A stretch of 64,000 nucleotides of DNA. Source: an uncultured Gammaproteobacteria bacterium (GTDB lineage: Bacteria > Patescibacteriota > Microgenomatia > UBA8517). The position numbers and the translations under genes are program-made. The stretch is taken from positions 8,323 through 72,322 of the forward strand of contig CAYRCU010000002.1 in the NCBI GenBank assembly GCA_964422865.1, given 5' to 3'. Numbering within the stretch: position 1 is the first letter of the stretch; the number at the start of each line of letters is the position of its first letter. Of the stretch, positions 1 through 64,000 are shown one piece after another. A model generated the notes under the pieces. It had not been told where the DNA came from, did not search any database, and saw only the letters and a list, made by a program, of their open reading frames with translations.

Positions 1-344
1 AATGAGGGCGATATTTGAGCCTAAGAGACGCTTAACTCTTTTTTGCTCGAAGATGTGGCGAAAGAAACGGCTTACTTTTGAGCCACGACGAAGACTCCGG
101 AGCATTTTGATGGATGGGATAAGCGGCTCGGCTATAGCGGCCCCTCGGGGCTTGACAAGCTTAACATCCAGCCTGTGGCGAGGAGTAATATGTATTGAGT
201 ATTTACTCATAGGTCCTCGGGAAGATTGCCCGAGGAAAAAAATAATCCCGACTAGCGGGATATGTGGTATTTTAGCTTAAATTTCTTGAAAAATCAAGTT
301 TTTTGTGAGTATGATGAAGATGTCGTGAGAGGAGGTGAGAGAAA

Positions 345-527
345 ATGAAATTTAAGAAAAAAGACTGGATGGTGTTGGGCCAGATACTTATGGGGGGAGC
401 TTTGGTGAGCGTGGTTTTTTCGGGGATTGGGTATTTGGGAACTGATATATGGCTGGCTTCTACCCAGTGGCTTTTGGTGGCTGTTGTTTTTGCACTTTTT
501 GGGCTTTGGAGCAGGATGAACTATTGA
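345..527 (+). CDS. small hydrophobic membrane protein (hypothetical)
   Basis: 60 aa ORF predicted to span two transmembrane helices; RBS-like GGAGG upstream; no recognisable family. Confidence 0.3.
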   Translation: MKFKKKDWMVLGQILMGGALVSVVFSGIGYLGTDIWLASTQWLLVAVVFALFGLWSRMNY

Positions 528-550
528 CACTATAGTTTTGTTTTGCTAGC

Positions 551-1033
551 ATGTTGGTCATGAAGGGGCGGGATATAGTAATTGGGTTATTGATAGTGTT
601 GGTAGTTGTTTTTGGAGGCAGGTTTTTGCTTCGAGGAAGAGGAGGGGCCCCGATGATAACGGAGGAGCCGGCTTCTATTGTTGAAGAAAGGCTGGAGGAT
701 ACCCTGGGCGTCAGTATTCCAGATGACCTTGAAAAGGCAGTTCTTATGGGAGCGGGAGGCAGCGGGATTGCTACGAGGGAAATTGTTGAGGGAAAGTTCT
801 TGCACTCGGTTTTAGCTGACTTACCGGATCCTGAGAGTGGCAAATTCTATGAGGGTTGGCTGGGGAGGAATGGTGAGTATGTACCGATGGGTAAGCTTTT
901 TTCAGGTAAGGGGGGATTTATTTTGAGCTACAGTTCAAATGTGGACATGAGTGATTATAACGATGTGGTTGTCAGTTTGGAGACTTCTTTGGGAGATGGC
1001 CCGACCGAGAAAATTTTGGAAGGGTCTTTTTAA
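551..1033 (+). CDS. hypothetical N-terminally membrane-anchored protein
   Basis: 160 aa ORF with an N-terminal hydrophobic helix (LLIVLVVVFGG); coding-like composition. Confidence 0.4.
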   Translation: MLVMKGRDIVIGLLIVLVVVFGGRFLLRGRGGAPMITEEPASIVEERLEDTLGVSIPDDLEKAVLMGAGGSGIATREIVEGKFLHSVLADLPDPESGKFYEGWLGRNGEYVPMGKLFSGKGGFILSYSSNVDMSDYNDVVVSLETSLGDGPTEKILEGSF

Positions 1034-1063
1034 CTTCTTGGATATTGTATAAACTGGAAGAGG

Positions 1064-1789
1064 ATGAAGTACATTAGCTCTTTTTTTATAGCAATTCTTC
1101 TTTTCTTTTTGGTTGTTCATCAGGCGGAAGCGGCTTTGGTTGTGGTGGGCAGGGACGGTGGTGTAGTTGTTAATGTTCTTTCCAGGGAGATAGCTCTTGG
1201 GATTGAGAGGCCGGGAATTGAGGTTGTGAATGTGTCCAATCGGGAAGCCGGGAAGGAGGAAAGTGTGTTTTTGTCGCGGGACGGTGAGAGAGTGAGCTTG
1301 TCTGTTTTTGAAGGAAATGAAGAGAGAATTATGGATGTGACGGATTATCCGAAAGAACTTATTGAGATTGAAAAGAGAAGTAAGCCTGAGAGAATAAGGA
1401 TTATGAACTCTGAAAATGAGTTTATAATTTCTCAAAAGGGAATTCAGGCAAGAACCGGCTATTCGATATTTATTGATCCTGTGGATAATGAGCTTTCCCT
1501 GGAGACCCCCTCAGGGAGGAGATATTTAGCGATCTTGCCGTATGAAGCGGTACTGGGGGTTGTGAAAGCGAATGTGCTAAACAGGCTGAATGCCGATGGA
1601 GAAATTTTTTTGAGTGAACACGTGAATGGAGAACTTCTTTATACTGTGAATGGAGAGAGAACTTTTCAAGTGGTAAATTTGTTTGAGCTTAGTGTTCCGG
1701 TTGAAGCCAGGGTATCTGCGTCGACCGGACAGGTTGTTGGAGTAGAGCAGCCTATTTGGTTTAAGGTTTTTGGTTTTTTGTTTAGCTAA
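1064..1789 (+). CDS. hypothetical secreted protein (signal peptide)
   Basis: 241 aa ORF; N-terminal signal-like segment ending AEAALVV; no family recognised. Confidence 0.4.
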   Translation: MKYISSFFIAILLFFLVVHQAEAALVVVGRDGGVVVNVLSREIALGIERPGIEVVNVSNREAGKEESVFLSRDGERVSLSVFEGNEERIMDVTDYPKELIEIEKRSKPERIRIMNSENEFIISQKGIQARTGYSIFIDPVDNELSLETPSGRRYLAILPYEAVLGVVKANVLNRLNADGEIFLSEHVNGELLYTVNGERTFQVVNLFELSVPVEARVSASTGQVVGVEQPIWFKVFGFLFS

Positions 1790-1791
1790 AA

Positions 1792-2037
1792 ATGAAAGTT
1801 ACAATTTATTCGACGAGTACGTGCCCTTATTGTAAACAGCTTAAGGATTATTTGAGTAGCAGGGGAGTTGATTTTGAAGAGAAAGTTGTGGATCGGGACG
1901 CAAGTGCACGGGAGGAGATGGTGAGGGAGTCGGGCGGTTTTATGGGTGTACCCTTTGTGGTTATGGAAAGGGATGGACGGACGGAGAGGGTTATAGGGTT
2001 TGATAAGAATAAGATTGATGATTTTCTTGAATTTTAA
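1792..2037 (+). CDS. glutaredoxin-like protein (NrdH/Grx family)
   Basis: 81 aa; CPYC active-site motif near the N-terminus (TSTCPYCKQLKDYL); thioredoxin-fold length. Confidence 0.75.
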   Translation: MKVTIYSTSTCPYCKQLKDYLSSRGVDFEEKVVDRDASAREEMVRESGGFMGVPFVVMERDGRTERVIGFDKNKIDDFLEF

Positions 2038-2677
2038 AACATATAAAAAGGGGACAGGGAGAAGCGCTTTGGAGCTTGCAACTGTTGTTGAGGGGGTTGT
2101 GGAACAGGCTCGAATTAAAATAATACCTGTAGTGCAGACGGTGGACTTGAGGGAAGTGGCTTCTTTGGCGAGGCTTGAGGTGTGGGTTCAGAAGATTGAT
2201 GCGGTGGACTTTGGTGCTCATACGGGGAGCACGCTTCCTGAGGCGGTATATGAAGCCGGGGCGAGAGGGACTTTTTTAAATCATTCTGAGAGTAAAATAG
2301 GGGATATTGAGTTGTTGGGTAAGTTTGTGGATCGGGCGACTGAGGCCGGTTTGAAGACTTTGGTTTTTGCTTCTGGTTTAGAGGAACTTAAAAAAGTGCT
2401 TGCTTTAAAACCTTCTTTTGTTTCTTATGAGCCGCCGGAGTTGATTGGAAGCCGCCGTGGGTCCGTGGTTTCGGAGAAACCGGAAGTGGTTTCTGCGGCA
2501 GTGGAGTTGTCTCGGAGTCAGGGGATTCCTTTGGTTGTGGGTGCGGGTATTCATTCGGGGGAGGATATCAGGTCCAGTTTGAAGCTTGGAGCCAGCGGGT
2601 TTGCTGTTTCTAGTGATATACTGAAAGCTGAAGATCCAAGAGCAGAGCTTATGGACTTGGTAGAAGGATATAAATAA
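2018..2677 (+). CDS. tpiA: triosephosphate isomerase, short archaeal-type
   Basis: about 220 aa; N-terminal LNFKTY; NHSESK (TIM catalytic-region-like); C-terminal GASGFAVSS phosphate-binding region; start moved to the internal Met. Confidence 0.7.
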   Translation: MIFLNFKTYKKGTGRSALELATVVEGVVEQARIKIIPVVQTVDLREVASLARLEVWVQKIDAVDFGAHTGSTLPEAVYEAGARGTFLNHSESKIGDIELLGKFVDRATEAGLKTLVFASGLEELKKVLALKPSFVSYEPPELIGSRRGSVVSEKPEVVSAAVELSRSQGIPLVVGAGIHSGEDIRSSLKLGASGFAVSSDILKAEDPRAELMDLVEGYK

Positions 2678-2681
2678 AGAG

Positions 2682-3137
2682 ATGAAGGTTTATATTGCAT
2701 CGGATCATGGTGGATATTACTTGAAAGAGGAGCTAAAGAGATATTTGGAGAGAAAGGGGCACAAGGTTCGTGATTTTGGAAATGAGAAGTTTGACAAGGG
2801 GGATGATTATACAGATTTTGTTATTCCGCTTTCAGAGGAGATTTCAAGAGATACCAGAGCCTTTGGAATAGTCCTTGGCAGGAGCGGAGTGGGTGAGGCT
2901 ATTGCTGCAAATAAAGTTAGGGGTGTTTATGCTGCGGCTTGTACAAGTGAGAGAATGGCGAGGCGGGCACGCGAACATAACGGTGCGAATGTGATTTCAA
3001 TGGGAGCGGAATATGTGACTCCCACCACGGCAAAAAAGATGGTTGATTCTTTTTTGAAAACCTCTTTTTCAACTGCGGTAAGACACGGAAGAAGAGTAGA
3101 AAAAATTAAGAAATATGAGTCCTCCCATATCAAATGA
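2682..3137 (+). CDS. rpiB: ribose-5-phosphate isomerase B (RpiB/LacAB family)
   Basis: MKVYIASDHGGYYLKEEL N-terminus typical of RpiB; 151 aa. Confidence 0.8.
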   Translation: MKVYIASDHGGYYLKEELKRYLERKGHKVRDFGNEKFDKGDDYTDFVIPLSEEISRDTRAFGIVLGRSGVGEAIAANKVRGVYAAACTSERMARRAREHNGANVISMGAEYVTPTTAKKMVDSFLKTSFSTAVRHGRRVEKIKKYESSHIK

Positions 3138-4188
3138 CCCTATTTTTGACAGGCTTAGTATAGGGAATTTCCAAATTAAGGATAGAAGAGTCGTTGTGAG
3201 AGCGGATTTGGATGTTTGTGGTGTGAGAGATTATCGTTTGGGAATTTTATTTCCGACACTAAAATTTCTTGTTGACGAGAGGGCAGAAAAGGTTGTAATC
3301 ATTGGACATAGGGGTCGACCCAAAAAGAAGGGTGAGAAGTGGGGTTTACGGTTTTTGGTGGAGCGTTTTTCTGATGAATTAAGGGATAAAGTTGAGTTTA
3401 TAAAATGGCGTGGGATTGGGAATATTGAGGAAATAAGAGTACAAATTTATGATAGCAGGTCCAGGGTTTTTTTGGTTGAAAACTTGAGATTTTGGAAAGA
3501 GGAGTATGAGAATAATGAAGGCTTTTCGAAAGCGCTGGCGTCGTTGGGAGATTTGTATGTGAATGAGGCTTTTGCAAGCAGCCACAGGAGGAGTTCTTCG
3601 ATAGTCGGGGTGCCGAGGTTTATGAAAGAGAAAGCTTTAGGGTTTAGATTTAAAGAGGAAATTATAAATTTAGAAAAAATGCTTGTTAACCCTGAAAAGC
3701 CCGTTGTTGTACTGATTGGTGGAGTGAAGAAAGACAAGCTTAAGTATATTGAACCATTTGGGAAAATTGCAGATAAAGTTTTAGTTGGTGGAAGGCTTCC
3801 TGAGTATATAGATAAAAATGAAAATGAGAGGTTTAGAATGGAGGAGGATGGGAGAGTAGTTGTTGCCAGACTTAATCCGGATAAGGAGGATATAACAATT
3901 AATTCGATTGAAAGGTTTGAGGAAGAAGTTGGAAGGGCAGGGACGGTGTTTGTCGGGGGACCTTTGGGGAAATATGAGGAGGATGGACATGCGCTTGGTA
4001 CAAAGAGAGTGTTTAAGGCAATTGCAGATTCCCGTGCTTTTAAAATGGCCGGTGGCGGGGATACGACGAGGATTATTGAGAAATTAGGATTAACCGACAG
4101 GTTTGATTGGATTAGTGTTGGAGGGGGAGCTAGCTTGGAATTTTTAACTTCAGGGGGTTTACCTGGGCTTCAGGCGTTGATAGACTGA
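3115..4188 (+). CDS. pgk: phosphoglycerate kinase (short form)
   Basis: RVVVRADLDV N-terminal substrate-binding motif; C-terminal GGGASLEFLTSGGLPGLQAL matches the PGK C-terminus. Confidence 0.8.
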   Translation: MSPPISNDPIFDRLSIGNFQIKDRRVVVRADLDVCGVRDYRLGILFPTLKFLVDERAEKVVIIGHRGRPKKKGEKWGLRFLVERFSDELRDKVEFIKWRGIGNIEEIRVQIYDSRSRVFLVENLRFWKEEYENNEGFSKALASLGDLYVNEAFASSHRRSSSIVGVPRFMKEKALGFRFKEEIINLEKMLVNPEKPVVVLIGGVKKDKLKYIEPFGKIADKVLVGGRLPEYIDKNENERFRMEEDGRVVVARLNPDKEDITINSIERFEEEVGRAGTVFVGGPLGKYEEDGHALGTKRVFKAIADSRAFKMAGGGDTTRIIEKLGLTDRFDWISVGGGASLEFLTSGGLPGLQALID

Positions 4189-4193
4189 AGTAT

Positions 4194-5297
4194 ATGGTAA
4201 AAGTCGGAATAAACGGATTTGGGAGGATTGGCAGGCTTGCCTTTAGGATAGCGCTTGTAAAGCATGCCGGAAATGTTGAAATTGCGGCGATTAATACCTC
4301 CGGCAGCATGAATGTTGATGGATGGGCACATCTTGTCAATTATGACACGATGTATAGAAAATTTGAGGAAGAGGTGTTGAGTGAGCAGGTGAAAGATTCG
4401 AAGGAGGCAGTGAATGAGGATCCTTTAATTGGCTACTTGAAAGTGAACGGGAAGGATGTGAAAGTGCCGGTTCTTGCACAGAGGGATCCGGGGAAAATTC
4501 CCTGGGGAAAATACGGAGTAGATGTGGTTATTGAATCGACCGGGAAATTCACAAAAGAGGAGGACGCTAAAAAGCATGCAGTGGGAGGGGCGAAGAGAGT
4601 TGTGATTAGTGCTCCAAGCAAGGGAGGTAATGTTGGGACATATGTGATTGGAGTGAATGAGTATAAAGGAGAGAGTGTGGTTATAAATAACGCCAGCTGT
4701 ACTACAAATTGTGTGGCTCCCGTTGCGGCTGTGATGCACAGTAAATTTGGGGTTAAAAAAGCAATGATAACGACGGTTCATGGGTATACTGATGATCAAA
4801 ATCTGCAAGATAATTCACACAAAGATATGAGGAGGGCCAGGGCTGCTGCGGAGAATATAATTCCAACGACTACCGGGGCGGCAAAGGCAACCACTCAAAC
4901 AATTCCGGAACTCGAGGGTCTTTTTGACGGGATGGCTATACGGGTTCCTGTTGCTACGGGATCTATAACGGATTTTACGATGCTTCTTGCTCGTGCGGTT
5001 TCTGTGGAGGAGGTAAATAGGGCGTTTACGGAAGCTTCTCAGAGCCCTTTGTATAAGGGGGTTTTGGGAGTGAGTAGAGAACCCTTGGTTAGCAGTGATA
5101 TTATTGGGAGAAGCGAAAGCGCGATAGTGGATTTAATGTCGACACGGGTTGTTGCGGGCGATTTGGTGAAGGTGTTTGCTTGGTATGACAATGAGTGGGG
5201 GTATGCAAACCGCTTGATGGAGCAAGTTATTCGTGTCGGGATGACTTTGGATGGAAACAAGCTGCCTGTGGATCCGATTACACTTTCTTTCAAGTAA
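4194..5297 (+). CDS. gap: glyceraldehyde-3-phosphate dehydrogenase
   Basis: MVKVGINGFGRIGR Rossmann N-terminus; catalytic SCTTNC motif; WYDNEWGY C-terminal signature. Confidence 0.9.
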   Translation: MVKVGINGFGRIGRLAFRIALVKHAGNVEIAAINTSGSMNVDGWAHLVNYDTMYRKFEEEVLSEQVKDSKEAVNEDPLIGYLKVNGKDVKVPVLAQRDPGKIPWGKYGVDVVIESTGKFTKEEDAKKHAVGGAKRVVISAPSKGGNVGTYVIGVNEYKGESVVINNASCTTNCVAPVAAVMHSKFGVKKAMITTVHGYTDDQNLQDNSHKDMRRARAAAENIIPTTTGAAKATTQTIPELEGLFDGMAIRVPVATGSITDFTMLLARAVSVEEVNRAFTEASQSPLYKGVLGVSREPLVSSDIIGRSESAIVDLMSTRVVAGDLVKVFAWYDNEWGYANRLMEQVIRVGMTLDGNKLPVDPITLSFK

Positions 5298-5300
5298 AGT

Positions 5301-5957
5301 ATGATTAATATTATTCCTGCTTTGATAACTGATGATGTGCAAAGGCTTAAGAAGTTTATTGGTGAAGCTGAGGGAAAAGTGAAGCGGATTCAGATAGATA
5401 TTGTTGATGGTGAGTTTGCAGATAATGAGACGGTTAGGCCAGGGGTTATGGAGTATATTGACACAAGCTTGGATTTGGATTTTCATTTGATGGTGAGCAG
5501 GCCTGCAACTTGGGTGGAAGAGTGTGTACGAGCTGAGGCGGACAGAGTAATCGGGCAGGTTGAAATGATGGAAAGCCAGATTGGATTTGTGGAGAAAGTG
5601 CAGAAGTCTGGTTTGGGGGCCGGGTTGGCTCTTGACTTGGAGACCAGTTTACTTGAGCTTGATCCTGCGGCCATGGCTCGTGCGGATGTTGTGCTTTTAA
5701 TGGCTGTTTCTGCCGGGTTTGGCGGGCAGAAGTTTAACAGGAAAGTTGTTGAAAAAGTGACCAAGCTTTGTGGCACAAGAACAAGTGAGAGCATGGGTTT
5801 TCGGATTTGTGTTGATGGAGGAGTGAGAGAGGAGAATGTTGGAGATTTGGTTTTGGCCGGTGCGGATGAAGTTTCGGTGGGAGAAAGAATCTTTGAGGGA
5901 AATCTGGAGAGAAATATTGAAAAGCTAAAAAAAGCTTCCTATGTCAAAAAGAAATAA
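5301..5957 (+). CDS. rpe: ribulose-phosphate 3-epimerase
   Basis: IDIVDGEFADNETV corresponds to the RPE DxMDGxFVPN metal-binding motif; 218 aa TIM-barrel size. Confidence 0.75.
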   Translation: MINIIPALITDDVQRLKKFIGEAEGKVKRIQIDIVDGEFADNETVRPGVMEYIDTSLDLDFHLMVSRPATWVEECVRAEADRVIGQVEMMESQIGFVEKVQKSGLGAGLALDLETSLLELDPAAMARADVVLLMAVSAGFGGQKFNRKVVEKVTKLCGTRTSESMGFRICVDGGVREENVGDLVLAGADEVSVGERIFEGNLERNIEKLKKASYVKKK

Positions 5958-6591
5958 AACGCAACAGATAGTCAGGACGGTTGTAATCAAGAATATTGCT
6001 TTTTTTGGAGATGCGAATGTTCCGGAGAGTGATGTTGTTTACAAGCAGGCTTTTGAAGTAGCAAAGAAGCTGGCTGAGGTGGGATATACCATTGTCAATG
6101 GGGGCGGGCCGGGGGTGATGGCAGCTGCAACGGAGGGAGCGGAGAGTGTGAGGGGGGAGACTTTATCTGTTACTTTTTATCCGACTGATGCTCCTAACTT
6201 TGAGGGAAAGTATCTTCGAAATGTGACTGACCGCGAGATTGTGACAAGTAATTACATTGAAAGGATGTACAAGCTTATGGAGCATGCACATGCTTTTATT
6301 TTCTTTAAGGGCGGGAGTGGGACTATGAGCGAGTTTGGAACGGCGTGGGTTCTTGCAAATATTTATTATGGACACCACAAACCCTTTATTCTTTATGGCC
6401 GGTTTTGGGTTGAGATAATAGATGTGTTAAGAAAGAACTTGAATATAGATAAAACCGAGATGAGCGTTTTTGAGATAGTGGAGAAACCGGAGGATGTTTG
6501 CAAGGTTTTGGAGAGGTTTGAGAAAAGGATAAAGATGATTAAGAAAGCTAAGAAGGTTCGGTTTAAGGAGGGAAGGGGGTATACGAACTGA
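5941..6591 (+). CDS. LOG family protein (TIGR00730, cytokinin riboside 5'-monophosphate phosphoribohydrolase-like)
   Basis: VNGGGPGVMAAATEGA and GGSGTMSEFGTAW motifs typical of the LOG/lysine-decarboxylase-like Rossmann family. Confidence 0.6.
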   Translation: MSKRNKTQQIVRTVVIKNIAFFGDANVPESDVVYKQAFEVAKKLAEVGYTIVNGGGPGVMAAATEGAESVRGETLSVTFYPTDAPNFEGKYLRNVTDREIVTSNYIERMYKLMEHAHAFIFFKGGSGTMSEFGTAWVLANIYYGHHKPFILYGRFWVEIIDVLRKNLNIDKTEMSVFEIVEKPEDVCKVLERFEKRIKMIKKAKKVRFKEGRGYTN

Positions 6592-7433
6592 TGGATATTA
6601 AAGAGCTTCGGATTACTGCGAATGAGGTGAGAAAGGATATTATTAGAATGCTGCTTGCGGCCGGGAGCGGACACAGTGCGGGTTCTTTGGGACTTGCCGA
6701 TATATTTGTTGCTCTTTATTTTGAAATTATGAACATTGATCCTCAGAAGCCGGATTGGGAGAGGCGAGACAGACTTTTTCTTTCTTGCGGACATGTTGCA
6801 CCCGTGATGTATGCCACCATGGCGCGCAGGGGATATTTTCCGATAAGTGAACTTAAAACTCTTAGGAAACTGGGGAGCAGACTTCAGGGTCACCCTGAGA
6901 GAGTAAAGCTTTTGGGGTTGGAGAGCACTTCGGGGCCTTTGGGAGAGGGTTTGGCGCAAGCTTCGGGATATGCGATAGCTTCTAAAATGGATGGCCGGCG
7001 ATATAGAATTTATTGCGTGACGAGTGATGGAGAGCACCAGGAGGGAAATCACTGGGAGGCCGTGATGTTTGCGGGGAAGTATCGCTTGTCTAATTTGACG
7101 TTATTTGTGGACAGGAATTTTATTCAGATTAGCGGGAACACGGAGGAGGTTATGCCCCTTTCGCCTTTGGATGAAAAATACAGGGCTTTCGGGTGGAACA
7201 CGGTGGTGATTAATGGACATGACTTTGAGGAAATATTAAGAGCGGTGGAAGAGGCGCGGGATGAATATGACAGGCCAACTGTAATTATTGCGAAGACTAT
7301 TCCCGGGAAGGGAGTTAGTTTTATGGAGGGGAGAAGTGAGTGGCATGGGAAGCCTCCAGACAAAAAAGAGTCAGAGATTGCCTTGAAAGAGCTTGCACAG
7401 ATCAAAAGGGAGATTGAAAAAGATGATAAATGA
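6591..7433 (+). CDS. tkt: transketolase, N-terminal (TPP pyrophosphate-binding) subunit
   Basis: GSGHSAGSLGLADIFVALYF and HVAP motifs; split two-gene transketolase arrangement. Confidence 0.8.
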   Translation: MDIKELRITANEVRKDIIRMLLAAGSGHSAGSLGLADIFVALYFEIMNIDPQKPDWERRDRLFLSCGHVAPVMYATMARRGYFPISELKTLRKLGSRLQGHPERVKLLGLESTSGPLGEGLAQASGYAIASKMDGRRYRIYCVTSDGEHQEGNHWEAVMFAGKYRLSNLTLFVDRNFIQISGNTEEVMPLSPLDEKYRAFGWNTVVINGHDFEEILRAVEEARDEYDRPTVIIAKTIPGKGVSFMEGRSEWHGKPPDKKESEIALKELAQIKREIEKDDK

Positions 7434-8418
7434 GAAGGCAAAGTTATCCGAAAGAGTGTTTAAGAGAGACATTGAGATGGTGCCTGTTAGGAATGGATAC
7501 GGGGAAGGATTGGTGGAGGCGGGGGAAAAGAATGAGAGTGTTGTTGTTTTAGCTGCGGATCTTGGAGAGTCGACGAGGAGCAATTATTTTAAGGAGAAGT
7601 TTCCTGAAAGATTTGTGGAAGTTGGTGTGGCTGAACAGGCCTTGGTTACGGTGGCTTCGGGTATGGCAGCTTACGGCAGGACCCCTTTTATTTCAAGCTA
7701 TGCGGTCTTTAGCCCCGGAAGGAATTGGGAGCAGATTAGAACGACTGTGGCGCTTAATGACTTACCGGTCAAAATTGCGGGTGCGCATGCGGGAGTGTCG
7801 GTTGGACCCGACGGGGCAACCCATCAGGCTCTTGAGGATATTGCGCTTATGCGGGTGTTGCCGAACATGGTTGTTTTGGAGCCTTCAGATGCTATTGAGG
7901 CCAGAAAAGCTGTGGTCGCGGCGGCCGAGAACGGAAAACCGACTTATATAAGGTTTGCGAGGGCGGAGAGTGCAGTGTTTACAACGGAGGATTCACCTTT
8001 TATGGTTGGGAGGGCGGAGGTTTTGTGGCAGGGAAGAGATCCGAAAATTGGGATAGTGGCTTCGGGGCCTTTGGTGTATGAGGCCTTGAAGGCTTCGCGC
8101 GAACTTGCTGGGAGCAGTATTGACTGCGTGGTTGTTAATAATCATACGATAAAGCCCATGGATGAACACAGAATAATTCAGGTTGCAAAGATGACTGGAG
8201 CTATTGTTACTGTGGAAGAGCACCAGGTTGCCGGGGGAATGGGGTCGGCTGTGGTGGAAGTGCTTGCTAAAAATTATCCGGTTCCTGTGGAGATGATTGG
8301 TATGCAGGACACGTTTGGAGAGAGCGGTCGGCCGAGAGAGCTTTTTGGGAAATATAAAATGACCAAGGATGATATTGTTAAGGCTTCAAAGAGGGCCATA
8401 CGACGTCGTGTGTGGTGA
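7423..8418 (+). CDS. tkt: transketolase, C-terminal (pyrimidine-binding) subunit
   Basis: Overlaps the upstream stop by 11 nt; FVEVGVAEQALVTVASGMA and GPDGATHQALEDIALMR are transketolase pyrimidine-domain motifs. Confidence 0.8.
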   Translation: MINEKAKLSERVFKRDIEMVPVRNGYGEGLVEAGEKNESVVVLAADLGESTRSNYFKEKFPERFVEVGVAEQALVTVASGMAAYGRTPFISSYAVFSPGRNWEQIRTTVALNDLPVKIAGAHAGVSVGPDGATHQALEDIALMRVLPNMVVLEPSDAIEARKAVVAAAENGKPTYIRFARAESAVFTTEDSPFMVGRAEVLWQGRDPKIGIVASGPLVYEALKASRELAGSSIDCVVVNNHTIKPMDEHRIIQVAKMTGAIVTVEEHQVAGGMGSAVVEVLAKNYPVPVEMIGMQDTFGESGRPRELFGKYKMTKDDIVKASKRAIRRRVW

Positions 8419-8480
8419 TAGAGGAGGGGATTTAAGTTGTTGGTGTGAGTGGAAAGTGTTAAATTGGTATTTAGTAGATT

Positions 8481-9494
8481 ATGGATCAGAAACTTCTTAG
8501 TGAAACGGCGAAATTATTGGTAACTCCAGGGAAGGGGATATTGGCGGCAGATGAGAGCTTGGGAACTATTGGAAAGAGGTTTGAAAAGATCGGAGTGGAA
8601 AATACTGAAGAAAACAGGAGAAAATGGAGAGAGATCCTTTTTTCTGCGCAGGGATTGGAAAAATTTATTAGCGGTGTTATTTTGTTTGATGAGACTGTTT
8701 GGGCGAAAGGTGAGAATGGTGAGTTTTTACGTGATTTGCTTGTCGAAAGGGAGATGTTGATTGGTGTTAAAGTGGATGAGGGGAAAGATCCTGCGCCCGA
8801 ATCTGAGCTTGAGTTTTTGACAAAAGGCCTTGATAGACTTAGTGAGAGACTGGAAAAATATAGAGCTTGCGGGGCGCGTTTTAGTAAGTGGAGATCGGTC
8901 AGTGTTATAGGAAAGGGTCTTCCAACACAGAGTGTAACTGAGAAAAATTCGAAGAGACTGGCTGAGTTTGCACGACTTAGTCAGGAGAGTGGATTGGTGC
9001 CCGTTGTTGAGGCGGAGACTCTTATGGACGGGGAACATGATATTTCTTTGTGTGAAGATGTGATGATAAAAGTTTTGACGAGTGTGTTTAGTGAGCTTGA
9101 AAGAAAGCAGATTTATTTGCCGGGGATTCTTTTGAAGGTTAATTTTGCTGTTCCCGGGCGAAGTGGGCCTAGGGCAGAGACTGAGGAGGTTGCCAAGAGG
9201 ACCTTGAGAGTTCTTAGAAAATGTGTTCCGGAAGAAGTTGCCGGAATTGTGTTTTTGAGTGGAGGGTTGAGCGCACAGAATGCTACAACTTATTTAAATG
9301 CGGTTAACAAACTTGGATCAACTTGTTTGTGGAAATTGTCGTTTTCTTTTGGCAGAGCTTTGCAGGGGCCGGCACTATTAGCCTGGAGAGGAGAAGATGA
9401 AAATAAGTATGAAGCACAGGCTGCGCTGTTGGAAAGAGCAAGACTTAATTCACTGGCTCGATATGGGGAATATGAGGAGGAAATGGAGAAATGA
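8481..9494 (+). CDS. fba: fructose-bisphosphate aldolase, class I
   Basis: GKGILAADESLGTIGKRF...ENTEENRR closely matches the class I (Schiff-base, eukaryote-type) FBA N-terminus. Confidence 0.8.
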   Translation: MDQKLLSETAKLLVTPGKGILAADESLGTIGKRFEKIGVENTEENRRKWREILFSAQGLEKFISGVILFDETVWAKGENGEFLRDLLVEREMLIGVKVDEGKDPAPESELEFLTKGLDRLSERLEKYRACGARFSKWRSVSVIGKGLPTQSVTEKNSKRLAEFARLSQESGLVPVVEAETLMDGEHDISLCEDVMIKVLTSVFSELERKQIYLPGILLKVNFAVPGRSGPRAETEEVAKRTLRVLRKCVPEEVAGIVFLSGGLSAQNATTYLNAVNKLGSTCLWKLSFSFGRALQGPALLAWRGEDENKYEAQAALLERARLNSLARYGEYEEEMEK

Positions 9495-10480
9495 GTGAAG
9501 TTCAACTTTTTTCTATTGGGGATACAACTTATGATACTTTTATGTCTCCGAGAGAGATGGAGACATTGTGCCGGTTAGACAAACATGAATGTTATGTGGC
9601 TTTTTCTTTTGGGGAGAAAATTCCTGTGAGCAATCTAGAGTTTAGTGTTGGAGGAAATGCCGCAAACAATGCGGTTGGAGTGAGCCGTTTGGGTGTGAAG
9701 GTGGGTTTGGTTAGTACATTTGGGGATGATGATGTCAGTGAACAGATTAAAAAACATCTTTTGGAGGAGAAAGTGAACCTTACTTATTCACGGGTGCAAG
9801 ACGGAAGCGGCAGTAATTTTTCGACGATTATAAATTATGGTGGTGAAAGAACAATATTTACATATAGGCCTGTAAGAGAGTATGTTTTTCCGAAGGATTT
9901 ACCAGGATCTGCGTGGGCGTATTTGACGAGTATGGCAGAGAACTTTGAGAGGTATTATGAAGAGGTTGTCGGGTGGGTTAAAAAATATGATGTGAAGCTT
10001 GCTTTTAACCCGGGGAGCAGGCAAGTTCGAGCAGGTGTGGAGAGAATTAAGAATGTTCTTTCTGTGACGCATGTTTTGTATGTGAATAGAAATGAGGCTG
10101 AGAGGTTGACGGGATTTGGAGACTCGAGAGGAAAAGACAAGGAACTTTTGGCAGCGGTTTGTGCGCTGGGACCTAAGATGTCGATTGTGACCGATGGTAA
10201 TTTGGGGAGCTTGGCGTATGATGGAAAGAAGTTTTATAAAGCCGGAGTGCTACCTGTGGATGCGTTTGAAAGGACCGGTGCGGGGGATGGTTTTGGGTCC
10301 GGATGTGTTGCGGCACTTATTTATGGGAAGAGCTTTAAGGAAGCTCTTTTGTGGGGTACGATAAACGGTGCGAGTGTGATTGGGTATGTTGGAAGTCAAA
10401 AGGGACTTCTTACGAGGGACCGGATGCCTGAGTGGCTTGAGAGAGTGGAAAGTTGTAATGTGGAGGTGGAGGAAATATAG
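9491..10480 (+). CDS. PfkB-family carbohydrate/nucleoside kinase
   Basis: GGNAANNAVGVSRLG N-terminal motif and TGAGDGFGSG ATP-binding motif of the ribokinase/PfkB family. Confidence 0.7.
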   Translation: MSEVQLFSIGDTTYDTFMSPREMETLCRLDKHECYVAFSFGEKIPVSNLEFSVGGNAANNAVGVSRLGVKVGLVSTFGDDDVSEQIKKHLLEEKVNLTYSRVQDGSGSNFSTIINYGGERTIFTYRPVREYVFPKDLPGSAWAYLTSMAENFERYYEEVVGWVKKYDVKLAFNPGSRQVRAGVERIKNVLSVTHVLYVNRNEAERLTGFGDSRGKDKELLAAVCALGPKMSIVTDGNLGSLAYDGKKFYKAGVLPVDAFERTGAGDGFGSGCVAALIYGKSFKEALLWGTINGASVIGYVGSQKGLLTRDRMPEWLERVESCNVEVEEI

Positions 10481-10481
10481 A

Positions 10482-11471
10482 ATGATAAAAATATTTGTAA
10501 CGAGAAAGATTCCCGGGGAGGCACTTAGCAGATTGGCTGGTGAGGGGCGTGAAGTAAGTGTTTCTGAGTTTGACAGACCTTTGTCTCCTGAGGAATTGAT
10601 TGAGAGGGCAAGGGGAGCTGATGGGGTATTATCGCTTCTTGTCGACAAGATTGATGGAGAGGTGATGGATGCTGTGGGGCCGCAGCTTAAGATTATTTCT
10701 AATTATGCTGTGGGATTTGATAATGTTGATGTGGAAGCTGCGACGGAACGAGGAATAGTTGTTACAAATACTCCCTCTGATGAAGTTAATGAAGCTGTGG
10801 CGGAGCACGCGTGGGCGCTTCTTATGTCGCTTGCCAGACGAGTGGTGGAAGCAGATGAAAGTACGAGGAGGGGTTCTTATAAGGGTTGGGAGCCGGGAAT
10901 ATTTTTGGGAACAAGTTTGCGCAACAAAACTTTGGGGATTGTGGGGCTCGGAAGGATAGGTACTATGGTGGCAAAGAAGGCTGTGGGTTTTGAGATGAAA
11001 GTTTTGTATAACAAGAGAAGTCGAGATGAGAAAACGGAGCGGGAGCTTGGATTGGAGTTTGCAGAGCTTGGTGATTTGCTGGGGAGAAGTGATTTTGTGA
11101 GCTTGCATGTGCCGTTGACTGAGGAGACAAGACATATGATAAATAGTGAGACAATTGATCAAATGAAGGATGGTGCGTTTTTGATAAACACGGCAAGAGG
11201 AGCTGTGGTACGCGAGGCGGAACTTGTAGATGCTTTGAGGAAAGGTAAGATAGGTGCGGCCGCGCTGGATGTGTTTGATAATGAACCTAATATTAATCCG
11301 GAGCTTATTTCTATGGAGAATGTGATATTGACGCCCCATATTGCAAGTGCGACGCGTGAAGCCAGAGATAAGATGGGGGAGCAGGCTGTCGGAGCGATTT
11401 TAGACATTTTTTCCGACAGGAAACCTGAGAATGTTGTAAATAGAGAGGTGTGGGAAAAAAGGAGAAAATAA
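10482..11471 (+). CDS. D-isomer-specific 2-hydroxyacid dehydrogenase (glyoxylate/hydroxypyruvate reductase-like)
   Basis: GLGRIGTMVAKKA NAD-binding motif; catalytic-domain layout; ATG follows a GGAGG RBS; internal start chosen over the longer ORF. Confidence 0.75.
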   Translation: MIKIFVTRKIPGEALSRLAGEGREVSVSEFDRPLSPEELIERARGADGVLSLLVDKIDGEVMDAVGPQLKIISNYAVGFDNVDVEAATERGIVVTNTPSDEVNEAVAEHAWALLMSLARRVVEADESTRRGSYKGWEPGIFLGTSLRNKTLGIVGLGRIGTMVAKKAVGFEMKVLYNKRSRDEKTERELGLEFAELGDLLGRSDFVSLHVPLTEETRHMINSETIDQMKDGAFLINTARGAVVREAELVDALRKGKIGAAALDVFDNEPNINPELISMENVILTPHIASATREARDKMGEQAVGAILDIFSDRKPENVVNREVWEKRRK

Positions 11472-11495
11472 TCCTTTTTGGCACAAAATTGAAAT

Positions 11496-12470
11496 ATGGG
11501 GAGAGATGAGAGAGATGTGAGACAAAAGAAGGAGAAGCGTGAAACAAAAAGACCGTGGGGGAAGTGGGAGAGATATTTTGTTATGTTGGTGATTTTGACT
11601 ACTGTTGGGGTTTCTGCGGTTTTGGGTTTAAGCGCCAGAAAATGGAAACTTCCCGGACTTCCAAGATTCAAGTTGCCCAAGATAAGCCTTGAGAGGACGT
11701 ATGTTATTGATGGAGGAGGCCGAGAGATGGATTTTTCTTTACTTGAGAGCGGGGTTTTTGAAATAACTCGTGACTTGACGGGACTTTATGCTGTGAGGTT
11801 TGTGGGTCTTAGAAGCGGGAGGGAGTGGGGATTTAATGACAGGGAGATTGTGCAGGCGGCATCGTTAATGAAACTTCCATTGATGGCTCTTTCTTACAAG
11901 CAGGCTTTGGAGGGAGAATTAGATTTGGAGGAGACTTATGAATTAAAGGCGGCGGATAAGATAGGTGGGAGTGGAAGCATGTATGGTGAAAAAGAGGGGA
12001 AGATTTACACGTACGGAAGACTTCTTGAGCTTATGGGAAAACAGAGTGATAATACGGCTTTTAATGTGATGCGCAAAATGTTTGGGGACGAAATGATTCA
12101 GGAGTATATTTATGAGATTGGGATGGAGGATACTAGTGTGTCGGAAAATGAGACGACGGCATTTGATATGGGGCTTTTTTTTAGTAGGCTTTGGAGAGGT
12201 GAGTTGATTGGTGTTGAGATGCGGGATGTGATGCTTGCGAGTTTGACTGATACGGCTTTTGAGAGATGGATGAGGGCTGGAATTCCTGAGAATGTGGTTG
12301 TTTCACACAAATACGGCAGGGAAATACATGTTGTGAATGATGCCGGTATTGTGATGGCTGAGAGAGAGCCGTTTGTGCTTGTGATTATGAGTGATGGAGT
12401 GGTGGAGGCAGAGGCGGATGAGGCAATTTCCGAGCTTGCCAGGGTGGTGTGGGAGTTTCAAGAGCGGTGA
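11496..12470 (+). CDS. class A beta-lactamase-like serine hydrolase, membrane-anchored
   Basis: N-terminal TM helix; SLMK (SxxK) and SDNTA (SDN) motifs; sits next to the cell-wall synthesis genes. Confidence 0.5.
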   Translation: MGRDERDVRQKKEKRETKRPWGKWERYFVMLVILTTVGVSAVLGLSARKWKLPGLPRFKLPKISLERTYVIDGGGREMDFSLLESGVFEITRDLTGLYAVRFVGLRSGREWGFNDREIVQAASLMKLPLMALSYKQALEGELDLEETYELKAADKIGGSGSMYGEKEGKIYTYGRLLELMGKQSDNTAFNVMRKMFGDEMIQEYIYEIGMEDTSVSENETTAFDMGLFFSRLWRGELIGVEMRDVMLASLTDTAFERWMRAGIPENVVVSHKYGREIHVVNDAGIVMAEREPFVLVIMSDGVVEAEADEAISELARVVWEFQER

Positions 12471-12476
12471 GTAGGT

Positions 12477-13571
12477 TTATGTTTCGTCCAGAATTGCCGC
12501 CATTAGTGCCATTCTTGTGACCAGGCCATATCTCATTTGACGCATATATGCTGCTCTTGGGTCTTTATCAACTTCGCGGCTGATTTCACCGACCCGCGGT
12601 AAGGGGTGCATTATTACTGTTTTTGCTTTTGCTCTTTTAAGCTTTTGTGGGTTTATGATGTATCCTTCGACTGCTTTTTGATACGTGGTGCGGCCAACTC
12701 TTTCGGCCACTTCTGTTATATGTTGTTTTCCGGCGACTGTTGCTATTTCTTCTCCAAGTCTTTTTGCGATTTCTTCTGCGGCTTGCTTGGCGAACCATTC
12801 GCTTTGGACTCTGGTTACGTAGAGCACGTCTGTTTCTTTGAGCAGGCGATCTAATTCTCCGTTGTTTCCGATTTGTACTTTGGCCCCTTTTTTTTCGAGG
12901 AATTCAACTATTTCGTCCGGCATTTTAAGTTCTTCTGGGGATATGAAGTTGAATTTAATGTTGCGGCCGTAGAGTACAGGCAGTTTCGCGAGAGATTTTA
13001 TTGTTCTTCCGTTTAGCATATCTCCAGTTGCTGTTAATACAAGATTATCTGTTCTTTTTAGTTCCTCTCTGATTGTGTAGAGATCCAGGATGGCCTGTGT
13101 TGGGTGTTCGAGTCTACCGGATCCGGCGTTTATGATTGGTACTTTGGATACTTGTGCCGCTTCGATTGAAGAGAAGTCATTGGGATGCCTTAGAATGATG
13201 AGGTCGGCGGCGGTTGTTTGTTCGATTGACGAGATGGTGTCGGGCAGGGATTCACCTTTTACAGCTGATGAGTATGCACTCATTCCATGAAATGGTTCGA
13301 CTCTTTGGCATCCGAGCCAGTGTGCTGCAGCCTGGAAGGAGCTAAAAGTTCTTGTACTTGGTTGGTAAAAGAGCAATGCGATGGTGTTATTTGAAAGCTC
13401 GGTTCCTTGAATTTTTTTGTTGACTCTTTCTTGCATGTGGTCAGCCAGTTCGAATAAATAGTCGAGTTGTTCGGGGTGAGTTATTTGCTCGACTGATATG
13501 AGGTCTTGTGCGAGGAAAGGATTGTCGACATGGAGTTCTTTTTCTCTTGACTTGTAAATTCTTTCACTCAT
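12477..13571 (-). CDS. pyrB: aspartate carbamoyltransferase catalytic chain-like
   Basis: STRTFSSFQ (STRTR carbamoyl-phosphate motif), HPTQ, and C-terminal MHPLPR motifs; N-terminal extension relative to canonical PyrB. Confidence 0.65.
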   Translation of the reverse strand: MSERIYKSREKELHVDNPFLAQDLISVEQITHPEQLDYLFELADHMQERVNKKIQGTELSNNTIALLFYQPSTRTFSSFQAAAHWLGCQRVEPFHGMSAYSSAVKGESLPDTISSIEQTTAADLIILRHPNDFSSIEAAQVSKVPIINAGSGRLEHPTQAILDLYTIREELKRTDNLVLTATGDMLNGRTIKSLAKLPVLYGRNIKFNFISPEELKMPDEIVEFLEKKGAKVQIGNNGELDRLLKETDVLYVTRVQSEWFAKQAAEEIAKRLGEEIATVAGKQHITEVAERVGRTTYQKAVEGYIINPQKLKRAKAKTVIMHPLPRVGEISREVDKDPRAAYMRQMRYGLVTRMALMAAILDET

Positions 13572-13630
13572 AAAAAAGAGTTTTTTTGTAACTTCCTAAT
13601 TGTTGAATTTAGTGATTTTATCTTTTAATG

Positions 13631-15874
13631 TCAAGGATTCGATCTTTCTGTTGAAGCTGAAGAGGGGAGGAGTTTGGGAGGAAGGCTTATGTATTCCGGA
13701 TTGCAGTGGACTGCGGGTTTATTTTCAACGAGGAACCATTCCAGGCGGGTCGGACAATTTTTACAAGGAAGAGTTCCGGTAAGAGAGCAAATCGGAATTT
13801 GTACAAGACCATCCGGGACTTTCCAGGGGTGATTAGGGCTTTGGGCGACTAATGTCGACATGATTTTATTCCAGATAGGGGAGGCTCCTGTTATTCCTGA
13901 AGCCACTCTGGCCATGGGGGAAGAGTCGTTGTTTCCGACCCACGTTGAAACAAGATAGTTTTGATTGTAGCCGATTGTTATATTGTCTTTGAGATTGTTG
14001 CTGGTTCCTGTTTTAACTGCGATTTCCGGGTGATTTGGAATGGAGAGAGTACTGTGGATTCCGAAGGCGGGAGAACGGGCCAGATTGTCACTGAGAATAT
14101 CTGTAAGCATGAAGGCAACTCTTGGATCGAGGACATGCTCTTTTTTGGCAGCTTTTTGTTCGAAAAGAGTGTCTCCTTTGTGGTTTGTGATTTTTTGGAT
14201 TGAAATAATTTCCGGGCGCATTCCGTAATTTGCGATGGTTGCGTAGACTCTGGAGAGATCTATCAGGCGAACGTCGCCACCACCCAGGGTTAGGGCAAGA
14301 CCGTATTGATCGGAATTTGCCCATGTTGTTATTCCCATTTTTTTGCCCAGATCGAGCATTTTTGCAACGCCGTAGCTGTTTAATACTCTTACGGCGGGGA
14401 TATTTCTTGATTCTGCAAGCGCGCTTCTTAAAGTGATGTTGCCGCGAAATTTGCCATCATAATTTTTGGGTGTGTAGGGAGGTGCACCTCTTACATAGAA
14501 AGTTGTGGGAATGTCACTTAAGATGCTTGCGGGAGTATAGCCGTTTGAGAGTGCATGGGCATAGTTGATTACTTTTATTGAACTGCCTGGTTGACGGAGT
14601 CGGAGCAGAACATTTACGTTTCCGTCGTTTTCTATGTCGAAATAATCTTTTGAACCGACCATTGCAAGGATTTCTCCGGTTTGAGTGTTTAGTACCAGAG
14701 CAGCTCCGTTTTTGACGTTGAGGTGTTGAATTTTTTCAATTTCGGATTTTACTGCTTCTTCTGCGAGTGTCTGGATTTTTAGATCCAGAGTTGTTGTCAC
14801 TTCCAAGCCGCCTTGGTTGACAAGCCCTTCTCCGTATTTGTTAACAAGTGTTTCGCGGATATACATGACGAAATGCGGGGCACGAATCGGGGTTTGGTTT
14901 TTTGCAAACTTAAGCTTCTCGTTTTTTGCTTTTTCTGCGAGGTTTTTTGTTATAAATCCGTTTATTTGCATGAGGTTTATTACTTCTTTTTGTCTTTGTA
15001 TGGCTTTTTCGGGATTGTGACTGAATGGAGAGAGGCGGGTGGGGCTTTTAGGGAGGCCGGCAAGAAGAGCGGCCTCGGCCAGGGAAATATTTTTCACGCT
15101 TTTTTTGAAGTAGTATTGTGAGGCTTCTTCTATGCCGTATGTGGTTCCTCCGTAGGGGACTTCGTTGAGATACATTTCGAGGATTTCTTCTTTGGAGTAT
15201 CTTTGTTCTACGAGAACTGCGAGTATGAGTTCTTTTATTTTTCTTGGAATGGTGCGCTCAGGGGAGAGGAGGGCATTTTTGACGAGTTGTTGTGTAATGG
15301 TGGAGCCTCCCTGGACCTTACCCTCTTTTGTGTACTTTAGAATGGAGCGAATGATCCCTCTTACGGAGAACCCCGGGTGGCTGAAAAATTCTGCGTCCTC
15401 GGCGGCGAGAGTTGCAAGCTGAACATGAAGGGGAACTTCTTTTAAACTCACCAGACTTCTGTTTTGATCTTTGTAAATTTTGTAGAGCAGGTGCCCGTTT
15501 CTGTCGTAGATTTTTGTGGAGACCTCGATATTTCTGGTTGAAAGTTCATTTGGAGAAGGAAGGTTTCTTAAGAGGGTAAGCCAGATAAATGATGAGGTGA
15601 TGAGAATGGTGAGAATGATGTAAATGACTTTTTTGTGTGGGTAATATTTGAATTTTGGGATGTGGATGATTGGTTTTTGAAGTGTAAGGGATGGAAATTT
15701 TAGAGTGGGCAACTTGGGAAAGGTAAATTTTAGAAAGGCGAGATTTGGGAGGGGTGGTTTGCGGAGATATTTTTTTATTAGTTCTATTGCGATGGAGAAA
15801 GCGATAACTGAATATATGATGAGAAAGAATACAGGGCGACCGATTGCGGTGAGAATTTTTTGGAGAGATTTCAT
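13631..15874 (-). CDS. class A penicillin-binding protein (bifunctional transglycosylase/transpeptidase, PBP1A-like)
   Basis: GT51 motifs EDAEFFSHPGF and GGSTITQQLVKN; transpeptidase SSIK; N-terminal TM anchor. Confidence 0.85.
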   Translation of the reverse strand: MKSLQKILTAIGRPVFFLIIYSVIAFSIAIELIKKYLRKPPLPNLAFLKFTFPKLPTLKFPSLTLQKPIIHIPKFKYYPHKKVIYIILTILITSSFIWLTLLRNLPSPNELSTRNIEVSTKIYDRNGHLLYKIYKDQNRSLVSLKEVPLHVQLATLAAEDAEFFSHPGFSVRGIIRSILKYTKEGKVQGGSTITQQLVKNALLSPERTIPRKIKELILAVLVEQRYSKEEILEMYLNEVPYGGTTYGIEEASQYYFKKSVKNISLAEAALLAGLPKSPTRLSPFSHNPEKAIQRQKEVINLMQINGFITKNLAEKAKNEKLKFAKNQTPIRAPHFVMYIRETLVNKYGEGLVNQGGLEVTTTLDLKIQTLAEEAVKSEIEKIQHLNVKNGAALVLNTQTGEILAMVGSKDYFDIENDGNVNVLLRLRQPGSSIKVINYAHALSNGYTPASILSDIPTTFYVRGAPPYTPKNYDGKFRGNITLRSALAESRNIPAVRVLNSYGVAKMLDLGKKMGITTWANSDQYGLALTLGGGDVRLIDLSRVYATIANYGMRPEIISIQKITNHKGDTLFEQKAAKKEHVLDPRVAFMLTDILSDNLARSPAFGIHSTLSIPNHPEIAVKTGTSNNLKDNITIGYNQNYLVSTWVGNNDSSPMARVASGITGASPIWNKIMSTLVAQSPNHPWKVPDGLVQIPICSLTGTLPCKNCPTRLEWFLVENKPAVHCNPEYISLPPKLLPSSASTERSNP

Positions 15875-15952
15875 GCCCTATATAATATCAATATATTGAG
15901 GCTGATTGAAGTGGGAAATTTACTTTTTAGTTTAGTCTATAGTGTAAGGGAT

Positions 15953-18157
15953 TTATTGGTTCACAGGGTACTGAACGGTGGTTGGGGTTGTGGGTGGGGG
16001 ACAAGTGAGACAGATGGTTGTTCCCGTTGGGTCGAAAACAACAAGGTGGTTTTGCATTTCGATGTTTTCCGGTGGAGTGTTTTTTGCTGCTTGGGTTTGG
16101 GTGGTTTTGTCGATTGCTATGTCTTGCCGGAAGGCTCCTTCTGCGGGAAGATAATTTTTGAGAAAGAATTCAAAACGCATCGGACAATCTGTATTGTCAC
16201 CCCCCGGGAGAGTGCCTGAGTTTGCACAGATGTTTTTACCTATTACGTCGGGCGGTCTTAGTGGCCATGCGTGGCCCTGATCGTCTTGGTTATAAAATCC
16301 CTCTTCGGCCTTGTTGAGTGCTTCTTTTATCACTTTGTTAAAAATTGGAGAGGCTCCCGATACTCCTGAGACGGCTCCGCTCATGGGAGAGTTGTCGTTG
16401 TTTCCTACCCATGAGACAACTACGATGTGGCCGGTGTAGCCTATTGTCCAATTATCGCGGCGATTGTTTGTTGTACCTGTTTTTACTGAAACTTCCGGGT
16501 GTCCTGTAATATTTAGGTATGAATTTGTGCCGAAGGCCTGTGCGCGGGCGTTATTGTCGTGAAGGATGTGGGAAATAATGAAACTTGTAGCAGGATCCAG
16601 GACCCTGTCGCCGTATTCTGCATTTGTGTTTTCTTCGAAGAGCACTTTACCTTTCCAATCTTCCACTTTGAGGATTGAGATGAGGGGCTGTTTTATTCCC
16701 TGGTTTGCGAAGACTCCGAAAGCTACTGCCATGTCAAACGGGCGCACCTCGCCACCACCGAGAGTAAGGGAGAGACCGAAAGCGCTGGGATCGGTGAATG
16801 TTGTTATACCCATTGTGCGCGCAAACTCGATGAAGTTTTCCAGGCCGTTGAGCGCAAGGACGCGAACGGCGGGAATATTGTAGGAATTGCCAAGAGCGAA
16901 GCGGACTTGAGTTGCACCATGAAACTGACCGTCGTAGTTTACCGGACAGTAGGGTTTTTGTCCCGAAACCAAAAAGCAGGTTGGGATGTCTGCGAGTGCT
17001 GTTGAGGCGGTTAATTTCCCGTCTCGGATTGCAAGTGCGTAGTTTAAAGGTTTTATGGAAGAGCCGGGTTGTCGTCGTGCGAATATGATGTTTACTTTTC
17101 CATCTTCATCTTCGGCAAAATAATCTTTTGAACCAACCATTGCAAGGATTTCTCCTGACGCGGGACGAGTGACCATGGCTGCACCGTTCCCCACATTTTG
17201 TTTGCTGAGCTTGCTGACTTCCTCTTGGACTGCTTGTTGGGTAAATTCTTGAAGCTTGAGATCCAAGGTTGTTGTGACGCGAAGCCCTCCTCGTTCTACT
17301 ACTGCCTCACCGTATTTTTCCGCCAGGGTCTCTTTTACCCAGAGAGCGAAGTGTGGTGCTTTTAAGCTTTTCGGTTTTGCAAAAACAAGCTCTTCGTTTT
17401 CTGCTTTTTGGGCTTCTTCTTTGCTGATATAGCCGTCTTCAACCATGCGCCGCAGGACGGTTTTTTGTCTGTTTTTTGCATACTCCGGATGGGCTCCGAA
17501 CGGAGAGTACCGAGATGGAGCTGCGGGGAGACCTGCAAGGAGAGCTGATTCAGCTAGGGACAAATCTTTTGCACTTTTATTGAAATATAGTTCTGAGGCG
17601 GCGCCTATGCCATATGCTGTTGAACCGTATGGAATTTGATCAAGATATGCTTGGAGTATTTTTTCTTTTGAATGTCTTGTTTCGATAAAAGCGGCGAGGA
17701 CAAATTCACGAATTTTTCGACGAATTGTCCGCTCGGGGGAGAGAAGGGTGTTTTTTACGAGTTGTTGGGTGAGGGTGGACCCTCCCTCCAATTTCTTTTT
17801 GAAAATTGTTTTGTAGGCTGCTCTTGTAATACCCGTGATGGAAAAGCCGTGGTGGCGAAAGAAATCTTTGTCTTCTATTGCGATGGTTGCCTGCCAAACG
17901 TGGTCGGGCAGTTCTTCCAGGGGAATTGGAGTGCGCCGTTGGTCTGCGTAGATTTCGTAGATGAGATTGCCGTTTCTGTCAAAGAGCTTTGTCGAGACAG
18001 CCGGGGCGTTTCCGAACTGTGTAGGGAGAGGAATTCCCCAGAATAGCCAAAGAAACGTAAGTAACAGCCCTGCTGTGAAAAAGAGTGTTATAGCCTTTTT
18101 TCTTGTGAGTTTGTTTTTTTTGATTTTGTTGATTAGTTTTTTTAGTAAAGTTGGCAT
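15953..18157 (-). CDS. class A penicillin-binding protein (PBP1A-like), tandem paralog
   Basis: EDKDFFRHHGF, GGSTLTQQLVKN, SSIK; N-terminal TM; same architecture as the downstream paralog. Confidence 0.85.
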   Translation of the reverse strand: MPTLLKKLINKIKKNKLTRKKAITLFFTAGLLLTFLWLFWGIPLPTQFGNAPAVSTKLFDRNGNLIYEIYADQRRTPIPLEELPDHVWQATIAIEDKDFFRHHGFSITGITRAAYKTIFKKKLEGGSTLTQQLVKNTLLSPERTIRRKIREFVLAAFIETRHSKEKILQAYLDQIPYGSTAYGIGAASELYFNKSAKDLSLAESALLAGLPAAPSRYSPFGAHPEYAKNRQKTVLRRMVEDGYISKEEAQKAENEELVFAKPKSLKAPHFALWVKETLAEKYGEAVVERGGLRVTTTLDLKLQEFTQQAVQEEVSKLSKQNVGNGAAMVTRPASGEILAMVGSKDYFAEDEDGKVNIIFARRQPGSSIKPLNYALAIRDGKLTASTALADIPTCFLVSGQKPYCPVNYDGQFHGATQVRFALGNSYNIPAVRVLALNGLENFIEFARTMGITTFTDPSAFGLSLTLGGGEVRPFDMAVAFGVFANQGIKQPLISILKVEDWKGKVLFEENTNAEYGDRVLDPATSFIISHILHDNNARAQAFGTNSYLNITGHPEVSVKTGTTNNRRDNWTIGYTGHIVVVSWVGNNDNSPMSGAVSGVSGASPIFNKVIKEALNKAEEGFYNQDDQGHAWPLRPPDVIGKNICANSGTLPGGDNTDCPMRFEFFLKNYLPAEGAFRQDIAIDKTTQTQAAKNTPPENIEMQNHLVVFDPTGTTICLTCPPPTTPTTVQYPVNQ

Positions 18158-18185
18158 ATGCAGGAATATATTTTAAACTATTTGC

Positions 18186-18695
18186 ATGATGAGTATAAGT
18201 GATTTGGAAGGAAGGCCGTGGTGGGGAGAGCTGAAGAGTGATATTAAGGAGTTGTTGAGAGAGTCGGTGGTTCTTCTTGTTGAAGCTCGGAGGTGGGATT
18301 ATAAGTTTCATGACTATTCGTTTGTTGTGTTTCCTGCGGCCAAGGCATATGAGGGATTTTTGAAAGGTTTTTTTCTTTCTTCCGGGCTGATTTCCAAAAA
18401 GGATTATTACGGGAGGCATTTTAGGATAGGGAAGGCTTTGAACCCTGACCTGGAAGAGAGGTATAAAAATGATGATTGGGTATATGAGAGGCTTTCAAAG
18501 TATTGCGGTGGGCCGGGTTTGCCCAGGAAGCTTTGGGATACCTGGAGAAAGGCGAGAAATTTGGTGTTTCATTGGTTTCCGGAGGAGAGAAATGCGGTGG
18601 ATTTGAGAGAGGCCGAGGATCGAGTAGAGATGGTTATTGGGGCGATTGACGAGATACACAAAAGCTGTGGAGTGGGGTCAAATAAAAAACTATGA
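18186..18695 (+). CDS. hypothetical protein (possible HEPN-like Rx4H motif)
   Basis: 169 aa; RNLVFH fits the Rx4-6H pattern; overlaps the start of the following CPBP gene by 4 nt (operon). Confidence 0.35.
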   Translation: MMSISDLEGRPWWGELKSDIKELLRESVVLLVEARRWDYKFHDYSFVVFPAAKAYEGFLKGFFLSSGLISKKDYYGRHFRIGKALNPDLEERYKNDDWVYERLSKYCGGPGLPRKLWDTWRKARNLVFHWFPEERNAVDLREAEDRVEMVIGAIDEIHKSCGVGSNKKL

Positions 18696-19345
18696 TAGAG
18701 GCAGACGCAAAACTGACGAGACTTAAATATGCTTTGGGTTTTTTTTCCTACCTTCTTGTTGTGTGGGGTTTTTACAGGCTTATTTTTGAATTTCCCGAGT
18801 GGGTGGAAGAGATTGTCTTGAAACCCTTGATTTGGCTTGTTCCGATGGTGTTTTTGATTGTTAAAGAGAAGTCGACCCTTTCTGAGATTGGGGTTAATTT
18901 TAGGAATTTGAGTAAAACGATGTATTTTGTACTTGCGTTGGGAGTTTTGTTTGTTCTTGAGGCAATGGGTTTAAATTACTTGAAACACGGAGGTTTGAAT
19001 TTTGCAGGTGAGATTGGCGGAGCGTTTTGGTATGTTTTTGGGATTTCATTGGTAACGGCAATTGTTGAGGAGCTTGTGTACAGAGGCTATATTTTTAGTA
19101 GGGTTTGGGATGCTATGAGTAATGAGTGGGTCTCAAATTTGGTGACGAGTGTTGGTTGGACGATACTTCATTTTCCGGTGGCGCTTTTTGGCTGGGAGTT
19201 GAGAGGTTTTGCTTTTGTGATAACGATGGGGTTGGTTTTTATTTTTTCGATGGGTAGTGGGTTTATTTTTGCCAGGACCAGGAATGTTTTTGGGTCGATA
19301 TTGCTTCATCTTTTATGGCAGTGGCCAATAATACTATTTAGATAG
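18692..19345 (+). CDS. CPBP family intramembrane metalloprotease (CAAX protease/Abi-like)
   Basis: Multi-pass membrane protein with EELVYRGY (EExxxR), ILHFP and LLHLLWQ motifs of the CPBP/Abi family. Confidence 0.7.
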   Translation: MIEADAKLTRLKYALGFFSYLLVVWGFYRLIFEFPEWVEEIVLKPLIWLVPMVFLIVKEKSTLSEIGVNFRNLSKTMYFVLALGVLFVLEAMGLNYLKHGGLNFAGEIGGAFWYVFGISLVTAIVEELVYRGYIFSRVWDAMSNEWVSNLVTSVGWTILHFPVALFGWELRGFAFVITMGLVFIFSMGSGFIFARTRNVFGSILLHLLWQWPIILFR

Positions 19346-19371
19346 GGAAGAAATAGGGAAGAAAGGGGGTT

Positions 19372-19824
19372 TTAAAGTTGTGTGACGACGAAGACTGCTG
19401 GATCTTCCGGAGTGCCTGTGAGGAGTCCGCAGTCCGTGGTTCTTTCCGGATCGTTTTGGTTCTCCAGGACTGCTTCCAGTTTGTATCTTTGATTTCTTTC
19501 TGAAATAGCTCCTCCTGAACAGTCCGTGTTATCGTAGGTGTATCGGTGCGGACTTGTTCCTATCGGGTCTTCAGGAATTTCTTTTATGTAGGTTGGGGTG
19601 AGTACTCCGAGGACAGAAGATGCCCTGCCGCTTGTTTCCGGATATTCGTTGTTGTCTGAATAATACATTTCGAGGGCGGTTTGGATAGCTTTTATGTCAC
19701 TTTTTCTTTTTGCGTCGCGACCTTTGACAAGGGCGCCCCTGAGTGAAGCGACACCCAGGACTGCGAGGATCCCTATGATTGCAATGACTATTAGGAGCTC
19801 GATGAGGGTGAAGCTTTTTCTCAT
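19372..19824 (-). CDS. type IV pilin-like protein (prepilin-type N-terminal domain)
   Basis: MRKSFTLIELLIVIAIIGILA N-terminal cleavage/methylation-type hydrophobic segment. Confidence 0.7.
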   Translation of the reverse strand: MRKSFTLIELLIVIAIIGILAVLGVASLRGALVKGRDAKRKSDIKAIQTALEMYYSDNNEYPETSGRASSVLGVLTPTYIKEIPEDPIGTSPHRYTYDNTDCSGGAISERNQRYKLEAVLENQNDPERTTDCGLLTGTPEDPAVFVVTQL

Positions 19825-19878
19825 GTTGTGTTTTTAGCTTACGATGTTTTTGTGAGAGTTGTCAATGAGTGAAGGGTT

Positions 19879-20517
19879 TTGGTAGCATTGGTGTTACTTA
19901 TGCTTCGAAGAGTGGTGGTGGGAATAGTTTTTTTGGGTGTTGCAATTTTGATATTAACGATTTCGATTTTTAGAAGTGCTGCCGTGCACTATTCATTTAA
20001 GTTGTCTTCTGGCGAGCCGGTGATGAAAGAGACGGAGGGAATTGTTGATTACTCTTTGCCTTATCCCGGCAAGGTAACTCCGGAAAGCCTTCTTTGGCCT
20101 TTGAAGGTTGTTCGCGATAAGGCTTGGGTTTTGGCGAACAGCGATCCTTTGAGGAAAGCCGACGTTCTACTTCTTTTATCTGATAAGAGGCTTTTAATGG
20201 GGAAAGGAATTGTTGAAAAAGGAAAGATGGATCTGGGGGTTTCGGTGTTGGTTAAATCTGGGATGTATTTGGATGATTCTTTGAAAATGGTGGAAATGGC
20301 TCAGAGAAAGGGGATGAGCACGTCTGAATTTTTGGGCCGGTTTTCACTGGCTTCACTTAAACATCGTGAAGTATTGGAGACAATTTATAACCTGGTTCCG
20401 GAGGATGGGAGACCCGTTGTGAGCAAGTTGATTGGGAAGACAAATAGTGCTTATGAAAAAAGCTCTCAGTTGCTTCATGAAATTGGCCGAGAACCAGCCA
20501 AAAACCCCTTTGAGTGA
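19879..20517 (+). CDS. hypothetical membrane-anchored protein
   Basis: 212 aa ORF with an N-terminal TM helix; no family recognised. Confidence 0.35.
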   Translation: MVALVLLMLRRVVVGIVFLGVAILILTISIFRSAAVHYSFKLSSGEPVMKETEGIVDYSLPYPGKVTPESLLWPLKVVRDKAWVLANSDPLRKADVLLLLSDKRLLMGKGIVEKGKMDLGVSVLVKSGMYLDDSLKMVEMAQRKGMSTSEFLGRFSLASLKHREVLETIYNLVPEDGRPVVSKLIGKTNSAYEKSSQLLHEIGREPAKNPFE

Positions 20518-20610
20518 TCTATTTTGAGACAATTATTGATAGTTGACACAGGCTATTTGGTGTTTGATGATATCCTTTATCACTAGGAGTGGTGTTTTCT
20601 GTTTTCATAT

Positions 20611-21063
20611 ATGAAATGTCGATTTTGCGGTTTTTCAGAGACACAAGTTTTGGAGTCTCGGGTAAGTGAGGATGGTGATGTGGTCAGACGGAGGAGAGAG
20701 TGTGTTGGGTGTGAGAAGAGATTTACGACGTATGAGCGAGCGAAGCAGAGTGTTCTTTGGGTTGTGAAGAAAGATGGGAGACGCGAATCTTTTGACAGAG
20801 AGAAAACTAAAAGAGGAATACTCAGGGCTATTGAAAAGCGGGCAGTGAGCTTGGATTTGGTGGACGACATTGTTGACAGTGTTGAGCGGGAGATGCTTAA
20901 GAAGCAGAGTGAGGAAGTTTCATCGAGACTTATTGGAAATGCGATTTTGAGAAGATTGAAAAGAGTTGATAAGGTTGCTTGGCTTAGGTTTGCGAGCGTT
21001 TACCTTGAATTTGAAGATTTGGAAGATTTTGAAAAAGCGATGAAAAGCAGGGTTGGGACTTGA
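20611..21063 (+). CDS. nrdR: transcriptional repressor NrdR
   Basis: MKCRFCGF...RRRRECVGCEKRFTTYER zinc-ribbon plus ATP-cone, closely matching NrdR. Confidence 0.85.
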   Translation: MKCRFCGFSETQVLESRVSEDGDVVRRRRECVGCEKRFTTYERAKQSVLWVVKKDGRRESFDREKTKRGILRAIEKRAVSLDLVDDIVDSVEREMLKKQSEEVSSRLIGNAILRRLKRVDKVAWLRFASVYLEFEDLEDFEKAMKSRVGT

Positions 21064-21070
21064 AGGAAAA

Positions 21071-23563
21071 ATGGAAATACAAATTACAGGAGGTTATAAA
21101 AAATACAAGAGAAAAGCGGCGGGGCGCAGTGCAAAGCAATTTCTTGAGTCGATGAAGTTGTGGGCATATGCGGATGTCGTTTCGCAGGTGAAAAAGAGAC
21201 TTGGTAAGGTTCCCGAGAAACCTGTTGATTTACCTGTTGGAGAGTGGAGTGAGCAGGCCCTGCGGGTGCTTGGAGAGAGGTATTTGGTAAAAAATGAAGC
21301 GGGGGATGTCGTGGAGACACCGGAGGATATGTGTTGGAGGGTTTCTTGGGAGATTGCTTCCGCGGAGGTTTTGTGGGGAGCCAGCAGGGCAAAAGTTGAA
21401 GAGGTGGCGCGAGAGTTTTATTCCCTTTTGGTTAACAGGAAGTTTTTGCCGAATTCACCTACACTTATGAATGCCGGGACGGGAAACAATTTACAGTTTT
21501 CTGCCTGTTTTGTTTTGCCGGTGGAGGATTCCATGGAGGGAATTTTTGATGCTCTTAAAAATCAGGCAATGATTCATAAAAGTGGTGGCGGTACAGGATT
21601 TTCTTTTACAAGACTTAGGCCAAGAGGGTCGATAGTGAAGACAAGTACTGGGACTGCTTCCGGTCCCGTGAGTTTTATGAGGATTTTTGATGCGGCTACG
21701 AATGAGGTGAAGCAGGGAGGGAAGAGGAGAGGAGCCAATATGGGGATACTTCGTGTGGATCATCCGGACATACAGGAATTTATTCACTGCAAAGACGAAG
21801 GCGGAATATCGAACTTTAATATTTCGGTTGCGATTACGGATAAATTCATGGAAGCTTTGGATAGTGGTGGTGATTATGACTTGATTGACCCCAGGAATGG
21901 AAAGAAGGCGGGATCTTTGTCTGCGGCGGAGGTATTTAATGAAATAGCGGAAAGTGCTTGGCGTACCGGAGATCCGGGGCTTGTGTTTATTGATCAGATA
22001 AACAAGAGCAGTGCGAATCCTGTTCCGGGTCTTGGGCCGATTGAAGCTACGAACCCATGCGGAGAGCAACCATTGTACCCTTTTGATTCTTGTAATTTGG
22101 GGAGTATTTTTCTTACTTATTTTGTAAGGGATATGGATAATGGAAGGCGCGGCGTGGATTGGAGAGAACTTAAAAAGACAATAAGGAAGGCTGTTCGATT
22201 TATGGATAATGTTATCGAAGTGAACCCTTATCCTTTGGATTCAATCAGAAGGATGTCTTTGGGGGTTAGAAGGATAGGACTTGGAATTGGGGGGTGGGCG
22301 GACATGTTGATTGAACTTGGGATTCCTTATGATTCAGAGGAGGCCCTGGAACTTGCCAGAAAAGTTATGAAGACAATATCGGAGGAGGCAAGTTTGGAGA
22401 GTCAGAGGCTTGCTCAGGAAAGAGGACCCTTTCCTCTCTTTGAATATAGTATTTATAAAAACAGCAAGCCACGGAGACATTCAACTGTTACAACAATTGC
22501 GCCTACGGGAAGTATTTCAATAATTGCCGATGCTTCCGGGGGAATAGAACCGATATTTGCCATTGCCTATAGACATGTTGTGAAAGATAAGCATCTTGAT
22601 AGGACTTTAACGTTTATAAATCCAAGATTTGAGGAAGTTTCAAGAGCGCGGGGTTTTTGGAATGAGGAGATACGAAAGGTTGTTTTGGAACACGGAACTG
22701 TTCGAGGCATTTCTGAAATCCCAAAGGATGTGAGAGATGTTTTTGGGACTGCGCATGAAATTCATCACGATTGGCATATTAGAATGCAGGCTGCGTTTCA
22801 GGAATTTACAGAAAATGCTGTCAGCAAAACTATAAATTTGCGGAATGAAGTGAACGTTGAGGATATAAAGGAGGTTTACAAGTTTAGCTGGAAGTCCGGT
22901 TGTCGAGGAATAACGGTTTTTAGAGACGGATGCAAGGATATGCAGGTTTTGAATTTGGGAATTAAAGATGGGAGTGAAAAGGAAATATTGGAGGACGGGG
23001 AGCGAATGGTTGAAAGGTCGTATAAGGTAGCGGGCTCAACGTATAAGCTTGATACTCCGGTGGGTACGGCTTTTGTGACTATTAATGAGGATGGGGACGG
23101 AGAGCCGATTGAAGTTTTCATAAATGTTGGAAAGGCCGGGAGTGATGTTACGGCTGTTGCGGAGGCTTTGGGAAGAATGATCTCAACCTCTTTGAGACTG
23201 AAAGGATATCTTTCTCCCAGAGAGCGAGCTCAGGAAATTGCCCATCAACTTTCCGGGATTGGGGGAAGAAGAAGTGTTGGCTTTGGCCCTAATAGGATCA
23301 GAAGTTTACCGGATGCCGTGGCGGTGGCTTTGGGCAACCATTTGGGTTTTAAATTGAATGGAAGCGGGAAGCATAATGTTGATGGGAGAGTAAACACACA
23401 CAGTGAAGGTGGTAACGGTACTATGGGGAAGGAGGCGACCGAAAAGATGCAGGCGCAAACTCAGTTTGTTGGGGGAGATATTTGCCCATCTTGCGGGTCG
23501 GGGACGTTTATATATGAGGAAGGTTGTTCGAAGTGTTATGCCTGCGGACACAGTGAGTGCTAG
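21071..23563 (+). CDS. nrdJ: ribonucleotide reductase, class II (adenosylcobalamin-dependent)
   Basis: PTLMNAGT, CFVLPVEDSMEGIF and SGGGTGFSFTRLRPRGS motifs of B12-dependent RNR; C-terminal Cys-rich zinc ribbon; start placed at the Met after the nrdR stop. Confidence 0.85.
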   Translation: MEIQITGGYKKYKRKAAGRSAKQFLESMKLWAYADVVSQVKKRLGKVPEKPVDLPVGEWSEQALRVLGERYLVKNEAGDVVETPEDMCWRVSWEIASAEVLWGASRAKVEEVAREFYSLLVNRKFLPNSPTLMNAGTGNNLQFSACFVLPVEDSMEGIFDALKNQAMIHKSGGGTGFSFTRLRPRGSIVKTSTGTASGPVSFMRIFDAATNEVKQGGKRRGANMGILRVDHPDIQEFIHCKDEGGISNFNISVAITDKFMEALDSGGDYDLIDPRNGKKAGSLSAAEVFNEIAESAWRTGDPGLVFIDQINKSSANPVPGLGPIEATNPCGEQPLYPFDSCNLGSIFLTYFVRDMDNGRRGVDWRELKKTIRKAVRFMDNVIEVNPYPLDSIRRMSLGVRRIGLGIGGWADMLIELGIPYDSEEALELARKVMKTISEEASLESQRLAQERGPFPLFEYSIYKNSKPRRHSTVTTIAPTGSISIIADASGGIEPIFAIAYRHVVKDKHLDRTLTFINPRFEEVSRARGFWNEEIRKVVLEHGTVRGISEIPKDVRDVFGTAHEIHHDWHIRMQAAFQEFTENAVSKTINLRNEVNVEDIKEVYKFSWKSGCRGITVFRDGCKDMQVLNLGIKDGSEKEILEDGERMVERSYKVAGSTYKLDTPVGTAFVTINEDGDGEPIEVFINVGKAGSDVTAVAEALGRMISTSLRLKGYLSPRERAQEIAHQLSGIGGRRSVGFGPNRIRSLPDAVAVALGNHLGFKLNGSGKHNVDGRVNTHSEGGNGTMGKEATEKMQAQTQFVGGDICPSCGSGTFIYEEGCSKCYACGHSEC

Positions 23564-23569
23564 GGAGTA

Positions 23570-24103
23570 ATGGGAACTGTTTATACTAAAAAAGGAGATA
23601 AGGGAATGACCAGTTTTATTGACGGGAAGCGCGTTGTTAAGGGTGATGTGAGAGCCTGGGTTGTTGGTAGTTTTGATGAGGTAAATAGCTGGTTGGGGGT
23701 GATTATTAGTGAGTGTGAGGATGTGGGTCTTCGAGGTGTGCTGAGAGATGTTCAGAGAGATTTGTTTATCGTTAATTCTATTTTGGTTGGGGCAAAATTG
23801 CGGTTTGGTAAAAGTAAGACGATAAAGCTTGAAAGAAAGATTGATAAGATTGAGAAGGGGCTGCCAAAATTAACTAATTTTATTCTTCCCGGAGGTTCGA
23901 GATTGAGTGCGAAACTGCATTACGGGAGGGTGCTGGTGCGGCGCGCGGAGCGACATTTGGTGCTTTTAAATGAGGAAGAGAAAGTGTCTTCTTTGATCTT
24001 GATGTATGTTAACAGACTTTCGGATTTTATGTTTGTGCTGGCTAGGGAGGCGAACCTTAGGAGTGGGGTTTTGGAGGAAGTTTGGAAGACTTGGGAGGGG
24101 TGA
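23570..24103 (+). CDS. ATP:cob(I)alamin adenosyltransferase, PduO type
   Basis: YTKKGDKGMTSF...GSFDEVNSWLG matches the PduO/MMAB N-terminal motif (TRTGDKGTTSL...DELNS). Confidence 0.75.
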   Translation: MGTVYTKKGDKGMTSFIDGKRVVKGDVRAWVVGSFDEVNSWLGVIISECEDVGLRGVLRDVQRDLFIVNSILVGAKLRFGKSKTIKLERKIDKIEKGLPKLTNFILPGGSRLSAKLHYGRVLVRRAERHLVLLNEEEKVSSLILMYVNRLSDFMFVLAREANLRSGVLEEVWKTWEG

Positions 24104-24115
24104 TACAATGGTTTT

Positions 24116-24448
24116 ATGTCGAGCGTTGAGTATGAGCCGAAGGCTTCAACTTTGGAGGTAGATCCGGAGAAAAGGGATGCACAGACTTTGAGCGAGTTTG
24201 GTGTTCAAAGGAGACCTGTGTCTCCAAAGACTATTACGGATGATGGTGGACAAGTTGTTGCGCAAAGTGTTGGGGATGATTCGGACGGGGCTATTGAAAC
24301 GGTTGAGGTTCCGTATACCGAGGATCAGGCCAGAGCGGTGAGCAAGGGAGACGTGAGTGATGCGAAGACTTGGTTTGGGGCAATGCTTCTAAGGAAGATT
24401 AAAAAAGCTTTTGTGCAAGGTTTGAGCGTGATTGTGAAGTCTGAATAA
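24116..24448 (+). CDS. hypothetical acidic protein
   Basis: 110 aa, D/E-rich ORF directly upstream of the coupling-protein-like gene. Confidence 0.3.
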   Translation: MSSVEYEPKASTLEVDPEKRDAQTLSEFGVQRRPVSPKTITDDGGQVVAQSVGDDSDGAIETVEVPYTEDQARAVSKGDVSDAKTWFGAMLLRKIKKAFVQGLSVIVKSE

Positions 24449-24463
24449 GTTAAAATAGGAAAA

Positions 24464-26785
24464 ATGGATATATTGGAACTGGTGTTTTATTCTCTGATTA
24501 TTTTGACTTTGGCATTTATTGTTGGAGTGGGGTTAGGGTGGTTTTTTTTCAATATTTGGAAACATAGAAGGAGAGAGAAGAGGAGTTTAGATTCAGTACT
24601 TTTGGAGGTGGCGGTTCCGAGGGGGAATGAAATAAAGATCGATGCTATGGAGCAGCTTATTTCTTCTTTGTATTCGGTTAGGAAGGGTGGATGGAAAATG
24701 CGTTTTGATGCACAGCCTGTGATTAGCTTTGAGATTATTGCCAGACCTGAGGATATTCGGTTTTATGTTTGGACGTTTAGAAAGCTTAAGGATCTTGTGG
24801 AGAAGCAGATTCACGGGGCTTACCCGGATGCACAGGTGGAGGAAGTTGAGGAACAGAATGTTTTTAGTGAAGAGGGGAAGGTTGCTTATAAAGCGTTTCA
24901 GCTTAAGAAAGAGAATTTTTATCCCATTAGAACTTACAAGGAATTGCCTACCGATTCCATGGCTTCTATTACTTCGGCTTTGGCCAAAATGGGTGAAGGA
25001 GAGGCAGCAATTATTCAAGTGTTGATTTCACCTGCGGATTCTAAATGGCAGGGCGGAGGGAAAGATTTTATTTCAAGCACAAAGAAGAGTGAAAGTGATC
25101 CTGAGAAGGCGAGCTATTCGACCTCTGCGAGGAAACTTGAGGCCGTAGAGAATAAAGTAGGAAAACCCGGATTTGAAACTTCCATTAGAGTGGTTGTTGT
25201 AAGCAGCAGTGAGGAGGCTGCAAAAGTGCATCTTTCGAATATTTCAAGTGCTTTTGAACAATTTAATGGAGAGTTTAACGGATTTGGGGGGAGGAAAATC
25301 CGGAATAAAGGGGCTTTTATGGAGGAGGTTATTTACAGGTATCACCCGATTTTTAACTTTGGGGGAAACAGGGTGAGCATATTAAATGCAGAGGAGATTT
25401 CAACTGTTTTTCATTTTCCAAATAAGCTTATTACTACCCCTCATATTTTTTGGCTGAATGCGAAGACTGCTCCCGCTCCTTCTGAAATTCCCACTGAAGG
25501 GTTGTACCTTGGGCTAAGCCGCTATCGAGGAATGGAAAGGAAGGTTTATATTTCCGAAGAGGATAGGCAGAGGCATATGTATATTATCGGGAAGACGGGG
25601 ACCGGAAAGAGTGAGTTTTTGAAAGCAATGATACGACAGGATATTAATGCCGGGCACGGACTTTGTTTTATGGATCCTCATGGAGATGCTGTGGAGGACC
25701 TTTTGAATTACATTCCCCCGGAGAGGGCAGAGGATGTTATTTACTTTAGACCGGGGGATACTGCGCGTCCGATGGGACTGAATCTGTTGGAAGCTAAAAC
25801 CGAGGATCAGAAGCATTTTGTTTCCACTTCTGTTATTAACATGATGTACAAGCTTTTTGATCCTTATAAGACCGGCATTGTGGGGCCCAGGTTTGAGCAT
25901 GCTGTGAGGAATGCGATGCTTACTGTGATGAGTGAAGAGGGGACAACGTTTATTGAGGTGATGAGGATACTGACTGATTCGAAGTATGTGCAGGAGATGC
26001 TGCCTAAAGTCCAGGACCCGATTGTGAGGAGGTATTGGACGGATCAGATTGCACAAACAAGCGACTTCCATAAATCTGAGGTTCTTGATTATATAACCAG
26101 CAAGTTCGGGAGATTTGTTACCAACAAAATGGTTAGAAATATTATTGGGCAAAGCAAGAGCAGTTTCAATTTTAGAGAGGTTATGGATAACGGGAAGATA
26201 CTTCTTATTAACCTTAGCAAGGGAGACCTTGGAGAGGAGAACTCGAACTTTTTAGGTTTAATTTTGGTACCCAGAATATTGATGGCCGCTATGAGCAGGG
26301 CCGACATGCCGGAAGAACAAAGAAGGAGCTTTTATTTATATGTTGATGAGTTTCAGAATTTTGCCACTCCTGATTTTGCTCAAATATTATCCGAGGCGCG
26401 AAAGTATCGCCTAAGCTTGACGGTTGCCAATCAGTTTATAGGGCAAGTGGATGAGGAGGTTAAAAATGCTGTTTTTGGGAATGTTGGAACCTTGGTTTCT
26501 TACAGGGTGGGGGTGACGGATGCAAATTATTTGGCGCATGAGTATAGGCCTGTGTTTGAGGAGGATGATTTATTAAACATTGAGAGATATCATGTTTATA
26601 TAAAGACGACTGTAAACAATGAGCCTGTTCAGCCTTTTAGTATGGACATGACTATGGATATGGACGAGGTGAGGAAAAAGAGTAATCCGAAAGTTGCGGA
26701 AGTGATTCGGGAGATGAGCAGACTTAAGTACGGAAGGGACGCGCGATTGGTGGAGGCTGAGATTGCGAGGAGGGCGAGGTTGTAG
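24464..26785 (+). CDS. type IV secretion coupling protein-like ATPase (TraD/TrwB/VirD4 family), N-terminal TM
   Basis: IIGKTGTGKSEFL Walker A, DPHGD, FRPGD...GLNLLE, YVDEFQNF Walker B-like; resembles the TrwB GATGTGKS...DPNGD...NPxD pattern. Confidence 0.6.
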   Translation: MDILELVFYSLIILTLAFIVGVGLGWFFFNIWKHRRREKRSLDSVLLEVAVPRGNEIKIDAMEQLISSLYSVRKGGWKMRFDAQPVISFEIIARPEDIRFYVWTFRKLKDLVEKQIHGAYPDAQVEEVEEQNVFSEEGKVAYKAFQLKKENFYPIRTYKELPTDSMASITSALAKMGEGEAAIIQVLISPADSKWQGGGKDFISSTKKSESDPEKASYSTSARKLEAVENKVGKPGFETSIRVVVVSSSEEAAKVHLSNISSAFEQFNGEFNGFGGRKIRNKGAFMEEVIYRYHPIFNFGGNRVSILNAEEISTVFHFPNKLITTPHIFWLNAKTAPAPSEIPTEGLYLGLSRYRGMERKVYISEEDRQRHMYIIGKTGTGKSEFLKAMIRQDINAGHGLCFMDPHGDAVEDLLNYIPPERAEDVIYFRPGDTARPMGLNLLEAKTEDQKHFVSTSVINMMYKLFDPYKTGIVGPRFEHAVRNAMLTVMSEEGTTFIEVMRILTDSKYVQEMLPKVQDPIVRRYWTDQIAQTSDFHKSEVLDYITSKFGRFVTNKMVRNIIGQSKSSFNFREVMDNGKILLINLSKGDLGEENSNFLGLILVPRILMAAMSRADMPEEQRRSFYLYVDEFQNFATPDFAQILSEARKYRLSLTVANQFIGQVDEEVKNAVFGNVGTLVSYRVGVTDANYLAHEYRPVFEEDDLLNIERYHVYIKTTVNNEPVQPFSMDMTMDMDEVRKKSNPKVAEVIREMSRLKYGRDARLVEAEIARRARL

Positions 26786-26815
26786 CGAGGAGTTTGTGGT
26801 AAAATGTGGTGGTTT

Positions 26816-26888
26816 GGAGCCGTAACTCAGTGGTTAGAGTGCCAATCTTATAAGTTGGAAGTCGATGGTTCGAATCCATCCGGCTCCA
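26816..26888 (+). tRNA. tRNA-Ile (anticodon TAT)
   Basis: 73 nt cloverleaf: acceptor GGAGCCG/CGGCTCC, D stem ACTC/GAGT, anticodon stem CCAAT/GTTGG with loop CTTATAA, T arm GATGG-TTCGAAT-CCATC. Confidence 0.75.
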
Positions 26889-27180
26889 CAAAACAGTTTC
26901 GCCGTACGTCTTCGGAACGCATTGAAAAGAACTTCGTGTTGTGCATGGCGAATCCATCCGGCTCCACAAAACAGTTCCGCCGTACGTCTTCGGAACGCTT
27001 TGAAAGGAAAGAAGTTTATGCATGGCGAATCCATCCGGCTCCACAAAACAGTTTCGCCGTACGTCTTCGGAACGCATTGAAAAGAACTTCGTGTTGTGCA
27101 TGGCGAATCCATCCGGCTCCACAAAACAGTTCCGCCGTATGTCTAAAGGAACGCATTGGAAGGAAGTTTGGGAGTTTGTT
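26871..27180. repeat. 4 tandem units (~78 bp) that each begin with the 3' end of the tRNA-Ile(TAT) gene
   Basis: GAATCCATCCGGCTCCACAAAACAGTTYCGCCGTACGTCTTCGGAACGC... starts at 26871, 26949, 27026 and 27104; the first unit is the tRNA 3' end itself. Confidence 0.85.
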
Positions 27181-27182
27181 AA

Positions 27183-28046
27183 TTAGAGTTCTTCGAGCAC
27201 CTGTTTTTTGCCGGGTTCTTTTATTTGTGCAAGTTCAAGATAGCGCTCTGTGGTCGAGAGGCGTTTGTGACCCGCGGCTTGAGAGATTGTTACAAGGTCA
27301 ACTCCGCGCTTTAAGTTTTCTATGATGAACGTGTTTCTGAGATCGTTGACTGAATAGCCCGGGATTTCCGCTTTTTGCATGTAGCGATCGATTGCGGCTC
27401 TGATGTTTCTTACTGCCAGGGGATGTCCGTTTTTGCTTATAAACAGGTATTCTGATTGAGTGTTTGAACGGGATCTGATGTAGGTTTCGATGGCTTCTTT
27501 GGCCGGTTGGTTGAGGAAGATTTTCCGCTCAGGTTGGGTGGCGTGGGCTTCGATGAAAATTTCTCCCTTCTTGATGTTTTTGAGTTTTAGGTTTGCAACT
27601 TCTGATATTCTGAGGCCGGTCTGGAGAATGATTTCAACTATTGCTGCCATTCTGGGGTCTGTACGAACGACGTCTCTTAGGGCTCTATATTCGATTTGGG
27701 AGAGGAATTTGGGTGCAGTGTTTTCGATTTTGGGGTGTGAAACGTCTTTTGAATGGTCGAACTGGATTACTCCCTGATCTTTGGCCCATCTAAAAAAGGT
27801 TTTGACGGCATTTAATTTTCTTGAGACTGATTTGGGAGTATATTTTTGTGCAAGAAGGGTGTCGCGAAAGGTTTCGAGATCTTTCTGTGTTATATCGGAA
27901 ACCACGCTTTTTGAAGTTTTTGCGAGATGTTGAGTTAGTTGTTCTAAATCAGATTTATAGGCTAGAATGGTTGAGGGCGAGCGACCTAGCTCTTGGAGAT
28001 GAGATATGAACTTTGGTAGTAAGATTATTAACGTTTCCTGGCTCAT
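27183..28046 (-). CDS. tyrosine-type site-specific recombinase/integrase
   Basis: C-terminal catalytic region AGHKRLSTTERYLE (HxxR...Y) plus upstream R; 287 aa; stop codon abuts the tRNA-fragment repeat array. Confidence 0.8.
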   Translation of the reverse strand: MSQETLIILLPKFISHLQELGRSPSTILAYKSDLEQLTQHLAKTSKSVVSDITQKDLETFRDTLLAQKYTPKSVSRKLNAVKTFFRWAKDQGVIQFDHSKDVSHPKIENTAPKFLSQIEYRALRDVVRTDPRMAAIVEIILQTGLRISEVANLKLKNIKKGEIFIEAHATQPERKIFLNQPAKEAIETYIRSRSNTQSEYLFISKNGHPLAVRNIRAAIDRYMQKAEIPGYSVNDLRNTFIIENLKRGVDLVTISQAAGHKRLSTTERYLELAQIKEPGKKQVLEEL

Positions 28047-28079
28047 TTTTGTGGATTTGGTTTATATCATAGCATAAAA

Positions 28080-28523
28080 ATGTGTCACGTCAACACTATA
28101 AGATATGTTATTATAAGCATGAAAAGTGATATTAAAACAGCCGGTTTAACCTTAAAAATTGGGTTTTTGATGAGACACGCTTACCTTGTTTTGGCTTTTT
28201 TGGTGGCGGCCAGTTTGGTTCGAAATATGATAAGGGTGATTTCTGCTCAAAAGAAACTGGATGAGGTTAGAGAGAGACTTGTTGAGTTTGAAAGGGAGAA
28301 CAAGGAGCTTGAGAATGAACTTGAGAAAATTTCGAGCGAGTTTTATGTGGAGAGTCAAGCGAGGAATAAGCTGGGACTTGCGAGGGAGGGTGAGGTGATT
28401 TTGGTATTGCCTTCAGAGGAGAAGGTGAAGCAGTTTTCAACAAGAAGAACAGAAGATGAAAAATATACATTTCCACCCCCAAACTGGAAAAAATGGATAG
28501 AAATGTTTATAGGCTCGAGTTAA
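28080..28523 (+). CDS. cell division protein FtsB/DivIC-like (septum formation initiator)
   Basis: Single TM helix followed by a coiled coil and YVESQARNKLGLAREGEVILVLP, typical of the FtsB/DivIC C-terminal motif; true start probably at an internal Met. Confidence 0.55.
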   Translation: MCHVNTIRYVIISMKSDIKTAGLTLKIGFLMRHAYLVLAFLVAASLVRNMIRVISAQKKLDEVRERLVEFERENKELENELEKISSEFYVESQARNKLGLAREGEVILVLPSEEKVKQFSTRRTEDEKYTFPPPNWKKWIEMFIGSS

Positions 28524-28602
28524 GTTTGAAACCTTCAATGTGGCTGGGTTCGATTTCTTGCAGTGTTTGAGCTGGGAGGTTATAATTGCTGTGTTCTTTA
28601 CG

Positions 28603-28672
28603 TGCGGGGTAGTGTACGGCTGCACGCGAGGCTCATAATCTCGCAGACCGGGTTCGATTCCCGGCTCCGCAA
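28603..28672 (+). tRNA. tRNA-Met (anticodon CAT), compact
   Basis: Acceptor TGCGGGG/CTCCGCA, D stem GTGT/GCAC, anticodon stem CGAGG/TCTCG with loop CTCATAA, T arm CCGGG-TTCGATT-CCCGG. Confidence 0.65.
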
Positions 28673-28690
28673 CACGGATAAACTAGTTGG

Positions 28691-28849
28691 GGTGAGCTTG
28701 GGTTGGGAAGCAGGAGCTTGGCCAACTGGATATTAGATTAGCCAGGGTAGCTCAGTTGGTAAGCAAAGCTTGGCCAACTGGATATTAGATTAGCCAGGGT
28801 AGCTCAGTTGGTAAGCAAAGCTTGGCCACCTGAGCAAATTGATAAGCCA
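28691..28849. repeat. tandem units made of the tRNA(CAT) 5' fragment followed by a hairpin-forming conserved motif
   Basis: Units at 28741-28792 and 28793-28849 are GCCAGGGTAGCTCAGTTGGTA + AGCAAAGCTTGGCCA(A/C)CTG...; a degenerate unit lies at 28691-28740; downstream CCAACTG is complementary to the D-loop CAGTTGG. Confidence 0.8.
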
Positions 28850-28922
28850 GCCAGGGTAGCTCAGTTGGTAGAGCACAGGATTCATAAACCTGCGGTCGCG
28901 AGTTCGATCCTCGCCCCTGGTA
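28850..28922 (+). tRNA. tRNA with anticodon CAT (Met or Ile2-lysidine type)
   Basis: GCCAGGG acceptor, TAGCTCAGTTGGTAGAGC D arm, anticodon loop TTCATAA, T arm GCGAG-TTCGATC-CTCGC, 3' CCCTGGT. Confidence 0.7.
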
Positions 28923-28927
28923 CTTTT

Positions 28928-29941
28928 ATGAAAAAGAAAAGAGTTTTGAGTGGTATTGCTCCCAGCGGGAAGGGGCTGCATGTGGGTAATTATTTTGGTG
29001 CGGTGAAGCCCCAAATTGAGCTTCAAGATTCGGCGGACTATGAAGTTTATTATTTTGTGGCTGATCTTCATGGGCTTACTACCGTTCAGAATCGAAGCGA
29101 GCTGGAGGAGAATGTTTTGAGTGTGATTTTGGACTATTTGGCTTTGGGTCTTGACCCCAAGAAGTGCGTTTTTTTTAAGCAGAGTGATGTTGCTGCTCAC
29201 TGCCAGCTTTCTGTTGTTCTTTCTAATTACACTCCGTATGGGCAGATGAAGAGAATGCATGCTTTTAAGGATAAGCTTCAGGAAGGTACGCGTGTTGACT
29301 CCATTAATATGGGACTTTTTAATTATCCGATACTTATGGCTGCTGATATATTGGCATATAAACCTGACGTGGTACCTGTGGGTGAGGATCAGAAACAGCA
29401 TGTTGAGCTTGCCCGGGATGTTGCGGGAAGGTTTAACAGGGTGTATAACAAGGAAATATTCCCGCTTCCTGCACCTTTGATTTCAAGGAGCACCGGAAGA
29501 ATTGTGGGGACCGATGGGAAGCGCAAGATGAGTAAAAGCCTTGGAAATGTGATCGGGATTTTTGAAGATGAGGAGGAAATTAAGAGGCAGATAATGAGCT
29601 CTTATACCGATCCCAAGAGGAAAAGGGTGTCGGACCCCGGGAGAGTTGAGGGAAATCCTATTTTTTTGTATCACGATTTAATTAATGATGACAAGCGTGA
29701 GGTTGAAGATTTGAAGAGGAGATATAAAAAAGGGAAAGTGGGGGATGTGGAGGTGAAGGAAAGGCTTTTTGAGGCGCATATGCGTTTTTTTAGACAGGCC
29801 AGGAAAAAAAGGCTTGCGCTTGAAAATGATTTAGGGAAAGTGAAGGCGATTTTGCGGGAGGGAGCCGGGAGAGCAAGCAGAGTTGCTAATGAAACCTTGA
29901 GTGAAGTGTATGAGATTATTGGAATTAAGGGCAGTTTATAA
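28928..29941 (+). CDS. trpS: tryptophan--tRNA ligase
   Basis: VLSGIAPSGKGLHVGNYFG (HIGH-class N-terminus as in TrpS) and KMSKSLGN. Confidence 0.9.
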   Translation: MKKKRVLSGIAPSGKGLHVGNYFGAVKPQIELQDSADYEVYYFVADLHGLTTVQNRSELEENVLSVILDYLALGLDPKKCVFFKQSDVAAHCQLSVVLSNYTPYGQMKRMHAFKDKLQEGTRVDSINMGLFNYPILMAADILAYKPDVVPVGEDQKQHVELARDVAGRFNRVYNKEIFPLPAPLISRSTGRIVGTDGKRKMSKSLGNVIGIFEDEEEIKRQIMSSYTDPKRKRVSDPGRVEGNPIFLYHDLINDDKREVEDLKRRYKKGKVGDVEVKERLFEAHMRFFRQARKKRLALENDLGKVKAILREGAGRASRVANETLSEVYEIIGIKGSL

Positions 29942-29947
29942 CTTAGT

Positions 29948-31798
29948 ATGGCAGCAAAGAAAAAGAAAGTTGAGGTGAAGGTTCGGATAAATCTTCGAAG
30001 ATTGATGTGGGCGGGTGTGGCTGGATTTTTTGTTCTTGCGTTTCTTCTTTCTTTTCTTCAAACGAAAATTGATGAGGGGCAGTTGGAGCTTTCAGGACTT
30101 TTAAGGGATATTCGAGACGGGAAGGTGGAGCGGGTGGAAGTTCAGGAGGAAAAGCTTATTGTGAAGTACAAGGACGGAGAGATCAAATTTTCCGTTAAAG
30201 AGCCAACAATTTCTTTTCCGGAGCTTCTTGCGGAGGCGCAGATTGAGCCTGATGCCGTGGAGTATGTTGTGGTGGACCAGACAATAGTGAAACTTGTCTC
30301 AGGTGTTTTGGGAGTGATCTTGCCGATAATTTTAATGGGGGGGCTTTTATGGTTTCTTTTTAGAAGTCAGGCAAAGGGAGCTCGCGACATCTTTAGTTTT
30401 GGGAAGAGTAAAGCGAAGCTTTTTGCAAAAGGTAAGCAGGATGTGACCTTTGATGATGTTGCAGGAGTGGAGACGGCTAAAAAGGAGCTTGAGGAAGTTG
30501 TGGATTTTCTTAAATCCCCAACTAAATACAGGAAAATTGGTGCAAGGACTCCGAAAGGGGCAATTCTTTTTGGCCCAGCCGGAGTGGGAAAGACTCTTTT
30601 GGCAAAGGCTGTTGCGGGGGAAGCCGGAGTGCCTTTTTTCTCGATGGCGGGAAGTGAGTTTATGGAGATGCTTGTTGGTGTCGGTGCTTCGCGTGTTCGA
30701 GACTTGTTTGCTCAGGCTAAGATGGCTGCTCCTTCGATAATTTTTATTGATGAGATTGATGCTATCGGCAGACAGAGGGGTAGGGGGATTATGGGAGGAC
30801 ACGATGAGCGTGAACAAACTTTAAATCAAATACTTGTTGAGATGGATGGTTTTACTCCTAATGACAATGTGTTTGTAATTGCGGCTACGAACCGCGGCGA
30901 CCTTTTGGATCCGGCGCTTTTAAGGCCCGGCAGATTTGACAGGAGGGTTGCTTTGGATATGCCTGACAAGGAAGGCAGAAAGGCGATTTTGGCGATTCAT
31001 GCTAAGGGTAAGAAGTTTGTGGATGGGATAGATTGGGAGAGGGTTGCCGACAGGACGGTTGGATTTTCGGGTGCGGATTTGGAGAACATGCTTAATGAGG
31101 CTGCAATACTTGCGGCGAGGGACGGAAAGAATAAGATTGAGCCCTCGGATATTGAGGAGGCGGCAACGAAGGTGAAATTAGGCCCGGTTAAAAAGAAACT
31201 TCAGAGTGATGAAGATCGCAGGATTACTGCATTTCATGAAGCGGGGCATGCGGTTGTGACACACTATTTATCAAAAACAGATCCTGTGCAGAAAGTTTCT
31301 ATTGTTGCAAGAGGCATGAGCCTGGGACATACGGAGATTGCCCCAAGTGCCGATAGGTCTCATGAAACTAAAACTCGTATTTTGCAGCAAATTACGGCTT
31401 TACTTGGGGGGAGGGTCGCGGAGGAGGCTGTTTTTGATGAAATGACTGCAGGTGCGGCAAGTGATATAAAAATTGCAACTCGTTATGCGCGGGCCATGGT
31501 TGTGGAGCTTGGAATGAGTGATTTGGGACCCATAAACTTTGGACCGGATGCCCAGTATGCTGATTTTGGAAAGATTACTTCTTATGAGGACTCCGGTATT
31601 TCACCTGCAACGCGTGAGGCAATAGATGAGGAAGTAAAAAAGATTTTTGATGTTTGCAAGAAAGAGGCAGCGGCTATTATTAAGAAAAACAGGAAAAAGC
31701 TGGATGAGGTTGCAGAGGCTCTTCTTTCGGAGGAAACTTTGAACCGTGATGAGTTTGAGAAAATAGTGGGGAAGAAGGTAGAATATAGGGGTGAATAA
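29948..31798 (+). CDS. ftsH: ATP-dependent zinc metalloprotease FtsH
   Basis: N-terminal TMs; AAA motif [23 protein letters not shown]; HEAGHAV zinc site. Confidence 0.9.
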
Positions 31799-32681
31799 GC
31801 TTGTTCTTATAGATGGGAATGCGATACTTCACAGGGCGTATCACGCTTTGCCTCCGTTGACCACGAGGAAAGGGGAGCCGATAAATGCTGTGTACGGATT
31901 TGTGACAATGCTTCTTCGTGTTATTTCTGATCTTGAGCCTGTTTATTTGGTTGTGGCTTTTGATGAGAAGGGACCGACCTTTAGAAATGAGATGGATGAA
32001 GATTATCAGGCTCACAGGCCGGAGGCGGATGAGGAGCTTGTTGGACAGTTTGGAAAAGCCCGTGAGGTTGTAGGAGCTTTTGGAATACCTTTTTTTTCGA
32101 TAGAAGGATATGAGGCCGATGATGTGATTGGGACGATAGTAAAGCGGGTTGAGAATGAAATTGTTATAGTCACCGGAGATAAGGATATTATGCAACTTGT
32201 GAATAAGCGGGTGAAATTATATATGCCCCGTAGGGGTTTGAGTGGTACTGCGCTTGTTGGAGTGGATGAGGTGAAGGAAAAAATGGGGGTGGAGCCGGGT
32301 CAGATTGTGGATTACAAAGCTTTGGTGGGAGACCCGTCGGATAATTATAAGGGGGTTGCCGGGATTGGGCCGAAGACGGCCACGATGCTTCTTAAAAAGT
32401 ATATGACTTTTGAGAGGATATATGAAAGTTTGGAGGAGATAAGCCCTTCTGTGAGAAATAGGTTGGTAGAGGGGAGAGGGAGTGGAGAGCTTTCGCGAAA
32501 GCTTGCCAGAATTATGACTGATGTTCCGATTGAATTTAACATTGAGGATGCCGGAAAATGGAGGGTGGATTGTCCTGAAATAGTTGTTCTTTTTGAGGAA
32601 TGGGGGTTCGGGACGCTTTTATCTAGAATAAGGAAATTGGGGAAGAGGATAAGGGATAGGGGTCAAATGTCTTTGGTATGA
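31791..32681 (+). CDS. 5'-3' exonuclease (stand-alone Pol I N-terminal/FEN-like domain)
   Basis: LVLIDGNAILHRAYHA N-terminus; acidic metal-binding clusters; H3TH region GVAGIGPKTA. Confidence 0.8.
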   Translation: MNKLVLIDGNAILHRAYHALPPLTTRKGEPINAVYGFVTMLLRVISDLEPVYLVVAFDEKGPTFRNEMDEDYQAHRPEADEELVGQFGKAREVVGAFGIPFFSIEGYEADDVIGTIVKRVENEIVIVTGDKDIMQLVNKRVKLYMPRRGLSGTALVGVDEVKEKMGVEPGQIVDYKALVGDPSDNYKGVAGIGPKTATMLLKKYMTFERIYESLEEISPSVRNRLVEGRGSGELSRKLARIMTDVPIEFNIEDAGKWRVDCPEIVVLFEEWGFGTLLSRIRKLGKRIRDRGQMSLV

Positions 32682-33793
32682 AAAGAAAACCAAGAGTTGC
32701 TTTGGTACATGACTATTTGGATGAGTTTGGAGGGGCGGAGAGAGTTCTTTTGGCCCTAAGCAGGATTTATCCCGAGGCTCCTATATATACAATTTATGCG
32801 AGGAAAGGATCTTTTGCTTGGGAAAAATTTAAAGACAAAAGGATTGTGGAAAGCTGGTTTGCAAGATTACCTTTTTCACACAGGATTATTTCTCCTTTGA
32901 GATTTCTTTTGCCTTTGATTTGGGGCAGTTTTGATTTTAGTGATTATGACTTGGTGATAACAAGCGCGGCTTGGGCGGTTACCAAAGGAGTGGGGAAGGG
33001 CAGGGCGACGAGAGAGGTTTGCTATCTTCATACGCCGCCAAGGTATTTATACGGGTATGATGCTTCGCGTGAGTGGGGAGGATTATTGGGGGGATTTGTG
33101 AAGGTGTATGCATGTTTTGTAAACCCCTTTATGAGGTGGTATGACAGAAGGCAGGCTCGGAGGGTTGACTTTTTTATTGTTAACTCGAAAAATGTCGGGG
33201 GGCGCGTGGAGAAGATTTACGGGAGGCGTGATTACAGAGTTATTTATCCTCCGGTTGATGTAGAGAAGTTTTTGTCTTTGAAAATAAATGACAGGAGGGA
33301 TGATTATTATTTGTGCGGAGGGAGGCTTGATAAACACAAAAACTTTGGCTTAATTATCAAGGCCTGCAAGAAGGCGGGTGTTAATTTGAAAATTTTTGGT
33401 TTAGGAAATGAGGAAGAAAACTTGAAAAAACTGAGAGGGGAAAAGACTGAATTCTTGGGAAGAGTTGCTGATAATGAACTAATTTATTACTATAGAGGTG
33501 CAAAGGCATTTTTGGTTTCCGGGGCAGATGAGGATTTTGGAATAACTCCAATAGAGGCGGCAGCTTCCGGGTGCCCCACAATTGCTTATAAGGGAGGAGG
33601 GTATTTGGAGAGTGTTGTTGAAGGCAAGACGGGGATATTTTTTGAAAAGTTAACTGTGGGCAGTGTGGCTTTTGCAATAAAGAAGTTTGAGAGAATGAAA
33701 TTTAATGAAGAGACGTTGAGAGCGCATGCTAAAAAGTTTAGTGAAGAGAGATTTGAAAGAGAGATAAAGGAGGTGGTTGGAAAATATGCCTGA
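32678..33793 (+). CDS. glycosyltransferase family 4 (GT-B)
   Basis: EDFGITPIEAAASGCPTIA and ESVVEGKTGIFFE C-terminal GT4/GT1 signature. Confidence 0.75.
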   Translation: MKRKPRVALVHDYLDEFGGAERVLLALSRIYPEAPIYTIYARKGSFAWEKFKDKRIVESWFARLPFSHRIISPLRFLLPLIWGSFDFSDYDLVITSAAWAVTKGVGKGRATREVCYLHTPPRYLYGYDASREWGGLLGGFVKVYACFVNPFMRWYDRRQARRVDFFIVNSKNVGGRVEKIYGRRDYRVIYPPVDVEKFLSLKINDRRDDYYLCGGRLDKHKNFGLIIKACKKAGVNLKIFGLGNEEENLKKLRGEKTEFLGRVADNELIYYYRGAKAFLVSGADEDFGITPIEAAASGCPTIAYKGGGYLESVVEGKTGIFFEKLTVGSVAFAIKKFERMKFNEETLRAHAKKFSEERFEREIKEVVGKYA

Positions 33794-34631
33794 GCTTCCA
33801 GAAGTTGAGTTAATTAGGCTCCAGCTTCAAAAATTTTTAGTGGGGCATGTTGTTGAGAGAGTGGAGGTGAAGACGGCAAGCATTTTGCAAGGTGATGCCA
33901 AGAAGCTCGAGGGAGGAGAAATAAAGGATGTGAGAAGGTTTGGAAAGGTTGTGGTTTGTGATTTATCAAACGGCTATTCGTTTATGATTCATGTAAAACT
34001 TACGGGTCAGCTTATTTATCGAGGTTTGAGGTTAAAAAGTCCGAGTTTAAGCAAGAAGATTGTTGGTGGGCTTGGTGGGAGGCATACGCATGTTATTTTC
34101 TACCTAAGTGAGGGAGGAAAGTTGTTTTATAATGATGTGAGGAGGTTTGGCTGGATAAAAGTGGTTAAGACAAGCGAGGTTGAGGGGGATGAATTTGTTA
34201 AAAAACTGGGACCTGAGCCGTTGAAGGATTTGTCATACGGTAAATTTACGGAAATTATGCGGAAATCTAGGCGAAATGTGAAGACTTTGCTTATGGATCA
34301 AGCTCGGATTGGGGGAATTGGAAATATTTATGCCAATGATGCTCTGTGGCTTTCCGGGATTGACCCGAGGCGAGCTGCTACTAGTTTGAGCGATGAGGAG
34401 TTGGGGAAGTTGTTTGAGGCTGTAGAGAGTGTTTTGAGAGAGGGCTTGAGACATGGAGGTGCAAGTGAGCTTGCTTTCGTTCGTCCGGATGGTACAGAGG
34501 GAAATTATCAGAATCATTCTTTGGTTTATGGGAAAGAAGGACAGGTTTGTGGGCGATGCGGGAAGGAGAGGATTAAAAAAATTGTGCTTGGAGGGAGAGG
34601 TACCTATATCTGTAAAAAATGTCAGGTTTGA
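33786..34631 (+). CDS. mutM: formamidopyrimidine-DNA glycosylase (Fpg/MutM)
   Basis: MPELPEVE N-terminus (catalytic Pro2); C-terminal CGRCG...CKKC zinc finger. Confidence 0.8.
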   Translation: MPELPEVELIRLQLQKFLVGHVVERVEVKTASILQGDAKKLEGGEIKDVRRFGKVVVCDLSNGYSFMIHVKLTGQLIYRGLRLKSPSLSKKIVGGLGGRHTHVIFYLSEGGKLFYNDVRRFGWIKVVKTSEVEGDEFVKKLGPEPLKDLSYGKFTEIMRKSRRNVKTLLMDQARIGGIGNIYANDALWLSGIDPRRAATSLSDEELGKLFEAVESVLREGLRHGGASELAFVRPDGTEGNYQNHSLVYGKEGQVCGRCGKERIKKIVLGGRGTYICKKCQV

Positions 34632-34655
34632 GGCGGGTTATGTTAAACTTCGGCA

Positions 34656-35708
34656 GTGATTCAAAAGGTTTGGCTTACAAATTTTAGAAATTTTGGTGAT
34701 CGCGTGGTTGAGTTTTCGGAAGGGATTACCGTGGTTTGTGGGGCTAATGCCAGCGGAAAAACAAATGTTTTGGAGGCTTTGTGGCTGCTTTCTACAGGAA
34801 AAAGTTTTAAGGCCAGGATTGAGGAGGAAATGATTTCGTATGGTGAGGAGATAGGAAGAGTTAAGGGGAGGAGTGGTGGGGATACTTTGGAAGTGGTGCT
34901 TACTCGGGGTGAGATTAATGTTGGTACTTCAAGGAGTGAAAGAGTAGCAAGAAAAAGGCTTCTTGTTAATGGGGTGGGGAAGCGCTTGGTGGATTTTGCG
35001 GGCAATTTAAAGTTGGTTTTGTTTGGGCCTTGGGATCTTGAGCTTGTGGTGGCTTCACCAAGTGTTCGAAGAAGGTTTTTGGATGGGGTTTTGGGACAAG
35101 TTGATGGAGAATACAGAAGGGCCCTTTTGTCTTATGAAAAGGGCCTTCGACAGAGAAACAGGCTTTTGGTGCGGATTCGAGAGGAAGGGATTAGCAGGTC
35201 CCATCTTATGTTTTGGGACAGACTTCTTATTAAGAACGGGGATTATATCGGCAGAGCTCGAGAGGAATTATTGAAATTTGTAAATGGAACGGGTGATTTT
35301 AATGGGCAGGACTTTTCGATTGAATATGACGGGAGTTTGATAACGGAGGCCAGATTGGAGCAGTACACGCGTGAGGAGGTGGCTGCTGGAACGACTTTGG
35401 TTGGGCCACACAGAGATGACTTTTGTTTTAGATTGAAAAAGAATGGAAAGGCGAGAGAGCTTGACCGGTACGGGAGTCGTGGAGAGCAGAGGATGGGGGT
35501 TTTGTGGCTCAAGCTATCGGAGCTTGCATTTATTGAAGAAAAAACAGGTGCGAAGCCCACACTTCTTTTGGATGATGTTTTTAGCGAACTTGATGAGGAG
35601 CACAGAGGAGTGGTGACAGAGTTTTCCCGGAAACAACAGACGGTGATTACCACAACAGAGGTGGAATATATGAAAGAGCTTGGAAGTGTTGAAAAAATTG
35701 AGATTTAG
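34656..35708 (+). CDS. recF: DNA replication and repair protein RecF
   Basis: LTNFRNF; Walker A GANASGKTNVLEAL; LLLDDVFSELD signature/Walker B. Confidence 0.85.
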   Translation: MIQKVWLTNFRNFGDRVVEFSEGITVVCGANASGKTNVLEALWLLSTGKSFKARIEEEMISYGEEIGRVKGRSGGDTLEVVLTRGEINVGTSRSERVARKRLLVNGVGKRLVDFAGNLKLVLFGPWDLELVVASPSVRRRFLDGVLGQVDGEYRRALLSYEKGLRQRNRLLVRIREEGISRSHLMFWDRLLIKNGDYIGRAREELLKFVNGTGDFNGQDFSIEYDGSLITEARLEQYTREEVAAGTTLVGPHRDDFCFRLKKNGKARELDRYGSRGEQRMGVLWLKLSELAFIEEKTGAKPTLLLDDVFSELDEEHRGVVTEFSRKQQTVITTTEVEYMKELGSVEKIEI

Positions 35709-35723
35709 TGGTATTTTTGCTCT

Positions 35724-35966
35724 ATGGAACGTAGGGAAAGGGAAATAGTTCAGAAACCTTTACCTGGTGAAGTGGGTAAGGGGTTGCCGGAGATTCGTAC
35801 GGGGGTTTATGTGGAAGAGGAGAATGGGGGCAGGGGTGATACAATTGGTGAAAGGACAAAGTTTGAACCTTCGTTGTCCGTACAGTACTCTTCCAATGCT
35901 CTTGAAGAAAAGGAGGAGTGGGCTGCAAAAATATATGAAAGGCTGGGGCACCCTAAAACTTCTTAG
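35724..35966 (+). CDS. hypothetical small acidic protein
   Basis: 80 aa ORF between recF and the Fic gene; no family recognised; could be non-coding. Confidence 0.2.
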   Translation: MERREREIVQKPLPGEVGKGLPEIRTGVYVEEENGGRGDTIGERTKFEPSLSVQYSSNALEEKEEWAAKIYERLGHPKTS

Positions 35967-36001
35967 GGTGGTGCAAATTTCTTACTTGTATTTTCCGCAA
36001 A

Positions 36002-37087
36002 ATGTGCAACAATTGTTGTACTATGTACACTCCGAGGTTTAGCATATCGAACAAGATATTAACTAATATAGGGCAAATTGAGGCTGCTAGGGAGGTTGTT
36101 GAGAATGCTCCTCTGGTCCCTGATTTTGAGCGTGATTTTAAGACCGATGCTGTTGTGAGACAGGTTTATCACGGAACTCATATTGAGGGGAATGACTTGA
36201 CTTTAGATCAGACAAAACAGGTTTTGGAAGGGGAGCAGATTTTTGGGAGGGACAGAGATGTGCAGGAGGTAATAAATTATAGGAATGTTGTCAGATTACT
36301 TGACGATTTGGCTTCAAAACGTGGAGGATATGATTTGAATGACTTGCTGGAGATTCATAAGCTTACGGTTGACAGGCTGGTTCCTTACGGGAAAGCGGGA
36401 GTGTTGAGGAGCACTAAGGTTATCATCCGGGAGGAAGGCACCGGAAAGGTTATTTTGGAGCCGCCTGCGCCGGAACATGTGCAGGCTCTTCTTTTGGAGT
36501 TTTTTTCTTGGCTTAATGGGCAAGAGTCTATTGAAATGCATCCTGTCATTAAGGCGGGTGTAGTTCATTATGTTTTGGTAGCGATTCATCCGTTTGTTGA
36601 GGGGAACGGGAGAGCCGCAAGAGCTTTTGCCAGTCTTGTGATGGTAAGAGAAGGGTATGATACAAAGCGTTTTTTTGCGATTGAGGAACACTTTGACCGC
36701 GATTTGGATCGTTATTATGAGGCCTTTTTCTTGGTTGACAGACAAAGCGTGAATGTTTTTGAGAGAGATATGACTCCCTGGCTTGAATATTTTACCGAAA
36801 CTGTGGCTGTTGAGCTAAACAAAATTAAGGAGAAGGTCAGAAATTTGAGTATTGATTCCAGGCTTAGAATTAAAGTTGGTCAGCAGGTGGCGCTTAGTGC
36901 CCGGCAGGTGAAGCTTATTGAATATTTGACTGAAAAGGGAATGGCTGTGATGAGAGATCTGAAGGAAGTTATACCAATGGTATCGGAAGATACGATTTTG
37001 CGTGACCTGAAAGATCTCCAAGACAAGGGTATAATAGAGAAGGAAGGGAGTACAAAAGCTTCCCGGTATGTGATACGTTCTAAGTAG
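36002..37087 (+). CDS. Fic family protein (Fido domain, AMPylation-type) with C-terminal wHTH
   Basis: Canonical HPFVEGNGRAARAF Fic motif; N-terminal THIEGN inhibitory-helix-like segment; C-terminal DNA-binding-like region. Confidence 0.8.
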   Translation: MCNNCCTMYTPRFSISNKILTNIGQIEAAREVVENAPLVPDFERDFKTDAVVRQVYHGTHIEGNDLTLDQTKQVLEGEQIFGRDRDVQEVINYRNVVRLLDDLASKRGGYDLNDLLEIHKLTVDRLVPYGKAGVLRSTKVIIREEGTGKVILEPPAPEHVQALLLEFFSWLNGQESIEMHPVIKAGVVHYVLVAIHPFVEGNGRAARAFASLVMVREGYDTKRFFAIEEHFDRDLDRYYEAFFLVDRQSVNVFERDMTPWLEYFTETVAVELNKIKEKVRNLSIDSRLRIKVGQQVALSARQVKLIEYLTEKGMAVMRDLKEVIPMVSEDTILRDLKDLQDKGIIEKEGSTKASRYVIRSK

Positions 37088-37092
37088 AAAAG

Positions 37093-37287
37093 ATGATCCT
37101 GTCCGACCCAAGATTTTTATATATGACTTTAGTGTTACCCGGTTTGTTTGGGCTGATTTTGATTGGAGAGGGAGTGGGAAAAATGCTTAACCAGGATTGG
37201 TATGGGGTGGTGAGTTTTGTTTTTGGGATTCTTTTCATCCTGGTCGTTTTGGGGGTGTATTTGTTCTTTTCGATGGAAATTAAATAG
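37093..37287 (+). CDS. small membrane protein (hypothetical)
   Basis: 64 aa with two hydrophobic helices, lying between the Fic and ligase genes. Confidence 0.3.
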   Translation: MILSDPRFLYMTLVLPGLFGLILIGEGVGKMLNQDWYGVVSFVFGILFILVVLGVYLFFSMEIK

Positions 37288-37292
37288 TTGTA

Positions 37293-38999
37293 ATGAAATT
37301 TAGCAGACTTTCTGAGTATTTAGAAAAACTTGAGGAGACTTCTTCCAGGCTTTTGATTACAAAGATATTGTCGGAGCTTTTTGAGGAAACTTCTGTAAAT
37401 GAAATTAAAAAGGTGGTGTATTTGATATTGGGGAAGCTTGGTCCTAGTTATGAAAACAAAGTCTTTAATGTTGCGGACAAGGTAATGCTTGTAGCTGTTG
37501 CACGGGCGTATGGCAGGAAGCCTGATGAGGTAAGAGAGTTGTATAAGAAAAAAGGGGACTTGGGAGATGTGGCCAGTGAGCTGGGTGGAAGAACCGAAAG
37601 TGCTTTGAGCGTGAATGCGGTTTACGAGAGGCTTCTTGAGATTTCTGAGGAGGAGAAAAAAGGAAGTGTTGAAAGGAAAATTGAGGGGATTTCTGATCTA
37701 TTAGGAGAACTTGATTTAAGGAGCGCGAAATATGTTGTAAGGATAGTGTTAGGGAAATTGAGGTTGGGTTTTTCAGATAAGACGATTTTGGATGCTTTGA
37801 GTTTTTTGGAAGCGGGGGACAAGAGTTTGAAGGAAGAGCTTGATCGGGAATATCAAGTGTTTCCGGATCCGGGGCTTTTGGCAGAGAGGGTTAAGAGAGG
37901 GGTAAAAAGGACTGTGAAGGGAGTACAACCTGTTATTGGAGTACCGGTTCTTTCGATGCTTGCTCAAAGAATTAAAACTCCAAGTGAGATGATTGAGAAA
38001 ATGGGAAGAGTTGCTGTTGAGCCAAAGTTTGATGGACTGCGGATTCAGATTCATTACAAAAAAGGAAAAAATGATTTTGTGAAGGCCTTTACCAGAAATT
38101 TGAAGGAAGTTAGTTGGATGTTTCCTGAGTTGATTGAGGTTGGAAAGCAATTAAAGGTAAGGAGCGCGATAATTGATACGGAAGCAGTGGGTCTTTCGGA
38201 AGATGCAAAGAAGATGGTTAGTTTTCAAATGACAATGACAAGGAGGAGGAAGCATGAAGTAAAGAAACACTCAGTAAAAACTCCTATTGTTTTTCAAGCA
38301 TTTGATGTTTTGAGTGTTGATGGAGAAAGCATGATGGATAAGGATTATTTGAGGAGAAGAGGGGTGTTGGAGAGAATTGTTGGGGAAGGAAAACTTTTGA
38401 GGGTAGATGAGTATGTGATTACTGATAGTGCGAAGGTTATTGAAAGGAAACATGGAGAATGGATAAAAAAGGGACTTGAGGGAGTAATTGTGAAGAAAGT
38501 GGACGGGAAGTATGTTCCCGGGAGGACCGGCTGGCGATGGGTGAAGATGAAAGAGGAAATTGGGAGATATGCAAAATTATCTGATACTGTGGATTGTGTG
38601 GTAATGGGGTATTACCGGGGAAGAGGAAAGAGAGTGAGCTTTGGTGTGGGAGGGTTTTTGGTTGGGCTTTTTGAGGGCGGGAAAGTGTTGACTTTGACCA
38701 AGATTGGGACAGGGTTGACTGATGCTCAGTTTAGAGAGTTGAAAGAGAGACTTTTAAAGCTTGAAGTGAGGACGAAGCCAAAAGAGTATGGAAAGATTGC
38801 CCGTGCTCTTGTTCCGGACCGGTGGGTGAGGCCCGGTTTGGTTGTTGAGGTTGCTGCGGATGAGATTACTAAAAGCCCTTCTCATTCGGCGGGGTTTGCA
38901 CTACGTTTTCCGAGACTGGTTAGATTTCGGGACGACAAGGGTGTGGAGCAGACAACGAGCCTGGGTGAATTAAAGAAATTGTATGAATTGCAAAGATGA
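37293..38999 (+). CDS. ATP-dependent DNA ligase (archaeal/eukaryote-type LigB family)
   Basis: Adenylation KxDG motif EPKFDGLR; nucleotidyltransferase plus OB-fold layout; 568 aa. Confidence 0.8.
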   Translation: MKFSRLSEYLEKLEETSSRLLITKILSELFEETSVNEIKKVVYLILGKLGPSYENKVFNVADKVMLVAVARAYGRKPDEVRELYKKKGDLGDVASELGGRTESALSVNAVYERLLEISEEEKKGSVERKIEGISDLLGELDLRSAKYVVRIVLGKLRLGFSDKTILDALSFLEAGDKSLKEELDREYQVFPDPGLLAERVKRGVKRTVKGVQPVIGVPVLSMLAQRIKTPSEMIEKMGRVAVEPKFDGLRIQIHYKKGKNDFVKAFTRNLKEVSWMFPELIEVGKQLKVRSAIIDTEAVGLSEDAKKMVSFQMTMTRRRKHEVKKHSVKTPIVFQAFDVLSVDGESMMDKDYLRRRGVLERIVGEGKLLRVDEYVITDSAKVIERKHGEWIKKGLEGVIVKKVDGKYVPGRTGWRWVKMKEEIGRYAKLSDTVDCVVMGYYRGRGKRVSFGVGGFLVGLFEGGKVLTLTKIGTGLTDAQFRELKERLLKLEVRTKPKEYGKIARALVPDRWVRPGLVVEVAADEITKSPSHSAGFALRFPRLVRFRDDKGVEQTTSLGELKKLYELQR

Positions 39000-39025
39000 G
39001 TGAAGAGATATGTTAGGATGAGAGT

Positions 39026-41476
39026 ATGCCTGGAGACGGGGTGGGATTGACTTCTTCTGAGGCTCGAAAGCTAATTGGCAAGCATGGACCCAACGTCCTG
39101 CCTGAAAAGCCGCCGCCGAGTGCACTTTTTGTTCTTTTGTCTCAATTTAGAAACCCTCTTGTATATGTTTTGATTGCTGCCGGATTGATTACCTTTTTTT
39201 TGAGAGAAACTGTAGATACGACAATTATCTTTTTGGCGGTTGCTGTGAATACTGTTTTAGGGTTTGTACAGGAAGAGAAGGCAAGCCGCGCTTTTGAAGC
39301 CTTAAAGAAACTTTTGCATCCTACTGCGAAGGTGATTCGTGATGGAGAGGTAACTGAGATTGGTGTAGAGGAAGTGACGGTTGGGGACGTAGTTGTTTTA
39401 GAACAGGGCAGCAAAATTCCTGCGGGTGGAGAACTTTTGGAGGCTAACAGACTTAATGTGGGTGAGGCAATTTTAACAGGAGAGTCTCGTGATGTTTTAA
39501 AAAAGGTAGGGGATCAGGTATTTATGGGAACGGTTGTGACGGCAGGAATTGGAAGAATGAGGGTAACTCGTGTTGGGGAAGATACTGAGATAGGGAAGAT
39601 TGCTATACGTGTGCAGGAGGTTCAAGAAGATACACCACTTCGGAAACAGCTTTCGGGATTTAGCAGACGGTTAACATATTTGGTTATTGTGCTGATGGTT
39701 TTGGTATTTGTTGTGGGGATTTTTTCAGGGAGAAGTTTGACCCAGATATTTGTTATTTCTGTTGCTCTTGCTGTGAGCAGTATTCCTGAGGGACTGTTGG
39801 TAGCACTTACTGTGGTGCTTGCGATTGGGATGCAGAGAATTGCGAAAAGACGCGGATTGGTTCGAAGCTTGGTGTCTGCAGAGACTTTGGGAGGAGTGAC
39901 CAAGATTTGTGTTGATAAAACCGGGACGTTAACTGAAGGGAAAATGAGAGTTGTTGGGGTTTTGGGGGATTTACGAGATCTTTCTTTACAAGCTTTGGTT
40001 GCGAATGATTTAGATGATCCAATAGTTGTTTCAGCTTGGGAGTGGGCCAGTGGGAAGCTCGGAAAGGAAGCGGCGAGGCGCAAAATTAAAAAGCATGAGC
40101 GAATTGACAGTATTCCTTTTTCTTCGAAGAATCGTTTTTTTGCGAGTCTTAATAAATGGAGCGAGGACGAAAATATGATTTTTGTAAATGGAGCACCGGA
40201 ATATTTGCTTGAGTGGAGTAGTCTTTCTGAGGCATCTAAAAGAGAGGTTGAAGATGTTATTAACAAATTGACGATGGAAGGAAAGAGGATTGTGGGTTTT
40301 GCAAGAAAAGAGACGCTTCTTGGGAAAACTCGTTTGAGAGATCGGGATGTGAAGAGCGGTCTTGTTTGGGTTGGGATGCTTGTCTTTAGTGATCCTGTGA
40401 GAAAAGGAGTAAGGGGAGCTTTGGAGAAGGCTCAGAAAGCTGGTGTGGATGTGGTGGTTATTACAGGAGATTATCCCAAAACAGCGAAACATGTAATGGA
40501 CGAGCTGGGAATACCGGTTTCCGAGAAGGAAATTATACTTGGAAGCAATATTTTGCATTATAAAGTGAAAAAACTTTCGAGAATAATTGCTGAACGGGAT
40601 ATACGGCTTTTTGCGAGAACTACACCTGAGCAGAAGCTAAAGATAGTGGAGGCCCTGAAGAGAAACGGTGAGGTGGTTGCAATGATGGGAGATGGAGTGA
40701 ATGATGCACCTGCCCTGAAGAGAGCCGATATTGGGATTGTTGTGGGAAGTGCTGCGGATGTAGCTAAGGAAGCTGCTGATTTGGTACTTTTGGACAGCAA
40801 TTTTGCGACGATAATTTCTGCAATTGAAGAGGGACGTGGGATATTTGACAATATTAGAAAGATTATTCTTTACTTGATGAGTGACGCTTTCGAGGAAATT
40901 GTCGCTGTGATGGGGGCGATTATTCTTGGATTTCCACTTCCTGTGACTGCGGCTCAAATTCTTTGGATTAATCTTATTTCTGATGGGCTTCCTGATTTGG
41001 CTTTGACTGTTGATCCCAAGCTTCCTGGAATAATGAAGAGAAAGCCCAGATCTTCGGAGGAGAACATAGTGGCTCTTTGGATGAAAGAATTAATTGGGAT
41101 AGTAAGTGTGAGTGGGGGACTTATGGCTTTGGGACTTTTTTCTTACTTTTGGTTGACGACGGGAAATCTTACTCTTTCAAGGAGTATTGCTTTTGCTTCT
41201 TTGGGAATAAACTCTTTGGTATATGTTTTTTCAGTGAGAACTTTGAAGGAGCCTTTTTGGAGGGAGAACCTGTTTGGGAACAAATGGCTGAATTTAGCGG
41301 TTTTTGGGGGACTGATACTTCAATTTTTGCCGTTTGTTTACCTTCCTTTGAGCAGGTTTTTGGGAGTTGAGGCCTTGAGCCTTGGGAAGTGGGCTTTGGT
41401 GTTTCTTGTGGCAGGAATAATGTTTATAATGATAGAAGGTTTAAAATATATTTTTAGGAGGACTTCCAGATGGTAG
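39026..41476 (+). CDS. P-type ATPase, type IIA (Ca2+-translocating-like)
   Basis: CVDKTGTLTEG phosphorylation site; MMGDGVNDAPAL hinge; TGES-like actuator region; 10 TM architecture. Confidence 0.85.
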   Translation: MPGDGVGLTSSEARKLIGKHGPNVLPEKPPPSALFVLLSQFRNPLVYVLIAAGLITFFLRETVDTTIIFLAVAVNTVLGFVQEEKASRAFEALKKLLHPTAKVIRDGEVTEIGVEEVTVGDVVVLEQGSKIPAGGELLEANRLNVGEAILTGESRDVLKKVGDQVFMGTVVTAGIGRMRVTRVGEDTEIGKIAIRVQEVQEDTPLRKQLSGFSRRLTYLVIVLMVLVFVVGIFSGRSLTQIFVISVALAVSSIPEGLLVALTVVLAIGMQRIAKRRGLVRSLVSAETLGGVTKICVDKTGTLTEGKMRVVGVLGDLRDLSLQALVANDLDDPIVVSAWEWASGKLGKEAARRKIKKHERIDSIPFSSKNRFFASLNKWSEDENMIFVNGAPEYLLEWSSLSEASKREVEDVINKLTMEGKRIVGFARKETLLGKTRLRDRDVKSGLVWVGMLVFSDPVRKGVRGALEKAQKAGVDVVVITGDYPKTAKHVMDELGIPVSEKEIILGSNILHYKVKKLSRIIAERDIRLFARTTPEQKLKIVEALKRNGEVVAMMGDGVNDAPALKRADIGIVVGSAADVAKEAADLVLLDSNFATIISAIEEGRGIFDNIRKIILYLMSDAFEEIVAVMGAIILGFPLPVTAAQILWINLISDGLPDLALTVDPKLPGIMKRKPRSSEENIVALWMKELIGIVSVSGGLMALGLFSYFWLTTGNLTLSRSIAFASLGINSLVYVFSVRTLKEPFWRENLFGNKWLNLAVFGGLILQFLPFVYLPLSRFLGVEALSLGKWALVFLVAGIMFIMIEGLKYIFRRTSRW

Positions 41477-42441
41477 TTTTATATTTGTTGCTGCTTTTGC
41501 TTCTTTCTTTTGTTTTGGTGAAATCTGCGGATGTGGTGATTGTATCTCTTAAAAAGATATCAAGAAAAACCAGAACAGGCGTACTTGCGATGAGCACCAT
41601 AGTCTTGGCGTTGGGGACCAGCTTGCCTGAGCTTTTTGTGGGGGTTACTAGTGCTTTGGAGGGAGTAGGTAATTTGGGTTTGGGGGTAGTTATTGGGAGC
41701 AATATAGCAAATATTTCACTGGTTGCGGGTATTACAGGTTTAACTGTCGGGCGTGTTAAGATTGATGGCCGATTTTTGCGACGTGATGTGGGGGTTGCGC
41801 TTATTGCGGGAGTTGCACCTTTGATACTTCTTTTGGATGGGACTTTAAGTAGGGTAGATGGGTTGGTACTGCTTTCCATATATGGAGTTTATTCAACAAG
41901 TATTTTTAAAAAGAGGTATAGAGAAATTGCTACTGATAGGCCTGAGGAAGACACGTTCCACAAAATGTTTAGCAAGTTAACGCATATTGGTGGGAAAGGG
42001 TCGCGAGAGTATGCAAGACTGTTCTTGGGTGTGGTTTTAATGCTTCTTTCTGCTGATTTGATTGTGAAAGTGTCACAGGTTTTAGCTTCGTTGATGGGGG
42101 TTCCGGTTTTGGTGGTGGGTTTTTTGATTTTGGCTGTGGGGACCAGCTTGCCTGAGCTTGCGTTTTCACTGAGGAGTTTGGAGGATCATACGCCCAGTAT
42201 GTTTTTTGGAAATTTGTTGGGGAGTACAATTGCCAACTCGACCATGATAATTGGTATATCATCTTTGATTAGTCCAATTATTGTGGTAGCCACTTGGGAA
42301 TATGTTGTTGCCACGGTGGTTTTTGTAATAGCATTTTTGATTTTTTGGGTCTTTATTAAGAGTAAACATAGGCTGGACAGATGGGAGGCTGGGATTTTAC
42401 TTTTTGTTTATGCTATCTTTGTATTAGTAGAGTTTCTATGA
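41470..42441 (+). CDS. CaCA family sodium/calcium exchanger (YrbG-like)
   Basis: Two alpha-repeat motifs, GTSLPELFVG and GTSLPELAFS; polytopic membrane protein. Confidence 0.75.
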   Translation: MVVLYLLLLLLLSFVLVKSADVVIVSLKKISRKTRTGVLAMSTIVLALGTSLPELFVGVTSALEGVGNLGLGVVIGSNIANISLVAGITGLTVGRVKIDGRFLRRDVGVALIAGVAPLILLLDGTLSRVDGLVLLSIYGVYSTSIFKKRYREIATDRPEEDTFHKMFSKLTHIGGKGSREYARLFLGVVLMLLSADLIVKVSQVLASLMGVPVLVVGFLILAVGTSLPELAFSLRSLEDHTPSMFFGNLLGSTIANSTMIIGISSLISPIIVVATWEYVVATVVFVIAFLIFWVFIKSKHRLDRWEAGILLFVYAIFVLVEFL

Positions 42442-42475
42442 AACTAGACAAGTTGTTTTAAGGGGGTGATTAATA

Positions 42476-42802
42476 ATGGCAGTTAGTGATAAAGGTAAAT
42501 TAGGGTTAAAGAGAGAAACAGCGGGAGCTTTGGCTTATTTGTTGGGGCCTGTTACCGGACTTTTGTTTTTGGTTGCTGAGAGTGACGAGTATGTGAGGTT
42601 TCACGCTATGCAATCAGTGGTATTTTCCGTGGCGGTTTTTGTGCTTAATACCGTTTTGACAATTTCCGTTATTTTGGCGGTTTTAGTTCCTCTTTTGGCC
42701 CTTTTTGAGTTTGCGGTGTGGCTTTTTTTGATGTATCAAGCTTCTCAGGGGAAAAAGTGGGAGATACCCTTTTTGGAAAAATTGGTGTATAAGTTTCTTT
42801 AA
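42476..42802 (+). CDS. small membrane protein (hypothetical)
   Basis: 108 aa with 2-3 TM helices. Confidence 0.35.
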   Translation: MAVSDKGKLGLKRETAGALAYLLGPVTGLLFLVAESDEYVRFHAMQSVVFSVAVFVLNTVLTISVILAVLVPLLALFEFAVWLFLMYQASQGKKWEIPFLEKLVYKFL

Positions 42803-43350
42803 TGAGGGTGATTGTGGGATTGGGAAATCCGGGAGAGGAACATGAGGGGACGCGGCATAATGTTGGTTTTTGGGTGGTTGAAAGACTTGGTGTGGTAGGG
42901 GACGCTTTATTTTCTGTTCGCAAAAAGCTGGAGAGTGAGATATTGGTGATTGGAGACCTGGTTCTTGCAAAACCTACCACTTATATGAATTCGTCGGGGA
43001 GAGCCGTTTCTAAGTTGCTGGGTTATTACAAGGTTTCTTTAGATGAGTTTTATGTGGTGCACGATGACTTGGATATAGCTTTGGGGGAATACAAAATTCA
43101 AAAGGGAAAGGGGCCGAAGGATCACAAAGGTGTGGAGTCTATTGAAGGGAATGTCGGAAGCAAGAGTTTTTGGAGAGTTAGAGTTGGAGTTGAGAACAGA
43201 GGCAAAGAAAACGGGCGCGGCCAGGTTGGGCGCGCTCACAAAATTTCTGGGAGGGATTACGTGCTTCGGAAGTTTAGTGCAAGTGAGAAAGAGAAGATTG
43301 ATAAAGTTATAGAGAAAGTTGTTGTAGATTTGAAAGCAAGACTTTTATGA
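42802..43350 (+). CDS. pth: peptidyl-tRNA hydrolase
   Basis: MRVIVGLGNPGEEHEGTRHNVGF N-terminus characteristic of Pth. Confidence 0.85.
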   Translation: MRVIVGLGNPGEEHEGTRHNVGFWVVERLGVVGDALFSVRKKLESEILVIGDLVLAKPTTYMNSSGRAVSKLLGYYKVSLDEFYVVHDDLDIALGEYKIQKGKGPKDHKGVESIEGNVGSKSFWRVRVGVENRGKENGRGQVGRAHKISGRDYVLRKFSASEKEKIDKVIEKVVVDLKARLL

Positions 43351-43634
43351 GTAAGAAGGATTTTGTTGCCATTGGTGATGTTTTGGATAATTATGATGTG
43401 GAGGAAGATAAATATATTTCCAGGGAGTTCCAGAAGTATGGGTATGATCTGGCAAAAGAGCTGGGAGATTTGAAACACAAGGCACTTTATATAAAGCTCG
43501 CTAAGGAAACACCCAGAGGTTTTTTAGAAGCTGCCAGGAATTTTGTAAAGGATGCTCAGAGGGTGAGAAGCAAACCAAGACTTTTTATGTGGAAGCTTTC
43601 AAAACTGAAAGCTGAACACACAAAAGCGAAGTGA
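43347..43634 (+). CDS. hypothetical protein whose 3' end seeds a tandem repeat
   Basis: 95 aa; C-terminus LFMWKLSKLKAEHTKAK is duplicated three times downstream. Confidence 0.35.
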   Translation: MSKKDFVAIGDVLDNYDVEEDKYISREFQKYGYDLAKELGDLKHKALYIKLAKETPRGFLEAARNFVKDAQRVRSKPRLFMWKLSKLKAEHTKAK

Positions 43635-43805
43635 TTATGTGGAAGCTTTCGCAGCTGAAAGCGAAGAAGGCTGAACACACAAAAGCGAAGTGATTATGTG
43701 GAAGCTTTCAAAACTGAAGGCTGAACACACAAGAACAGAGTGATTATGTGGAAGCTTTCAAAACTGAAAGCGGAGAAAGCGACAAACAAGGGAAGAAAGA
43801 AGAAT
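43585..43805. repeat. 4 tandem units (50-62 bp), each a mini-ORF MWKLSKLKAE... with its own ATG and TGA
   Basis: TTATGTGGAAGCTTTCAAAACTGAAAGCTGAACACACAAAAGCGAAGTGA and variants at 43585, 43635, 43694 and 43744. Confidence 0.8.
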
Positions 43806-44040
43806 GACGAGAAGAAAGGTAAGAATTCTAATTAGTGGGAGAGTGCAGGGGGTCTTTTTTAGGGCGTTTGTGAGAAAAAACATGAAGAAGCTTGGTGTTT
43901 GTGGGTGGGTGAAAAATTTGCCCGATGGGAGAGTTGAGGCGGAGTTTGAGGGAGAAGCCGGGAAAGTAAACGAAATGATAAATCTTTGCAGGAAAGGGCC
44001 CAGGCTTGCAAGAGTGGATAGGCTGGAGGAAGAGAGTTGA
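43804..44040 (+). CDS. acyP: acylphosphatase
   Basis: GRVQGVFFRAF and GWVKNLPDGRVEAEFEG signatures; 78 aa. Confidence 0.8.
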   Translation: MTRRKVRILISGRVQGVFFRAFVRKNMKKLGVCGWVKNLPDGRVEAEFEGEAGKVNEMINLCRKGPRLARVDRLEEES

Positions 44041-44609
44041 AGGCGGGTGAAAAAAGGGGCAGAATGGATGTAATGATAAAAGGAGAGTTTTTACTTCATT
44101 TACTAACGACTGCTTTATTTTTTTCTCTGGTGATTCTTTTTAAAAGATGGTTTGACTTTAGTTATTGGCCCTTTTTAGCAGGCGGACTGATGGGTGCTTA
44201 CTTGCCGGATCTGGATCACCTTATTTATGTCTTGCTGTTGCGGCCGCATGACTTGACCAGTCAGAGAGTGAACCACTTGATGAGGGCCAGGAGGTTCGGG
44301 GCGGCCTTGGGCCTTCTTAGCAGAACATGCAAGCAGAGAAGAGAGCTTGTTTTTCATACGATACTTTTTCAGGTCTCTTTTTTTATTTTTGCATTTTTTG
44401 TTGTAACAAGCACGGAGAGCTTGCTGGGCAGAGGGATTGTTTTGGCATTTTTATTACATCTGCTGGTTGAGGAGGCGCAGGATTTGATTAGTTTGAAGAA
44501 TATTGATAAATGGGTTTCTGATTTACCGGTTTTATTGGACTTAAATTGGGCAAGTTTGTATTGGGTGGGGAATTTGCTGGCTCTTTTGGTGTTGGGGTTT
44601 ATGCTTTAA
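44037..44609 (+). CDS. membrane protein, possible membrane-bound metal-dependent hydrolase (DUF457-like)
   Basis: Multi-TM; LPDLDHLIY motif; the track gives a TTG start, while an ATG at 44064 is an alternative. Confidence 0.35.
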   Translation: MKAGEKRGRMDVMIKGEFLLHLLTTALFFSLVILFKRWFDFSYWPFLAGGLMGAYLPDLDHLIYVLLLRPHDLTSQRVNHLMRARRFGAALGLLSRTCKQRRELVFHTILFQVSFFIFAFFVVTSTESLLGRGIVLAFLLHLLVEEAQDLISLKNIDKWVSDLPVLLDLNWASLYWVGNLLALLVLGFML

Positions 44610-44680
44610 TTACTGATTGCTTTGGTTGTTGACTAGTGTTGTGAAAACTGGGTATAGTATTAACGTTGTAAGTTTTATTT

Positions 44681-45004
44681 ATGGCAGTTAAAACGGTTAC
44701 GAGTAAAAATTTCGAAGAGAAGGTTTTGAAGGCTTCGATTCCTGTTGTGGCTGATTTTTGGGCTCCCTGGTGTGGTCCCTGTAAAATGGCGGAGCCGGTT
44801 TTGAAAGAGCTTAGTGAAGAATATGAAGGGAAGGTTGATTTTGTGAAGATTAATGTTGATGACGAGCAGGCGCTTGTCGGTAAGTATTCTATTATGTCTA
44901 TTCCTACCACGGTCTTGTTTAAAGAGGGGAAGGAGATGGGCAGGAGGATTGGTTTTTCTGGCAAACAGGGATTTGAAGATTTAGTTAAGAAGGGGGTGAT
45001 GTAG
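44681..45004 (+). CDS. trxA: thioredoxin
   Basis: WAPWCGPCK active site; 107 aa. Confidence 0.85.
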   Translation: MAVKTVTSKNFEEKVLKASIPVVADFWAPWCGPCKMAEPVLKELSEEYEGKVDFVKINVDDEQALVGKYSIMSIPTTVLFKEGKEMGRRIGFSGKQGFEDLVKKGVM

Positions 45005-45298
45005 ATGGACCCAATTAATAATGACAAACAAGATCCAGTAGTACAGCCAGCGGGCGATCAGCCGGTTGAGCCAGCGGCACCTGTGACAGATCCAGGTGTG
45101 TCTCCTGCTACTCCTTCAGCGGACCCAAGCGTGTCTCCTGCTACTCCTTCAGCGGCGGCAGACGAGAGTGTGCCAACGACAGACGAGAGTGTGCCAGCGG
45201 CACCTGTGACAGATCCAGGTGTGTCTCCTGCTACTCCTTCAGCGGCGGCAGGTGAAGCAGTTGATGAGAAGGAGCCTGAGGAGACTCCTGTTACTTAA
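45005..45298 (+). CDS. Pro/Ala/Thr/Ser-rich low-complexity repeat protein (hypothetical)
   Basis: Internal nucleotide repeat CCTGTGACAGATCCAGGTGTGTCTCCTGCTACTCCTTCAGCGGCGG at about 45081 and 45196; encodes PVTDPGVSPATPSA repeats. Confidence 0.35.
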   Translation: MDPINNDKQDPVVQPAGDQPVEPAAPVTDPGVSPATPSADPSVSPATPSAAADESVPTTDESVPAAPVTDPGVSPATPSAAAGEAVDEKEPEETPVT

Positions 45299-45329
45299 GG
45301 TTGCAAGAGAATAGATTAAGTAGAGATAT

Positions 45330-46304
45330 ATGAGTGAAGTATTTGCTGCGGAGCCGAAGAGGGGGAAACCTTGGGATGTTTGTATTGTGGGTTCCGGTCC
45401 TTCTGCTTTGGCTTCCGGGATTTATACGGTTCGCGGTGCTGCTTCGACTTTGATTTTGGGTGGGGAAAGGTGGGGAGGACAGTTAATGCTTACGAGCGAA
45501 GTTGATAACTTCCCCGGGTTTCCTGAGGGAATTAAGGGACCCGAGCTTATGAGTAGGATGCGCAAACAAGCGGAGAGGTTCGGGGCTGTTGTTCGTGAAG
45601 AGAATGTGATTGGAGTTGACTTTTCTTCGAGGCCGTTTTTATTAAAAACCGGAAGTGAGGAGTATAGAGCAATGGCTGTGATTGTTGCGACCGGCGCTGA
45701 GACGCGCTGGCTTGGGGTTCCCGGCGAGAAAAAGTTGATTGGAAGAGGAATAAGTTCCTGTGCTCCTTGTGATGCTCCCTTTTTTAAGAACAAGAAAGTT
45801 ATTGTTGTTGGTGGAGGGGACAGCGCGATGGAGGAAGCGCTTGTTTTAACAAAGTATGCAAGTGAAGTGACCATAATTCACAGAAGAGATAAATTAAGAG
45901 CCAGTGAAGCGATGCAGGTGAAGGTTAGGTCAAACTCAAAAATAAAAATTGTGTGGGATAGTGAAGTTGTGGAGTTTGTTGGTGAGAAGAAGCTTGAAAA
46001 GGTAAGACTAAAGAATAATGAAACTGGTGAAGAGAGTGAGATGAATGTGGAGGGAGCGTTTGTGGCAATAGGAAGCAACCCTGCTACGAAGGTATTTGAG
46101 GGTGTGTTGAGATTGGGAGAAGGGGGACATATAGAGAGGGATCCTACTGGGGAGTATTTGATGAAAACCAATATTGAAGGAGTGTTTGTGTCGGGGGACG
46201 TGCATGATTACAGATATAAGCAGGCTGTGACAGCGGCTGGGTATGGATGTATGGCCGGACTTGAGGTCTTAAAATACCTTGACAAGGAGATTCCCTCCTA
46301 TTAG
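45330..46304 (+). CDS. trxB: thioredoxin-disulfide reductase
   Basis: FAD motif IVGSGPSALASGIY; redox-active CAPCD; second Rossmann motif VVGGGDSAMEEA. Confidence 0.85.
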   Translation: MSEVFAAEPKRGKPWDVCIVGSGPSALASGIYTVRGAASTLILGGERWGGQLMLTSEVDNFPGFPEGIKGPELMSRMRKQAERFGAVVREENVIGVDFSSRPFLLKTGSEEYRAMAVIVATGAETRWLGVPGEKKLIGRGISSCAPCDAPFFKNKKVIVVGGGDSAMEEALVLTKYASEVTIIHRRDKLRASEAMQVKVRSNSKIKIVWDSEVVEFVGEKKLEKVRLKNNETGEESEMNVEGAFVAIGSNPATKVFEGVLRLGEGGHIERDPTGEYLMKTNIEGVFVSGDVHDYRYKQAVTAAGYGCMAGLEVLKYLDKEIPSY

Positions 46305-46316
46305 ACTTGGGCTTGC

Positions 46317-47102
46317 GTGAGAGGAAAAAATTCATTTAACAAGATAGAAAAACTGACTCCGATCTTGTTAATTTTAGTTATAGGAATGGCTTTTGCTGTT
46401 GGTGTGTTGTGGCAGAAGGTGAGTGTACTTGAGGAAGGGGGAGTGAGTGGAAACGGGGCAATAGGGACTGGCAGTGCAGCTCCTGCGTTTAAGAAGGAAC
46501 CCGCTGATGGCAAGCTTTCAGATGAGGTTGCCAAAAAAGTTCCACAGGTCAATGCGATAAATGAAAAATTGGAATCTTCAGAATCTCTTTCTGATCATGT
46601 GCGTGGAAACAAAGATGCCAAGGTAAAGTTAATAGAGTATTCTGATTATTATTGTCCGTTTTGCAAACGGTTTCATCCTACTGCAAAACGAGTATTAGAG
46701 GAGTATGGGGACCGTGTTGCTTGGGTATACAGGCATTTTCCTCTTGATACACTTCATCCTAATGCCAGAGCTGTGGCTGAGATTTCTGAGTGCGTTGCTT
46801 TTATTGGAGGGGAAAGTAAGTTTTGGGAGTTTACAGACAAAATTTATGATGAGTTACCTGAGGGCGTGGAAGGTGCTTTTAATATAGCATCTGGTTTGGG
46901 GCTAGATAGGACAGATGTTGAGGGTTGCTACAATGAAGGCAAGTTTAAGGAGAGAGTTAACAGAATGTATCAGGGTGGTGTTGATGCGGGAATAACCGGT
47001 ACACCTGGAAATATAGTAATAAACGATAAAGGGGATAGTTGGCTTGTTCCTGGAGCAGTTCCTTTTGAGAACCTGAAGACTATTTTAGATCAGGCGCTTT
47101 GA
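46317..47102 (+). CDS. DsbA-like thiol:disulfide oxidoreductase, membrane-anchored
   Basis: N-terminal TM; CPFC (CxxC) motif in a thioredoxin-fold context (YSDYYCPFCKRFH). Confidence 0.65.
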   Translation: MRGKNSFNKIEKLTPILLILVIGMAFAVGVLWQKVSVLEEGGVSGNGAIGTGSAAPAFKKEPADGKLSDEVAKKVPQVNAINEKLESSESLSDHVRGNKDAKVKLIEYSDYYCPFCKRFHPTAKRVLEEYGDRVAWVYRHFPLDTLHPNARAVAEISECVAFIGGESKFWEFTDKIYDELPEGVEGAFNIASGLGLDRTDVEGCYNEGKFKERVNRMYQGGVDAGITGTPGNIVINDKGDSWLVPGAVPFENLKTILDQAL

Positions 47103-47106
47103 GTAG

Positions 47107-47631
47107 TTAAAGTTTTTCTATTATTTTATACGCAACGATTGCTGCTGAACCCCAGACGTTAAATGAATGGTTTATTCCGAGCATGGGCAACTCGACTATG
47201 ATATCTGCTTCCTTTAGAACTTTGGTGCTGACCCCTTTTGTTTCATGACCTACAACGATGGCAACGGGAAAGTTTGGGGAAAGATCTTTTGGGGGAATAG
47301 ACCCTTTCCACTGTTCAACGGCGATTATTTGAACGCCTTGTTTTTTGAGCTTTTTGACTGTTTTGAGGATAGAATTTGAATGTTCCCATGGGACCCAATT
47401 TTCTGTTCCTACAGCGGCTTTGTGGATGCGAGAACTGGGGGGAGTTTCCATGTTACCACAGAGAAACATTTTTTGGGCGGCTACGGCGTCGGCAAGACGG
47501 AACATGCTTCCAATGTTGTAGGTATCCAGGATTTCGTCCAAGACAAAATATATCGGGTTTCTTTTTATTTGTTCAAGCTCTTCTGTGGAAGGAGAGGAGA
47601 CCCTTAAGTTTTTTGCTTTTAATTTGTTCAT
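47107..47631 (-). CDS. SpoU/TrmH family RNA 2'-O-methyltransferase (SPOUT)
   Basis: VVGHETKGVS...ELPMLGINHSFNVWGSAAIVAYK C-terminal SPOUT knot motifs. Confidence 0.7.
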   Translation of the reverse strand: MNKLKAKNLRVSSPSTEELEQIKRNPIYFVLDEILDTYNIGSMFRLADAVAAQKMFLCGNMETPPSSRIHKAAVGTENWVPWEHSNSILKTVKKLKKQGVQIIAVEQWKGSIPPKDLSPNFPVAIVVGHETKGVSTKVLKEADIIVELPMLGINHSFNVWGSAAIVAYKIIEKL

Positions 47632-47739
47632 ATGTTTTTCTTTCCAAGTGTATCACAATTGAGGCTGGAGATGGAGAGATTTACTGCACGGCTCTGTGGT
47701 ATATAGTAATGAAATTGATATAATAGGGTATAGCTGATA

Positions 47740-48621
47740 ATGGCAGAAACTGCAGTTAGTGGAAAACCAGAATCCTCGTTATTGAGAAAGGTTGGTGTTT
47801 ATGGAAGAAAATTTCGTCGAGCAATTGAGCATGTTGTTGTTGACAAAGAAGGTCCTGTAGAAATTAGTAAATCATTTTCTACTTTGTTAGCTGTTGGCAG
47901 CACCAAATATGAAAGAACGGTTGCTGCTCTCGAGATAATTACTGGACTGACCGGTCGAATCCCTGCGGGGATGCTTAGAGAACGATATGCTTACAAGCAA
48001 GATTTAATGCCGTTTAGTCCGGAAGATTATGCTCTGAAGGATAAAATAGGATTTGGGGGTGTGAATGATGTATTTTTGTTGCAATCGAACAAGGAAGGTG
48101 TTCGATCTTATGTGTTAAAGGTAAATTTGTGTGAATGGGGAAGTGGGATTAAGGATCTTCTTTCTGTCGCGAAGGAACAAAAAAAAGAATATGAGAGAAT
48201 CTCTACGGTATATGAGGGTATACCGGGTTTGGTTCCGGGAGAGCATTATTTGATAATGCATGGACCAAGTATGGGGAGGCCGGTGTTTGCTATGATTCAA
48301 CCATTTGTTGAGGGGGAAATAAGGGACGTTTTTGTGGATTTTAAGAAAGATGAGCTTTTGGATCTTTTGCGAAAAAACAGATCATTGGCGTGTCAATTTG
48401 CAATGTTTGCCGAGGCTACGAGGGCAGATGGATCTTTGATCGAAAATGAACTGGATTTGCTTGGTATGAACAATCTGGCGATAGTTGGTGATGAGGGAGA
48501 TGAAAGACTACTTTTACTTGATCCTCATTTTCGGTCAAGTAGGTCAAGAAGTACGGAAGCGAGAGAGCAGATTGAGAAGCGGATGGGTTATATAGAAGAA
48601 TTGGTCAGGGCTTCAAGTTGA
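47740..48621 (+). CDS. hypothetical protein, possible atypical protein kinase-like fold
   Basis: ELDLLGMNNLAIV...LLLDPHF resembles the kinase catalytic-loop and DFG-like region; otherwise unassigned. Confidence 0.3.
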   Translation: MAETAVSGKPESSLLRKVGVYGRKFRRAIEHVVVDKEGPVEISKSFSTLLAVGSTKYERTVAALEIITGLTGRIPAGMLRERYAYKQDLMPFSPEDYALKDKIGFGGVNDVFLLQSNKEGVRSYVLKVNLCEWGSGIKDLLSVAKEQKKEYERISTVYEGIPGLVPGEHYLIMHGPSMGRPVFAMIQPFVEGEIRDVFVDFKKDELLDLLRKNRSLACQFAMFAEATRADGSLIENELDLLGMNNLAIVGDEGDERLLLLDPHFRSSRSRSTEAREQIEKRMGYIEELVRASS

Positions 48622-48647
48622 AATATGTTCTTGCGATTTAGGATGTG

Positions 48648-48718
48648 CTGCGGAGCAGGGATTTGAACCCCAATTTTCGCTTCCAAAGAGCGACGTGCTA
48701 CCATTACACCACTCCGCA
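48648..48718 (-). tRNA. tRNA-Gln (anticodon TTG)
   Basis: Reverse complement folds with U1:A72, anticodon stem TCGCT/AGCGA, loop CTTTGGA and discriminator G. Confidence 0.75.
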
Positions 48719-48789
48719 TTGATTGCAAGAAACTTTTAGTTCAATTGAATTGTATTTGATTAGTGTTGTTGTTGAAAATGTTATCTTTT

Positions 48790-48864
48790 TGGTGAGCCCG
48801 GGAGGATTCGAACCTCCAACCATCAGCTTAAAAGGCTGTTGCTCTGCCGTTGAGCTACGGGCCC
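48790..48864 (-). tRNA. tRNA-Lys (anticodon TTT)
   Basis: Reverse complement GGGCCCGTAGCTCAACGG...; loop CTTTTAA; T arm GGAGG-TTCGAAT-CCTCC; encoded CCA. Confidence 0.8.
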
Positions 48865-48980
48865 TCCGATCGAGCTTTATGAGAGCTTGGAGTATTATAC
48901 ATGTTGGTTTTGTTTGGCTCAATCTGTCGTATTGTTTACGCAATGCGGGAACTTGACAGTGGAGATGTGCTTGGTTAGGA

Positions 48981-49681
48981 TGGAGTTGGATATGAGGAAT
49001 TCTTCTCAGACTGGTTTTGCTGCGTTGGCAATTTTGGGAATACTTGCTCTTATTGGTGTGGGTGCTGTGGGTACCACTGCTGCTTCGGATAGTGCCAGGC
49101 CGGGAGATGTGTTGTATGGTGTTGACCGGGCGATTGAAGGTGTTAGGCTTGCCTTTGCTAATTCTCCTGAGGCTCGAGCTAGAGTTCAAAGCGAACTTGC
49201 CCTGGAAAGATTGGAAGAAGCGCAATCATTGGCGAACGAAGTGGGTCGTACTGCCCATCTTGAGGAAGCTTTAGTGAGGGCACAGACACATCTTGCCAGT
49301 GCTCAGGCTAGAGCGGAGGAGGCTCAGGCACGAGGTGTGGATGTTGATGAAGTTTTGGCTCTTTTGGCGGAGAATTCTGTTAGGCTTCAGGAGAATTTAG
49401 CCGAAGTATATGAAAAGGCACCTGAGCAGGCGCAGCCTGCGATTGAGCGAGCGATGGAGGCTACTCAGAGAGGTTTTACTGAGGCAGCAGGTGCTGTTTC
49501 GAACCAAAAACGAGAGAGTCTTCTTGAGGATTCGCTTAACAGACTGGAGAATGCTAGGGAGAGGGTGGAGGAGCAGGGTATGGAGTTGCCTGAGATTGAA
49601 ATTCCAGAAGTTGAGCCGGGAGTAGGAGTTGAAGATGGTGTTCCCGCCGATGTCTCCAGGGGTAGGCCGTTGTTGCGCTGA
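48981..49681 (+). CDS. hypothetical membrane-anchored coiled-coil protein
   Basis: N-terminal TM (FAALAILGILALIGVGAVG) followed by an Ala/Glu/Arg-rich helical region; start uncertain (track ORF begins at 48887). Confidence 0.35.
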
Positions 49682-49956
49682 ACACTTCCGAGTGGTAGAT
49701 TTGGTTGTAATGGTAGAGCGTTTTGTTTCGGAAGATTTTGTGGTTTTAGCGTGTCCGGTTGCTGATGGTTTTCCGCCCTGTTGCAGAGGTTGCGGCGGTG
49801 GCTGGCCGGGTACAAAGGCGACGACGAGGAACCTTACTGAGGCTGTGGTGAAGGAGAGATTAGATCCAAATAAGCTGGGTTGTCAGCCATTGGTTGATAG
49901 AGCTAGAGCAGGTATAAATGAACTTAAGAGAGCTTCTTTAGTATCAAAATCTAGGT

Positions 49957-50028
49957 GACCCCACAGGGAATCGAACCCTGATTTGCACCTTGAAAGAGTG
50001 CCGTCCTAAACCGTTAGACGATGGGGCC
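49957..50028 (-). tRNA. tRNA-Glu (anticodon TTC)
   Basis: Reverse complement GGCCCCATCGTCTAACGGTTAGGACGG; anticodon stem GCACT/GGTGC; loop CTTTCAA; T arm CAGGG-TTCGATT-CCCTG. Confidence 0.8.
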
Positions 50029-50039
50029 TGAAATGTTCA

Positions 50040-50097
50040 TGCATACCCATCGTCATGCGGTGCAAGCACCTGTATTTTCAATATAGACGATGGGGCC
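50040..50097 (-). repeat. partial duplicate of the tRNA-Glu 5' end with an adjacent complementary arm
   Basis: GGCCCCATCGTCTA (tRNA nt 1-14) recurs at 50084-50097; GACGATGGG, complementary to nt 4-12, lies at about 50046-50054 (minus-strand sense). Confidence 0.6.
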
Positions 50098-50236
50098 AAT
50101 AAACACACAGTAGTTTATCAATTTTGTGGTCTTGAGACAAATTTATTTCCTTATTTTGGGCGAGTAATTGAGTATTTTGAAGATAGAATTTTTTAATAAT
50201 TATACTGCGTGTAAGCTTGTGCTTTATGAGTTATAA

Positions 50237-50446
50237 TTGTTTAAGGTGCGAGAGTTTTTGACGGTAGAGGAGGCAGCGAAATATCTTCAAGTGGGGGAGG
50301 AAACGGTTCGAAGATATATAAAGAGAAAAAAACTTCCCGCCGAGAAGTATGCGGGGAAGTTTGGGGTTTACTTGATTAACAAGACGGATCTTCTGGAATT
50401 TAAGATTGAGAGGCTTCAAAAAAAGATGCTTCCTATCTTTGAGTGA
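50237..50446 (+). CDS. helix-turn-helix DNA-binding protein (excisionase/MerR-like HTH_17)
   Basis: LTVEEAAKYLQVGEETVRRYIKRKKLPA is a typical short excisionase-family HTH; 69 aa. Confidence 0.5.
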   Translation: MFKVREFLTVEEAAKYLQVGEETVRRYIKRKKLPAEKYAGKFGVYLINKTDLLEFKIERLQKKMLPIFE

Positions 50447-50450
50447 AATA

Positions 50451-50459
50451 TGGTATACT
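50451..50459 (+). promoter_or_regulatory. candidate extended -10 promoter element (TGgTATACT) upstream of the RRM gene leader
   Basis: TGGTATACT at 50451-50459, about 90 nt upstream of the RRM protein start. Confidence 0.3.
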
Positions 50460-50547
50460 GCTTACTGAGTTTCGCAAGGATTGGTGCTTCGGGAGGCAAG
50501 GACTTCTGAATGACATTCCCCAGGAGACATAAAGGAGGTGAGTAGAT

Positions 50548-50814
50548 TTGCAAAATAATAAAAAGCTTTATGTAGGTAATTTGCCTTGGACTATTCGCAC
50601 GGAGGAATTAAGAAACCTTTTTGTTGAATTTGGTGAGATTGTTGATGTTATTGTGCTTACTGACAAATACACCGGAAAGAGCAAGGGTTTTGGTTTTGTG
50701 GAGTTTGCTACGGAAGAAATGGCAAAAGCTGCTATGGATGCCACTAACGGGAAAGACATTGAAGGAAGAAAAATAATTGTTAATGTAGCTAAACCTGCAC
50801 CTGCGAGAGAATAA
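50548..50814 (+). CDS. RNA-binding protein, single RRM domain
   Basis: RNP-2 LYVGNL and RNP-1 KGFGFVEF; 88 aa; TTG start in the track. Confidence 0.75.
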   Translation: MQNNKKLYVGNLPWTIRTEELRNLFVEFGEIVDVIVLTDKYTGKSKGFGFVEFATEEMAKAAMDATNGKDIEGRKIIVNVAKPAPARE

Positions 50815-51051
50815 GAGTGTTTGAGGGGTAGACAGGTGTGTTTGTGGGTGATATAATTGCCTCGCCCAAATGGATTAAATGAGAGAAAAAGCTTGAGAAT
50901 TGGTTTGGGCTCGCCATTTGGGTGGGCTTTTATTTTTTGGGTTTATGGTTAGACAAAGAACTTTGACATCAGTATTTAATGTGTATTTCACTGGTTTTTT
51001 AATGAAATCAGTGGCTCAAGATACACTCAGAAGTGTAGAAGACGGATTTTC

Positions 51052-52547
<1,496 letters not shown>

Positions 52548-52680
52548 AGGAGTGTTTGGTCGTTAAGAACGACAACAACACCCGGTTTTAAGATCACGGT
52601 TTTTCCTTAAAAACCGAATCCGCTAGACACGGCGAGAAAGGTCGCTTCTGAGTGTATCTTGAGTAATTAGACAAAAGACA

Positions 52681-52706
52681 CCCCGTCTGTTAAGGCGGGT
52701 TTTTTG
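52681..52706 (+). terminator. rho-independent terminator after the 16S gene
   Basis: CCCGTC-TGTTAA-GGCGGG hairpin followed by TTTTTTG. Confidence 0.6.
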
Positions 52707-52719
52707 TTATACTGCCCTA

Positions 52720-53742
52720 ATGGATGATACTGCCCGACCAAGAATGATGGTTGAAGAGGTTCCTTCTGTGTTTCCGCAGCAAGAAGCTCAGGGGGTGGAT
52801 GAAGTTGTTCAAAAGCTGCCTGTGGTATCTAAAAGGAGTTTTTCTTTTAGAGCATTGGTTTTTATAGTTCCGGGAGTTCTTCTTTTGGTTGCGATACTTG
52901 TTGGAATGTATTTGGCAGATATTTTTTTTGAGGGAAATGAACAAGTTGTTGTTACTTCAACCCCCTTTCCTTCTTTGATTCCTGCCACGCCTGTTGCTTC
53001 TTTGGCTCCTGTTTCAAAATTATTGCTATATGTAAATGGGGACGGGGGATTTAAGTTTAGTTATTTGGATGATGTGGAGATCTTGGAATGTGCGGGTAGA
53101 GTGGAGTTGTTTGCTAATAAGAGTGTTCAGAAAACTTGTGAAGGAATGGGGGTTGTGTCGGTAATTTATGATGAGGATCAGTTTGAGTCAATTCAAGGGT
53201 TTGAGACAAGTGGGAAGGAGTTGGGGGAGAGAAAGTTGTTGGTGGTTTTGAGGGATGAGAGATATAGAAATGTTTATCAGAAGGTGGTGTTGAGTCTTAA
53301 GGCTTTAGTTGTTGATACTTCGGACTGGAGCTTGTATGAGAACGCTGTTGGAAAATACAGCTTTCTTTACCCCTCGGACTGGAAAGTTACGGAGCTTGAG
53401 AGTGGGAATGTTGTAGTTCAAAAAGATGAAGAGGAAAAGGACCACTGGATTTATCTTGTTGAATATACGGGAAGTGTAAGTGATGCTGAGCTTACGGCTA
53501 GTGAGATTTCTTCTTCTACTGTTGGTTTGGCTGGTTGGGACGGAGTACCCGAAGTGAATGTTCGCAATCTTTCCGGAGGGACAGCGCAGGTGATTGAAGG
53601 AAAGCTTGGAGATGTGTGGCAAGTGTATGTGGTTTTGTGGTACAAGGACAGATTGTACCAAATGAGTTGGGTGGATACTTTGAGTAGACAGGAGAGTGCA
53701 AACTTTGAGGCGATTATATCCAGTTTTGAACTTGTGAATTAG
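52720..53742 (+). CDS. hypothetical membrane-anchored protein (lies between the 16S and 23S genes)
   Basis: 340 aa with an N-terminal TM (LVFIVPGVLLLVAILVGMYL); no family recognised. Confidence 0.35.
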   Translation: MDDTARPRMMVEEVPSVFPQQEAQGVDEVVQKLPVVSKRSFSFRALVFIVPGVLLLVAILVGMYLADIFFEGNEQVVVTSTPFPSLIPATPVASLAPVSKLLLYVNGDGGFKFSYLDDVEILECAGRVELFANKSVQKTCEGMGVVSVIYDEDQFESIQGFETSGKELGERKLLVVLRDERYRNVYQKVVLSLKALVVDTSDWSLYENAVGKYSFLYPSDWKVTELESGNVVVQKDEEEKDHWIYLVEYTGSVSDAELTASEISSSTVGLAGWDGVPEVNVRNLSGGTAQVIEGKLGDVWQVYVVLWYKDRLYQMSWVDTLSRQESANFEAIISSFELVN

Positions 53743-55877
53743 TGATCTTTTGAAGATTTTTTACCCCAACGTTCTTGAGAGATTCTTATTACTTTACTTC
53801 TGTTTTGGTTTGCTGATGTTGGAAGCGGAAGAGTGTTGGCTAAAAACGGACGACTTGTATAGCCATCTATTGTAAGCTTTGCTGCTATTTGAAAGTTGTC
53901 CAGGTTTACAAGATCCTTTTTTTCGAAAACTTCTGCAAATTCTTTATATAGCACTTCGGCGTCTTCAGCCCCTATGGCAAAGGAGATAAGAGAGCCTACG
54001 TTTCCAAGGATTGCTTTTTGCACTTCTTCTGGGATTTGGGCCATGTATTGATTGGCAAGCATTAGGTTTAGGCGGTATTTTCTTGCTTCTGAAAGAATTT
54101 TAATGAATGATTCTGTAGCGAAGTTTTGAAACTCGTCAACGTAAAGAAAGAAGTCTGTGCGCTCTTCCATGGGGAAATTGACCCTGCGCATGGCTGCTAG
54201 TTGAAATTTTGTAATGAGAACTGCTCCCAGGAGTGCTGCGTTATCTTCACCGAGACGACCTTGAGAGAGATTTGCCAGGAAGATTTTTTGATTATTCATT
54301 ATGTCATCGAAATGAATTGTGCTTTTAGGGCTTCCGATGATACGACGAATTAGGGGGGAGGTGACAAATTGTCCAACTTTGTTTTGAATAGGGGAAATGG
54401 CTTCTTTTTGGAGTCGGTCCGGCATTTTTTCATATTCTTGCTTCCAAAAGTGAATGAGACTTTGATCTTTGACTTGTTCGAGGGCCCTTGCTCTGTAGCG
54501 GGTATTTGCAAGAAGTTTTAGAACATCTTGCAGGGTTGCTCCGTTAATGTGGGTGAGTGTTAAAAACGAGTTTCTGAGAATGTATTCCATACGAGCTGAC
54601 CAAACATTGGCCCAGATTTTTGTGAATACTGCCATGAGTCCGGAGACAACTAGCTCTGCTTCTTCTTGATTGGTGACTTCCAAGGGATTAATGACGATGG
54701 GTGACTGCCGATCTGAGGGATTAAAATAGATGGTGTCGTTTATTCTGTGACTTGGAATGTAGTTTAAGAGATCTTCACAAAGGTCGCCGTGAGGGTCAAT
54801 TACACCAAGACCTCGGCTTTTTTTTATGTCGTCGATACACATGTTTGCGATGAGTGTGGATTTCCCTGTGCCGGTTTTTCCCACGACCCAAATATGGCGC
54901 CTTCGATCATTGTTTTTTATTCCAAAGATTGTGTCATGGTTTTTGAATTGGGTGCGTGCAAAGAAGTTTACCAAAGCTTTTTCTTCAGTTGTTTTGTCGG
55001 TTGCGATTGGAAGGTTATCGGGAGCCTCGGAAAGGACGGAAGTCCCCCAGGCGATGGAGGCGGTTTTTACTTTTTCGCTGGGGAGGTGCCAGAGAGTAGC
55101 GAGCTCCATGATGTTTAGGATTTGTTTGTCGGTAACAGTTCTTTCAAGTAATGCTTTTTGAGACTTTGATTTTGATTCCAACAGGCCTCTTTTTTTAGTT
55201 ACAAAGCTGTTTCCGTCGGATCGAGTGAATACTCCAAGAGCAGATGAAAGTTCCGTAAGGACCCTTTTGTTGTTTGAGGCGATGCGAAGGGAAACCAAAA
55301 AACCTGGGTAAGAAATTTTTTCTTTTATAATGGAAGCGTCCGGATGTGGGGAGTAAGTTCCATCCTCATTTTTTGTGCCGTGGTCCGCGTAACTTTGACC
55401 TGTGGATTGCCATTTGGTGCTTGTAGCCTCAAGGGCTAATTGGATTATTGTTATTTCGGTGGGGTTACCTTTGGTGAGAATTGTGAGAAGGCTTGAGAGA
55501 GGATCGATATCGGTGAAATTTGTATAAGTAGCCAGAGGATAGTAATTACCTCTTTTTAGAGTTAATTCTTTGATATAGAGCGGGGACTCGCTTTTTAGGG
55601 GATCTTGGGTTGGCTCTATTATTACAAGAGGGTATGATGATCGGATTTGAGCCTCTATAAATGGCAGTAGTTCAGTGTTACAGGTTATTTGAAAGTGGAT
55701 TTGTTGGTTAATAAGGGCTATTTCGAGTGCAAGAGGGGCGGCGCGCTTGCCTTTGAGACGATCCAGATTCGAGACGCTGTTTATTTGGGTAAGGGTTGCC
55801 AGAAAAGTTTGAGCAGCTTCTGGTGTAACTTCTGTGTTCCTTGGTATTTTAAGAAAAAGAGTAGTGAGGTTTTGCAT
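53739..55877 (-). CDS. type IV secretion coupling protein-like ATPase (TraD/TrwB/VirD4 family), paralog
   Basis: VVGKTGTGKSTLI, DPHGD, FNPSDRQSPIVINPLE, YVDEFQNFAT; same domain order as the 24464 gene but lacking the N-terminal TM. Confidence 0.6.
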   Translation of the reverse strand: MQNLTTLFLKIPRNTEVTPEAAQTFLATLTQINSVSNLDRLKGKRAAPLALEIALINQQIHFQITCNTELLPFIEAQIRSSYPLVIIEPTQDPLKSESPLYIKELTLKRGNYYPLATYTNFTDIDPLSSLLTILTKGNPTEITIIQLALEATSTKWQSTGQSYADHGTKNEDGTYSPHPDASIIKEKISYPGFLVSLRIASNNKRVLTELSSALGVFTRSDGNSFVTKKRGLLESKSKSQKALLERTVTDKQILNIMELATLWHLPSEKVKTASIAWGTSVLSEAPDNLPIATDKTTEEKALVNFFARTQFKNHDTIFGIKNNDRRRHIWVVGKTGTGKSTLIANMCIDDIKKSRGLGVIDPHGDLCEDLLNYIPSHRINDTIYFNPSDRQSPIVINPLEVTNQEEAELVVSGLMAVFTKIWANVWSARMEYILRNSFLTLTHINGATLQDVLKLLANTRYRARALEQVKDQSLIHFWKQEYEKMPDRLQKEAISPIQNKVGQFVTSPLIRRIIGSPKSTIHFDDIMNNQKIFLANLSQGRLGEDNAALLGAVLITKFQLAAMRRVNFPMEERTDFFLYVDEFQNFATESFIKILSEARKYRLNLMLANQYMAQIPEEVQKAILGNVGSLISFAIGAEDAEVLYKEFAEVFEKKDLVNLDNFQIAAKLTIDGYTSRPFLANTLPLPTSANQNRSKVIRISQERWGKKSSKDH

Positions 55878-55932
55878 ATAACTATTATATAAGTATATAG
55901 GGAAGAAGTAGTTGATGTGTAGGGTTTTTGGG

Positions 55933-56006
55933 TGGGCCTGTCAGGATTCGAACCTGAGACCTCCAAATTATCAGTTTGGCGCTCTAACCAACTGAGCTAC
56001 AGGCCC
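55933..56006 (-). tRNA. tRNA-Ile (anticodon GAT)
   Basis: Reverse complement GGGCCTGTAGCTCAGTTGGTTAGAGCGCCAAACTGATAATTTGG...; loop CTGATAA; T arm TCAGG-TTCGAAT-CCTGA. Confidence 0.8.
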
Positions 56007-56213
56007 GAGTGCATAACTATTTTAACTCAAAACAATAATAAATCCAACAAAACGTGTGGTTTTATACAGATGGTTGACTGATGTGGGGTGAAAGTATATA
56101 ATTGGCATTACCTTTTTTAAGTTCGGAATAATTAATGAGAAGTAAGAGTTTAAAATTAAACACAGACCCTTTGCCTGCTTTTTGTGGGTAAAAGGGATTT
56201 AAGCTTCAAATTG

Positions 56214-56245
56214 ACCGACTTAAAAGGGTCGGTTCTTTTTATTTT
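56214..56245 (+). terminator. hairpin plus T-tract (candidate intrinsic terminator or small RNA 3' end)
   Basis: GACCGAC-TTAAAAGG-GTCGGTT followed by CTTTTTATTTT; no plus-strand CDS upstream. Confidence 0.4.
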
Positions 56246-56317
56246 GAGATGGATTGGAACTGGGCCGATAAGAACCTGGCTTTGCCAGAACCTTGACGCC
56301 CTGCTCGTTAATACTCG

Positions 56318-56432
56318 CAGGCCGTTAGCTCATCTGGTAAGCAAAGCTTGGCCAGCTGAGCTGATTGATAGATTAGGGCCGTTAGCTCATCTGGTAAGCA
56401 AAGCTTGGCCAGCTGAGCTGATTGATAGATTA
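56318..56432. repeat. 2 tandem 57-58 bp units made of the tRNA-Ala 5' fragment followed by a hairpin-forming conserved motif
   Basis: G(G)GCCGTTAGCTCATCTGGTA + AGCAAAGCTTGGCCAGCTGAGCTGATTGATAGATTA, twice; CCAGCTGAGC is nearly complementary to the D-arm GCTCATCTGG. Confidence 0.8.
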
Positions 56433-56505
56433 GGGCCGTTAGCTCATCTGGTAGAGCGTCCGGTTTGCATCCGGGAGGTGGCCGGTTCGAGTCCGGCACG
56501 GTCCA
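56433..56505 (+). tRNA. tRNA-Ala (anticodon TGC)
   Basis: GGGCCGT acceptor with G3:U70; D arm TAGCTCATCTGGTAGAGC; anticodon loop TTTGCAT; T arm GCCGG-TTCGAGT-CCGGC. Confidence 0.8.
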
Positions 56506-57215
56506 CTCGCGAGGCTCGTTGCCCGTTTGACTCGAGGAGCGCGGAGAACAAAGGACCTTTCGGTACTATGCACGGCGAGTCCGGCACGGTCCACAAAGCA
56601 ATTTGCTTTTGACTTTTGAATATCATAATTGATTGATGGTTTTTAAAAGTCAGTAGCAAAAAAGTGAGATTGTTCTTTAACATCTGAAGAGAATTTAGGT
56701 CGAAAGTCTTTACAACGCAGACAGTGGATGCCTTGGTCTAAGTTACCGAAGAAGGACGTACAAGGCCACGATAGTCGTCGGGGAGCTGCCAAGAAGCTTT
56801 GATCCGGCGGTGTCCGAATGGGGAAACCCACCCCGCTTTGGCGGGGTACTTGCAGCCCAAATTTTTTGATTTATCAGAAATATTAAGTTGCAAGGGGGAA
56901 CCAGGGGAACTGAAACATCTAAGTACCCTGAGGAAAAGAAATTAAATAAACGCCTTTGGCGTAAGATTGCCTGAGTAGCGGCGAGCGAAACGGCAAGAGC
57001 CCAAACTTTGACCTTTGCCTTCGGGTGAAGGACAGAGGGTTGTAGGATCCTAATATGGGACTTTTAACGGTAGTAGAACAGCATGGAAATGTTGGCCATA
57101 GAAGGTGATAGCCCTGTATACGAAACTGAAAAAAGCCCTAAGGAATTCCTGAGTACCACGGTCAAAATCTGTGGGAATCTGGGGGAACCATCCTCCAAGG
57201 CTAAATATAACTTAG

Positions 57216-57261
<46 letters not shown>

Positions 57262-58740
57262 GGGAGGGGAGTGAAATAGTAACTGAAACTGTTTGCGGAC
57301 AAACCGAGAGAGCCTGTGCTTGCATGGGTGATCTCGTGCCTATTGAAGAATGAACCGGCGAGTTGTCGTATGCTGCCAGCTTAAGTCAGTTAAATGACCG
57401 AGGCGTAGCGAAAGCGAGTTTGAAAGAGCGAAGAAAGCCTTGTGCTTTCATAAGTAGCATGCGGCAGACCCGAAACCAGGTGATCTAACCATGAGCAGGG
57501 TGAGTCCTATCGAAAGATGGGAGGAGGCCCGAACCGGTGTAAGTTACAATTTGCTCGGATGACTTGTGGTTAGCGGTAATATGCCAAACGAACCTGGAGA
57601 TAGCTGGTTCTCCCCGAAAGGTCTATAGGGACCGCGGCACGGAAAGGAACACTGATGGTAGAGCTACTGGATGGGGCAGCGAGAGGTAACTCAAGTTGTC
57701 TCAACCAAACTCCGAATAGCAGTGTGGGACGTGCTAGACAGCCGCATGGGGCTAAGCTCATGCGACGAAAGGGAAACAACCCAGACTCTCAGATAAGGCC
57801 TCTAAATCTTGACTAAGTTTTAAAGGAAGTTTTTTTCCACAGACAGCTAGGAGGTTGGCTTAGAAGCAGCCATCCTTTAAAGAAAGCGTAACAGCTCACT
57901 AGTCGACTTGCCTGCGCAAGCAGGTGGGAAGAAAGCGCCGAAGATTTATCGAGGATTAAGTCAAGTGCCGAAGCTGGAGCCCCGCCTTTGGCGGGGGGTA
58001 GGGGAGCGTTCCAAGGGCAGTGAAGTTCAACTGTAAAGTTGGATGGAGCGCTTGGAAGTGAGAATGCCGGTATGAGTAGCGTACAAGAGAAGTGAGAATC
58101 TTCTCCGCCGAATGCCCAAGGTTTCCGTCGGAAGGTTCGTCCGCGACGGGTTAGTCGGCTCCTAAGGCGAGGCCATATGGCGTAGTCGATGGATAGCTGG
58201 TTAAAATTCCAGCACTTTGGTAAATTCGCTTTTAACTGAGGACTGACGGAGTGAAAGAGCTTGTGGCAATTATTGAATTTTGTTGCAGAAGCCTCACCCA
58301 TCTGGTGGGAAAATCCGCCAGAGACGCAAATTATTGCGAATGGTTGAGGTGGTGCTAGTCCTGCGAGAGCAGGGCGACATGAGCTAATAGCTTCCCAGAA
58401 AAGGTTCGCAGTGAGAATTTATCAAAGCCGTACCGCAAACCGACACAGGTGGGCTGGTAGAGAATACTAAGGCGAGCGAGAGAAGGAGGGTTAAGGAACT
58501 CGGCAAATTAGCTGGACGTAAGTTCGCAAGATGTCCTGCCTCCAAATAGTAATATTGGAGGTCGCAGCTAACGATTGCTGGTCGACTGTTTATCAAAAAC
58601 ACAGGTCCGTGCAAACTCGAAAGAGGAAGTATACGGGCTGACGCTTGCCCAGTGCCGGTAAGTTAAGGGGATGGGTGATTTGCCTTCGGGCACTTTGCTT
58701 TGAACCGAAGCTCCGGTAAACGGCAGCAGTAACTATGAAC

Positions 58741-59065
58741 AAGTTGTAGTTGAGAGTGGCCTCCGCTTGAGGCGGAGTATTCGTCACTCCGTTGATTGAT
58801 AACAACGAAAAATTTGGCTATATGCTGGAACATCCCGCAAGGTCATTGGTAGGCCACCAGTTTGGCAACAAACTGGTTAACTCCTGAAAATCCAATGAAT
58901 AGGGACAATCAGCAGGAAAGACCCCGCTTAGCGGGGAATCCTCAGAGACTATACGCCAAACCTCGCAATAGTGAGGATGATATAGTCCGATCCTTATGGA
59001 GACATAGGGAGTCCTGCGGAAACGACGGGACCACCCCGCCAATGCGGGGGAGTAACAAAAAAGAA
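58741..59065 (+). mobile_element. ORF-less intron in the 23S gene (E. coli-equivalent site about 1917, inferred by flank alignment)
   Basis: Exon sequence AACTATGAAC | about 325 nt insert | TCTACGGTAGCGAAGTTCC interrupts the conserved AACTATAACGGTCCTAAGGTAGCGAAATTCC region. Confidence 0.5.
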
Positions 59066-59742
59066 CTGTTCTACGGTAGCGAAGTTCCTTGTCACTTAAT
59101 TGGTGACCCGCACGAAAAGCGTAACGAGCTAGCAACTGTCTTGACCCTTCACTCGGCGAAATTGCGTTGGCTGTGAAGACGCGGCCTACTTCCACCAGGA
59201 CAAAAAGACCCCGTGAAGCTTTACTGTAGTCTGGCATTGATTTGTGCAATGCAATTGTTTAGTGTAGGAGGGACCTCGCCTTTGGCGAGGGCCAATGAAA
59301 CACCTCCCTTTGAATTGTGTCAAATCTTACTTAAGGGCCTTTCAAACAGGTCTGAGGAAAGTGTCAGATGGGCAGTTTATCTGGGGCGGATCCCTGCTAA
59401 AAGGTAACGCAGGGGCACAAAGGTTGGCTTACCACGGATGGAAATCGTGGGGAAAGTGTAAAGGCATAAGCCAGCTTGACTGCGAGAGTGACAACTCGAG
59501 CAGGTGCGAAAGCAGGTCTTAGTGATCCTCCGATGCGCCATGGGTGTGCACGGAGCTTAACGGATAAAAGCTACTCCGGGGATAACAGAGTAGTCGCGCC
59601 CGAGAGTCCATATCGACGGCGCGGTTCGCTACCTCGATGTCGGCTCAGGATATCCTGGGGCTGGAGAAGGTCCCAAGGGTTGGTCTGTTCGCCCATTAAA
59701 ATCCTACGTGAGCTGGGTTCAGAACGTCGCGAGACAGTTGAC

Positions 59743-60592
59743 GCTATAAGACATTTTAGCGTGACATTTGAGCTGTCTCATCCTATCGATGTTCACTGGG
59801 ACATGAGCCCGAAATATATCTTTTTGTCATAATACCGAGATGGATACTCGGAGTAATATAGGAATAAAAAATCTGGCTATATGCTAGGAAGTCTCGTCAA
59901 ACAGTAGAGTACTAGTATAATATTTATGTACTAGTAAAAATCTCTGCTCTGAGATTACTAGCAGGAAAGACTAGTTTTTTATGTGTATGTCTAATTTAAT
60001 TTCTGATGACTACATTGCTGGGTTTGTTGATGGTGAGGGGATGTTTTATATTGGTATTGTCAAATCAACCGGTTCAAGTAGAAACAAGAGCGGTTGGCAG
60101 GTAATTTACTTTTTTAAGGTATCCCAAAACCCAAACGGTAAATTTGTTCTTGATCAAATCAAGAAACGTTTGCAGTGCGGGTATATCAAAGAAAACAGCA
60201 AATCGGATCCCACAGACAAGTCACTTGCATTTGTGGTTCGTGACTTGCCAAGCATCAGAGATAAAGTTGTTACTTTTTTTCAAGATAAGTTGGTTGTTAA
60301 GAGAAAAACTTTACGGAAATTTAGTAAAGTAATCGAATTGGTGGACCAAGGAAAACATCTTGAGAAAGATGGGATGAAACAAATATTAGACATTGCGTAT
60401 TCTATGAATACCAAAAAAAGAAAGGTTTCGAAGGATAAAATTTTGTCATCCTTTTAAAAAACTAGAATCCCCACAGGCCATACGCCAGACCCCGCCAGAG
60501 GCGGGGAAGACATGGTCGGACCCCCATGGCGACATGGGGAGCTAGCGAGAAAAAGAAATCAGCTAGCCCAAGAATTACTTGGTAACAATAAT
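59743..60592 (+). mobile_element. group I-type intron in the 23S gene encoding a LAGLIDADG homing endonuclease
   Basis: Insert after GAGACAGTT; exon resumes at GTCGGACTCTATCC...AGTACGAGAGGACC; shares the motif AAAATYTGGCTATATGCTRGAA with the first intron. Confidence 0.65.
59981..60457 (+). CDS. LAGLIDADG homing endonuclease (single-motif family)
   Basis: LISDDYIAGFVDGEGMFYIGI LAGLIDADG motif; 158 aa; located inside the 23S intron. Confidence 0.8.
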   Translation: MCMSNLISDDYIAGFVDGEGMFYIGIVKSTGSSRNKSGWQVIYFFKVSQNPNGKFVLDQIKKRLQCGYIKENSKSDPTDKSLAFVVRDLPSIRDKVVTFFQDKLVVKRKTLRKFSKVIELVDQGKHLEKDGMKQILDIAYSMNTKKRKVSKDKILSSF

Positions 60593-60724
60593 GTCGGACT
60601 CTATCCGGTGGAAGCGTTTGAGTCTTAAAAGGAGCTAACCTCAGTACGAGAGGACCAGGTTGGGGGAATCCCTAGTGTGCCGGTTGTGACGTCAGTCGCA
60701 ACGCCGGGTAGCTACATTCCTAAG

Positions 60725-60757
<33 letters not shown>

Positions 60758-60928
60758 CACCTTAAGATTAGGACTCTTTGAGACCCCTGGAAGAATACCA
60801 GGTTAATCGGCAGGAAGTGGAAGCTCCGTGAGGGGTTAAGCTTACCTTGCGCGAATCGGTCGAAAAGGCTTTTGACTAATTCTCTTCAGGTTTTAGGGAG
60901 CAATCCCTGTGAAGTTTGAAAATTGAAT

Positions 60929-61048
60929 GGGACTGGTGACTTGAGCGTGGTGGAACTACCTAAATCCATTCCGAACTTAGAAGTAAAACGCCACAGCGTT
61001 GACGATAGTGTACGGGCAACTGTACGCGAAAATAGATCGTTGCCAGGC
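60929..61048 (+). rRNA. rrf: 5S ribosomal RNA
   Basis: CCGAACTTAGAAGTAAAACGCC matches the 5S loop consensus CCGAACTCAGAAGTGAAACGCC; terminal helix pairs GGGACTGG with CCAGGCCC. Confidence 0.75.
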
Positions 61049-61163
61049 CCATTGAGCGTTCAAACTTATTGAGAGTTGTAGCTTGTGATATACTTTGCAA
61101 GTTAAAAGACAGAATGTTTTTTGACGCTTAGAAAAATAATAAAAAGAAAGGTGGATATGAAAA

Positions 61164-62297
61164 TTGGTAAAAAGAAAAGCTTCAGGAAGTAGGAAAAGCT
61201 CAGGCGCTGGTGTGCGGGGTAGTGCTCCGAAGACTATGGAAGAGCTTCTTAAAAAGCACAATTCTGAGATTCGCGGTTTAAAGGCTGGTGAGAAGATAAC
61301 TGCAACGGTGGTTGAGATCACTAAGAGTGGTGTTGTTTTGGATGTTGGAAGAAAGAGTGAAGGGATGGTTACAGGAGAGTGTTTTGATGAAGTAAGGGAT
61401 TATGTAAAAACTTTAAAGAAGGGGGAAAAGGTTTCTGCTTTGGTGCTTGAAGCTGAGGGGAGAGATGGCTTGCCTGTGTTGTCTTTGCGGCATGCAGCGC
61501 AAAATAGTGTTTGGGACAGGCTTTCGGAGGCTAAAAAGAAAGGTAAAACGGTTAGTGTAATGGGAAAGTCTGTTGGTGACAGTGGAGTTGCAGTTGAGTT
61601 TGAGAATGTTTTTGGATTTGTTCCGTTGAGCCAGATAGGAAAGGAAGCTTTGAGGGATCCACAAAAATTGGTTGGAAACAGATTTAATGTGAAGGTGATT
61701 GATTTAAATAGAGGGAATAAAAGGGTGATTTTTTCCGAGAGAGCTGTGAGTGAAGCCAGTGATGTGAAGCTTGAGATGAAGGCTATGAAGAAGATTTCCG
61801 AGGGAGAGGTTTTTGAGGGAGAGGTTACACAAATTACCGGGTTTGGGGCTTTTGTCAGGATTTGGGTGGAAGTTGGAGGAAAGAAGATTCCCATAGAAGG
61901 GTTGGTGCATATTAGTGAGCTTTCTTGGCAGAAGATTGGCAAGGTTGGAGACATGCTTGCCGCTGGGGATAAGGTGAACGTTGTTGTTATTAGTGTGGAT
62001 GATGGGAAGATTGCACTTTCCATTAAGAAAGCTCAGAAGGATCCTTGGGACGAAGTTGAAAAGAAGTACAAGACTGACATGAAGATTGACGGCAAGATTA
62101 TCAGAAAGAGTGGTTTTGGTCTTTTTGTGGAGCTTGAGCCTGGTATTGAGGGGTTGGTGCATATAACAAAGATTCCGCCCGGAAGCAGCTATAATAAAGG
62201 TGATGTTGTGAAAGTTTATGTTGAAGAAGTAAACAAGGAGGGAAGGAAGATTTCTTTGGGACTGGTTCTTACGGCAAAGCCTGTGGGGTATAAATAA
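61164..62297 (+). CDS. rpsA: 30S ribosomal protein S1-like (four S1 domains)
   Basis: Repeated S1 OB-fold signatures (GEKITATVVEI..., GEVFEGEVTQITGFGAFVRI, GKIIRKSGFGLFVEL); TTG start in the track, while the true start may be the Met at 61236. Confidence 0.8.
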   Translation: MVKRKASGSRKSSGAGVRGSAPKTMEELLKKHNSEIRGLKAGEKITATVVEITKSGVVLDVGRKSEGMVTGECFDEVRDYVKTLKKGEKVSALVLEAEGRDGLPVLSLRHAAQNSVWDRLSEAKKKGKTVSVMGKSVGDSGVAVEFENVFGFVPLSQIGKEALRDPQKLVGNRFNVKVIDLNRGNKRVIFSERAVSEASDVKLEMKAMKKISEGEVFEGEVTQITGFGAFVRIWVEVGGKKIPIEGLVHISELSWQKIGKVGDMLAAGDKVNVVVISVDDGKIALSIKKAQKDPWDEVEKKYKTDMKIDGKIIRKSGFGLFVELEPGIEGLVHITKIPPGSSYNKGDVVKVYVEEVNKEGRKISLGLVLTAKPVGYK

Positions 62298-62352
62298 AAG
62301 TGTTTGGTTGTAAATAATTTGCATTTCGTGGTTTTCAATTTACAATGCTTTT

Positions 62353-63648
62353 ATGACCAGGGAGTCTGTTTTTGTGTGTCAGCAGTGTGGTGAGGATTTT
62401 CCAAAGTGGATGGGAAGGTGTAGTAATTGTGGAGAATGGAACAGCCTGGTTGAGACGAAGGTTTTTTCTGAGCGGAAGAGGGGGCGAGTGATACAAAGAA
62501 AAAAAGAAGCCAGGTCGGTGAAACTTGCGGAGGTAATTTCCAGAAAGACAGAGAGAATTTCTACGAAGATTTCGGAGTTAGATAGGGTACTGGGTGGAGG
62601 ATTGGTGTCGGGACAGGTAGTTCTTCTTGCCGGTGTACCTGGGATAGGAAAGTCTACAATTCTTCTTCAAGTGGCCGAGAAATTGGGAAAAGTGCTATAT
62701 GTTACGGGAGAGGAATCGGCTGAGCAAATAAAGCTTCGTGCGAATAGATTAGGTGTTTTGGGAAAAGGAATTGAGATATTAAATGAGACGGATATTGATG
62801 TTGTGGTTTCGCATAAAATGGAGGCAAATTTGATTATAGTTGATTCGATTCAGACGATGAGCACTTCTGATTTAACCGGAGTGGCCGGAAGTGTGGGACA
62901 GGTTAGGGAATGTGCTTCTAGGCTTGTCAGGATGGCAAAGAATTTTGGAGTTCCTGTTGTGATGGTTGGGCATGCTACAAAGAGTGGGGTGGTTGCCGGG
63001 CCTGCAACCTTGACTCATGTAGTTGATACGGTTCTTTGGTTTGAAGGTGAACGTGAGCACAATATGAGGGTGTTGAGGGCTACTAAAAACAGGTTCGGAT
63101 CAACCGATGAAATTGGTGTTTTTTCTATGGAGGAGAAAGGGCTTTTGGAAGTAACCGATGCGAGCAGGCTTTTTTTGGGGGATAGGAGGATTCATGTACC
63201 CGGAAGTGTTGTGGGGGTGACACTTGAGGGAACACGTGCGATGCTGGTTGAGATTCAATCACTTGTCGTAAAAACAAGTTCGCCGTACCCAAAGAGAGTG
63301 AGCCAGGGAATTGATCCCAAGAGACTTGAGATGATATTGGCGGTTTTGGCACGCAGGGTAGGGCTTTCTGTTTATAGCAGGGATGTGTTTGTTAATGTTG
63401 TTGGGGGACTTACATTGCGTGACCCCGGAATAGATTTGGCAGTGGCCTTATCTGTTTCAAGTGCGATGCTTGATAAGGCTTTTCCGAGTTTGGTGGCTGT
63501 TGTTGGGGAAGTGGGTTTGTTGGGGGAGATACGAAGCGTAGTGGGAGAGAAGATTAGAATTGAACAGGCTAAAAGACAGGGGTTTGGTGAGGTGGTTGGA
63601 AGCAGACATAAAAGTCTGCGAAGGATTGTTGAGAAGTATATAAAATAA
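62353..63648 (+). CDS. radA: DNA repair protein RadA/Sms
   Basis: N-terminal zinc finger CQQCGEDFPKWMGRCSNCGEW; Walker A GVPGIGKST; KNRFG motif; C-terminal Lon-like domain. Confidence 0.9.
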   Translation: MTRESVFVCQQCGEDFPKWMGRCSNCGEWNSLVETKVFSERKRGRVIQRKKEARSVKLAEVISRKTERISTKISELDRVLGGGLVSGQVVLLAGVPGIGKSTILLQVAEKLGKVLYVTGEESAEQIKLRANRLGVLGKGIEILNETDIDVVVSHKMEANLIIVDSIQTMSTSDLTGVAGSVGQVRECASRLVRMAKNFGVPVVMVGHATKSGVVAGPATLTHVVDTVLWFEGEREHNMRVLRATKNRFGSTDEIGVFSMEEKGLLEVTDASRLFLGDRRIHVPGSVVGVTLEGTRAMLVEIQSLVVKTSSPYPKRVSQGIDPKRLEMILAVLARRVGLSVYSRDVFVNVVGGLTLRDPGIDLAVALSVSSAMLDKAFPSLVAVVGEVGLLGEIRSVVGEKIRIEQAKRQGFGEVVGSRHKSLRRIVEKYIK

Positions 63649-64000
63649 AGCTCCACTTGTTATCCACAATTTAAGGATGGTTGTTTTGTATTATAAAAAT
63701 GTCCGAAAAATCGCCTCTTTTTACAGTATGTCTACTATGGGACATTGAAATATTTTGGGTAAATATATTATAGGTTTTGACAGTTAATATTTGTGGTGTT
63801 ACTATTTCTTTAAGCAATAAGAAAAGAGCATCACTATCGATGCTTTTTGCCAACTTAGGCTGGCAAATGTTTGTCACGAGTAGCGATGCCCTTTTAATTC
63901 CGGATTTACCCAGAGCAGGCTGAAATATAAACAGCCAGGATAAATCTTATTTAAAGTAAATACGTGTGAAGGTACTTGTCAATAGTGAGTTTTGAAAAGT

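Follow-up and report, generated by a model that had tools for sequence, protein, structure and literature searches.

Two old paralogous coupling-protein-like ATPases with a VirB4-like N-terminal domain in CPR bacteria

Background

What is the role of two ATPase genes that resemble those of type IV coupling proteins (T4CPs) in a segment of bacterial DNA in which no type IV secretion system (T4SS) genes are found alongside? The window, i.e., the whole 64-kb stretch of DNA that was analysed, contains such a pair, here termed gene 1 and gene 2. An earlier note on this DNA had pointed to tRNA genes close to both and to an integrase-like gene near gene 1, and considered that the pair may be remnants of conjugative or integrative elements or part of a DNA-uptake machinery. 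It had seen no VirB4 or relaxase gene in the window. Pfam scans of essentially all sizeable ORFs in the 64-kb sequence agree with this, and reveal no VirB4, relaxase or ComEC gene.

Results and discussion

The two paralogs and their motifs

The two ORFs, described in the earlier note as paralogous and T4CP-like, are both present (Table 1). They align end to end by BLASTP with 32% identity over ~720 residues (E = 4e-132). The duplication is old, since the identity of gene 2 to gene 1-type proteins is only 29–35% in nearly all comparisons, with a single partial match at 40%. From N- to C-terminus, the gene 1 protein has a transmembrane (TM) helix, a DUF8128 domain that resembles the N-terminal domain of VirB4, a T4CP-like ATPase that contains an all-alpha insertion, and a helical tail that is basic. 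The gene 2 protein has the DUF8128 domain and the T4CP-like ATPase without the TM helix. The C-termini of both are basic, and in some gene 2 orthologs are RGG-like.

Three of the four motifs that had been assigned to both proteins, GKTGTGKS, DPHGD and DEFQNF, are present in both. The fourth, NPxD, is not shared: gene 2 has NPSD, and the corresponding residues in gene 1 are RPGD (YFRPGDTARPMGLNLLE). The gene 1 Walker A motif aligns with the P-loop of TrwB. Residues G376, G379, G381 and K382 of this motif, together with D628, E629, R646, K647 and Q657 (gene 1 numbering), are invariant in alignments of both paralog families. In the gene 2 family alignment the Walker A residues G333, K334, G336, T337, G338, K339 and S340 and the whole DEFQNF motif are invariant, and T335 reaches at least 90% conservation. 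R646 and K647 of gene 1 align with the '...GRKAGL...' stretch of TrwB (alignment to TrwB residues 263–322), and we take them to be candidates for the arginine-finger role ascribed to this stretch in TrwB. The retention of every catalytic residue suggests that both paralogs hydrolyse NTP.

Table 1. Positions of genes, domains and motifs in the window
Feature	Position	Strand	Size	Remarks
Type IV pilin-like gene	19372-19824			4.6 kb upstream of gene 1
Small ORF	24116-24448	+	110 aa	15 bp upstream of gene 1 (WFGAMLLRKIKK)
Gene 1	24464-26785	+	773 aa	Intact ORF; membrane-anchored paralog
TM helix, gene 1	24470-24562	+		Residues ~3-33 (AF2 model), then KHRRREKR
DUF8128 domain, gene 1	24593-25498	+		Residues ~44-345; alpha/beta; Pfam PF26449
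Walker A, gene 1	25589-25612	+		GKTGTGKS, residues 376-383
All-alpha insertion, gene 1	25802-26188	+		Residues ~447-575; equivalent of T4CP all-alpha domain
Walker B region, gene 1	26345-26362	+		DEFQNF, residues 628-633; followed by R646/K647 and Q657
tRNA-Ile(TAT)	26816-26889	+		30 bp downstream of gene 1; ARAGORN, Rfam
Xer-family tyrosine recombinase	27183-28046	-	287 aa	Convergent with gene 1; Pfam Phage_integrase and SAM_1
DivIC/FtsB-like septum protein	28080-28523	+		Pfam DivIC; conserved block downstream of gene 1
Membrane protein	52720-53742	+	340 aa	Convergent with gene 2, overlaps its 3' end by 4 nt; Pfam PsbP 26.7 bits, weak
Gene 2	53739-55877	-	712 aa	Intact ORF; soluble paralog
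Walker B region, gene 2	54120-54137	-		DEFQNF, residues 581-586
Walker A, gene 2	54858-54881	-		GKTGTGKS, residues 333-340
tRNA-Ile(GAT)	55931-56006	-		53 bp upstream of gene 2, same strand; inverted relative to the rRNA genes

Family assignment of the motor domain

Two of the Pfam profiles that the earlier note proposed for an HMM search exceed their gathering thresholds (GA) in both proteins: TrwB_AAD_bind (PF10412) with 30.5 and 39.8 bits (GA 20.5), covering residues 363–664 of gene 1, and TraG-D_C with 22.8 and 32.2 bits. DotL (E = 1e-5) and TrwB (E = 7e-5) rank first in a PDB profile search. The full-length AF2 model of gene 1 (pLDDT 86.9) has helices only between the strands at residues 425–428 and 579–583, which form the all-alpha insertion. 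Foldseek aligns this model with TrwB over ~415 columns (TMt ~0.6, E ~1e-11), and DotL and Cagbeta are matched as well. The T4CP-like assignment thus holds for the motor half of the proteins, and the Pfam matches, the ranking of DotL and TrwB and the all-alpha insertion argue against a HerA/FtsK-type ATPase without this insertion, the other family that the earlier note had named.

The proteins are distant from the named families. The DUF87/HerA-central scores (32.9 and 35.4 bits, above GA) are about equal to those of the T4CP profiles. The best NCBIfam matches are SXT_TraD and the CD1115 VirD4-like family; among the NCBIfam T4CP families (TraD, CD1115, TrbC) the best scores are far below the thresholds, with 49.9 of the 366 bits required in one case and 46.1 of 250 in the other. 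The proteins are not HerA: neither HerA_C nor the NCBIfam HerA models give a significant score, the N-terminal domain resembles that of VirB4 rather than a barrel, and the window has no NurA gene. A defence-system identity was also considered and rejected; PADLOC gives a moderate mad8 match (E ~1e-15) and weak HerA matches, and the genes have no defence-system context. Gene 1 and gene 2 encode P-loop translocases of the FtsK/HerA superfamily that belong to the coupling-protein branch (VirD4/TraD/DotL/CD1115-like), and presumably they are hexameric like their solved relatives.

A comparison with TrwB of R388, DotL and Cagbeta shows a common P-loop nucleotide-binding domain (NBD), the Walker A and B motifs, the positions of R646/K647 and Q657, and the all-alpha insertion; gene 1 also shares the N-terminal membrane tethering. 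There are marked differences. Sequence identity is ~15%, gene 1 has an additional VirB4-like domain of ~300 aa between anchor and motor, the C-terminus is basic, and no relaxase or T4SS genes lie alongside. Typical T4CPs have two TM helices directly before the NBD, whereas throughout this family gene 1-type proteins have one and gene 2-type proteins none. The tails of TraD and DotL are acidic.

Membrane anchor and N-terminal domain

Gene 1 alone carries a TM anchor, as had been noted before. On the positive-inside rule, the basic segment that follows the helix predicts that the rest of the protein is cytoplasmic. A TM segment is found in 120 of 120 close gene 1 orthologs and in 34 of 35 orthologs from GTDB loci that have a complete N-terminus, and the distant orthologs listed from Saccharibacteria, WWE3 and WS6/Dojkabacteria have a strong N-terminal hydrophobic segment as well. 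Gene 2 orthologs essentially never have one. The anchored and soluble forms are two family-wide types.

The similar N-terminal domain that the earlier note saw in both proteins is real; it comprises ~300 aa and corresponds to Pfam PF26449/DUF8128 in precomputed annotations, where the window protein (P0001) and almost every ortholog of either paralog have matches. A phmmer search with the domain matches 2,198 cluster representatives. A literature search on DUF8128/PF26449 found nothing. The model of the isolated domain (pLDDT 90.4, pTM 0.89) was compared with the PDB by Foldseek, and the best 14 matches are all R388 TrwK/VirB4 (E from 3e-8 to 7e-5, TMq ~0.5); those that follow are unrelated oxidases with E of at least 2e-4. 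The full-length gene 1 model aligns with VirB4 over both halves (E = 1.7e-16). On the basis of these models, DUF8128 and the N-terminal domain of VirB4 share one fold, which is a new result. The likeness is found at the level of fold alone, with no sequence-profile match. It had not been spotted in the earlier note.

Conservation in CPR genomes

Gene 1 has more than 5,699 homologs, of which the best 120 are 73–79% identical; for gene 2 there are more than 6,180, the best 120 at 66–98% identity. For gene 1-type proteins the identity ranges from 41 to 77% in Microgenomates orders, Dojkabacteria/WS6, WWE3 and Saccharibacteria; for gene 2-type proteins it is 41–74% in 73 metagenome and lookup loci. 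Both types are on the same contig in all three cases that could be checked. The two genes are old, vertically inherited core chromosomal genes of CPR. The orthologs are named 'type IV secretion system DNA-binding domain-containing protein' at NCBI.

The genes are almost certainly the 'T4CP homologues' of Quinonero-Coronel et al. (2025, Microb Genom; PMC12102498). That paper counts 5,713 VirD4-type homologues, about two per genome and 148 of them near virB4; of the 3,035 Patescibacteria genomes surveyed, 2,918 (~96%) have such homologues. Like gene 1 and gene 2, these homologues are described there as VirD4-profile-positive, chromosomal, rarely near virB4 and without relaxase association. VirB4 is present in 80% of CPR genomes, compared with 96% for T4CP homologues, so that some CPR genomes have a T4CP homologue and no recognisable T4SS; the CPR VirB4 clade is nested in MPF-FATA (both PMC12102498). 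In Southlakia epibionticum the t4cp homologue is dispensable for epibiotic growth and other T4SS genes are essential, as cited there from Wang et al. 2023 (PMC12102498). The parts of the paper used here provide the counts and raise a possible exaptation; the VirB4-like N-terminal domain, the anchored/soluble split, and the Xer/DivIC and rRNA-interval syntenies are added by the present analysis.

Neighbourhood of gene 1

Gene 1 is part of an old syntenic block with the order RNR-CobAT-small ORF-gene 1-tRNA-Ile(TAT)-Xer-DivIC. It does lie directly upstream of the tRNA-Ile(TAT)/integrase pair reported for this locus, with the tRNA gene followed by the tyrosine recombinase gene on the minus strand. 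This module is itself old and lends no support to a mobile-element remnant. The tRNA-Ile(TAT) is the first tRNA downstream of gene 1-type genes in 51 of 75 loci. Of the 54 loci with enough flanking sequence, 32 have a Xer-family recombinase at most 5.5 kb downstream, on the opposite strand in 31 of the 32. The linkage to Xer includes Dojkabacteria/WS6 loci, where gene 1 is only 45–49% identical, and is absent from Saccharibacteria and WWE3 loci. The best NCBIfam matches of the recombinase are XerA, XerC and XerD, all under the equivalog cut-offs. Rather than an island integrase, the gene is a conserved neighbour on the chromosome. In locus L001 the tRNA-fragment repeats are absent, and the tRNA and xer genes are 19 bp apart.

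De novo clustering of neighbours finds DivIC in 34 gene 1-type loci, and FtsH and the NrdR-RNR operon are also close to genes of this type. Xer and DivIC, rather than T4SS genes, are the strongest conserved neighbours. A dif site beside xer, as in XerS/XerH systems, is unlikely: the GC skew keeps its sign throughout the window, and because there is no switch, neither a terminus nor dif is expected near 27 kb.

The small ORF is probably a co-transcribed partner of gene 1. Of 81 loci, 66 have a small same-strand ORF that stops shortly before the gene 1-type gene. The 110-aa protein is acidic and probably disordered in its N-terminal part, has an amphipathic helix at the C-terminus, and gives no match in Pfam, NCBIfam, PADLOC or PHROG. 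A C-terminal W-x3-4-hydrophobic-x-[RK]..[RK] motif is present in 38 of the 66 ORFs, compared with 2.6% of control ORFs.

Neighbourhood of gene 2

The coordinates bear out the earlier placement of gene 2 within the rRNA interval, next to tRNA-Ile(GAT) and the tRNA-Ala repeat locus. The gene is between the 16S (51057–52544) and 23S (56701–59790) genes and antisense to both; tRNA-Ala and the repeats are further along, beyond tRNA-Ile(GAT). A tRNA directly upstream on the same strand is also found in loci L002, L003 and L086, and not in L084 and L088. The PsbP-like membrane protein has convergent homologs in L002 and L003 and none in L086, and is a neighbour in close relatives only. Gene 2 has the same 16S-23S position in Woesebacteria-level relatives. 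This linkage is seen only in gene 2 orthologs of at least ~53% identity, not in all of them (L096, L097 and L148, at 53–55%, do not have it), and it is gone in more distant loci with 10-kb flanks. A functional meaning of the rRNA-operon position was dropped from consideration because of this limited range. A segmental duplication as the reason for a tRNA-Ile beside both paralogs was also rejected, as the tRNA is downstream of gene 1 but upstream of gene 2. The two tRNAs are 77% identical, which we judge to be unremarkable for isoacceptors.

Relatives and links to type IV secretion

Few loci show linkage to T4SS genes: 5 of 73 for gene 2-type genes, apparently from a single lineage, and 2 of 81 for gene 1-type genes. 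In the five (L116, L121–L123 and L144) the gene 2-type gene is inside a complete T4SS locus. On one side are PrgI, a TrsD-like gene, a VirB4 of the CD1110 family and an M23 hydrolase; on the other are a putative membrane protein of 548 aa and five ORFs that match T4SS_pilin, one of them above GA. The two gene 1-type genes (L036 and L053) are at most ~8 kb from VirB4.

The nearest relatives outside CPR are found in a Bacillus Tcp-type conjugation operon, in the T4CP position, and in phage G. The Bacillus protein (DUF87, 913 aa; e.g., CP120602.1) has the same N-terminal domain and motor architecture, as do Bacillus phage G gp156, 0305phi8-36 ORF201 and PHROG 5156 (phrog_5156 match, E = 5e-101). 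By tblastn the similarity to the plasmid and phage homologs extends over residues 63–762 with ~24% identity (E ~1e-36 to 1e-39), and the N-terminal domain alone gives E = 4e-26 with the Bacillus plasmid protein and 2e-12 with phage G. The Bacillus subtilis plasmid homolog is upstream of TcpC, TcpD and TcpE and of a separate AAA_10 VirB4/TcpF-type gene; in phage G too a separate VirB4-type ATPase adjoins the homolog. These homologs are on mobile elements or phages, whereas the CPR genes are in the core chromosome, and the Bacillus plasmid protein differs in having no N-terminal TM helix and a longer C-terminus. No experimental characterisation of the Bacillus plasmid or phage homologs was found. 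The plasmid differs from pLS20, whose T4CP is a classical VirD4 with two TM helices; the match belongs to the Tcp-type operon.

Possible functions

The explanation we prefer, and to which we give an even chance, is that the two proteins are domesticated T4SS coupling ATPases that descend from MPF-FATA/Tcp-like conjugation and still act at the CPR T4SS. On this view the chromosomal T4SS of CPR arose from monoderm conjugation machinery, and the two proteins would descend from the coupling ATPase of that machinery. The VirB4-like N-terminal domain may dock the proteins on the VirB4/PrgI/VirB6 platform, where they would energise or select cargo passing through a T4SS that has no relaxase. Because the relaxase is missing, the cargo is probably not a conjugative plasmid strand. 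It can be speculated that the two paralog types take up different, non-equivalent places within a single assembly, as the identical VirB4 subunits do in R388. Several observations are against a role at the T4SS: the linkage to T4SS genes is rare, and absent in the window; T4CP homologues are more widespread than VirB4; the homologue of Southlakia is non-essential; the 41–79% identity across classes is far above that usual for substrate-specific coupling proteins; the C-termini are basic; the NCBIfam T4CP scores are low; and the strongest conserved neighbours of gene 1 are Xer and DivIC.

A T4SS-independent DNA translocase, with gene 1 as an anchored hexamer that pumps or clears septal DNA together with Xer, in analogy to FtsK/SpoIIIE, and gene 2 as a soluble partner or specialised copy, seems rather unlikely to us. 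It would account for the convergent Xer gene, for DivIC, and for FtsH and NrdR-RNR nearby. The ATPase superfamily, the anchored motor of gene 1 and the Xer and divisome neighbours are shared with FtsK/SpoIIIE and XerCD, and there are weak FtsK_SpoIIIE and DUF87 matches. A universal substrate, for example DNA, would be consistent with the very high conservation and the basic C-terminus. The non-essentiality in Southlakia is compatible with such a role, since other bacteria can do without Xer/dif and SpoIIIE/SftA-type functions. A regex search finds no ORF with an FtsK-type Walker A in 2.37 Mb of CPR DNA, which is uninformative as this is a non-random sample of specific neighbourhoods. On the other side, FtsK_SpoIIIE (PF01580) matches the P-loop alone and stays below its GA of 24 bits (21.6 and 13.8), the alpha/beta/gamma organisation is absent, and neither protein has the gamma (KOPS/XerD) domain or a multi-span N-domain, the N-terminal region being a different one. 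TM7x carries an annotated ftsK, TM7x_00370 (bioRxiv 10.1101/2022.03.25.485537). The functional link to Xer is drawn from synteny, which can outlast functional links in small, streamlined genomes and does not extend to Saccharibacteria and WWE3, and the GC skew has no switch near 27 kb. A broader proposal is improbable: that the paralogs form a CPR-wide, T4SS-free pump for DNA or nucleoprotein, with VirB4 architecture and tied to Xer and septation, which would be both a second FtsK-like system made of domesticated conjugation parts and a surviving intermediate between VirB4 and VirD4.

We think it quite doubtful that the proteins drive DNA uptake in natural transformation as motors that cooperate with ComEC and the type IV pilus, as CedB does in crenarchaeal Ced import. 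CPR bacteria are naturally competent by T4P and ComEC, and comEC is non-essential (PMC12857230), which parallels the non-essential t4cp. The NCBIfam Ced DNA-import ATPases give weak matches (CedD, E = 3.5e-6 and 3.3e-7; CedB, 3e-4), and a pilin-like gene is present upstream of gene 1. However, the Ced matches are far below the cut-off and mainly in the P-loop region, the pilin is not a conserved neighbour, and there is no ComEC, ComFC, DprA or pilus-assembly gene among the conserved neighbours in ~150 loci of both paralogs.

We think it similarly doubtful that the proteins are divergent VirB4 paralogs and not coupling proteins, with T4CP profile matches that reflect only general similarity between sister families. 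The two-domain layout and N-terminal fold are those of TrwK/VirB4 (R388 cryo-EM structures 7O42, 7O43 and 8RTD), to which the full-length model aligns best, and with its one TM helix ahead of a VirB4-like body, gene 1 is reminiscent of VirB3-VirB4 fusions. However, the TM-score of the N-terminal domain is modest (~0.5), and DotL and TrwB lead the sequence searches. VirB4 profiles barely detect the proteins: TIGR00929 gives E = 0.06 for gene 1 and no match for gene 2, and PF03135, AAA_10 and P-loop_TraG match neither. A genuine CPR VirB4 scores 400 bits on CD1110 (cut-off 325) and 93 bits on P-loop_TraG, and a separate VirB4-type gene coexists in the CPR T4SS locus, the Bacillus Tcp-type operon and phage G.

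Decaying remnants of a conjugative or integrative element inserted at tRNA genes, as the earlier note suggested, are hardly credible: the T4CP-like gene, tRNA, tRNA-fragment repeats and tyrosine recombinase are side by side and the family probably originated from conjugation machinery, but neither ORF is truncated and the catalytic residues are invariant, thousands of orthologs exist (66–79% identity, and 41–79% across CPR classes) with a core-genome gene order shared by many species and classes, gene 2 has the same rRNA-interval place in each of the close relatives examined, the repeats are missing in L001, and the window has uniform GC content and no other transfer genes.

Conclusions

T4CP homologues in Patescibacteria were already known; the VirB4-like N-terminal domain, the old anchored/soluble pair and its placement in core blocks are added here. 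Few CPR-typical proteins are as widespread and as well conserved as ATPases of the gene 1 and gene 2 types. For annotation, gene 1, gene 2 and the adjoining tRNA and 'integrase' genes should not be labelled as an integrative element. The VirB4-like domain, the anchored/soluble pair and the fixed gene placement, in core blocks with Xer and DivIC for gene 1-type genes and within the T4SS locus of a single lineage for gene 2-type genes, give testable form to the exaptation raised in the literature (PMC12102498). The resulting hypotheses bear on the movement of DNA or proteins across the single membrane of these obligate epibionts.

The paralogous ATPase genes

The earlier note had described two paralogous type IV coupling protein (T4CP)-like ATPases, and both open reading frames (ORFs) are present in the window (see table). 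Gene 1, the membrane-anchored form, and gene 2, its soluble paralog, are 32% identical end to end (E = 4e-132, pairwise alignment). Of the motifs said to be common to them, GKTGTGKS, DPHGD and DEFQNF are found in both, but NPxD occurs only in gene 2, as NPSD, and is RPGD in gene 1. The proposed restriction of a transmembrane (TM) anchor to the first gene is borne out: the gene 1 N-terminus has a hydrophobic helix (residues ~3–33) followed by KHRRREKR, and orthologs of the gene 2 type have no TM helix. Gene 2 starts at the equivalent of gene 1 residue ~47, and a longer ORF is impossible because tRNA-Ile(GAT) is 53 bp upstream. The placement also stands, with gene 1 upstream of tRNA-Ile(TAT) and a recombinase and gene 2 in the 16S–23S interval.

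By Pfam, the window has ordinary core genes, among them those for enzymes of glycolysis and the pentose-phosphate pathway, two class A PBPs, NrdR, class II ribonucleotide reductase (RNR), TrpRS, FtsH, DNA ligase, RecF, RadA, S1 and one pilin. The same scans, which covered essentially all sizeable ORFs, revealed no VirB4, relaxase or ComEC in the window, in agreement with the earlier note on the first two.

Positions of features in the window
Feature	Positions	Strand	Remarks
NrdR, class II RNR, PduO-type cobalamin adenosyltransferase	20611–24103		
Small ORF	24116–24448	same as gene 1	directly upstream of gene 1; no database match
Gene 1	24464–26785	+	ORF, 773 aa
tRNA-Ile(TAT)	26816–26889		3' of gene 1
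tRNA-fragment tandem repeats	26871–27168		
Tyrosine recombinase	27183–28046	-	3' of gene 1
rRNA locus	51057–61048		
16S	51057–52544		gene 2 antisense to it
Gene 2	53739–55877	-	ORF, 712 aa
tRNA-fragment tandem repeats	56320–56594		
23S	56701–59790		gene 2 antisense to it
Group I intron	58727–59009		in 23S
LAGLIDADG ORF	59981–60457		past the Rfam 23S end, ahead of 5S

Motor and N-terminal domains

The motor halves match three Pfam profiles just over threshold: TrwB_AAD_bind (30.5 bits for gene 1, 39.8 bits for gene 2), DUF87/HerA-central (32.9 and 35.4 bits) and TraG-D_C (22.8 and 32.2 bits). Neither protein reaches the FtsK_SpoIIIE threshold. NCBIfam matches, every one far under the curated cut-off, are coupling proteins (SXT_TraD, CD1115 VirD4-like, TrbC, TOL TraD) or Ced DNA-import ATPases. 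A PDB sequence search with a profile built from 96 family members gives DotL (E = 1e-5) and then TrwB (E = 7e-5) as best matches, with HerA far lower. The AlphaFold2 model of gene 1 (pLDDT 86.9) displays a RecA-like core into which a purely helical segment (residues 447–575) is inserted. Foldseek aligns this model with TrwB over ~415 columns (TMt ~0.6, E ~1e-11), and DotL, Cagbeta and HerA are also matched. The TrwB_AAD_bind and TraG-D_C profiles uphold the T4CP-type assignment made earlier, and the helical insertion speaks against a HerA or FtsK type that has no all-alpha domain. Walker A, Walker B and the TrwB-aligned positions R646/K647 and Q657 are invariant across both paralog families; with these residues intact, both proteins should be active NTPases.

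The top full-length Foldseek matches of the gene 1 model are TrwK/VirB4 of the R388 type IV secretion system (T4SS), not T4CPs (E = 1.7e-16), with alignments that cover both halves of the protein. Residues 36–345 were therefore modelled separately (pLDDT 90.4, pTM 0.89). The best 14 PDB matches of this N-domain are all TrwK/VirB4 (E = 3e-8 to 7e-5, probability 1.00, TMq ~0.5), and those that follow are unrelated oxidases with E = 2e-4 or worse. Precomputed annotations assign the N-domain to Pfam DUF8128 (PF26449), on which a literature search found no publication. A phmmer search retrieved 2,198 representatives of 50%-identity clusters with this domain; it is near the N-terminus in all matches, and full-length carriers are mostly ~700–1,100 aa. 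As modelled, the family layout is an optional TM helix, a VirB4-like N-domain and a T4CP-like motor. VirB4 sequence profiles fail to recognise the paralogs (TIGR00929, E = 0.06), whereas a genuine VirB4 from the Candidate Phyla Radiation (CPR, Patescibacteria) scores 400 bits on the CD1110 model.

Phylogenetic distribution

Each paralog has thousands of homologs, and the best 120 are all from Woesebacteria or other Patescibacteria, with identities of 73–79% for gene 1 (identical self-hit excluded) and 66–98% for gene 2. In species-representative genomes, full-length gene 1-type orthologs with 41–77% identity are found in Woese-, Levy-, Gottesman-, Roizman-, Curtiss-, Davies-, Collier- and Shapirobacteria, Dojkabacteria/WS6, WWE3 and Saccharibacteria. 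All 120 close orthologs carry the TM helix, as do the listed distant ones. Gene 2-type orthologs (n = 73 among 80 metagenome loci and 4 earlier loci, 41–74% identity) score far higher against gene 2 than against gene 1. Gene 2 is 29–35% identical to almost every gene 1-type protein, whereas gene 1-type proteins are at least 41% identical to one another, which suggests that the duplication is probably older than the divergence of these CPR classes. Both types are on one contig in all three checkable cases (the window, JBFOMY010000007.1 and CP055307.1). Both paralogs are core genes and are vertically inherited.

The thousands of homologs and the two paralog types match the counts reported in a published census (PMC12102498), which lists 5,713 VirD4-type T4CP homologues in 2,918 of 3,035 Patescibacteria genomes, just 148 of them near virB4, and VirB4 itself in 2,417 of the genomes. 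Its authors state of the T4CP homologues that exaptation "cannot be ruled out".

Many gene 2-family proteins (P0125, P0170, P0176, P0190, P0220, P0221 and others) have basic, P/K/T/R/Q-rich C-terminal tails of 50–100 aa, probably disordered; an RGG-like example is ...GGRYNNYRGQSGGYRGGGRRR. Gene 2 of the window has no such tail. Gene 1 orthologs (58–73% identity) are also found on many contigs titled "uncultured Gammaproteobacteria", "Pseudomonadales", "Nevskiaceae" or "Bathyarchaeia" (loci L007, L008, L011–L014, L016, L017, L020–L022 and others, GTDB records). Because these orthologs are of CPR type and several of the contigs have CPR synteny, the titles are evidently wrong or placeholders.

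Gene 1 neighborhood

Among 81 gene 1-type loci, the first downstream tRNA is tRNA-Ile(TAT) in 51/75, across CPR classes. A tRNA-Ile with a TAT anticodon is uncommon in bacteria, most of which use a lysidine-modified CAT tRNA. In the window it is 77% identical to tRNA-Ile(GAT) of the rRNA region. Where the flank is long enough (54 loci), a Xer-family recombinase is located at most 5.5 kb downstream in 32, with 31 of these on the opposite strand; the top-scoring models for the window recombinase are XerA, XerC and XerD. This linkage reaches Dojkabacteria/WS6 and is missing from the Saccharibacteria and WWE3 loci. De novo clustering of neighbors gives Xer in 40 loci, DivIC in 34, RNR in 24 and cobalamin adenosyltransferase in 22.

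A small same-strand ORF ends just 5' of gene 1 in 66/81 loci. Its sequence diverges fast, yet a C-terminal amphipathic helix, W-x3-4-hydrophobic-x-[RK]..[RK], is kept in 38/66 (2.6% in control ORFs). Its product may serve the anchored ATPase as a partner or adaptor. In the window the NrdR, RNR and PduO genes, the small ORF and gene 1 are co-directional, with gaps of 6–15 bp or a short overlap, and this string is kept in 22–24 loci. Gene 1 may be co-transcribed with these DNA-precursor synthesis genes.

Gene 2 and the rRNA locus

A gene 2 ortholog is in the 16S–23S interval in all five genomes first examined, and rRNA genes adjoin it in ten more loci (identity at least 53%). Gene 2-type loci that are more distant and have long flanks lack the adjacency, which thus characterises Woesebacteria-level relatives rather than the whole family. 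Since the synteny of both genes is conserved, what had been termed a "tRNA/integrase module" and an rRNA-spacer "insertion" are stable chromosomal arrangements.

The rRNA locus of the window is stretched, with a 16S–23S gap of 4.1 kb that holds two protein genes and an inverted tRNA-Ile. Intervals in relatives are about 4–10 kb and contain further inserted genes and LAGLIDADG ORFs. The repeats near tRNA-Ile(TAT) are ~78-nt units in 3–4 copies that start within the 3' end of the tRNA. Directly upstream of tRNA-Ala are two exact 57-nt units, each opening with the first 20 nt of the gene, and a second copy of the gene's last 19 nt is found 88 nt downstream. Related locus L001 is without the tRNA-Ile fragment repeats and has a tRNA-to-xer gap of 19 bp; the repeats are local.

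GC skew, (G-C)/(G+C), is strongly positive across positions 1–64000 (+0.14 to +0.47) with no sign change, and stays so at 12.5–18.2 kb despite minus-strand genes there. This strand asymmetry is unusually strong, and the whole window appears to be on one replichore.

Association with type IV secretion genes

In five loci (L116, L121–L123 and L144) a gene 2-type gene, ~45% identical to gene 2, is within a complete CPR T4SS locus. Its divergent flank has a PrgI/VirB3-family gene, a TrsD-like gene, a CD1110-family VirB4 and an M23 hydrolase; the opposite flank has a 548-aa putative membrane protein and five tandem T4SS_pilin-profile ORFs, one over the gathering score and the others just under. The compact locus (L121 1–22172, likewise in the other four) also encodes an NMNAT-like cytidylyltransferase and a 1,208-aa uncharacterised protein. 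A VirB4 gene is within ~8 kb of the gene 1-type gene in 2/81 loci.

The N-domain plus motor layout is also found in Bacillus plasmids, in proteins labelled "DUF87 domain-containing protein" (tblastn, residues 63–762, E ~1e-36 to 1e-39; N-domain alone, E = 4e-26). In CP120602.1 the homolog is upstream of TcpC, TcpD, TcpE and a separate AAA_10 (VirB4/TcpF-type) gene, a place that we take to be that of TcpA, the T4CP, in the pCW3 gene order. Bacillus jumbo phage G encodes a homolog, gp156 (E = 5e-40; N-domain alone, E = 2e-12), adjoined by gp155, a VirB4-type ATPase (P-loop_TraG; L171, JN638751.1 89194–93336). The group that includes gp156, PHROG 5156, matches gene 1 at E = 5e-101. Phage 0305phi8-36 has a comparable full-length match, Bacillus phages make up 35/37 matching phage records, and in SPO1-like phages the match is confined to the motor half.

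From these CPR T4SS, plasmid and phage contexts, the family seems to be the ATPase that acts as coupling protein in monoderm MPF-FATA/Tcp-like systems, and in CPR it has been duplicated and scattered over the chromosome. The CPR VirB4 clade is reported to be nested in MPF-FATA (PMC12102498).

Functional considerations

The two proteins are T4CP-branch P-loop motors that also have a VirB4-like N-domain; both are catalytically intact as judged by their motifs, one being membrane-tethered and one soluble. The chances are about even that they still serve a chromosomal, relaxase-less CPR T4SS as energising or substrate-selecting ATPases. The N-domain would dock both on the VirB4/PrgI/VirB6 platform, perhaps with the two paralogs in non-equivalent positions of one assembly. 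Against such service, the genes are seldom linked to T4SS genes, their sequences are conserved to a degree unusual in a substrate receptor, and C-termini are basic, in some gene 2 orthologs with RGG-like tails that suggest nucleic-acid binding. In addition, T4CP homologues are reported to be more widespread than VirB4, and the Southlakia t4cp homologue to be dispensable for epibiotic growth when other T4SS genes are not (PMC12102498).

The main rival is T4SS-independent DNA handling at division. The Xer/DivIC block beside gene 1 favors it, but the sub-threshold FtsK profile, the annotated ftsK of TM7x (bioRxiv 10.1101/2022.03.25.485537) and the GC skew, which places no terminus in the window, make it rather unlikely. 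A role in DNA uptake, to which the weak Ced-like matches point, is improbable given that linkage to competence genes is absent in ~150 loci. It is similarly doubtful that the proteins are divergent VirB4s, a reading contradicted by the sequence profiles and by true VirB4 genes that coexist with family members. Least probable by far is the main reading of the earlier note, remnants of conjugative or integrative elements, which is contradicted by thousands of conserved homologs, core-gene conservation, vertical inheritance and synteny that is stable across classes.

Published work and the NCBI and Pfam annotations already cover this family and its unusual distribution. As far as could be found, there is no earlier description of the similarity in fold of DUF8128 to the VirB4 N-domain, the sharp division of the paralogs into an anchored and a soluble type, the small ORF conserved upstream of gene 1, the syntenies with Xer/DivIC and in the rRNA interval, or the Bacillus plasmid and phage relatives paired with VirB4-type genes. 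These new points open to testing the role of the most widespread "T4SS" ATPases of the CPR.

Follow-up and report, generated by a model that had tools for sequence, protein, structure and literature searches.

A number of described systems resemble, each in part, the repeat arrays reported here. Classically, tRNA att sites take the form of an identity that extends from the T-loop to the 3' end of the tRNA. The tRNA-targeting integrative elements, together with integrase-less tandem remnants, share with the present locus a direct repeat of this shape, a gene that is kept intact and tandem build-up at one tRNA. The modules described here differ from them in that the units are of 50–90 bp without cargo or an element integrase, a mirror-image 5' type exists, promoter boxes are also targets, and the neighbouring recombinase is a fixed host gene. 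A second likeness is to REP/BIME with RAYT and to the palindromic mini-elements derived from IS200/IS605, which also have tiny hairpin units with a short fixed oligonucleotide by the hairpin foot, insertion 3' of a regenerated pentanucleotide, tandem alternating hairpins and presumed mobilisation in trans. Here, insertion 3' of a fixed short target without target loss was found as well (TGGTA, in part by search design). In contrast to those elements, no HUH transposase was seen, the stem is partly copied from the target, and long, variable target duplications restore the gene, the preceding 14–21 nt, sometimes with the leader, being duplicated at tRNAs. Integron attC sites and cassette arrays are comparable in their imperfect hairpins with an extra-helical base and in their arrays of small units associated with a Xer-related recombinase family, but the present arrays have no R/L box consensus, attI, integrase insertion domain or ORF cassettes, and they occur at many loci. 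Literature searches on tRNA gene fragments, tandem repeats and integrases, on CPR tRNA introns and on Patescibacteria tRNA repeats returned nothing on these structures, and a search with the motif string gave only an irrelevant human-promoter paper.

In the window, which is the whole 64,000-nt stretch of DNA analysed, tRNA-Ile(TAT) is followed by three further copies of its final 19 nt (CGAATCCATCCGGCTCCAC), each at the head of a 77–79 bp unit (Table 1). A sequence-only reading of this DNA had proposed a four-unit tandem array at the 3' end of the tRNA. This was borne out by TRF (26871–27165, period 78, 3.8 copies, 88% matches) and by the 17-mer GAATCCATCCGGCTCCA, which is present in four copies in the window, all in the Ile array, against a mean of 0.2 in dinucleotide shuffles, 0 of 100 of which reached four. 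The units do begin with the last 17 nt of the tRNA as had been described, though the part common to them is in fact 19 nt. The array is a two-unit block that has been duplicated: units 1 and 3, which start 155 nt apart, share 99% identity over 119 nt (repeat family D1, 26871–26989 and 27026–27144). In the window, as in one strain contig (L129), the last 19-mer copy precedes spacer-like sequence and not an unrelated native trailer; tandem duplication therefore fits better than repeated insertion. A hairpin GTTYCG...CGGAAC with a compensating C/T change had also been described. The hairpin is present as sequence, but the change is one-sided (G-C versus G-U or G-T), without the second change that would make it compensatory. 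On neither strand did any of the four units fold more stably than shuffled controls (z = -0.05 to +1.3), and for this reason a structured-RNA reading of the 3' type was dropped. Rfam searches at E up to 5 on 26780–27200 and 56250–56720 gave only tRNA or antisense-tRNA artefacts, and a promoter and terminator scan of 26.5–29.1 kb detected nothing in the arrays.

Table 1. Positions of the recombinase region and of the tRNA-end modules in the window
Feature	Position	Strand	Basis or remark
VirD4/TraD/HerA-like ATPase, 773 aa, DUF8128	24464-26785	+	Pfam DUF87, TrwB_AAD_bind, TraG-D_C; precomputed DUF8128 match; conserved upstream neighbour
Intact tRNA-Ile(TAT)	26816-26889	+	ARAGORN; Rfam tRNA 73.9 bits
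Unit 1 spacer, E3-type, 59 nt, 3' end TGTGCATGG	26890-26948	+	Metagenome loci hold homologous spacers after other tRNAs
Copy 2 of tRNA-Ile positions 56-74 (T-loop C56 to 1 nt beyond the discriminator)	26949-26967	+	Exact 19-mer
Unit 2 spacer, variant, 3' end TTTATGCATGG	26968-27025	+	Sequence, repeat search
Copy 3 of tRNA-Ile positions 56-74	27026-27044	+	19-mer match
Unit 3 spacer, same sequence as unit 1 spacer	27045-27103	+	Repeat family D1
Copy 4 of tRNA-Ile positions 56-74	27104-27122	+	19-mer match
Last spacer, diverged (E3*), reaches recombinase stop codon	27123-27182	+	Counterpart in strain contig L129, none in L130
Xer-like tyrosine recombinase, 287 aa, atypical active site, not part of the repeats	27183-28046	-	Phage_integrase and SAM-like domains, synteny, Xer profile and PDB matches
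DivIC/FtsB-like septum protein	28080-28523	+	Pfam DivIC 6.4e-13; syntenic in relatives
tRNA-Met(CAT) a, no flanking fragments	28603-28673	+	tRNA call, fragment search
5'-type array upstream of tRNA-Met b	28690-28849	+	tRNA positions 1-21 present three times, twice exactly and once in degenerate form
Exact copies of tRNA-Met b positions 1-21	28741-28761, 28793-28813	+	Fragment search
AGCAAAGCTTGGCCA after each exact tRNA-Met b copy, then spacer	28762-28776, 28814-28828	+	Motif search
Intact tRNA-Met(CAT) b	28850-28923	+	tRNA call, Rfam
5'-type duplication upstream of tRNA-Glu(TTC)	50029-50097	-	Copy of tRNA positions 1-14 at 50084-50097, then inverted copy GACGATGGG, then TATGCATG motif
5'-type array upstream of tRNA-Ala	56320-56432	+	Two 57-bp units, 100% identical
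Intact tRNA-Ala(TGC)	56433-56506	+	tRNA call, Rfam
3'-type module after tRNA-Ala	56507-56594	+	69-nt spacer ending TATGCACGG, then copy of tRNA positions 56-74 at 56576-56594

The unit count of four is that of the window's assembly alone; a short-read contig from SRR15988951 (L001), which equals window positions 27110–28744, breaks inside both arrays, as is expected of true repeats. In another metagenome, two contigs (L129 and L130), each 98.9% identical to the window, have two of the 19-mers in the Ile array where the window has four, and L130 has a clean 78-nt module between tRNA-Ile and the recombinase stop codon. An empty state is seen in five relatives (L004, L005, L007, L009 and L022), in which the recombinase ORF ends 9–24 nt from the tRNA. 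The number of units varies among related metagenome contigs as well. Tandem amplification of a junction, a secondary idea of the sequence-only reading, thus survives, and a copy number fixed across strains, which would have spoken against its main proposal, is contradicted by two versus four copies at about 99% identity. That the arrays are artefacts of assembly or amplification is scarcely credible. Short-read contigs do break at them and the copy number of four comes from the window alone, but the junctions have been assembled independently in the other metagenome and in dozens of unrelated projects.

The open reading frame and domains of the 287-aa tyrosine recombinase were found where they had been placed. 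Its stop codon lies 1–2 nt from the end of the last Ile unit and the gene converges on the tRNA 3' end. It had been proposed that the recombinase and the tRNA-Ile repeats together form a minimal integrative element, or what remains of one, with the 19-nt repeats as its attL/attR cores. The T-loop-to-3'-end identity counts for this proposal, as does the rearrangement of the site in many relatives, where tRNA-Ile(TAT) beside the recombinase is the most rearranged tRNA, with nested genes, 3' halves and inversions. Against it stands, above all, synteny, by which the model is largely refuted. The recombinase occupies the same place, between tRNA-Ile(TAT) and DivIC, in 25 species-level genomes, and only the repeats vary. 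The conserved block reads RNR, cobalamin adenosyltransferase, VirD4-like ATPase (69–79% identical and syntenic in relatives), tRNA-Ile, recombinase, DivIC, two tRNA-Met, TrpRS and FtsH; it is essentially whole in most of these genomes, with some loci truncated or without individual members. The ftsB-like gene, tRNA-Met and 5'-fragment array described beyond the recombinase were found as the DivIC/FtsB-like ORF, the tRNA-Met genes and the 21-nt copies. No copy of the att core, with up to 3 mismatches, exists in the 64 kb outside the interval from tRNA to recombinase stop codon, so that all four lie on one side of the gene and the recombinase is not within a repeat-bounded segment. Among relatives the recombinase is not polymorphic for presence and absence, GC content over 20–34 kb stays at 0.38–0.48 without a step, and the recombinase neighbours are housekeeping genes with no cargo signature of foreign DNA. 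Like arrays exist at tRNA-Ala and tRNA-Glu, 22–28 kb away and with no recombinase near them in the window, and identical module types occur at many other tRNAs without such a gene. The family, moreover, lacks two catalytic residues. An integrative element of this kind is very improbable, and a reading of the cores as the product of the integrase at this tRNA falls with it. Taken together, the synteny, the one-sided cores, the flat composition and the recombinase-free arrays elsewhere indicate essentially a chromosomal Xer-type gene, which is one half of what the sequence-only reading had named as contrary to its own proposal. In relatives the DNA that separates the recombinase from the VirD4-like gene is variable; it was considered as a common element and rejected, as it holds unrelated genes (UDP-glucose dehydrogenase-like, an IS110 transposase in L010, a 23S-IVS protein and TPR proteins). 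A Pfam scan of 20 further ORFs of the window gave housekeeping functions, except for a LAGLIDADG endonuclease in the 23S rRNA and a second VirD4-like ATPase.

As judged from its sequence and its place, this protein of 287 aa is a Xer-like tyrosine recombinase that Woesebacteria carry on the chromosome and inherit vertically, in a block of cell-division and housekeeping genes with a DivIC-like gene and an FtsK/VirD4-like ATPase beside it; it is not an element integrase. It has the two domains (PF02899, SAM-like N-terminal, and PF00589, catalytic) and the length of about 290 aa of archaeal XerA and bacterial XerC/XerD, and shares with them a conserved chromosomal place by division-related genes. 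Its orthologues in the 25 species-level Woesebacteria/Microgenomates genomes are 284–289 aa long and 59–75% identical. Among 5897 homologues at E<1e-10 several were named XerD by source; the top NCBIfam matches are XerA, XerC and XerD, and the top PDB matches XerA 5hxy and XerD 1a0p. It differs from the Xer proteins in scoring below every NCBIfam Xer cut-off (XerA 164 bits versus 220, XerC 157 versus 335, XerD 146 versus 330) and in its active site. Both arginines, the second histidine and the tyrosine (R146, R237, H260, Y269) are invariant in the orthologue family, but throughout the family the catalytic lysine K172 of XerD aligns with an invariant P172 and the HxxR histidine H244 with an invariant N234. 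The full Xer catalytic set R-K-H-R-H-Y is thus incomplete, and the missing lysine and histidine put catalytic activity in question. Family and context would suggest a role in chromosome-dimer resolution. The palindrome TGACATGTCA was considered as a dif-like site and rejected, as it is tied to tRNA-Ile remnants in five relatives and is absent from the window locus.

Fragment copies are found at four of the eight tRNAs of the window. Upstream of tRNA-Met b its first 21 nt recur twice, in 52-bp units whose hairpin has z = -2.2 against shuffles. In the tRNA-Ala 5' unit (hairpin z = -2.7), tRNA positions 1/2–21 are followed by AGCAAAGCTTGGCCA, common to the Met and Ala arrays 27.5 kb apart, and then by an inverted D-arm-like stretch. 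The exact 20-mer TGGTAAGCAAAGCTTGGCCA was found in 88 metagenome stretches that reduce to 79 distinct sites, with 1–3 copies per array; 30 of these have a tRNA 5'-end duplication, over at least 16 isoacceptors, and 11 lie before TGGTAnAAT promoter boxes. AGCAAAGCTTGGCCA sits directly after the TGGTA of the D-loop, and TGGTA precedes all 79 of the 79 sites, in part by search design. In two loci (L058 and L121) there is a simple insertion of 21–23 nt with TGGTA at both bounds and a hairpin that is not target-derived, and arrays of 30–34 nt also end again in TGGTA. Variant elements keep the hairpin (AAGG-GAA-CCTT and GCTTGCCA), and the hairpins have an extra-helical G beside the crossover-like point. 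The duplicated target ranges from 5 to more than 40 nt. The constant motif was also found in three named Woesebacteria genomes (L012, L014, L020), elsewhere within those recombinase-bearing loci. Clustering of 498 ORFs from the 88 loci revealed no recurrent protein family beside the modules, and no recurrent transposase or reverse transcriptase.

The 3' type consists of a tRNA copied from T-loop C56 to its 3' end with TGCRY before it. Copies with C56 as their exact first base were found after tRNA-Glu (two loci), Leu, Gln, Thr, Tyr and Trp in metagenome loci, and in the window after Ile and Ala. Each of the 9 aligned junctions has TGC[AG][CT] and 0–3 nt before it, as does the tRNA-Trp junction of L114. 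Spacers of different loci have sequence blocks in common. An nhmmer profile of them was weak (9–25 bits), returned mostly its training set and added only three members. A degenerate pattern of the 3' junction gave 10 matches in viral contigs, presumably by chance at its information content. The exact attL/attR geometry of T-loop integrases in this type, and spacers related between loci as the attP arms of one element family would be, could point to the modules as scars left by larger elements (phage, plasmid or island) that integrate at tRNAs and in which internal deletion spared only the attP arms between att cores, like cis-mobilisable remnants, with later tandem amplification; 4 of the 88 motif loci contain a large serine recombinase ORF, which would agree with this. 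Yet no full-length element was seen at about 40 module-bearing tRNAs, and the constant 19-mer of the 5' type had 0 matches in the viral contigs searched. The 5' type occurs at promoter boxes also, and its 30–34 nt arrays are too small for integrase sites with arms. Each module bears the exact end of its own tRNA over the range of isoacceptors, and constant att switching would be needed. An origin as scars is therefore unlikely.

It may also be asked whether any element is needed. Highly transcribed tRNA genes have a quasi-palindromic D-arm and T-arm, at which template switching or fold-back during replication might produce direct-inverted-direct structures that slippage then amplifies. The inverted segment is indeed copied from the local target, the last Ile unit resembles a duplicated native trailer, and the 3' end of a protein gene is likewise tandemly duplicated (43585–43771). 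This is decidedly unlikely in view of the constant sequence of 15–20 nt that recurs unchanged, amid unrelated flanks, at 79 sites from many samples, the recurrence of the TGCRY junction motif at the 3' type and the simple TGGTA-bounded insertions whose hairpin does not come from the target. The extra-helical G of the hairpins, the existence of arrays of small cassette-like units and the rearranged state of the tRNA beside the gene could alternatively suggest that folded single-stranded hairpins are substrates in trans for the Xer-like protein or some other host tyrosine recombinase, as in integron attC or CTX-phage/Xer, and that this enzyme inserts the modules and drives tRNA-Ile turnover. Known tyrosine recombinases use central regions of 6–8 bp, to which the mini-hairpin spacers with their 3-nt loop do not correspond. 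Relatives carry the gene but no tRNA-end arrays at the locus (1 of 65 tRNAs there has a fragment copy), though the constant motif lies elsewhere in three of those loci, and the active site is incomplete. This explanation is highly unlikely.

The reading that we prefer, with a probability of roughly 0.55, is that the recombinase is a fixed host gene and the arrays are two families of modules, which would be trans-mobilised, gene-regenerating mini-insertions with subsequent tandem amplification. The anatomy of the modules, their wide distribution, their target specificity, the change of copy number between strains and their independence from the recombinase gene are direct observations. Both non-coding families are widespread and apparently undescribed. 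The 5' type sits right after the D-loop TGGTA and begins with the constant mini-hairpin AGC-AAA-GCT, then TGGCCA; next come the target bases that precede it, copied in inverted orientation, and then a second, direct tRNA 5' end running into the intact gene. The 3' type is its mirror image, with the intact tRNA, a spacer of 50–70 nt ending in ...TTTGCAC(R) or TGCATGG, and a second copy from C56 to the 3' end. Either type leaves one intact tRNA gene together with a fragment of its end that has been displaced. As this restores the target, arrays could build up by further insertion or by unequal recombination, and would expand and contract quickly. The modules are probably mobilised in trans by an enzyme encoded outside the window. 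Against this reading, the window itself encodes no transposase, reverse transcriptase or second recombinase, HUH enzymes included, and HUH was not recurrent in the 88 loci either. The regenerated TGGTA end and the pairing at the foot of the hairpin may resemble single-strand chemistry of the HUH/REP or IS200/IS605 type; no standard transposition chemistry accounts for an inverted segment taken from the target or for a duplicated target of variable length.

A wider proposal, which we hold only tentatively, is that CPR bacteria may harbour a new class of miniature elements that are aimed at invariant tRNA loops in such a way that the gene survives. It would include the D-loop TGGTA family, the mirror T-loop TT|CGA family and, in relatives, whole tRNA-Ile cassettes in the anticodon loop of the resident tRNA-Ile, and would spread by hairpin or single-strand means, possibly with the Xer-like protein beside tRNA-Ile(UAU). 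A conserved Xer-like protein in which both the catalytic lysine and the catalytic histidine are missing is an oddity that can be put to the test, and it bears on recombinase enzymology and on how CPR bacteria segregate their chromosomes. Short-read assemblies of CPR genomes break at the arrays, which also act as pseudo-att sites that mislead predictors of islands and prophages, the tRNA-Ile locus being an example; as copy number differs at 99% identity, they can be used as strain-level markers. If the modules are mobile, they would be selfish DNA that exploits the D- and T-loops of tRNAs, the most conserved and abundant targets in the genome, and the host would be spared because the displaced end of the gene is carried or regenerated, on a scale of tens of bases.

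The repeats around the 287-aa tyrosine recombinase are real and turn over fast, and the recombinase and its neighbours stay in place, as judged from strain contigs, relatives in the empty state and broken short-read contigs. Two contigs of JGI metagenome 3300033141 (L129 and L130) show 98.9% identity to the window. In L129 the tRNA-Ile is followed by one spacer, one more copy of the 19-mer and a spacer-like trailer reaching the recombinase stop codon. In L130 one spacer, a single 19-mer that differs at one base and AAA lead to the stop codon, and a clean 78-nt module separates the tRNA-Ile from the recombinase gene; the Met array there has the unit number of the window and unit sequences that differ. 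In more distant relatives, in the empty state, the recombinase ORF ends 9–24 nt from the tRNA. The Ile, Met and Ala arrays are all break points of short-read contigs of SRR15988951, and the four-copy Ile count is that of the window assembly alone.

The sequence-only reading had taken the last 17 nt of tRNA-Ile as the core of each Ile unit. This core occurs 4 times against 0.2 expected by chance, and the copied tRNA end is real but 19 nt long (positions 56–74), running from T-loop C56 to one base beyond the discriminator. The array is a two-unit block present in duplicate, since units 1 and 3 share 99% identity across 119 nt. The hairpin that had been described in each unit is present as sequence, but its C/T variation is one-sided and no unit outfolds shuffled sequence.

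Coordinates of the features in the window and in comparison loci (L007–L021, species-level relatives; L058 and L121, metagenome loci)
Feature	Position	Strand	Remarks
Recombinase, 287 aa	27183-28046	-	Phage_integrase and SAM-like domains
tRNA-Ile(TAT)	26816-26889		ARAGORN
tRNA-Met, first	28603-28673		ARAGORN
tRNA-Met, second	28850-28923		ARAGORN
78-bp tandem array	26871-27165		3.8 copies, 88% matches, Tandem Repeats Finder
52-bp tandem array	28702-28875		Tandem Repeats Finder
tRNA-Ala	56433-56506		two 57-bp units upstream, 100% identical, each with its first 20-21 nt
tRNA-Glu	49954-50028	-	upstream copy of its first 14 nt
tRNA-Ile(GAT)	55931-56006		
DUF8128 ATPase beside tRNA-Ile(TAT)	24464-26785	+	
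DUF8128 ATPase, second	53739-55877	-	
95-aa ORF	43347-43634		
Tandem 50-59 bp units	43585-43771		3.1-3.6 copies
Imperfect direct repeats	45067-45245		33-123 bp
16S rRNA	51057-52544		
23S rRNA	56701-59790		
Group I intron	58727-59009		Rfam, 71 bits
LAGLIDADG ORF	59981-60457		
Nested or half tRNA-Ile(TAT)	L008:1744-1934; L021:7415-7597; L018:4450-4583; L012:6881-7066		
Nested or half tRNA-Ile(TAT)	L020:6900-6995; L017:9768-9895; L007:6989-7028		
Nested tRNA-Ile(GAT)	L058:~1990-2233; L121:567-~810		
Split tRNA-Met	L011:3225-3484; L013:4513-4770; L016:4483-4742; L017:5123-5402		
IS110-family transposase ORF	L010:8109-9179		

A one-genome-per-species scan found orthologues of the recombinase (284–289 aa, 59–75% identity) in 25 Woesebacteria/Microgenomates genomes. 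The neighbouring proteins and tRNAs of the window were mapped onto these 25 loci, some of which are truncated or miss individual members. A single gene order was obtained, full or nearly full in most of them: RNR, cobalamin adenosyltransferase, a small protein, a VirD4-like ATPase, tRNA-Ile(TAT), the recombinase, DivIC, two tRNA-Met, TrpRS and FtsH. Base composition is flat over 20–34 kb of the window, and no att-like core copies were found beyond the far side of the recombinase gene. All this is the opposite of what is predicted by the earlier proposal of a minimal integrative element or its remnant. The nearest profile matches of the protein are XerA, XerC and XerD, with scores under every one of their cut-offs, and the closest solved structures by sequence are XerA and XerD. 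It retains R146, R237, H260 and Y269. In three independent alignments the catalytic K172 of XerD (in GNKER) falls on the proline of an invariant TQPER motif and the HxxR histidine H244 on an invariant asparagine; these replacements hold across the whole orthologue family, against the Lys and His of XerD and XerA. Because of the sub-cut-off scores and the replaced residues, it is labelled Xer-like rather than a demonstrated Xer; it is a new member of the Xer-like group, and an atypical one.

The window encodes two paralogous VirD4/TraD/HerA-like ATPases, each adjoining a tRNA-Ile, the first beside the TAT gene and the second beside the GAT gene. The second sits between the 16S and 23S rRNA genes, whose gap of ~4 kb contains protein-coding genes. 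There is a group I intron in the 23S gene, and the LAGLIDADG endonuclease ORF lies directly past the annotated end of that gene.

Of the eight tRNA genes in the window, four have terminal-fragment copies. tRNA-Ala also has one downstream copy of positions 56–74, 69 nt past its 3' end. No recombinase was found near the tRNA-Ala or tRNA-Glu arrays; fragment arrays are not special to the recombinase locus. The 15-mer AGCAAAGCTTGGCCA is common to the Met and Ala units and absent elsewhere in the window, and TRTGCAYG is common to the Ile, Ala and Glu junctions, where five of its eight window occurrences fall. Elsewhere, the tandem 50–59 bp units repeat the final ~50 nt of the 95-aa ORF, stop codon included, a pattern of a gene end duplicated downstream, here at a protein-coding gene. 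The imperfect direct repeats lie in an apparent coding region.

Modules of the 5' type, which duplicate the 5' end of a tRNA gene, form a large family. The exact 20-mer TGGTAAGCAAAGCTTGGCCA was found in 88 metagenome stretches, giving 79 distinct sites. At 30 of these a tRNA 5' end precedes the 20-mer and an intact copy of that tRNA follows within 150 nt, and these 30 span 16 isoacceptors (Gln, Gly, Lys, Thr, Trp, Pro, Leu, Ile, Met, Ala). A TGGTAnAAT box, resembling an extended -10 promoter element, follows at 11 of the 79 sites. Fifty-three sites have a single copy, 20 have two and 6 have three, and unit number varies between related contigs (for example, one against three units ahead of one tRNA-Gly). 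The anatomy is constant: the target up to TGGTA, then AGC-AAA-GCT-TGGCCA, the reverse complement of the 0–20 nt preceding TGGTA, a short loop or leader, and the target repeated up to TGGTA with the remainder of the gene. L058 and L121 carry the element as a plain 21–23 nt insertion between TGGTA and TGGTA, which lies in a dead tRNA-Ile(GAT) 5' half and has its own small second hairpin. Variants preserve the stem by paired changes, such as AAGG-GAA-CCTT and GCTTGCCA, and three named Woesebacteria genomes carry the 15/16-nt constant AAGCAAAGCTTGGCCA with at most 2 substitutions, or else a form of the 20-mer that preserves the hairpin.

The 3' type forms a family as well; it was surveyed in loci that had been chosen by the 5' motif only. 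Downstream of tRNA-Glu (two loci), Leu, Gln, Thr, Tyr and Trp, at a distance of 48–70 nt from the gene, there are copies that extend from exactly C56 to the 3' end. TGC[AG][CT] plus 0–3 bases precedes all nine aligned junctions (seven from other loci and the Ile and Ala of the window), as well as the tRNA-Trp junction of L114; that all 3' junctions share it by chance is very unlikely. The spacers have the blocks TCACTTnGTTCG, CTTCGAtaGnGC and TATGGAATTTCATATTTTGCAC in common, and the Ile spacer of the window has GTCTTCGGAACGC, with GTCTTCGATAATGC as its L062 counterpart. As profile scores are low, homology of the 3' spacers is suggestive rather than strong. In a second 3' subtype an inverted T-loop piece accompanies a AAGCGAAG mini-hairpin. 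A trailer motif, CAC/ccTTCGACaaGCTCAGGGTTT, recurs after tRNA 3' ends in several metagenome loci (L052, L060, L055, L104, L123) and is also found inverted ahead of the 3' fragment copy in L104 and L111.

In the species-level relatives exact fragment copies were seen at 1 of 65 tRNAs, and no tandem arrays were found at the recombinase locus. Their tRNA-Ile(TAT) often has, on its flanks, divergent halves of a further tRNA-Ile(TAT) gene. In four loci (L008, L012, L018, L021) an older, divergent gene holds the intact one in its anticodon loop, with junctions CTTAT/GACA... and ...TGTC/ATAA and flanks of short covarying inverted repeats, including a TGACATGTCA-type hairpin; L017 and L020 have one or two old 3' halves after the intact gene, and L007 an inverted half. 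The arrangement resembles a mobile cassette that carries a tRNA gene and replaces the resident one. tRNA-Ile(GAT) is nested likewise in other metagenome lineages (L058, L121), where the D-loop of the outer gene is broken by the minimal TGGTA element and an anticodon-loop cassette (GAT/GAC and a GC-AAA-GC hairpin) bears the intact inner tRNA. Among L002–L026, inversions affect tRNA-Ile(TAT) in L015 and L017, and the first tRNA-Met in about eight loci (L004, L005, L006, L014, L018, L024, L025, L026). The protein-coding flanks keep their order and orientation, and the recombinase-to-tRNA distance varies from 9 bp to 3.3 kb. The tRNA adjoining the recombinase is thus a clade-wide recombination hot spot. 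It is mainly for this reason that action of the Xer-like recombinase on tRNA DNA as folded single strands is kept as an explanation, although an improbable one. In one relative, tRNA-Ile(TAT) and the VirD4-like gene are separated by an inserted IS110-family transposase ORF. In four relatives an initiator-like tRNA-Met, missed by ARAGORN, is split after position 31 (anticodon loop) by ~185–210 nt, likely a small group I-type intron.

The modules are specific for TGGTA and for the TT/CGA step of the T-loop. Their constant sequence adjoins the internal break of the displaced tRNA fragment, and the intact gene is regenerated. They grow in tandem, change at strain level and are independent of the neighbouring gene. 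Two features are reminiscent of REP/RAYT and IS200/IS605 chemistry: the minimal 5' element starts just after a TGGTA and has TGGTA as its own end, and its TGGCCA is able to pair with either flanking TGG. Unlike in that chemistry, the modules have long target duplications and target-derived stems, and no enzyme of either type was found in the window or recurrently in the 88 motif loci. Less probably, the modules could be scars of larger integrative elements or could have arisen from template switching at quasi-palindromic tRNA arms. No earlier description was found in Rfam or the open literature, as far as searched. The modules are filed with two known kinds, miniature non-autonomous insertions and target-restoring tRNA-targeting elements, and are not demonstrated members of any named family. 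They would be non-autonomous and moved in trans, each insertion would recreate its target and so lead to arrays, and unequal recombination may then add or remove array units.

Follow-up and report, generated by a model that had tools for sequence, protein, structure and literature searches.

The short tandem units that sit directly upstream of two tRNA genes in the 64-kb stretch of DNA analyzed here (the window) are best read as copies of a miniature, non-autonomous hairpin repeat element that targets GGTA and is specific to Microgenomates/Woesebacteria-type CPR bacteria, a reading to which we assign a probability of roughly 0.55. Because a restored, intact gene was combined with a hairpin core placed after GGTA, the units look like a new, very small mobile element, and not like an RNA device or a phage att scar. 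They represent an unreported repeat family in a large class of uncultured bacteria, with an unusually sharp target in the D-loop GGTA of many tRNAs. The core of the element is GGTA|AGCAAAGCTTGGCC, and the core of the family is the 18-mer GGTAAGCAAAGCTTGGCC. In the window, AGCAAAGCTTGGCC occurred exactly four times, always inside the tRNA-Met or tRNA-Ala units; when up to two mismatches were allowed, shuffled sequences gave a mean of 0.72 matches, and none of 100 shuffles reached four.

The target gene of the first array is an intact tRNA-Met(CAT) on the + strand (28850..28923; ARAGORN and the Rfam tRNA model, 65.9 bits), and the insertion point is its D-loop, at GGTA|GAGC. Three + strand units precede it, and the original prediction had given their coordinates and sequences, like those of the Ala units, correctly. 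The 57-bp unit nearest the tRNA (28793..28849; sequence, motif search and fold) consists of tRNA-Met positions 1–21 (28793–28813), the core (28814–28827), and ACCTGAGC followed by AAATTGATAAGCCA (28828–28849). The 52-bp unit (28741..28792), identified by the same three means, has positions 1–21 at 28741–28761, the core AGCAAAGCTTGGCC at 28762–28775, and an inverted copy AACTG with the filler GATATTAGATTA at 28776–28792; its hairpin folded at −16.1 kcal/mol. The oldest unit (28689..28740) is degenerate and was recognized from its sequence and from its ortholog, the single unit of locus L054. It is made up of the leader-like GGGGTGAGCTT, the psi-tRNA fragment GGGTTGGGA, a decayed core AGCAGGAGCTTGGCC, and then AACTGGATATTAGATTA; the L054 unit, GGGGTAAGTAG-GCCAGGGTA-AGCAAAGCTTGGCC, is better preserved. 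Adenine mutagenesis of the DGR type was rejected for the degenerate unit, where by inspection the changes were not A-specific. Further upstream is another tRNA(CAT) (28603..28673, + strand; sequence and tRNA calls), with TATAAT at 28581–28586. The promoter/terminator scan called neither signal between this gene (28603–28673) and the array, and the transcript through the Met units probably starts at the upstream tRNA(CAT). The array is followed by its tRNA and then by trpS.

The second array lies on the + strand before an intact tRNA-Ala(TGC), its target gene (56433..56506; ARAGORN and the Rfam tRNA model), just 5' of the 23S rRNA gene. Unit 1 (56319..56375; sequence, motif search and fold) contains psi-tRNA-Ala positions 1–21, with A rather than G at position 1, the core at 56340–56353, and then AGCTGAGC and TGATTGATAGATTA; its hairpin folded at −22.9 kcal/mol (z = −2.7). 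Unit 2 (56376..56432; core at 56397–56410) matches unit 1 at every position of the 57 bp (TRF: period 57, 100% matches), which suggests a recent tandem duplication. The 14-mer that had been reported as shared by the two loci is indeed common to the Met and Ala units, but the sharing is wider: the entire non-tRNA part of 36 nt is homologous over its full length between the Ala unit and the proximal Met unit, at about 80% identity. A like-built unit on the − strand upstream of tRNA-Glu (50029..50097; sequence and fold) holds a different insert. It comprises a psi 5' fragment GGCCCCATCGTCTA (50097–50084), a 29-nt insert, an inverted arm GACGATGGG (50054–50046) and filler, with the tRNA at 50028. 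The insert motif CAGGTGCTTGCACC was absent from all fetched loci, and this unit is tied to the Met and Ala units by architecture only. The window also contains 3'-fragment repeats, at tRNA-Ile(TAT) and tRNA-Ala.

Each Met and Ala unit folded as an interrupted hairpin of ~15 bp, GCUCAGUUGGUAAGC-AAA-GCUUgGCCAaCUGAGC, with an AAA triloop and a bulged G. The 14-nt motif had been described as a loop; folding placed it in the stem, with the triloop at the tip. Single-unit z-scores were modest (−1.7 to −2.7). The sequence GCAAAGCTTGGC is a near-palindrome, and a stem subfamily with compensatory changes, AAGG-AAA-CCTT, was found in two genomes. No Rfam family matched the units at gathering score; the window matched only tRNA, rRNA and group I intron models.

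Searching related CPR genomes for the motif near tRNAs, as the original prediction had proposed, revealed a family spread through a bacterial class. The 18-mer scan covered one genome per species and yielded 48 loci, 43 of them in Woesebacteria/Microgenomates/Patescibacteria-type contigs; the remaining five look like chance matches. Exact-core loci numbered 1–4 per genome, and the core was always placed directly 3' of (G)GTA on the sense strand. A tRNA D-loop was the site of 26 of the 43 loci, again directly 3' of GGTA, and these tRNAs represented 17 anticodons and 11 amino acids. Within the window, two of the three D-loop GGTA sites were occupied compared with none of the 328 other GGTA sites (hypergeometric p = 5.5e-5, hand calculation). 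The GGTA of tRNA D-loops (GGTA|GAGC) is by far the preferred site. Neither the fixed insertion point 3' of GGTA nor the lineage-wide family had been part of the original prediction. Viral contigs gave no match to the core, and on this ground a phage origin of the core was rejected. In the literature on CPR repeats and on partial duplications of tRNAs we found nothing relevant, and the sole occurrence of the 14-mer was in an unrelated human promoter study.

The usual layout at a tRNA was promoter, tRNA positions 1–21, core, an inverted copy of the bases preceding GGTA, filler, and intact tRNA. Because the inverted copy is followed by a direct copy of tRNA positions 1 to ~21, a complete tRNA gene stands downstream. 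This restoring duplication measured 19–29 nt at tRNAs, and 3–7 nt were repeated at other sites. The right end differed from locus to locus; with duplication length dependent on context and no constant second end, a DDE-type MITE, for which terminal inverted repeats and a target duplication of fixed length are expected, was rejected. Plain insertion without a restoring copy does happen, as indicated by tRNA-Thr(GGT) in locus L005, where four 22-nt units lie in the D-loop and split the tRNA by 88 nt. Such a split tRNA, like the decoy 5' fragments, could be miscalled in tRNA annotation. Elsewhere the hit gene was rebuilt in place, which shows how a streamlined genome can absorb insertions in a gene that is essential and present only once.

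In the mechanism that we favor, a 3' end would arise at GGTA| while the sense strand is transiently single-stranded, and the core would be attached to it. Highly transcribed tRNA genes, open promoter complexes and the lagging-strand template would expose such DNA. The core would then snap into its own hairpin (GGTAAGC / GCTTgGCC), and its 3' end would prime fold-back synthesis on the same strand, giving the inverted copy; return of the synthesis to the normal upstream template would give the direct repeat. At an essential single-copy tRNA, the only survivors would be events that re-create positions 1–21. Later slippage between direct repeats could cause units to multiply, shrink or vanish. The units would be transcribed in the pre-tRNA 5' leader and removed by RNase P, as passengers and not parts of the tRNA, and the mobilizing enzyme would not be encoded in the 64-kb window. 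Among three candidates put forward originally, a fold-back replication product is the nearest to this mechanism.

Several observations count against the favored reading. Exact cores are few per genome, unlike those of REPs. The restoring duplication is about 20 nt at tRNAs but 3–7 nt elsewhere; a short-copy process with long copies as its rare tail would not be expected to leave 60% of all copies at tRNA sites. Of 23 loci, about 22 had a duplication starting at tRNA +1 (offset 0–4 nt), and a start almost exactly there is not predicted by the model. The psi-copy was mostly 100% identical to its tRNA while the adjacent inverted copy was imperfect. Lastly, the 18-mer was identical between genomes whose TrpRS are only about 70% identical, which could instead reflect selection for function.

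The restoring copy of positions 1–21 might alternatively have been copied from the mature tRNA, through RNA-templated repair or retro-insertion of the essential gene, a possibility we consider fairly unlikely. A break at GGTA| in the D-loop would leave a right-hand DNA end that anneals to the plentiful tRNA; extended as far as the tRNA 5' end, it would then be joined to the hairpin-bearing left end. This would explain why the duplication starts at +1 in those 22 or so of 23 loci, and why it does so for unrelated inserts as well: it likewise begins at +1 in the window's tRNA-Glu unit and in a tRNA-Arg (L010) into which a GIY-YIG-like ORF is inserted. A stem copied from the target, together with a duplication ending at the mature tRNA 5' end, points to a mechanism outside known transposition chemistry. 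Should an RNA template or a new enzyme acting on single-stranded DNA be involved, the mechanism would interest a wide field and might be turned into a tool.

We compared the 3' arms with their own loci across the family. Complementarity to the own locus averaged 5.5 of 8 positions, versus 3.4 ± 0.28 when permuted (0 of 5000 as high). Paired cells amounted to 87%, versus 75.7 ± 1.2% in shuffles, and 59 cells were changed on both sides, versus 21 in shuffles (0 of 500 as high). We concluded that, family-wide, the local tRNA either templates the 3' arm or is matched by it. The earlier statement that the units are not a simple insertion scar is supported. The related claim that stems co-vary with their target tRNA is strong family-wide by permutations and shuffles, but in the window it rests on one position. 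There, the Ala 3' arm AGCTGAGC had been taken as complementary to the D-arm of tRNA-Ala; GCTCAGCT, rather than Ala's own GCTCATCT, is its perfect complement. The arm fits another tRNA's D-loop better than its own, a further point against the favored reading. An inverted copy of the full positions 1–21 was clear in L008, L043, L038 and L018 (12 of 16–17 matches), and the family-wide test on the distal 8 nt was marginal (p ~0.04).

Two sources were rejected for the filler. As a general rule it is not decayed tRNA body: the own tRNA aligned no better than other tRNAs or shuffles, and of 22 tests only that on the window's proximal Met unit stood out (p ~0.02). True exceptions are L017 and L031, where the upstream pseudo-tRNA runs on past the insertion. 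Nor is it drawn from nearby DNA, given that 9-mer matches within each 8-kb locus were at chance level. Linkers at sites outside tRNAs were palindromic, with a mean arm of 3.0 nt versus 0.45 nt in shuffled linkers (0 of 5000 reached this value).

A direct-inverted-direct layout is also expected from two template switches, and the D-arm might have been duplicated by fold-back or template switching independently at each locus, with no mobile element at all. The right core half GCTTGGCC resembles the reverse complement of GGTAGAGC (5/8), and the window's tRNA-Glu has the same layout around an unrelated insert, as such local accidents would allow. However, an identical core of 14–18 nt, with the same derived D-arm differences, recurs across dozens of genomes, at 17 different tRNAs and also outside tRNAs, and unlinked loci share linkers. 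The shared core largely refutes this explanation, which is highly improbable and might hold at most for how the first copy arose. Quasipalindrome template switching and inverted triplication are known to leave direct-inverted-direct arrangements centered on a short inverted repeat, in which junctions are imperfect and filler bases occur. Those events are sporadic and local, whereas the present core is found repeatedly, across many genes and genomes, next to one defined tetranucleotide.

Comparison of strains showed differences in array content. In a 99%-identical strain (L049), the degenerate Met unit was identical, a 53-bp AACTGGATATTAGAATTA-type unit replaced the 57-bp proximal unit, and the array differed from the window's in unit number and type. 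In the comparison with close relatives that the original prediction had proposed, L054 had a single unit only, and two relatives had none, the syntenic sites in L050-52 and L053 being empty. Because arrays differ at 99% protein identity, they could be used to type Microgenomates at strain level. One genome carried the same 29-nt unit, with the linker GAGTCAGACTC, at two loci (L026 and L047), and a linker consensus, AGTCAAAGCCCT, recurred across genomes. Old units were decayed, which is expected if units are passengers. An assembly artifact, the alternative raised at the outset, is contradicted by the recurrence of the architecture in dozens of independent assemblies and by a near-identical strain that shares the degenerate unit.

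Outside tRNAs, copies faced the downstream gene. They carried small palindromic linkers and lay, in sense orientation, either at extended −10 boxes or in frame at the 5' ends of ORFs. In-frame copies were found at the N-termini of TrmD, RsmH and MurG, and in at least five loci TTGGCC preceded TAAAAT by exactly 17 nt. These in-frame, −10-spaced and sense-facing copies reveal a selection filter.

These sites bear on whether the decoy 5' fragment and hairpin are a selected part of the pre-tRNA, a functional leader that could act in folding, in RNase P processing, or in tRNA output, with the decoy competing against the true acceptor 5' strand. Two-sided changes preserve the hairpin, at the outer stem and, for one subfamily, at the inner stem; the core is identical in distant genomes, and the psi-copy is usually still identical to the tRNA. 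Moreover, minimum free energy folds of leader plus tRNA paired the 3' acceptor strand with the upstream decoy (z = −3.1 and −3.6). Still, we find a functional leader distinctly unlikely: the core also occurs upstream of −10 boxes, where that promoter would not transcribe it, and in frame in ORFs; close relatives are without units, whose number and type vary between 99%-identical strains; old units have decayed; no Rfam family matches; and templated synthesis alone can give the pairing, without selection. The structured RNA or processing element suggested originally is thus neither shown nor needed.

The −10 spacing raises a promoter or operator module, in which the core would combine a binding site with a −35 element, TTGGCC, and would make up, together with GGTAAAAT, a strong promoter of the extended −10 type. 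On this view the copies at tRNAs would be promoter duplicates. TTGGCC (or TTGCCA) is exactly 17 nt from TAAAAT in L006, L017, L023, L035, L044 and L046, the element lies 10–60 nt upstream of ORFs in sense orientation, and GCAAAGCTTGGC has the near-palindromic form of a dimer-binding site. Against such a module, which we regard as very unlikely, TTGGCC is 14–30 nt from tRNA +1, mostly too short for a start upstream of +1, and the array-internal linkers of 12 nt have the wrong spacing. The promoter scan of the window's arrays was negative, and a promoter inside the tRNA units was rejected on spacing and scan together. The module would also leave the inverted and direct tRNA copies unexplained, and its geometry more likely reflects a survival filter, or later co-option, acting at −10 sites.

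We searched about 50 ORFs of the 64-kb window against Pfam and found no transposase, reverse transcriptase or Cas1-like gene; of note were only a Xer-like recombinase, two VirD4-like ATPases and a LAGLIDADG ORF. Neither a RAYT (Y1 HUH) gene among these ORFs nor an autonomous master copy of the element was found. The missing transposase, reverse transcriptase and Cas1-like genes, the missing master copy and the lack of matches in viral contigs weigh against the favored reading. The tyrosine (Xer-like) recombinase gene (27183–28046; Pfam) lies 650 bp upstream of the Met array, and the units had been suggested to be remnant att sites of a tRNA-targeting integrative element, here one moved by a tyrosine integrase. 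Besides this gene, the status of tRNA genes as classic integration sites and the 3'-fragment repeats at the window's tRNA-Ile and tRNA-Ala are compatible with that proposal. Yet the repeats are 5' fragments, positions 1–21, that end in the D-loop, and integrases at tRNAs reportedly retain the 3' part of the tRNA (Williams, in 2002). At an att remnant, sequence identity would span from a crossover in the anticodon loop or T loop as far as the tRNA's 3' end, with element DNA and an integrase enclosed by the repeats. The "cargo" between repeats is only 31–36 bp, 17 tRNAs would require 17 matching attP sites, and the recombinase is syntenic with DivIC at the same position in a relative without units. 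Remnant att sites therefore have very little chance of being correct.

Short tandem units with a constant and a variable part also recall guide-RNA or antitoxin-type arrays (TIGR, CRISPR-like, or type III antitoxin repeats), and TIGR systems do occur in CPR bacteria (PMC12045711). The probability of such an array is next to negligible. The units have no box C/D motifs and no 36-nt dual-spacer period, no Tas, Cas or toxin gene is nearby, the next gene being trpS, and the variable part fits the neighboring tRNA, not foreign DNA. A TIGR-Tas array was rejected because the features described in PMC12045711 are missing from the units and the neighboring genes; type III toxin-antitoxin repeats, which precede a terminator and a gene for a toxin endoribonuclease, were rejected with the tRNA and trpS downstream and no terminator called.

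The proposed element shares traits with several known systems. REP, BIME and REPIN sequences, which RAYT (Y1 HUH) transposases move, are non-autonomous, short imperfect palindromes of ~20–35 nt with an extrahelical base, dispersed and sometimes tandem; in the REP family a fixed tetranucleotide lies beside the hairpin, and some copies have been co-opted for gene expression (PMC3116915; PMC6006769). By folds and pair counts, the window's units resemble those of REP/REPIN-RAYT systems as short imperfect palindromes that form hairpins. REPs and REPINs, however, occur in hundreds of copies, typically as extragenic inverted doublets and at operon 3' ends, whereas the present element occurs in few copies, as direct tandems, and inside tRNA genes, −10 boxes and ORF starts, with an outer stem copied from the target and a long restoring duplication at tRNAs. 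Members of IS200/IS605 (IS608, ISDra2) and their miniatures likewise insert 3' of a fixed 4–5-nt target in one orientation, and use single-stranded DNA and hairpin recognition (PMC6006769). They produce no target duplication, in contrast to 19–29 nt at tRNAs and 3–7 nt elsewhere for the present element, and they have no inverted flank copy and two different subterminal hairpins, whereas here one hairpin contains the target.

Elhai et al. reportedly described, in 2008, cyanobacterial "very small mobile repeated elements" of 21–27 nt that form or extend hairpins and are nested in conserved sequences. These small dispersed repeats differ from the present element in sequence and lineage, and we know of neither D-loop targeting nor a restoring gene duplication among them. 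Rickettsia palindromic elements, of 100–150 bp, are tolerated in frame in protein genes and within RNA genes. They share palindromy and this tolerance with the present element but differ in size and in duplication; to our knowledge, they never duplicate a fragment of the target gene. In E. coli, the 178-bp repeat of tyrT carries the last 19 nt of tRNA-Tyr. Such att-site and tyrT repeats are partial tRNA copies beside an intact gene, like the 3'-type repeats at the window's tRNA-Ile(TAT) and tRNA-Ala, but they are 3' fragments located downstream, whereas the present units are 5' fragments located upstream, each with a hairpin core.

Eight tRNA genes were found in the window, with ARAGORN and Rfam in agreement. 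Three head-to-tail units preceded the intact tRNA(CAT) (28850–28923): a degenerate unit (28689–28740), a 52 bp unit (28741–28792), and a proximal 57 bp unit (28793–28849). Two 57 bp units, 100% identical to one another, lay upstream of tRNA-Ala(TGC) (56433–56506). Each clean unit comprised the downstream tRNA's first 21 nt, up to the D-loop GGTA, followed by the core, AGCAAAGCTTGGCC, and then by 17–22 nt whose start approximated the reverse complement of the bases before GGTA. The window held exactly four copies of this 14-mer, all of them in these units; allowing two mismatches added none, and shuffles averaged 0.72 hits. The original prediction made the 14-mer a loop; folding instead placed it in the stem of one extended hairpin with interruptions, GCUCAGUUGGUAAGC-AAA-GCUUgGCCAaCUGAGC, which has AAA at its tip and a G that bulges out. 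That the 14-mer is shared by the Met and Ala loci was confirmed, but the likeness was not limited to it, as homology extended over all 36 nt of non-tRNA sequence in the Ala unit and the proximal Met unit. Decay in the Met array ran from the distal-most unit (most decayed) to the proximal unit (freshest), as expected from repeated hits on the intact copy. D-loop GGTA sites in the window were occupied in two of three cases, compared with 0 of 328 other GGTA sites. A TATAAT at 28581–28586, upstream of the first tRNA(CAT), suggests that the Met units probably lie within a two-tRNA transcript. A promoter scan called none inside the window's arrays.

A scan for GGTAAGCAAAGCTTGGCC, covering a single genome of each species, gave 48 loci, where by our own estimate about 17 hits were possible by chance. 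Five loci were in GC-rich, unrelated genomes and lacked the surrounding structure. The other 43 were on contigs titled Woesebacteria, Microgenomates/Microgenomatus or Patescibacteria, together with some AT-rich MAGs otherwise titled, whose tRNA genes were similar to those of the Patescibacteria loci. Twelve records carried the labels ‘uncultured Gammaproteobacteria’ or ‘Gordonia’ (L004, L006, L013, L014, L018, L020, L027, L033, L038, L040, L043, L045); because they combine a Microgenomates-type repeat with tRNA genes that closely resemble those at Patescibacteria loci, these labels look wrong. The window falls in the same group as these 43 core-bearing loci: its TrpRS matched proteins named from Collierbacteria, Woesebacteria and Microgenomates at 66–72% identity.

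The core was found in three kinds of place: tRNA D-loops, upstream of genes, and in frame at ORF starts. As had been predicted for related CPR genomes, it recurred beside tRNA genes, lying directly 3′ of the D-loop GGTA on the sense strand in 26 of the 43 loci. All but three of these 26 (23/26) shared the window's layout of promoter, tRNA positions 1 to about 21, core, inverted copy, filler, and intact tRNA. The tRNA-type loci spanned 17 anticodons and 11 amino acids. Slightly diverged cores were present at four more tRNA loci, detected only through lying within fetched loci and not by the scan; one diverged form, AAGG-AAA-CCTT, had the inner stem altered on both sides and occurred in two genomes. 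Where copies lay upstream of genes, the final unit ended in GGTAAAAT, and TTGGCC (or TTGCCA) stood exactly 17 nt before TAAAAT, which is the geometry of a −35 box with an extended −10 box. The window's own tRNA-Ile promoter shows TGGTAAAAT to be a native promoter form in the window's organism. In-frame copies stood right at the ORF starts of MurG, RsmH (9 extra residues), and TrmD (MKI-[28 residues]-DILTLFPEMF). Non-tRNA copies were oriented toward the downstream gene with almost no exceptions. Array periods were 22, 29, 30 or 36 nt, a linker consensus AGTCAAAGCCCT was common to several genomes, and one 29-nt unit occurred at two loci within one genome. One conserved core that recurs at a defined position across many genes and genomes is no sporadic accident.

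The left junction was exact, ...(G)GTA|AGCAAAGC. The right side was variable but rule-bound, in that the bases after GGCC were complementary to those before the next GGTA. At tRNA loci, complementarity to the own locus averaged 5.5/8, compared with 3.4 ± 0.28 when arms were swapped among loci, a value reached in 0 of 5000 permutations. The predicted co-variation of each arm with its own tRNA was thus strong across the family; within the window it came down to one position, and the Ala arm AGCTGAGC was a perfect complement of GCTCAGCT and not of Ala's own GCTCATCT. With the alignment fixed at 34 columns, pairing held in 87% of cells versus 75.7 ± 1.2% in shuffles and ≤43% in slid controls, and both-side changes were seen in 59 cells versus 21 in shuffles. 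The inverted copy is therefore templated locally. It spanned most of positions 1–21 in L008, L043, L038 and L018, and the family-wide test of this extent was marginal. Non-tRNA linkers (9–16 nt) formed small palindromes with a mean arm of 3.0 nt versus 0.45 nt shuffled (reached in 0/5000). Comparison with the surrounding locus DNA ruled out that the filler is a copy of nearby DNA, and in general it was not a decayed tRNA body.

The length of the direct repeat varied with context, from 3–7 nt at ordinary sites, (AT)G(G)TA, to 19–29 nt at tRNA sites, where it started at tRNA +1 and the direct copy restored the tRNA. Its offset from +1 was 0 in about 10 loci and 1–4 nt in 12; a single locus had 8 nt. 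The struck copy in L017 and L031 was a longer pseudo-tRNA, followed by an intact tRNA. In L005 (341–430), four 22-nt units (88 nt) split the D-loop of a tRNA-Thr(GGT) that had no restoring copy and was a perfect tRNA once the units were removed; plain insertion thus exists. The split gene would be a pseudogene, its isoacceptor being dispensable, or else its RNA must undergo some form of processing.

Relatives differed in the presence of units and in array composition at the Met locus, so that the anticipated empty syntenic sites were found in some of them. In L049 (TrpRS 99% identical) the degenerate unit was the same as the window's and the second unit differed, the tRNA-proximal unit being of a 53-bp type versus the window's 57-bp type. 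Searching with the 3′ portion of the window's tRNA(CAT) recovered L053 and L054. In the former the D-loop GGTA was intact and no unit was present; the latter locus had a promoter and a terminator of its own and a single unit, orthologous to the window's degenerate unit, with a 12-nt deletion between two GGTAs in the pseudo-copy. A 72% relative (L050–52) kept the synteny of DivIC, tRNA-Met, trpS and ftsH and had no unit, and its D-loop lacked GGTA|G.

We propose that the core would be joined to a 3′ end lying at GGTA| where the sense strand is single-stranded, would fold on itself, and would prime fold-back synthesis of the inverted copy, after which synthesis back on the normal template upstream would yield the direct copy. 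The contexts of the core look like what selection would let pass: the events retained would be only those rebuilding positions 1–21 in essential tRNAs or the −35/−10 spacing in promoters, and only in-frame ones in ORFs. Slippage between direct repeats would then multiply units (the Ala pair), trim them (L054), or remove them, and units would be carried in the 5′ leader and cut away by RNase P. We hold this mechanism, taken whole, at somewhat better than even odds (roughly 0.55). Fold-back does not explain the sharp tRNA +1 boundary, the strong excess of tRNA sites given the long copy required, or a perfect pseudo-copy beside an imperfect inverted copy. The same +1 boundary marks two unrelated inserts, the window's tRNA-Glu unit and a GIY-YIG-like ORF at tRNA-Arg in L010; for this reason we retain as an unlikely alternative that the restoring copy was made with mature tRNA as template. 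In predicted MFE folds of leader plus tRNA, the 3′ acceptor strand paired with the decoy 5′ strand, and there may be some room for an effect of the units on tRNA maturation.

In its working the repeat is closest to hairpin repeats of the REP type and to single-strand insertion as in IS200/IS605, with which it shares a fixed tetranucleotide, a single orientation, and a hairpin as the means of recognition. It departs from REP in copy number and doublet structure and from IS200/IS605 in that its target is duplicated. The repeat has its direct-inverted-direct layout in common with template-switch rearrangements. We would file the repeat as a new form of small palindromic mobile repeat with an unusual target and a gene-restoring outcome. 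Rfam gave no match at the units. TIGR arrays of CPR bacteria require box C/D motifs, paired spacers and a Tas gene (PMC12045711), all absent at the units. The core was not found in viral contigs or in the searchable literature. Genes flanking the units were ordinary chromosomal ones, and no HUH or DDE transposase, reverse transcriptase or Cas1 was among the window's genes. The sole recombinase near the units was Xer-like (27183–28046, minus strand), and it adjoins DivIC also in a relative without units.

Other repeats and genes were noted as well. After tRNA-Ile with the rare anticodon TAT, a 78-bp tandem repeat (26816–27165, 3.8 copies) ended 18 bp from the Xer-like recombinase gene; each copy opened with the final 18 nt of that tRNA, CGAATCCATCCGGCTCCA, and ...GTGCATGG came before them. 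tRNA-Ala had its 3′-terminal 19 nt repeated 88 bp downstream (56488–56594). This second family, of 3′ type, was also seen in related genomes (L006, L028, L037, L048) as an intact tRNA, a 45–70-nt spacer ending (T)TGTGCA(C/T)GG, and a partial tRNA copy that starts at CGAATCC in the T-loop and continues through the 3′ end; the tyrT repeat of E. coli and att sites in the T-loop are similar to it. Upstream of tRNA-Glu (50029–50097, minus), a 14-nt pseudo 5′ fragment and a 9-nt inverted arm had the layout of the core units around an unrelated insert, which was present in none of the fetched loci. The L010 tRNA-Arg(TCT) (about 6850–7125) was preceded by a copy of its own positions 1–26, starting exactly at +1, and an insert of roughly 250 nt encoding a small GIY-YIG-like protein (MSYYMYILKNEQKDRFYIGSTNNLRRRLKEH...; family assigned by eye). 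A tandem repeat downstream of pth (42802–43350) was AAG/GAA-rich (43585–43777; 50–59 bp, about 3.5 copies), possibly coding for a repetitive peptide rich in lysine and glutamate. The rRNA operon (51057–60457) was unusual, with 4 kb between 16S and 23S holding ORFs and an antisense tRNA-Ile(GAT), a group I intron in the 23S (58727–59009), and a LAGLIDADG endonuclease ORF (59981–60457). Two VirD4/TraG-like coupling-protein genes (24464–26785 and 53739–55877) both adjoined repeat-bearing tRNA genes, namely tRNA-Ile(TAT) and the tRNA-Ile(GAT)/tRNA-Ala region.
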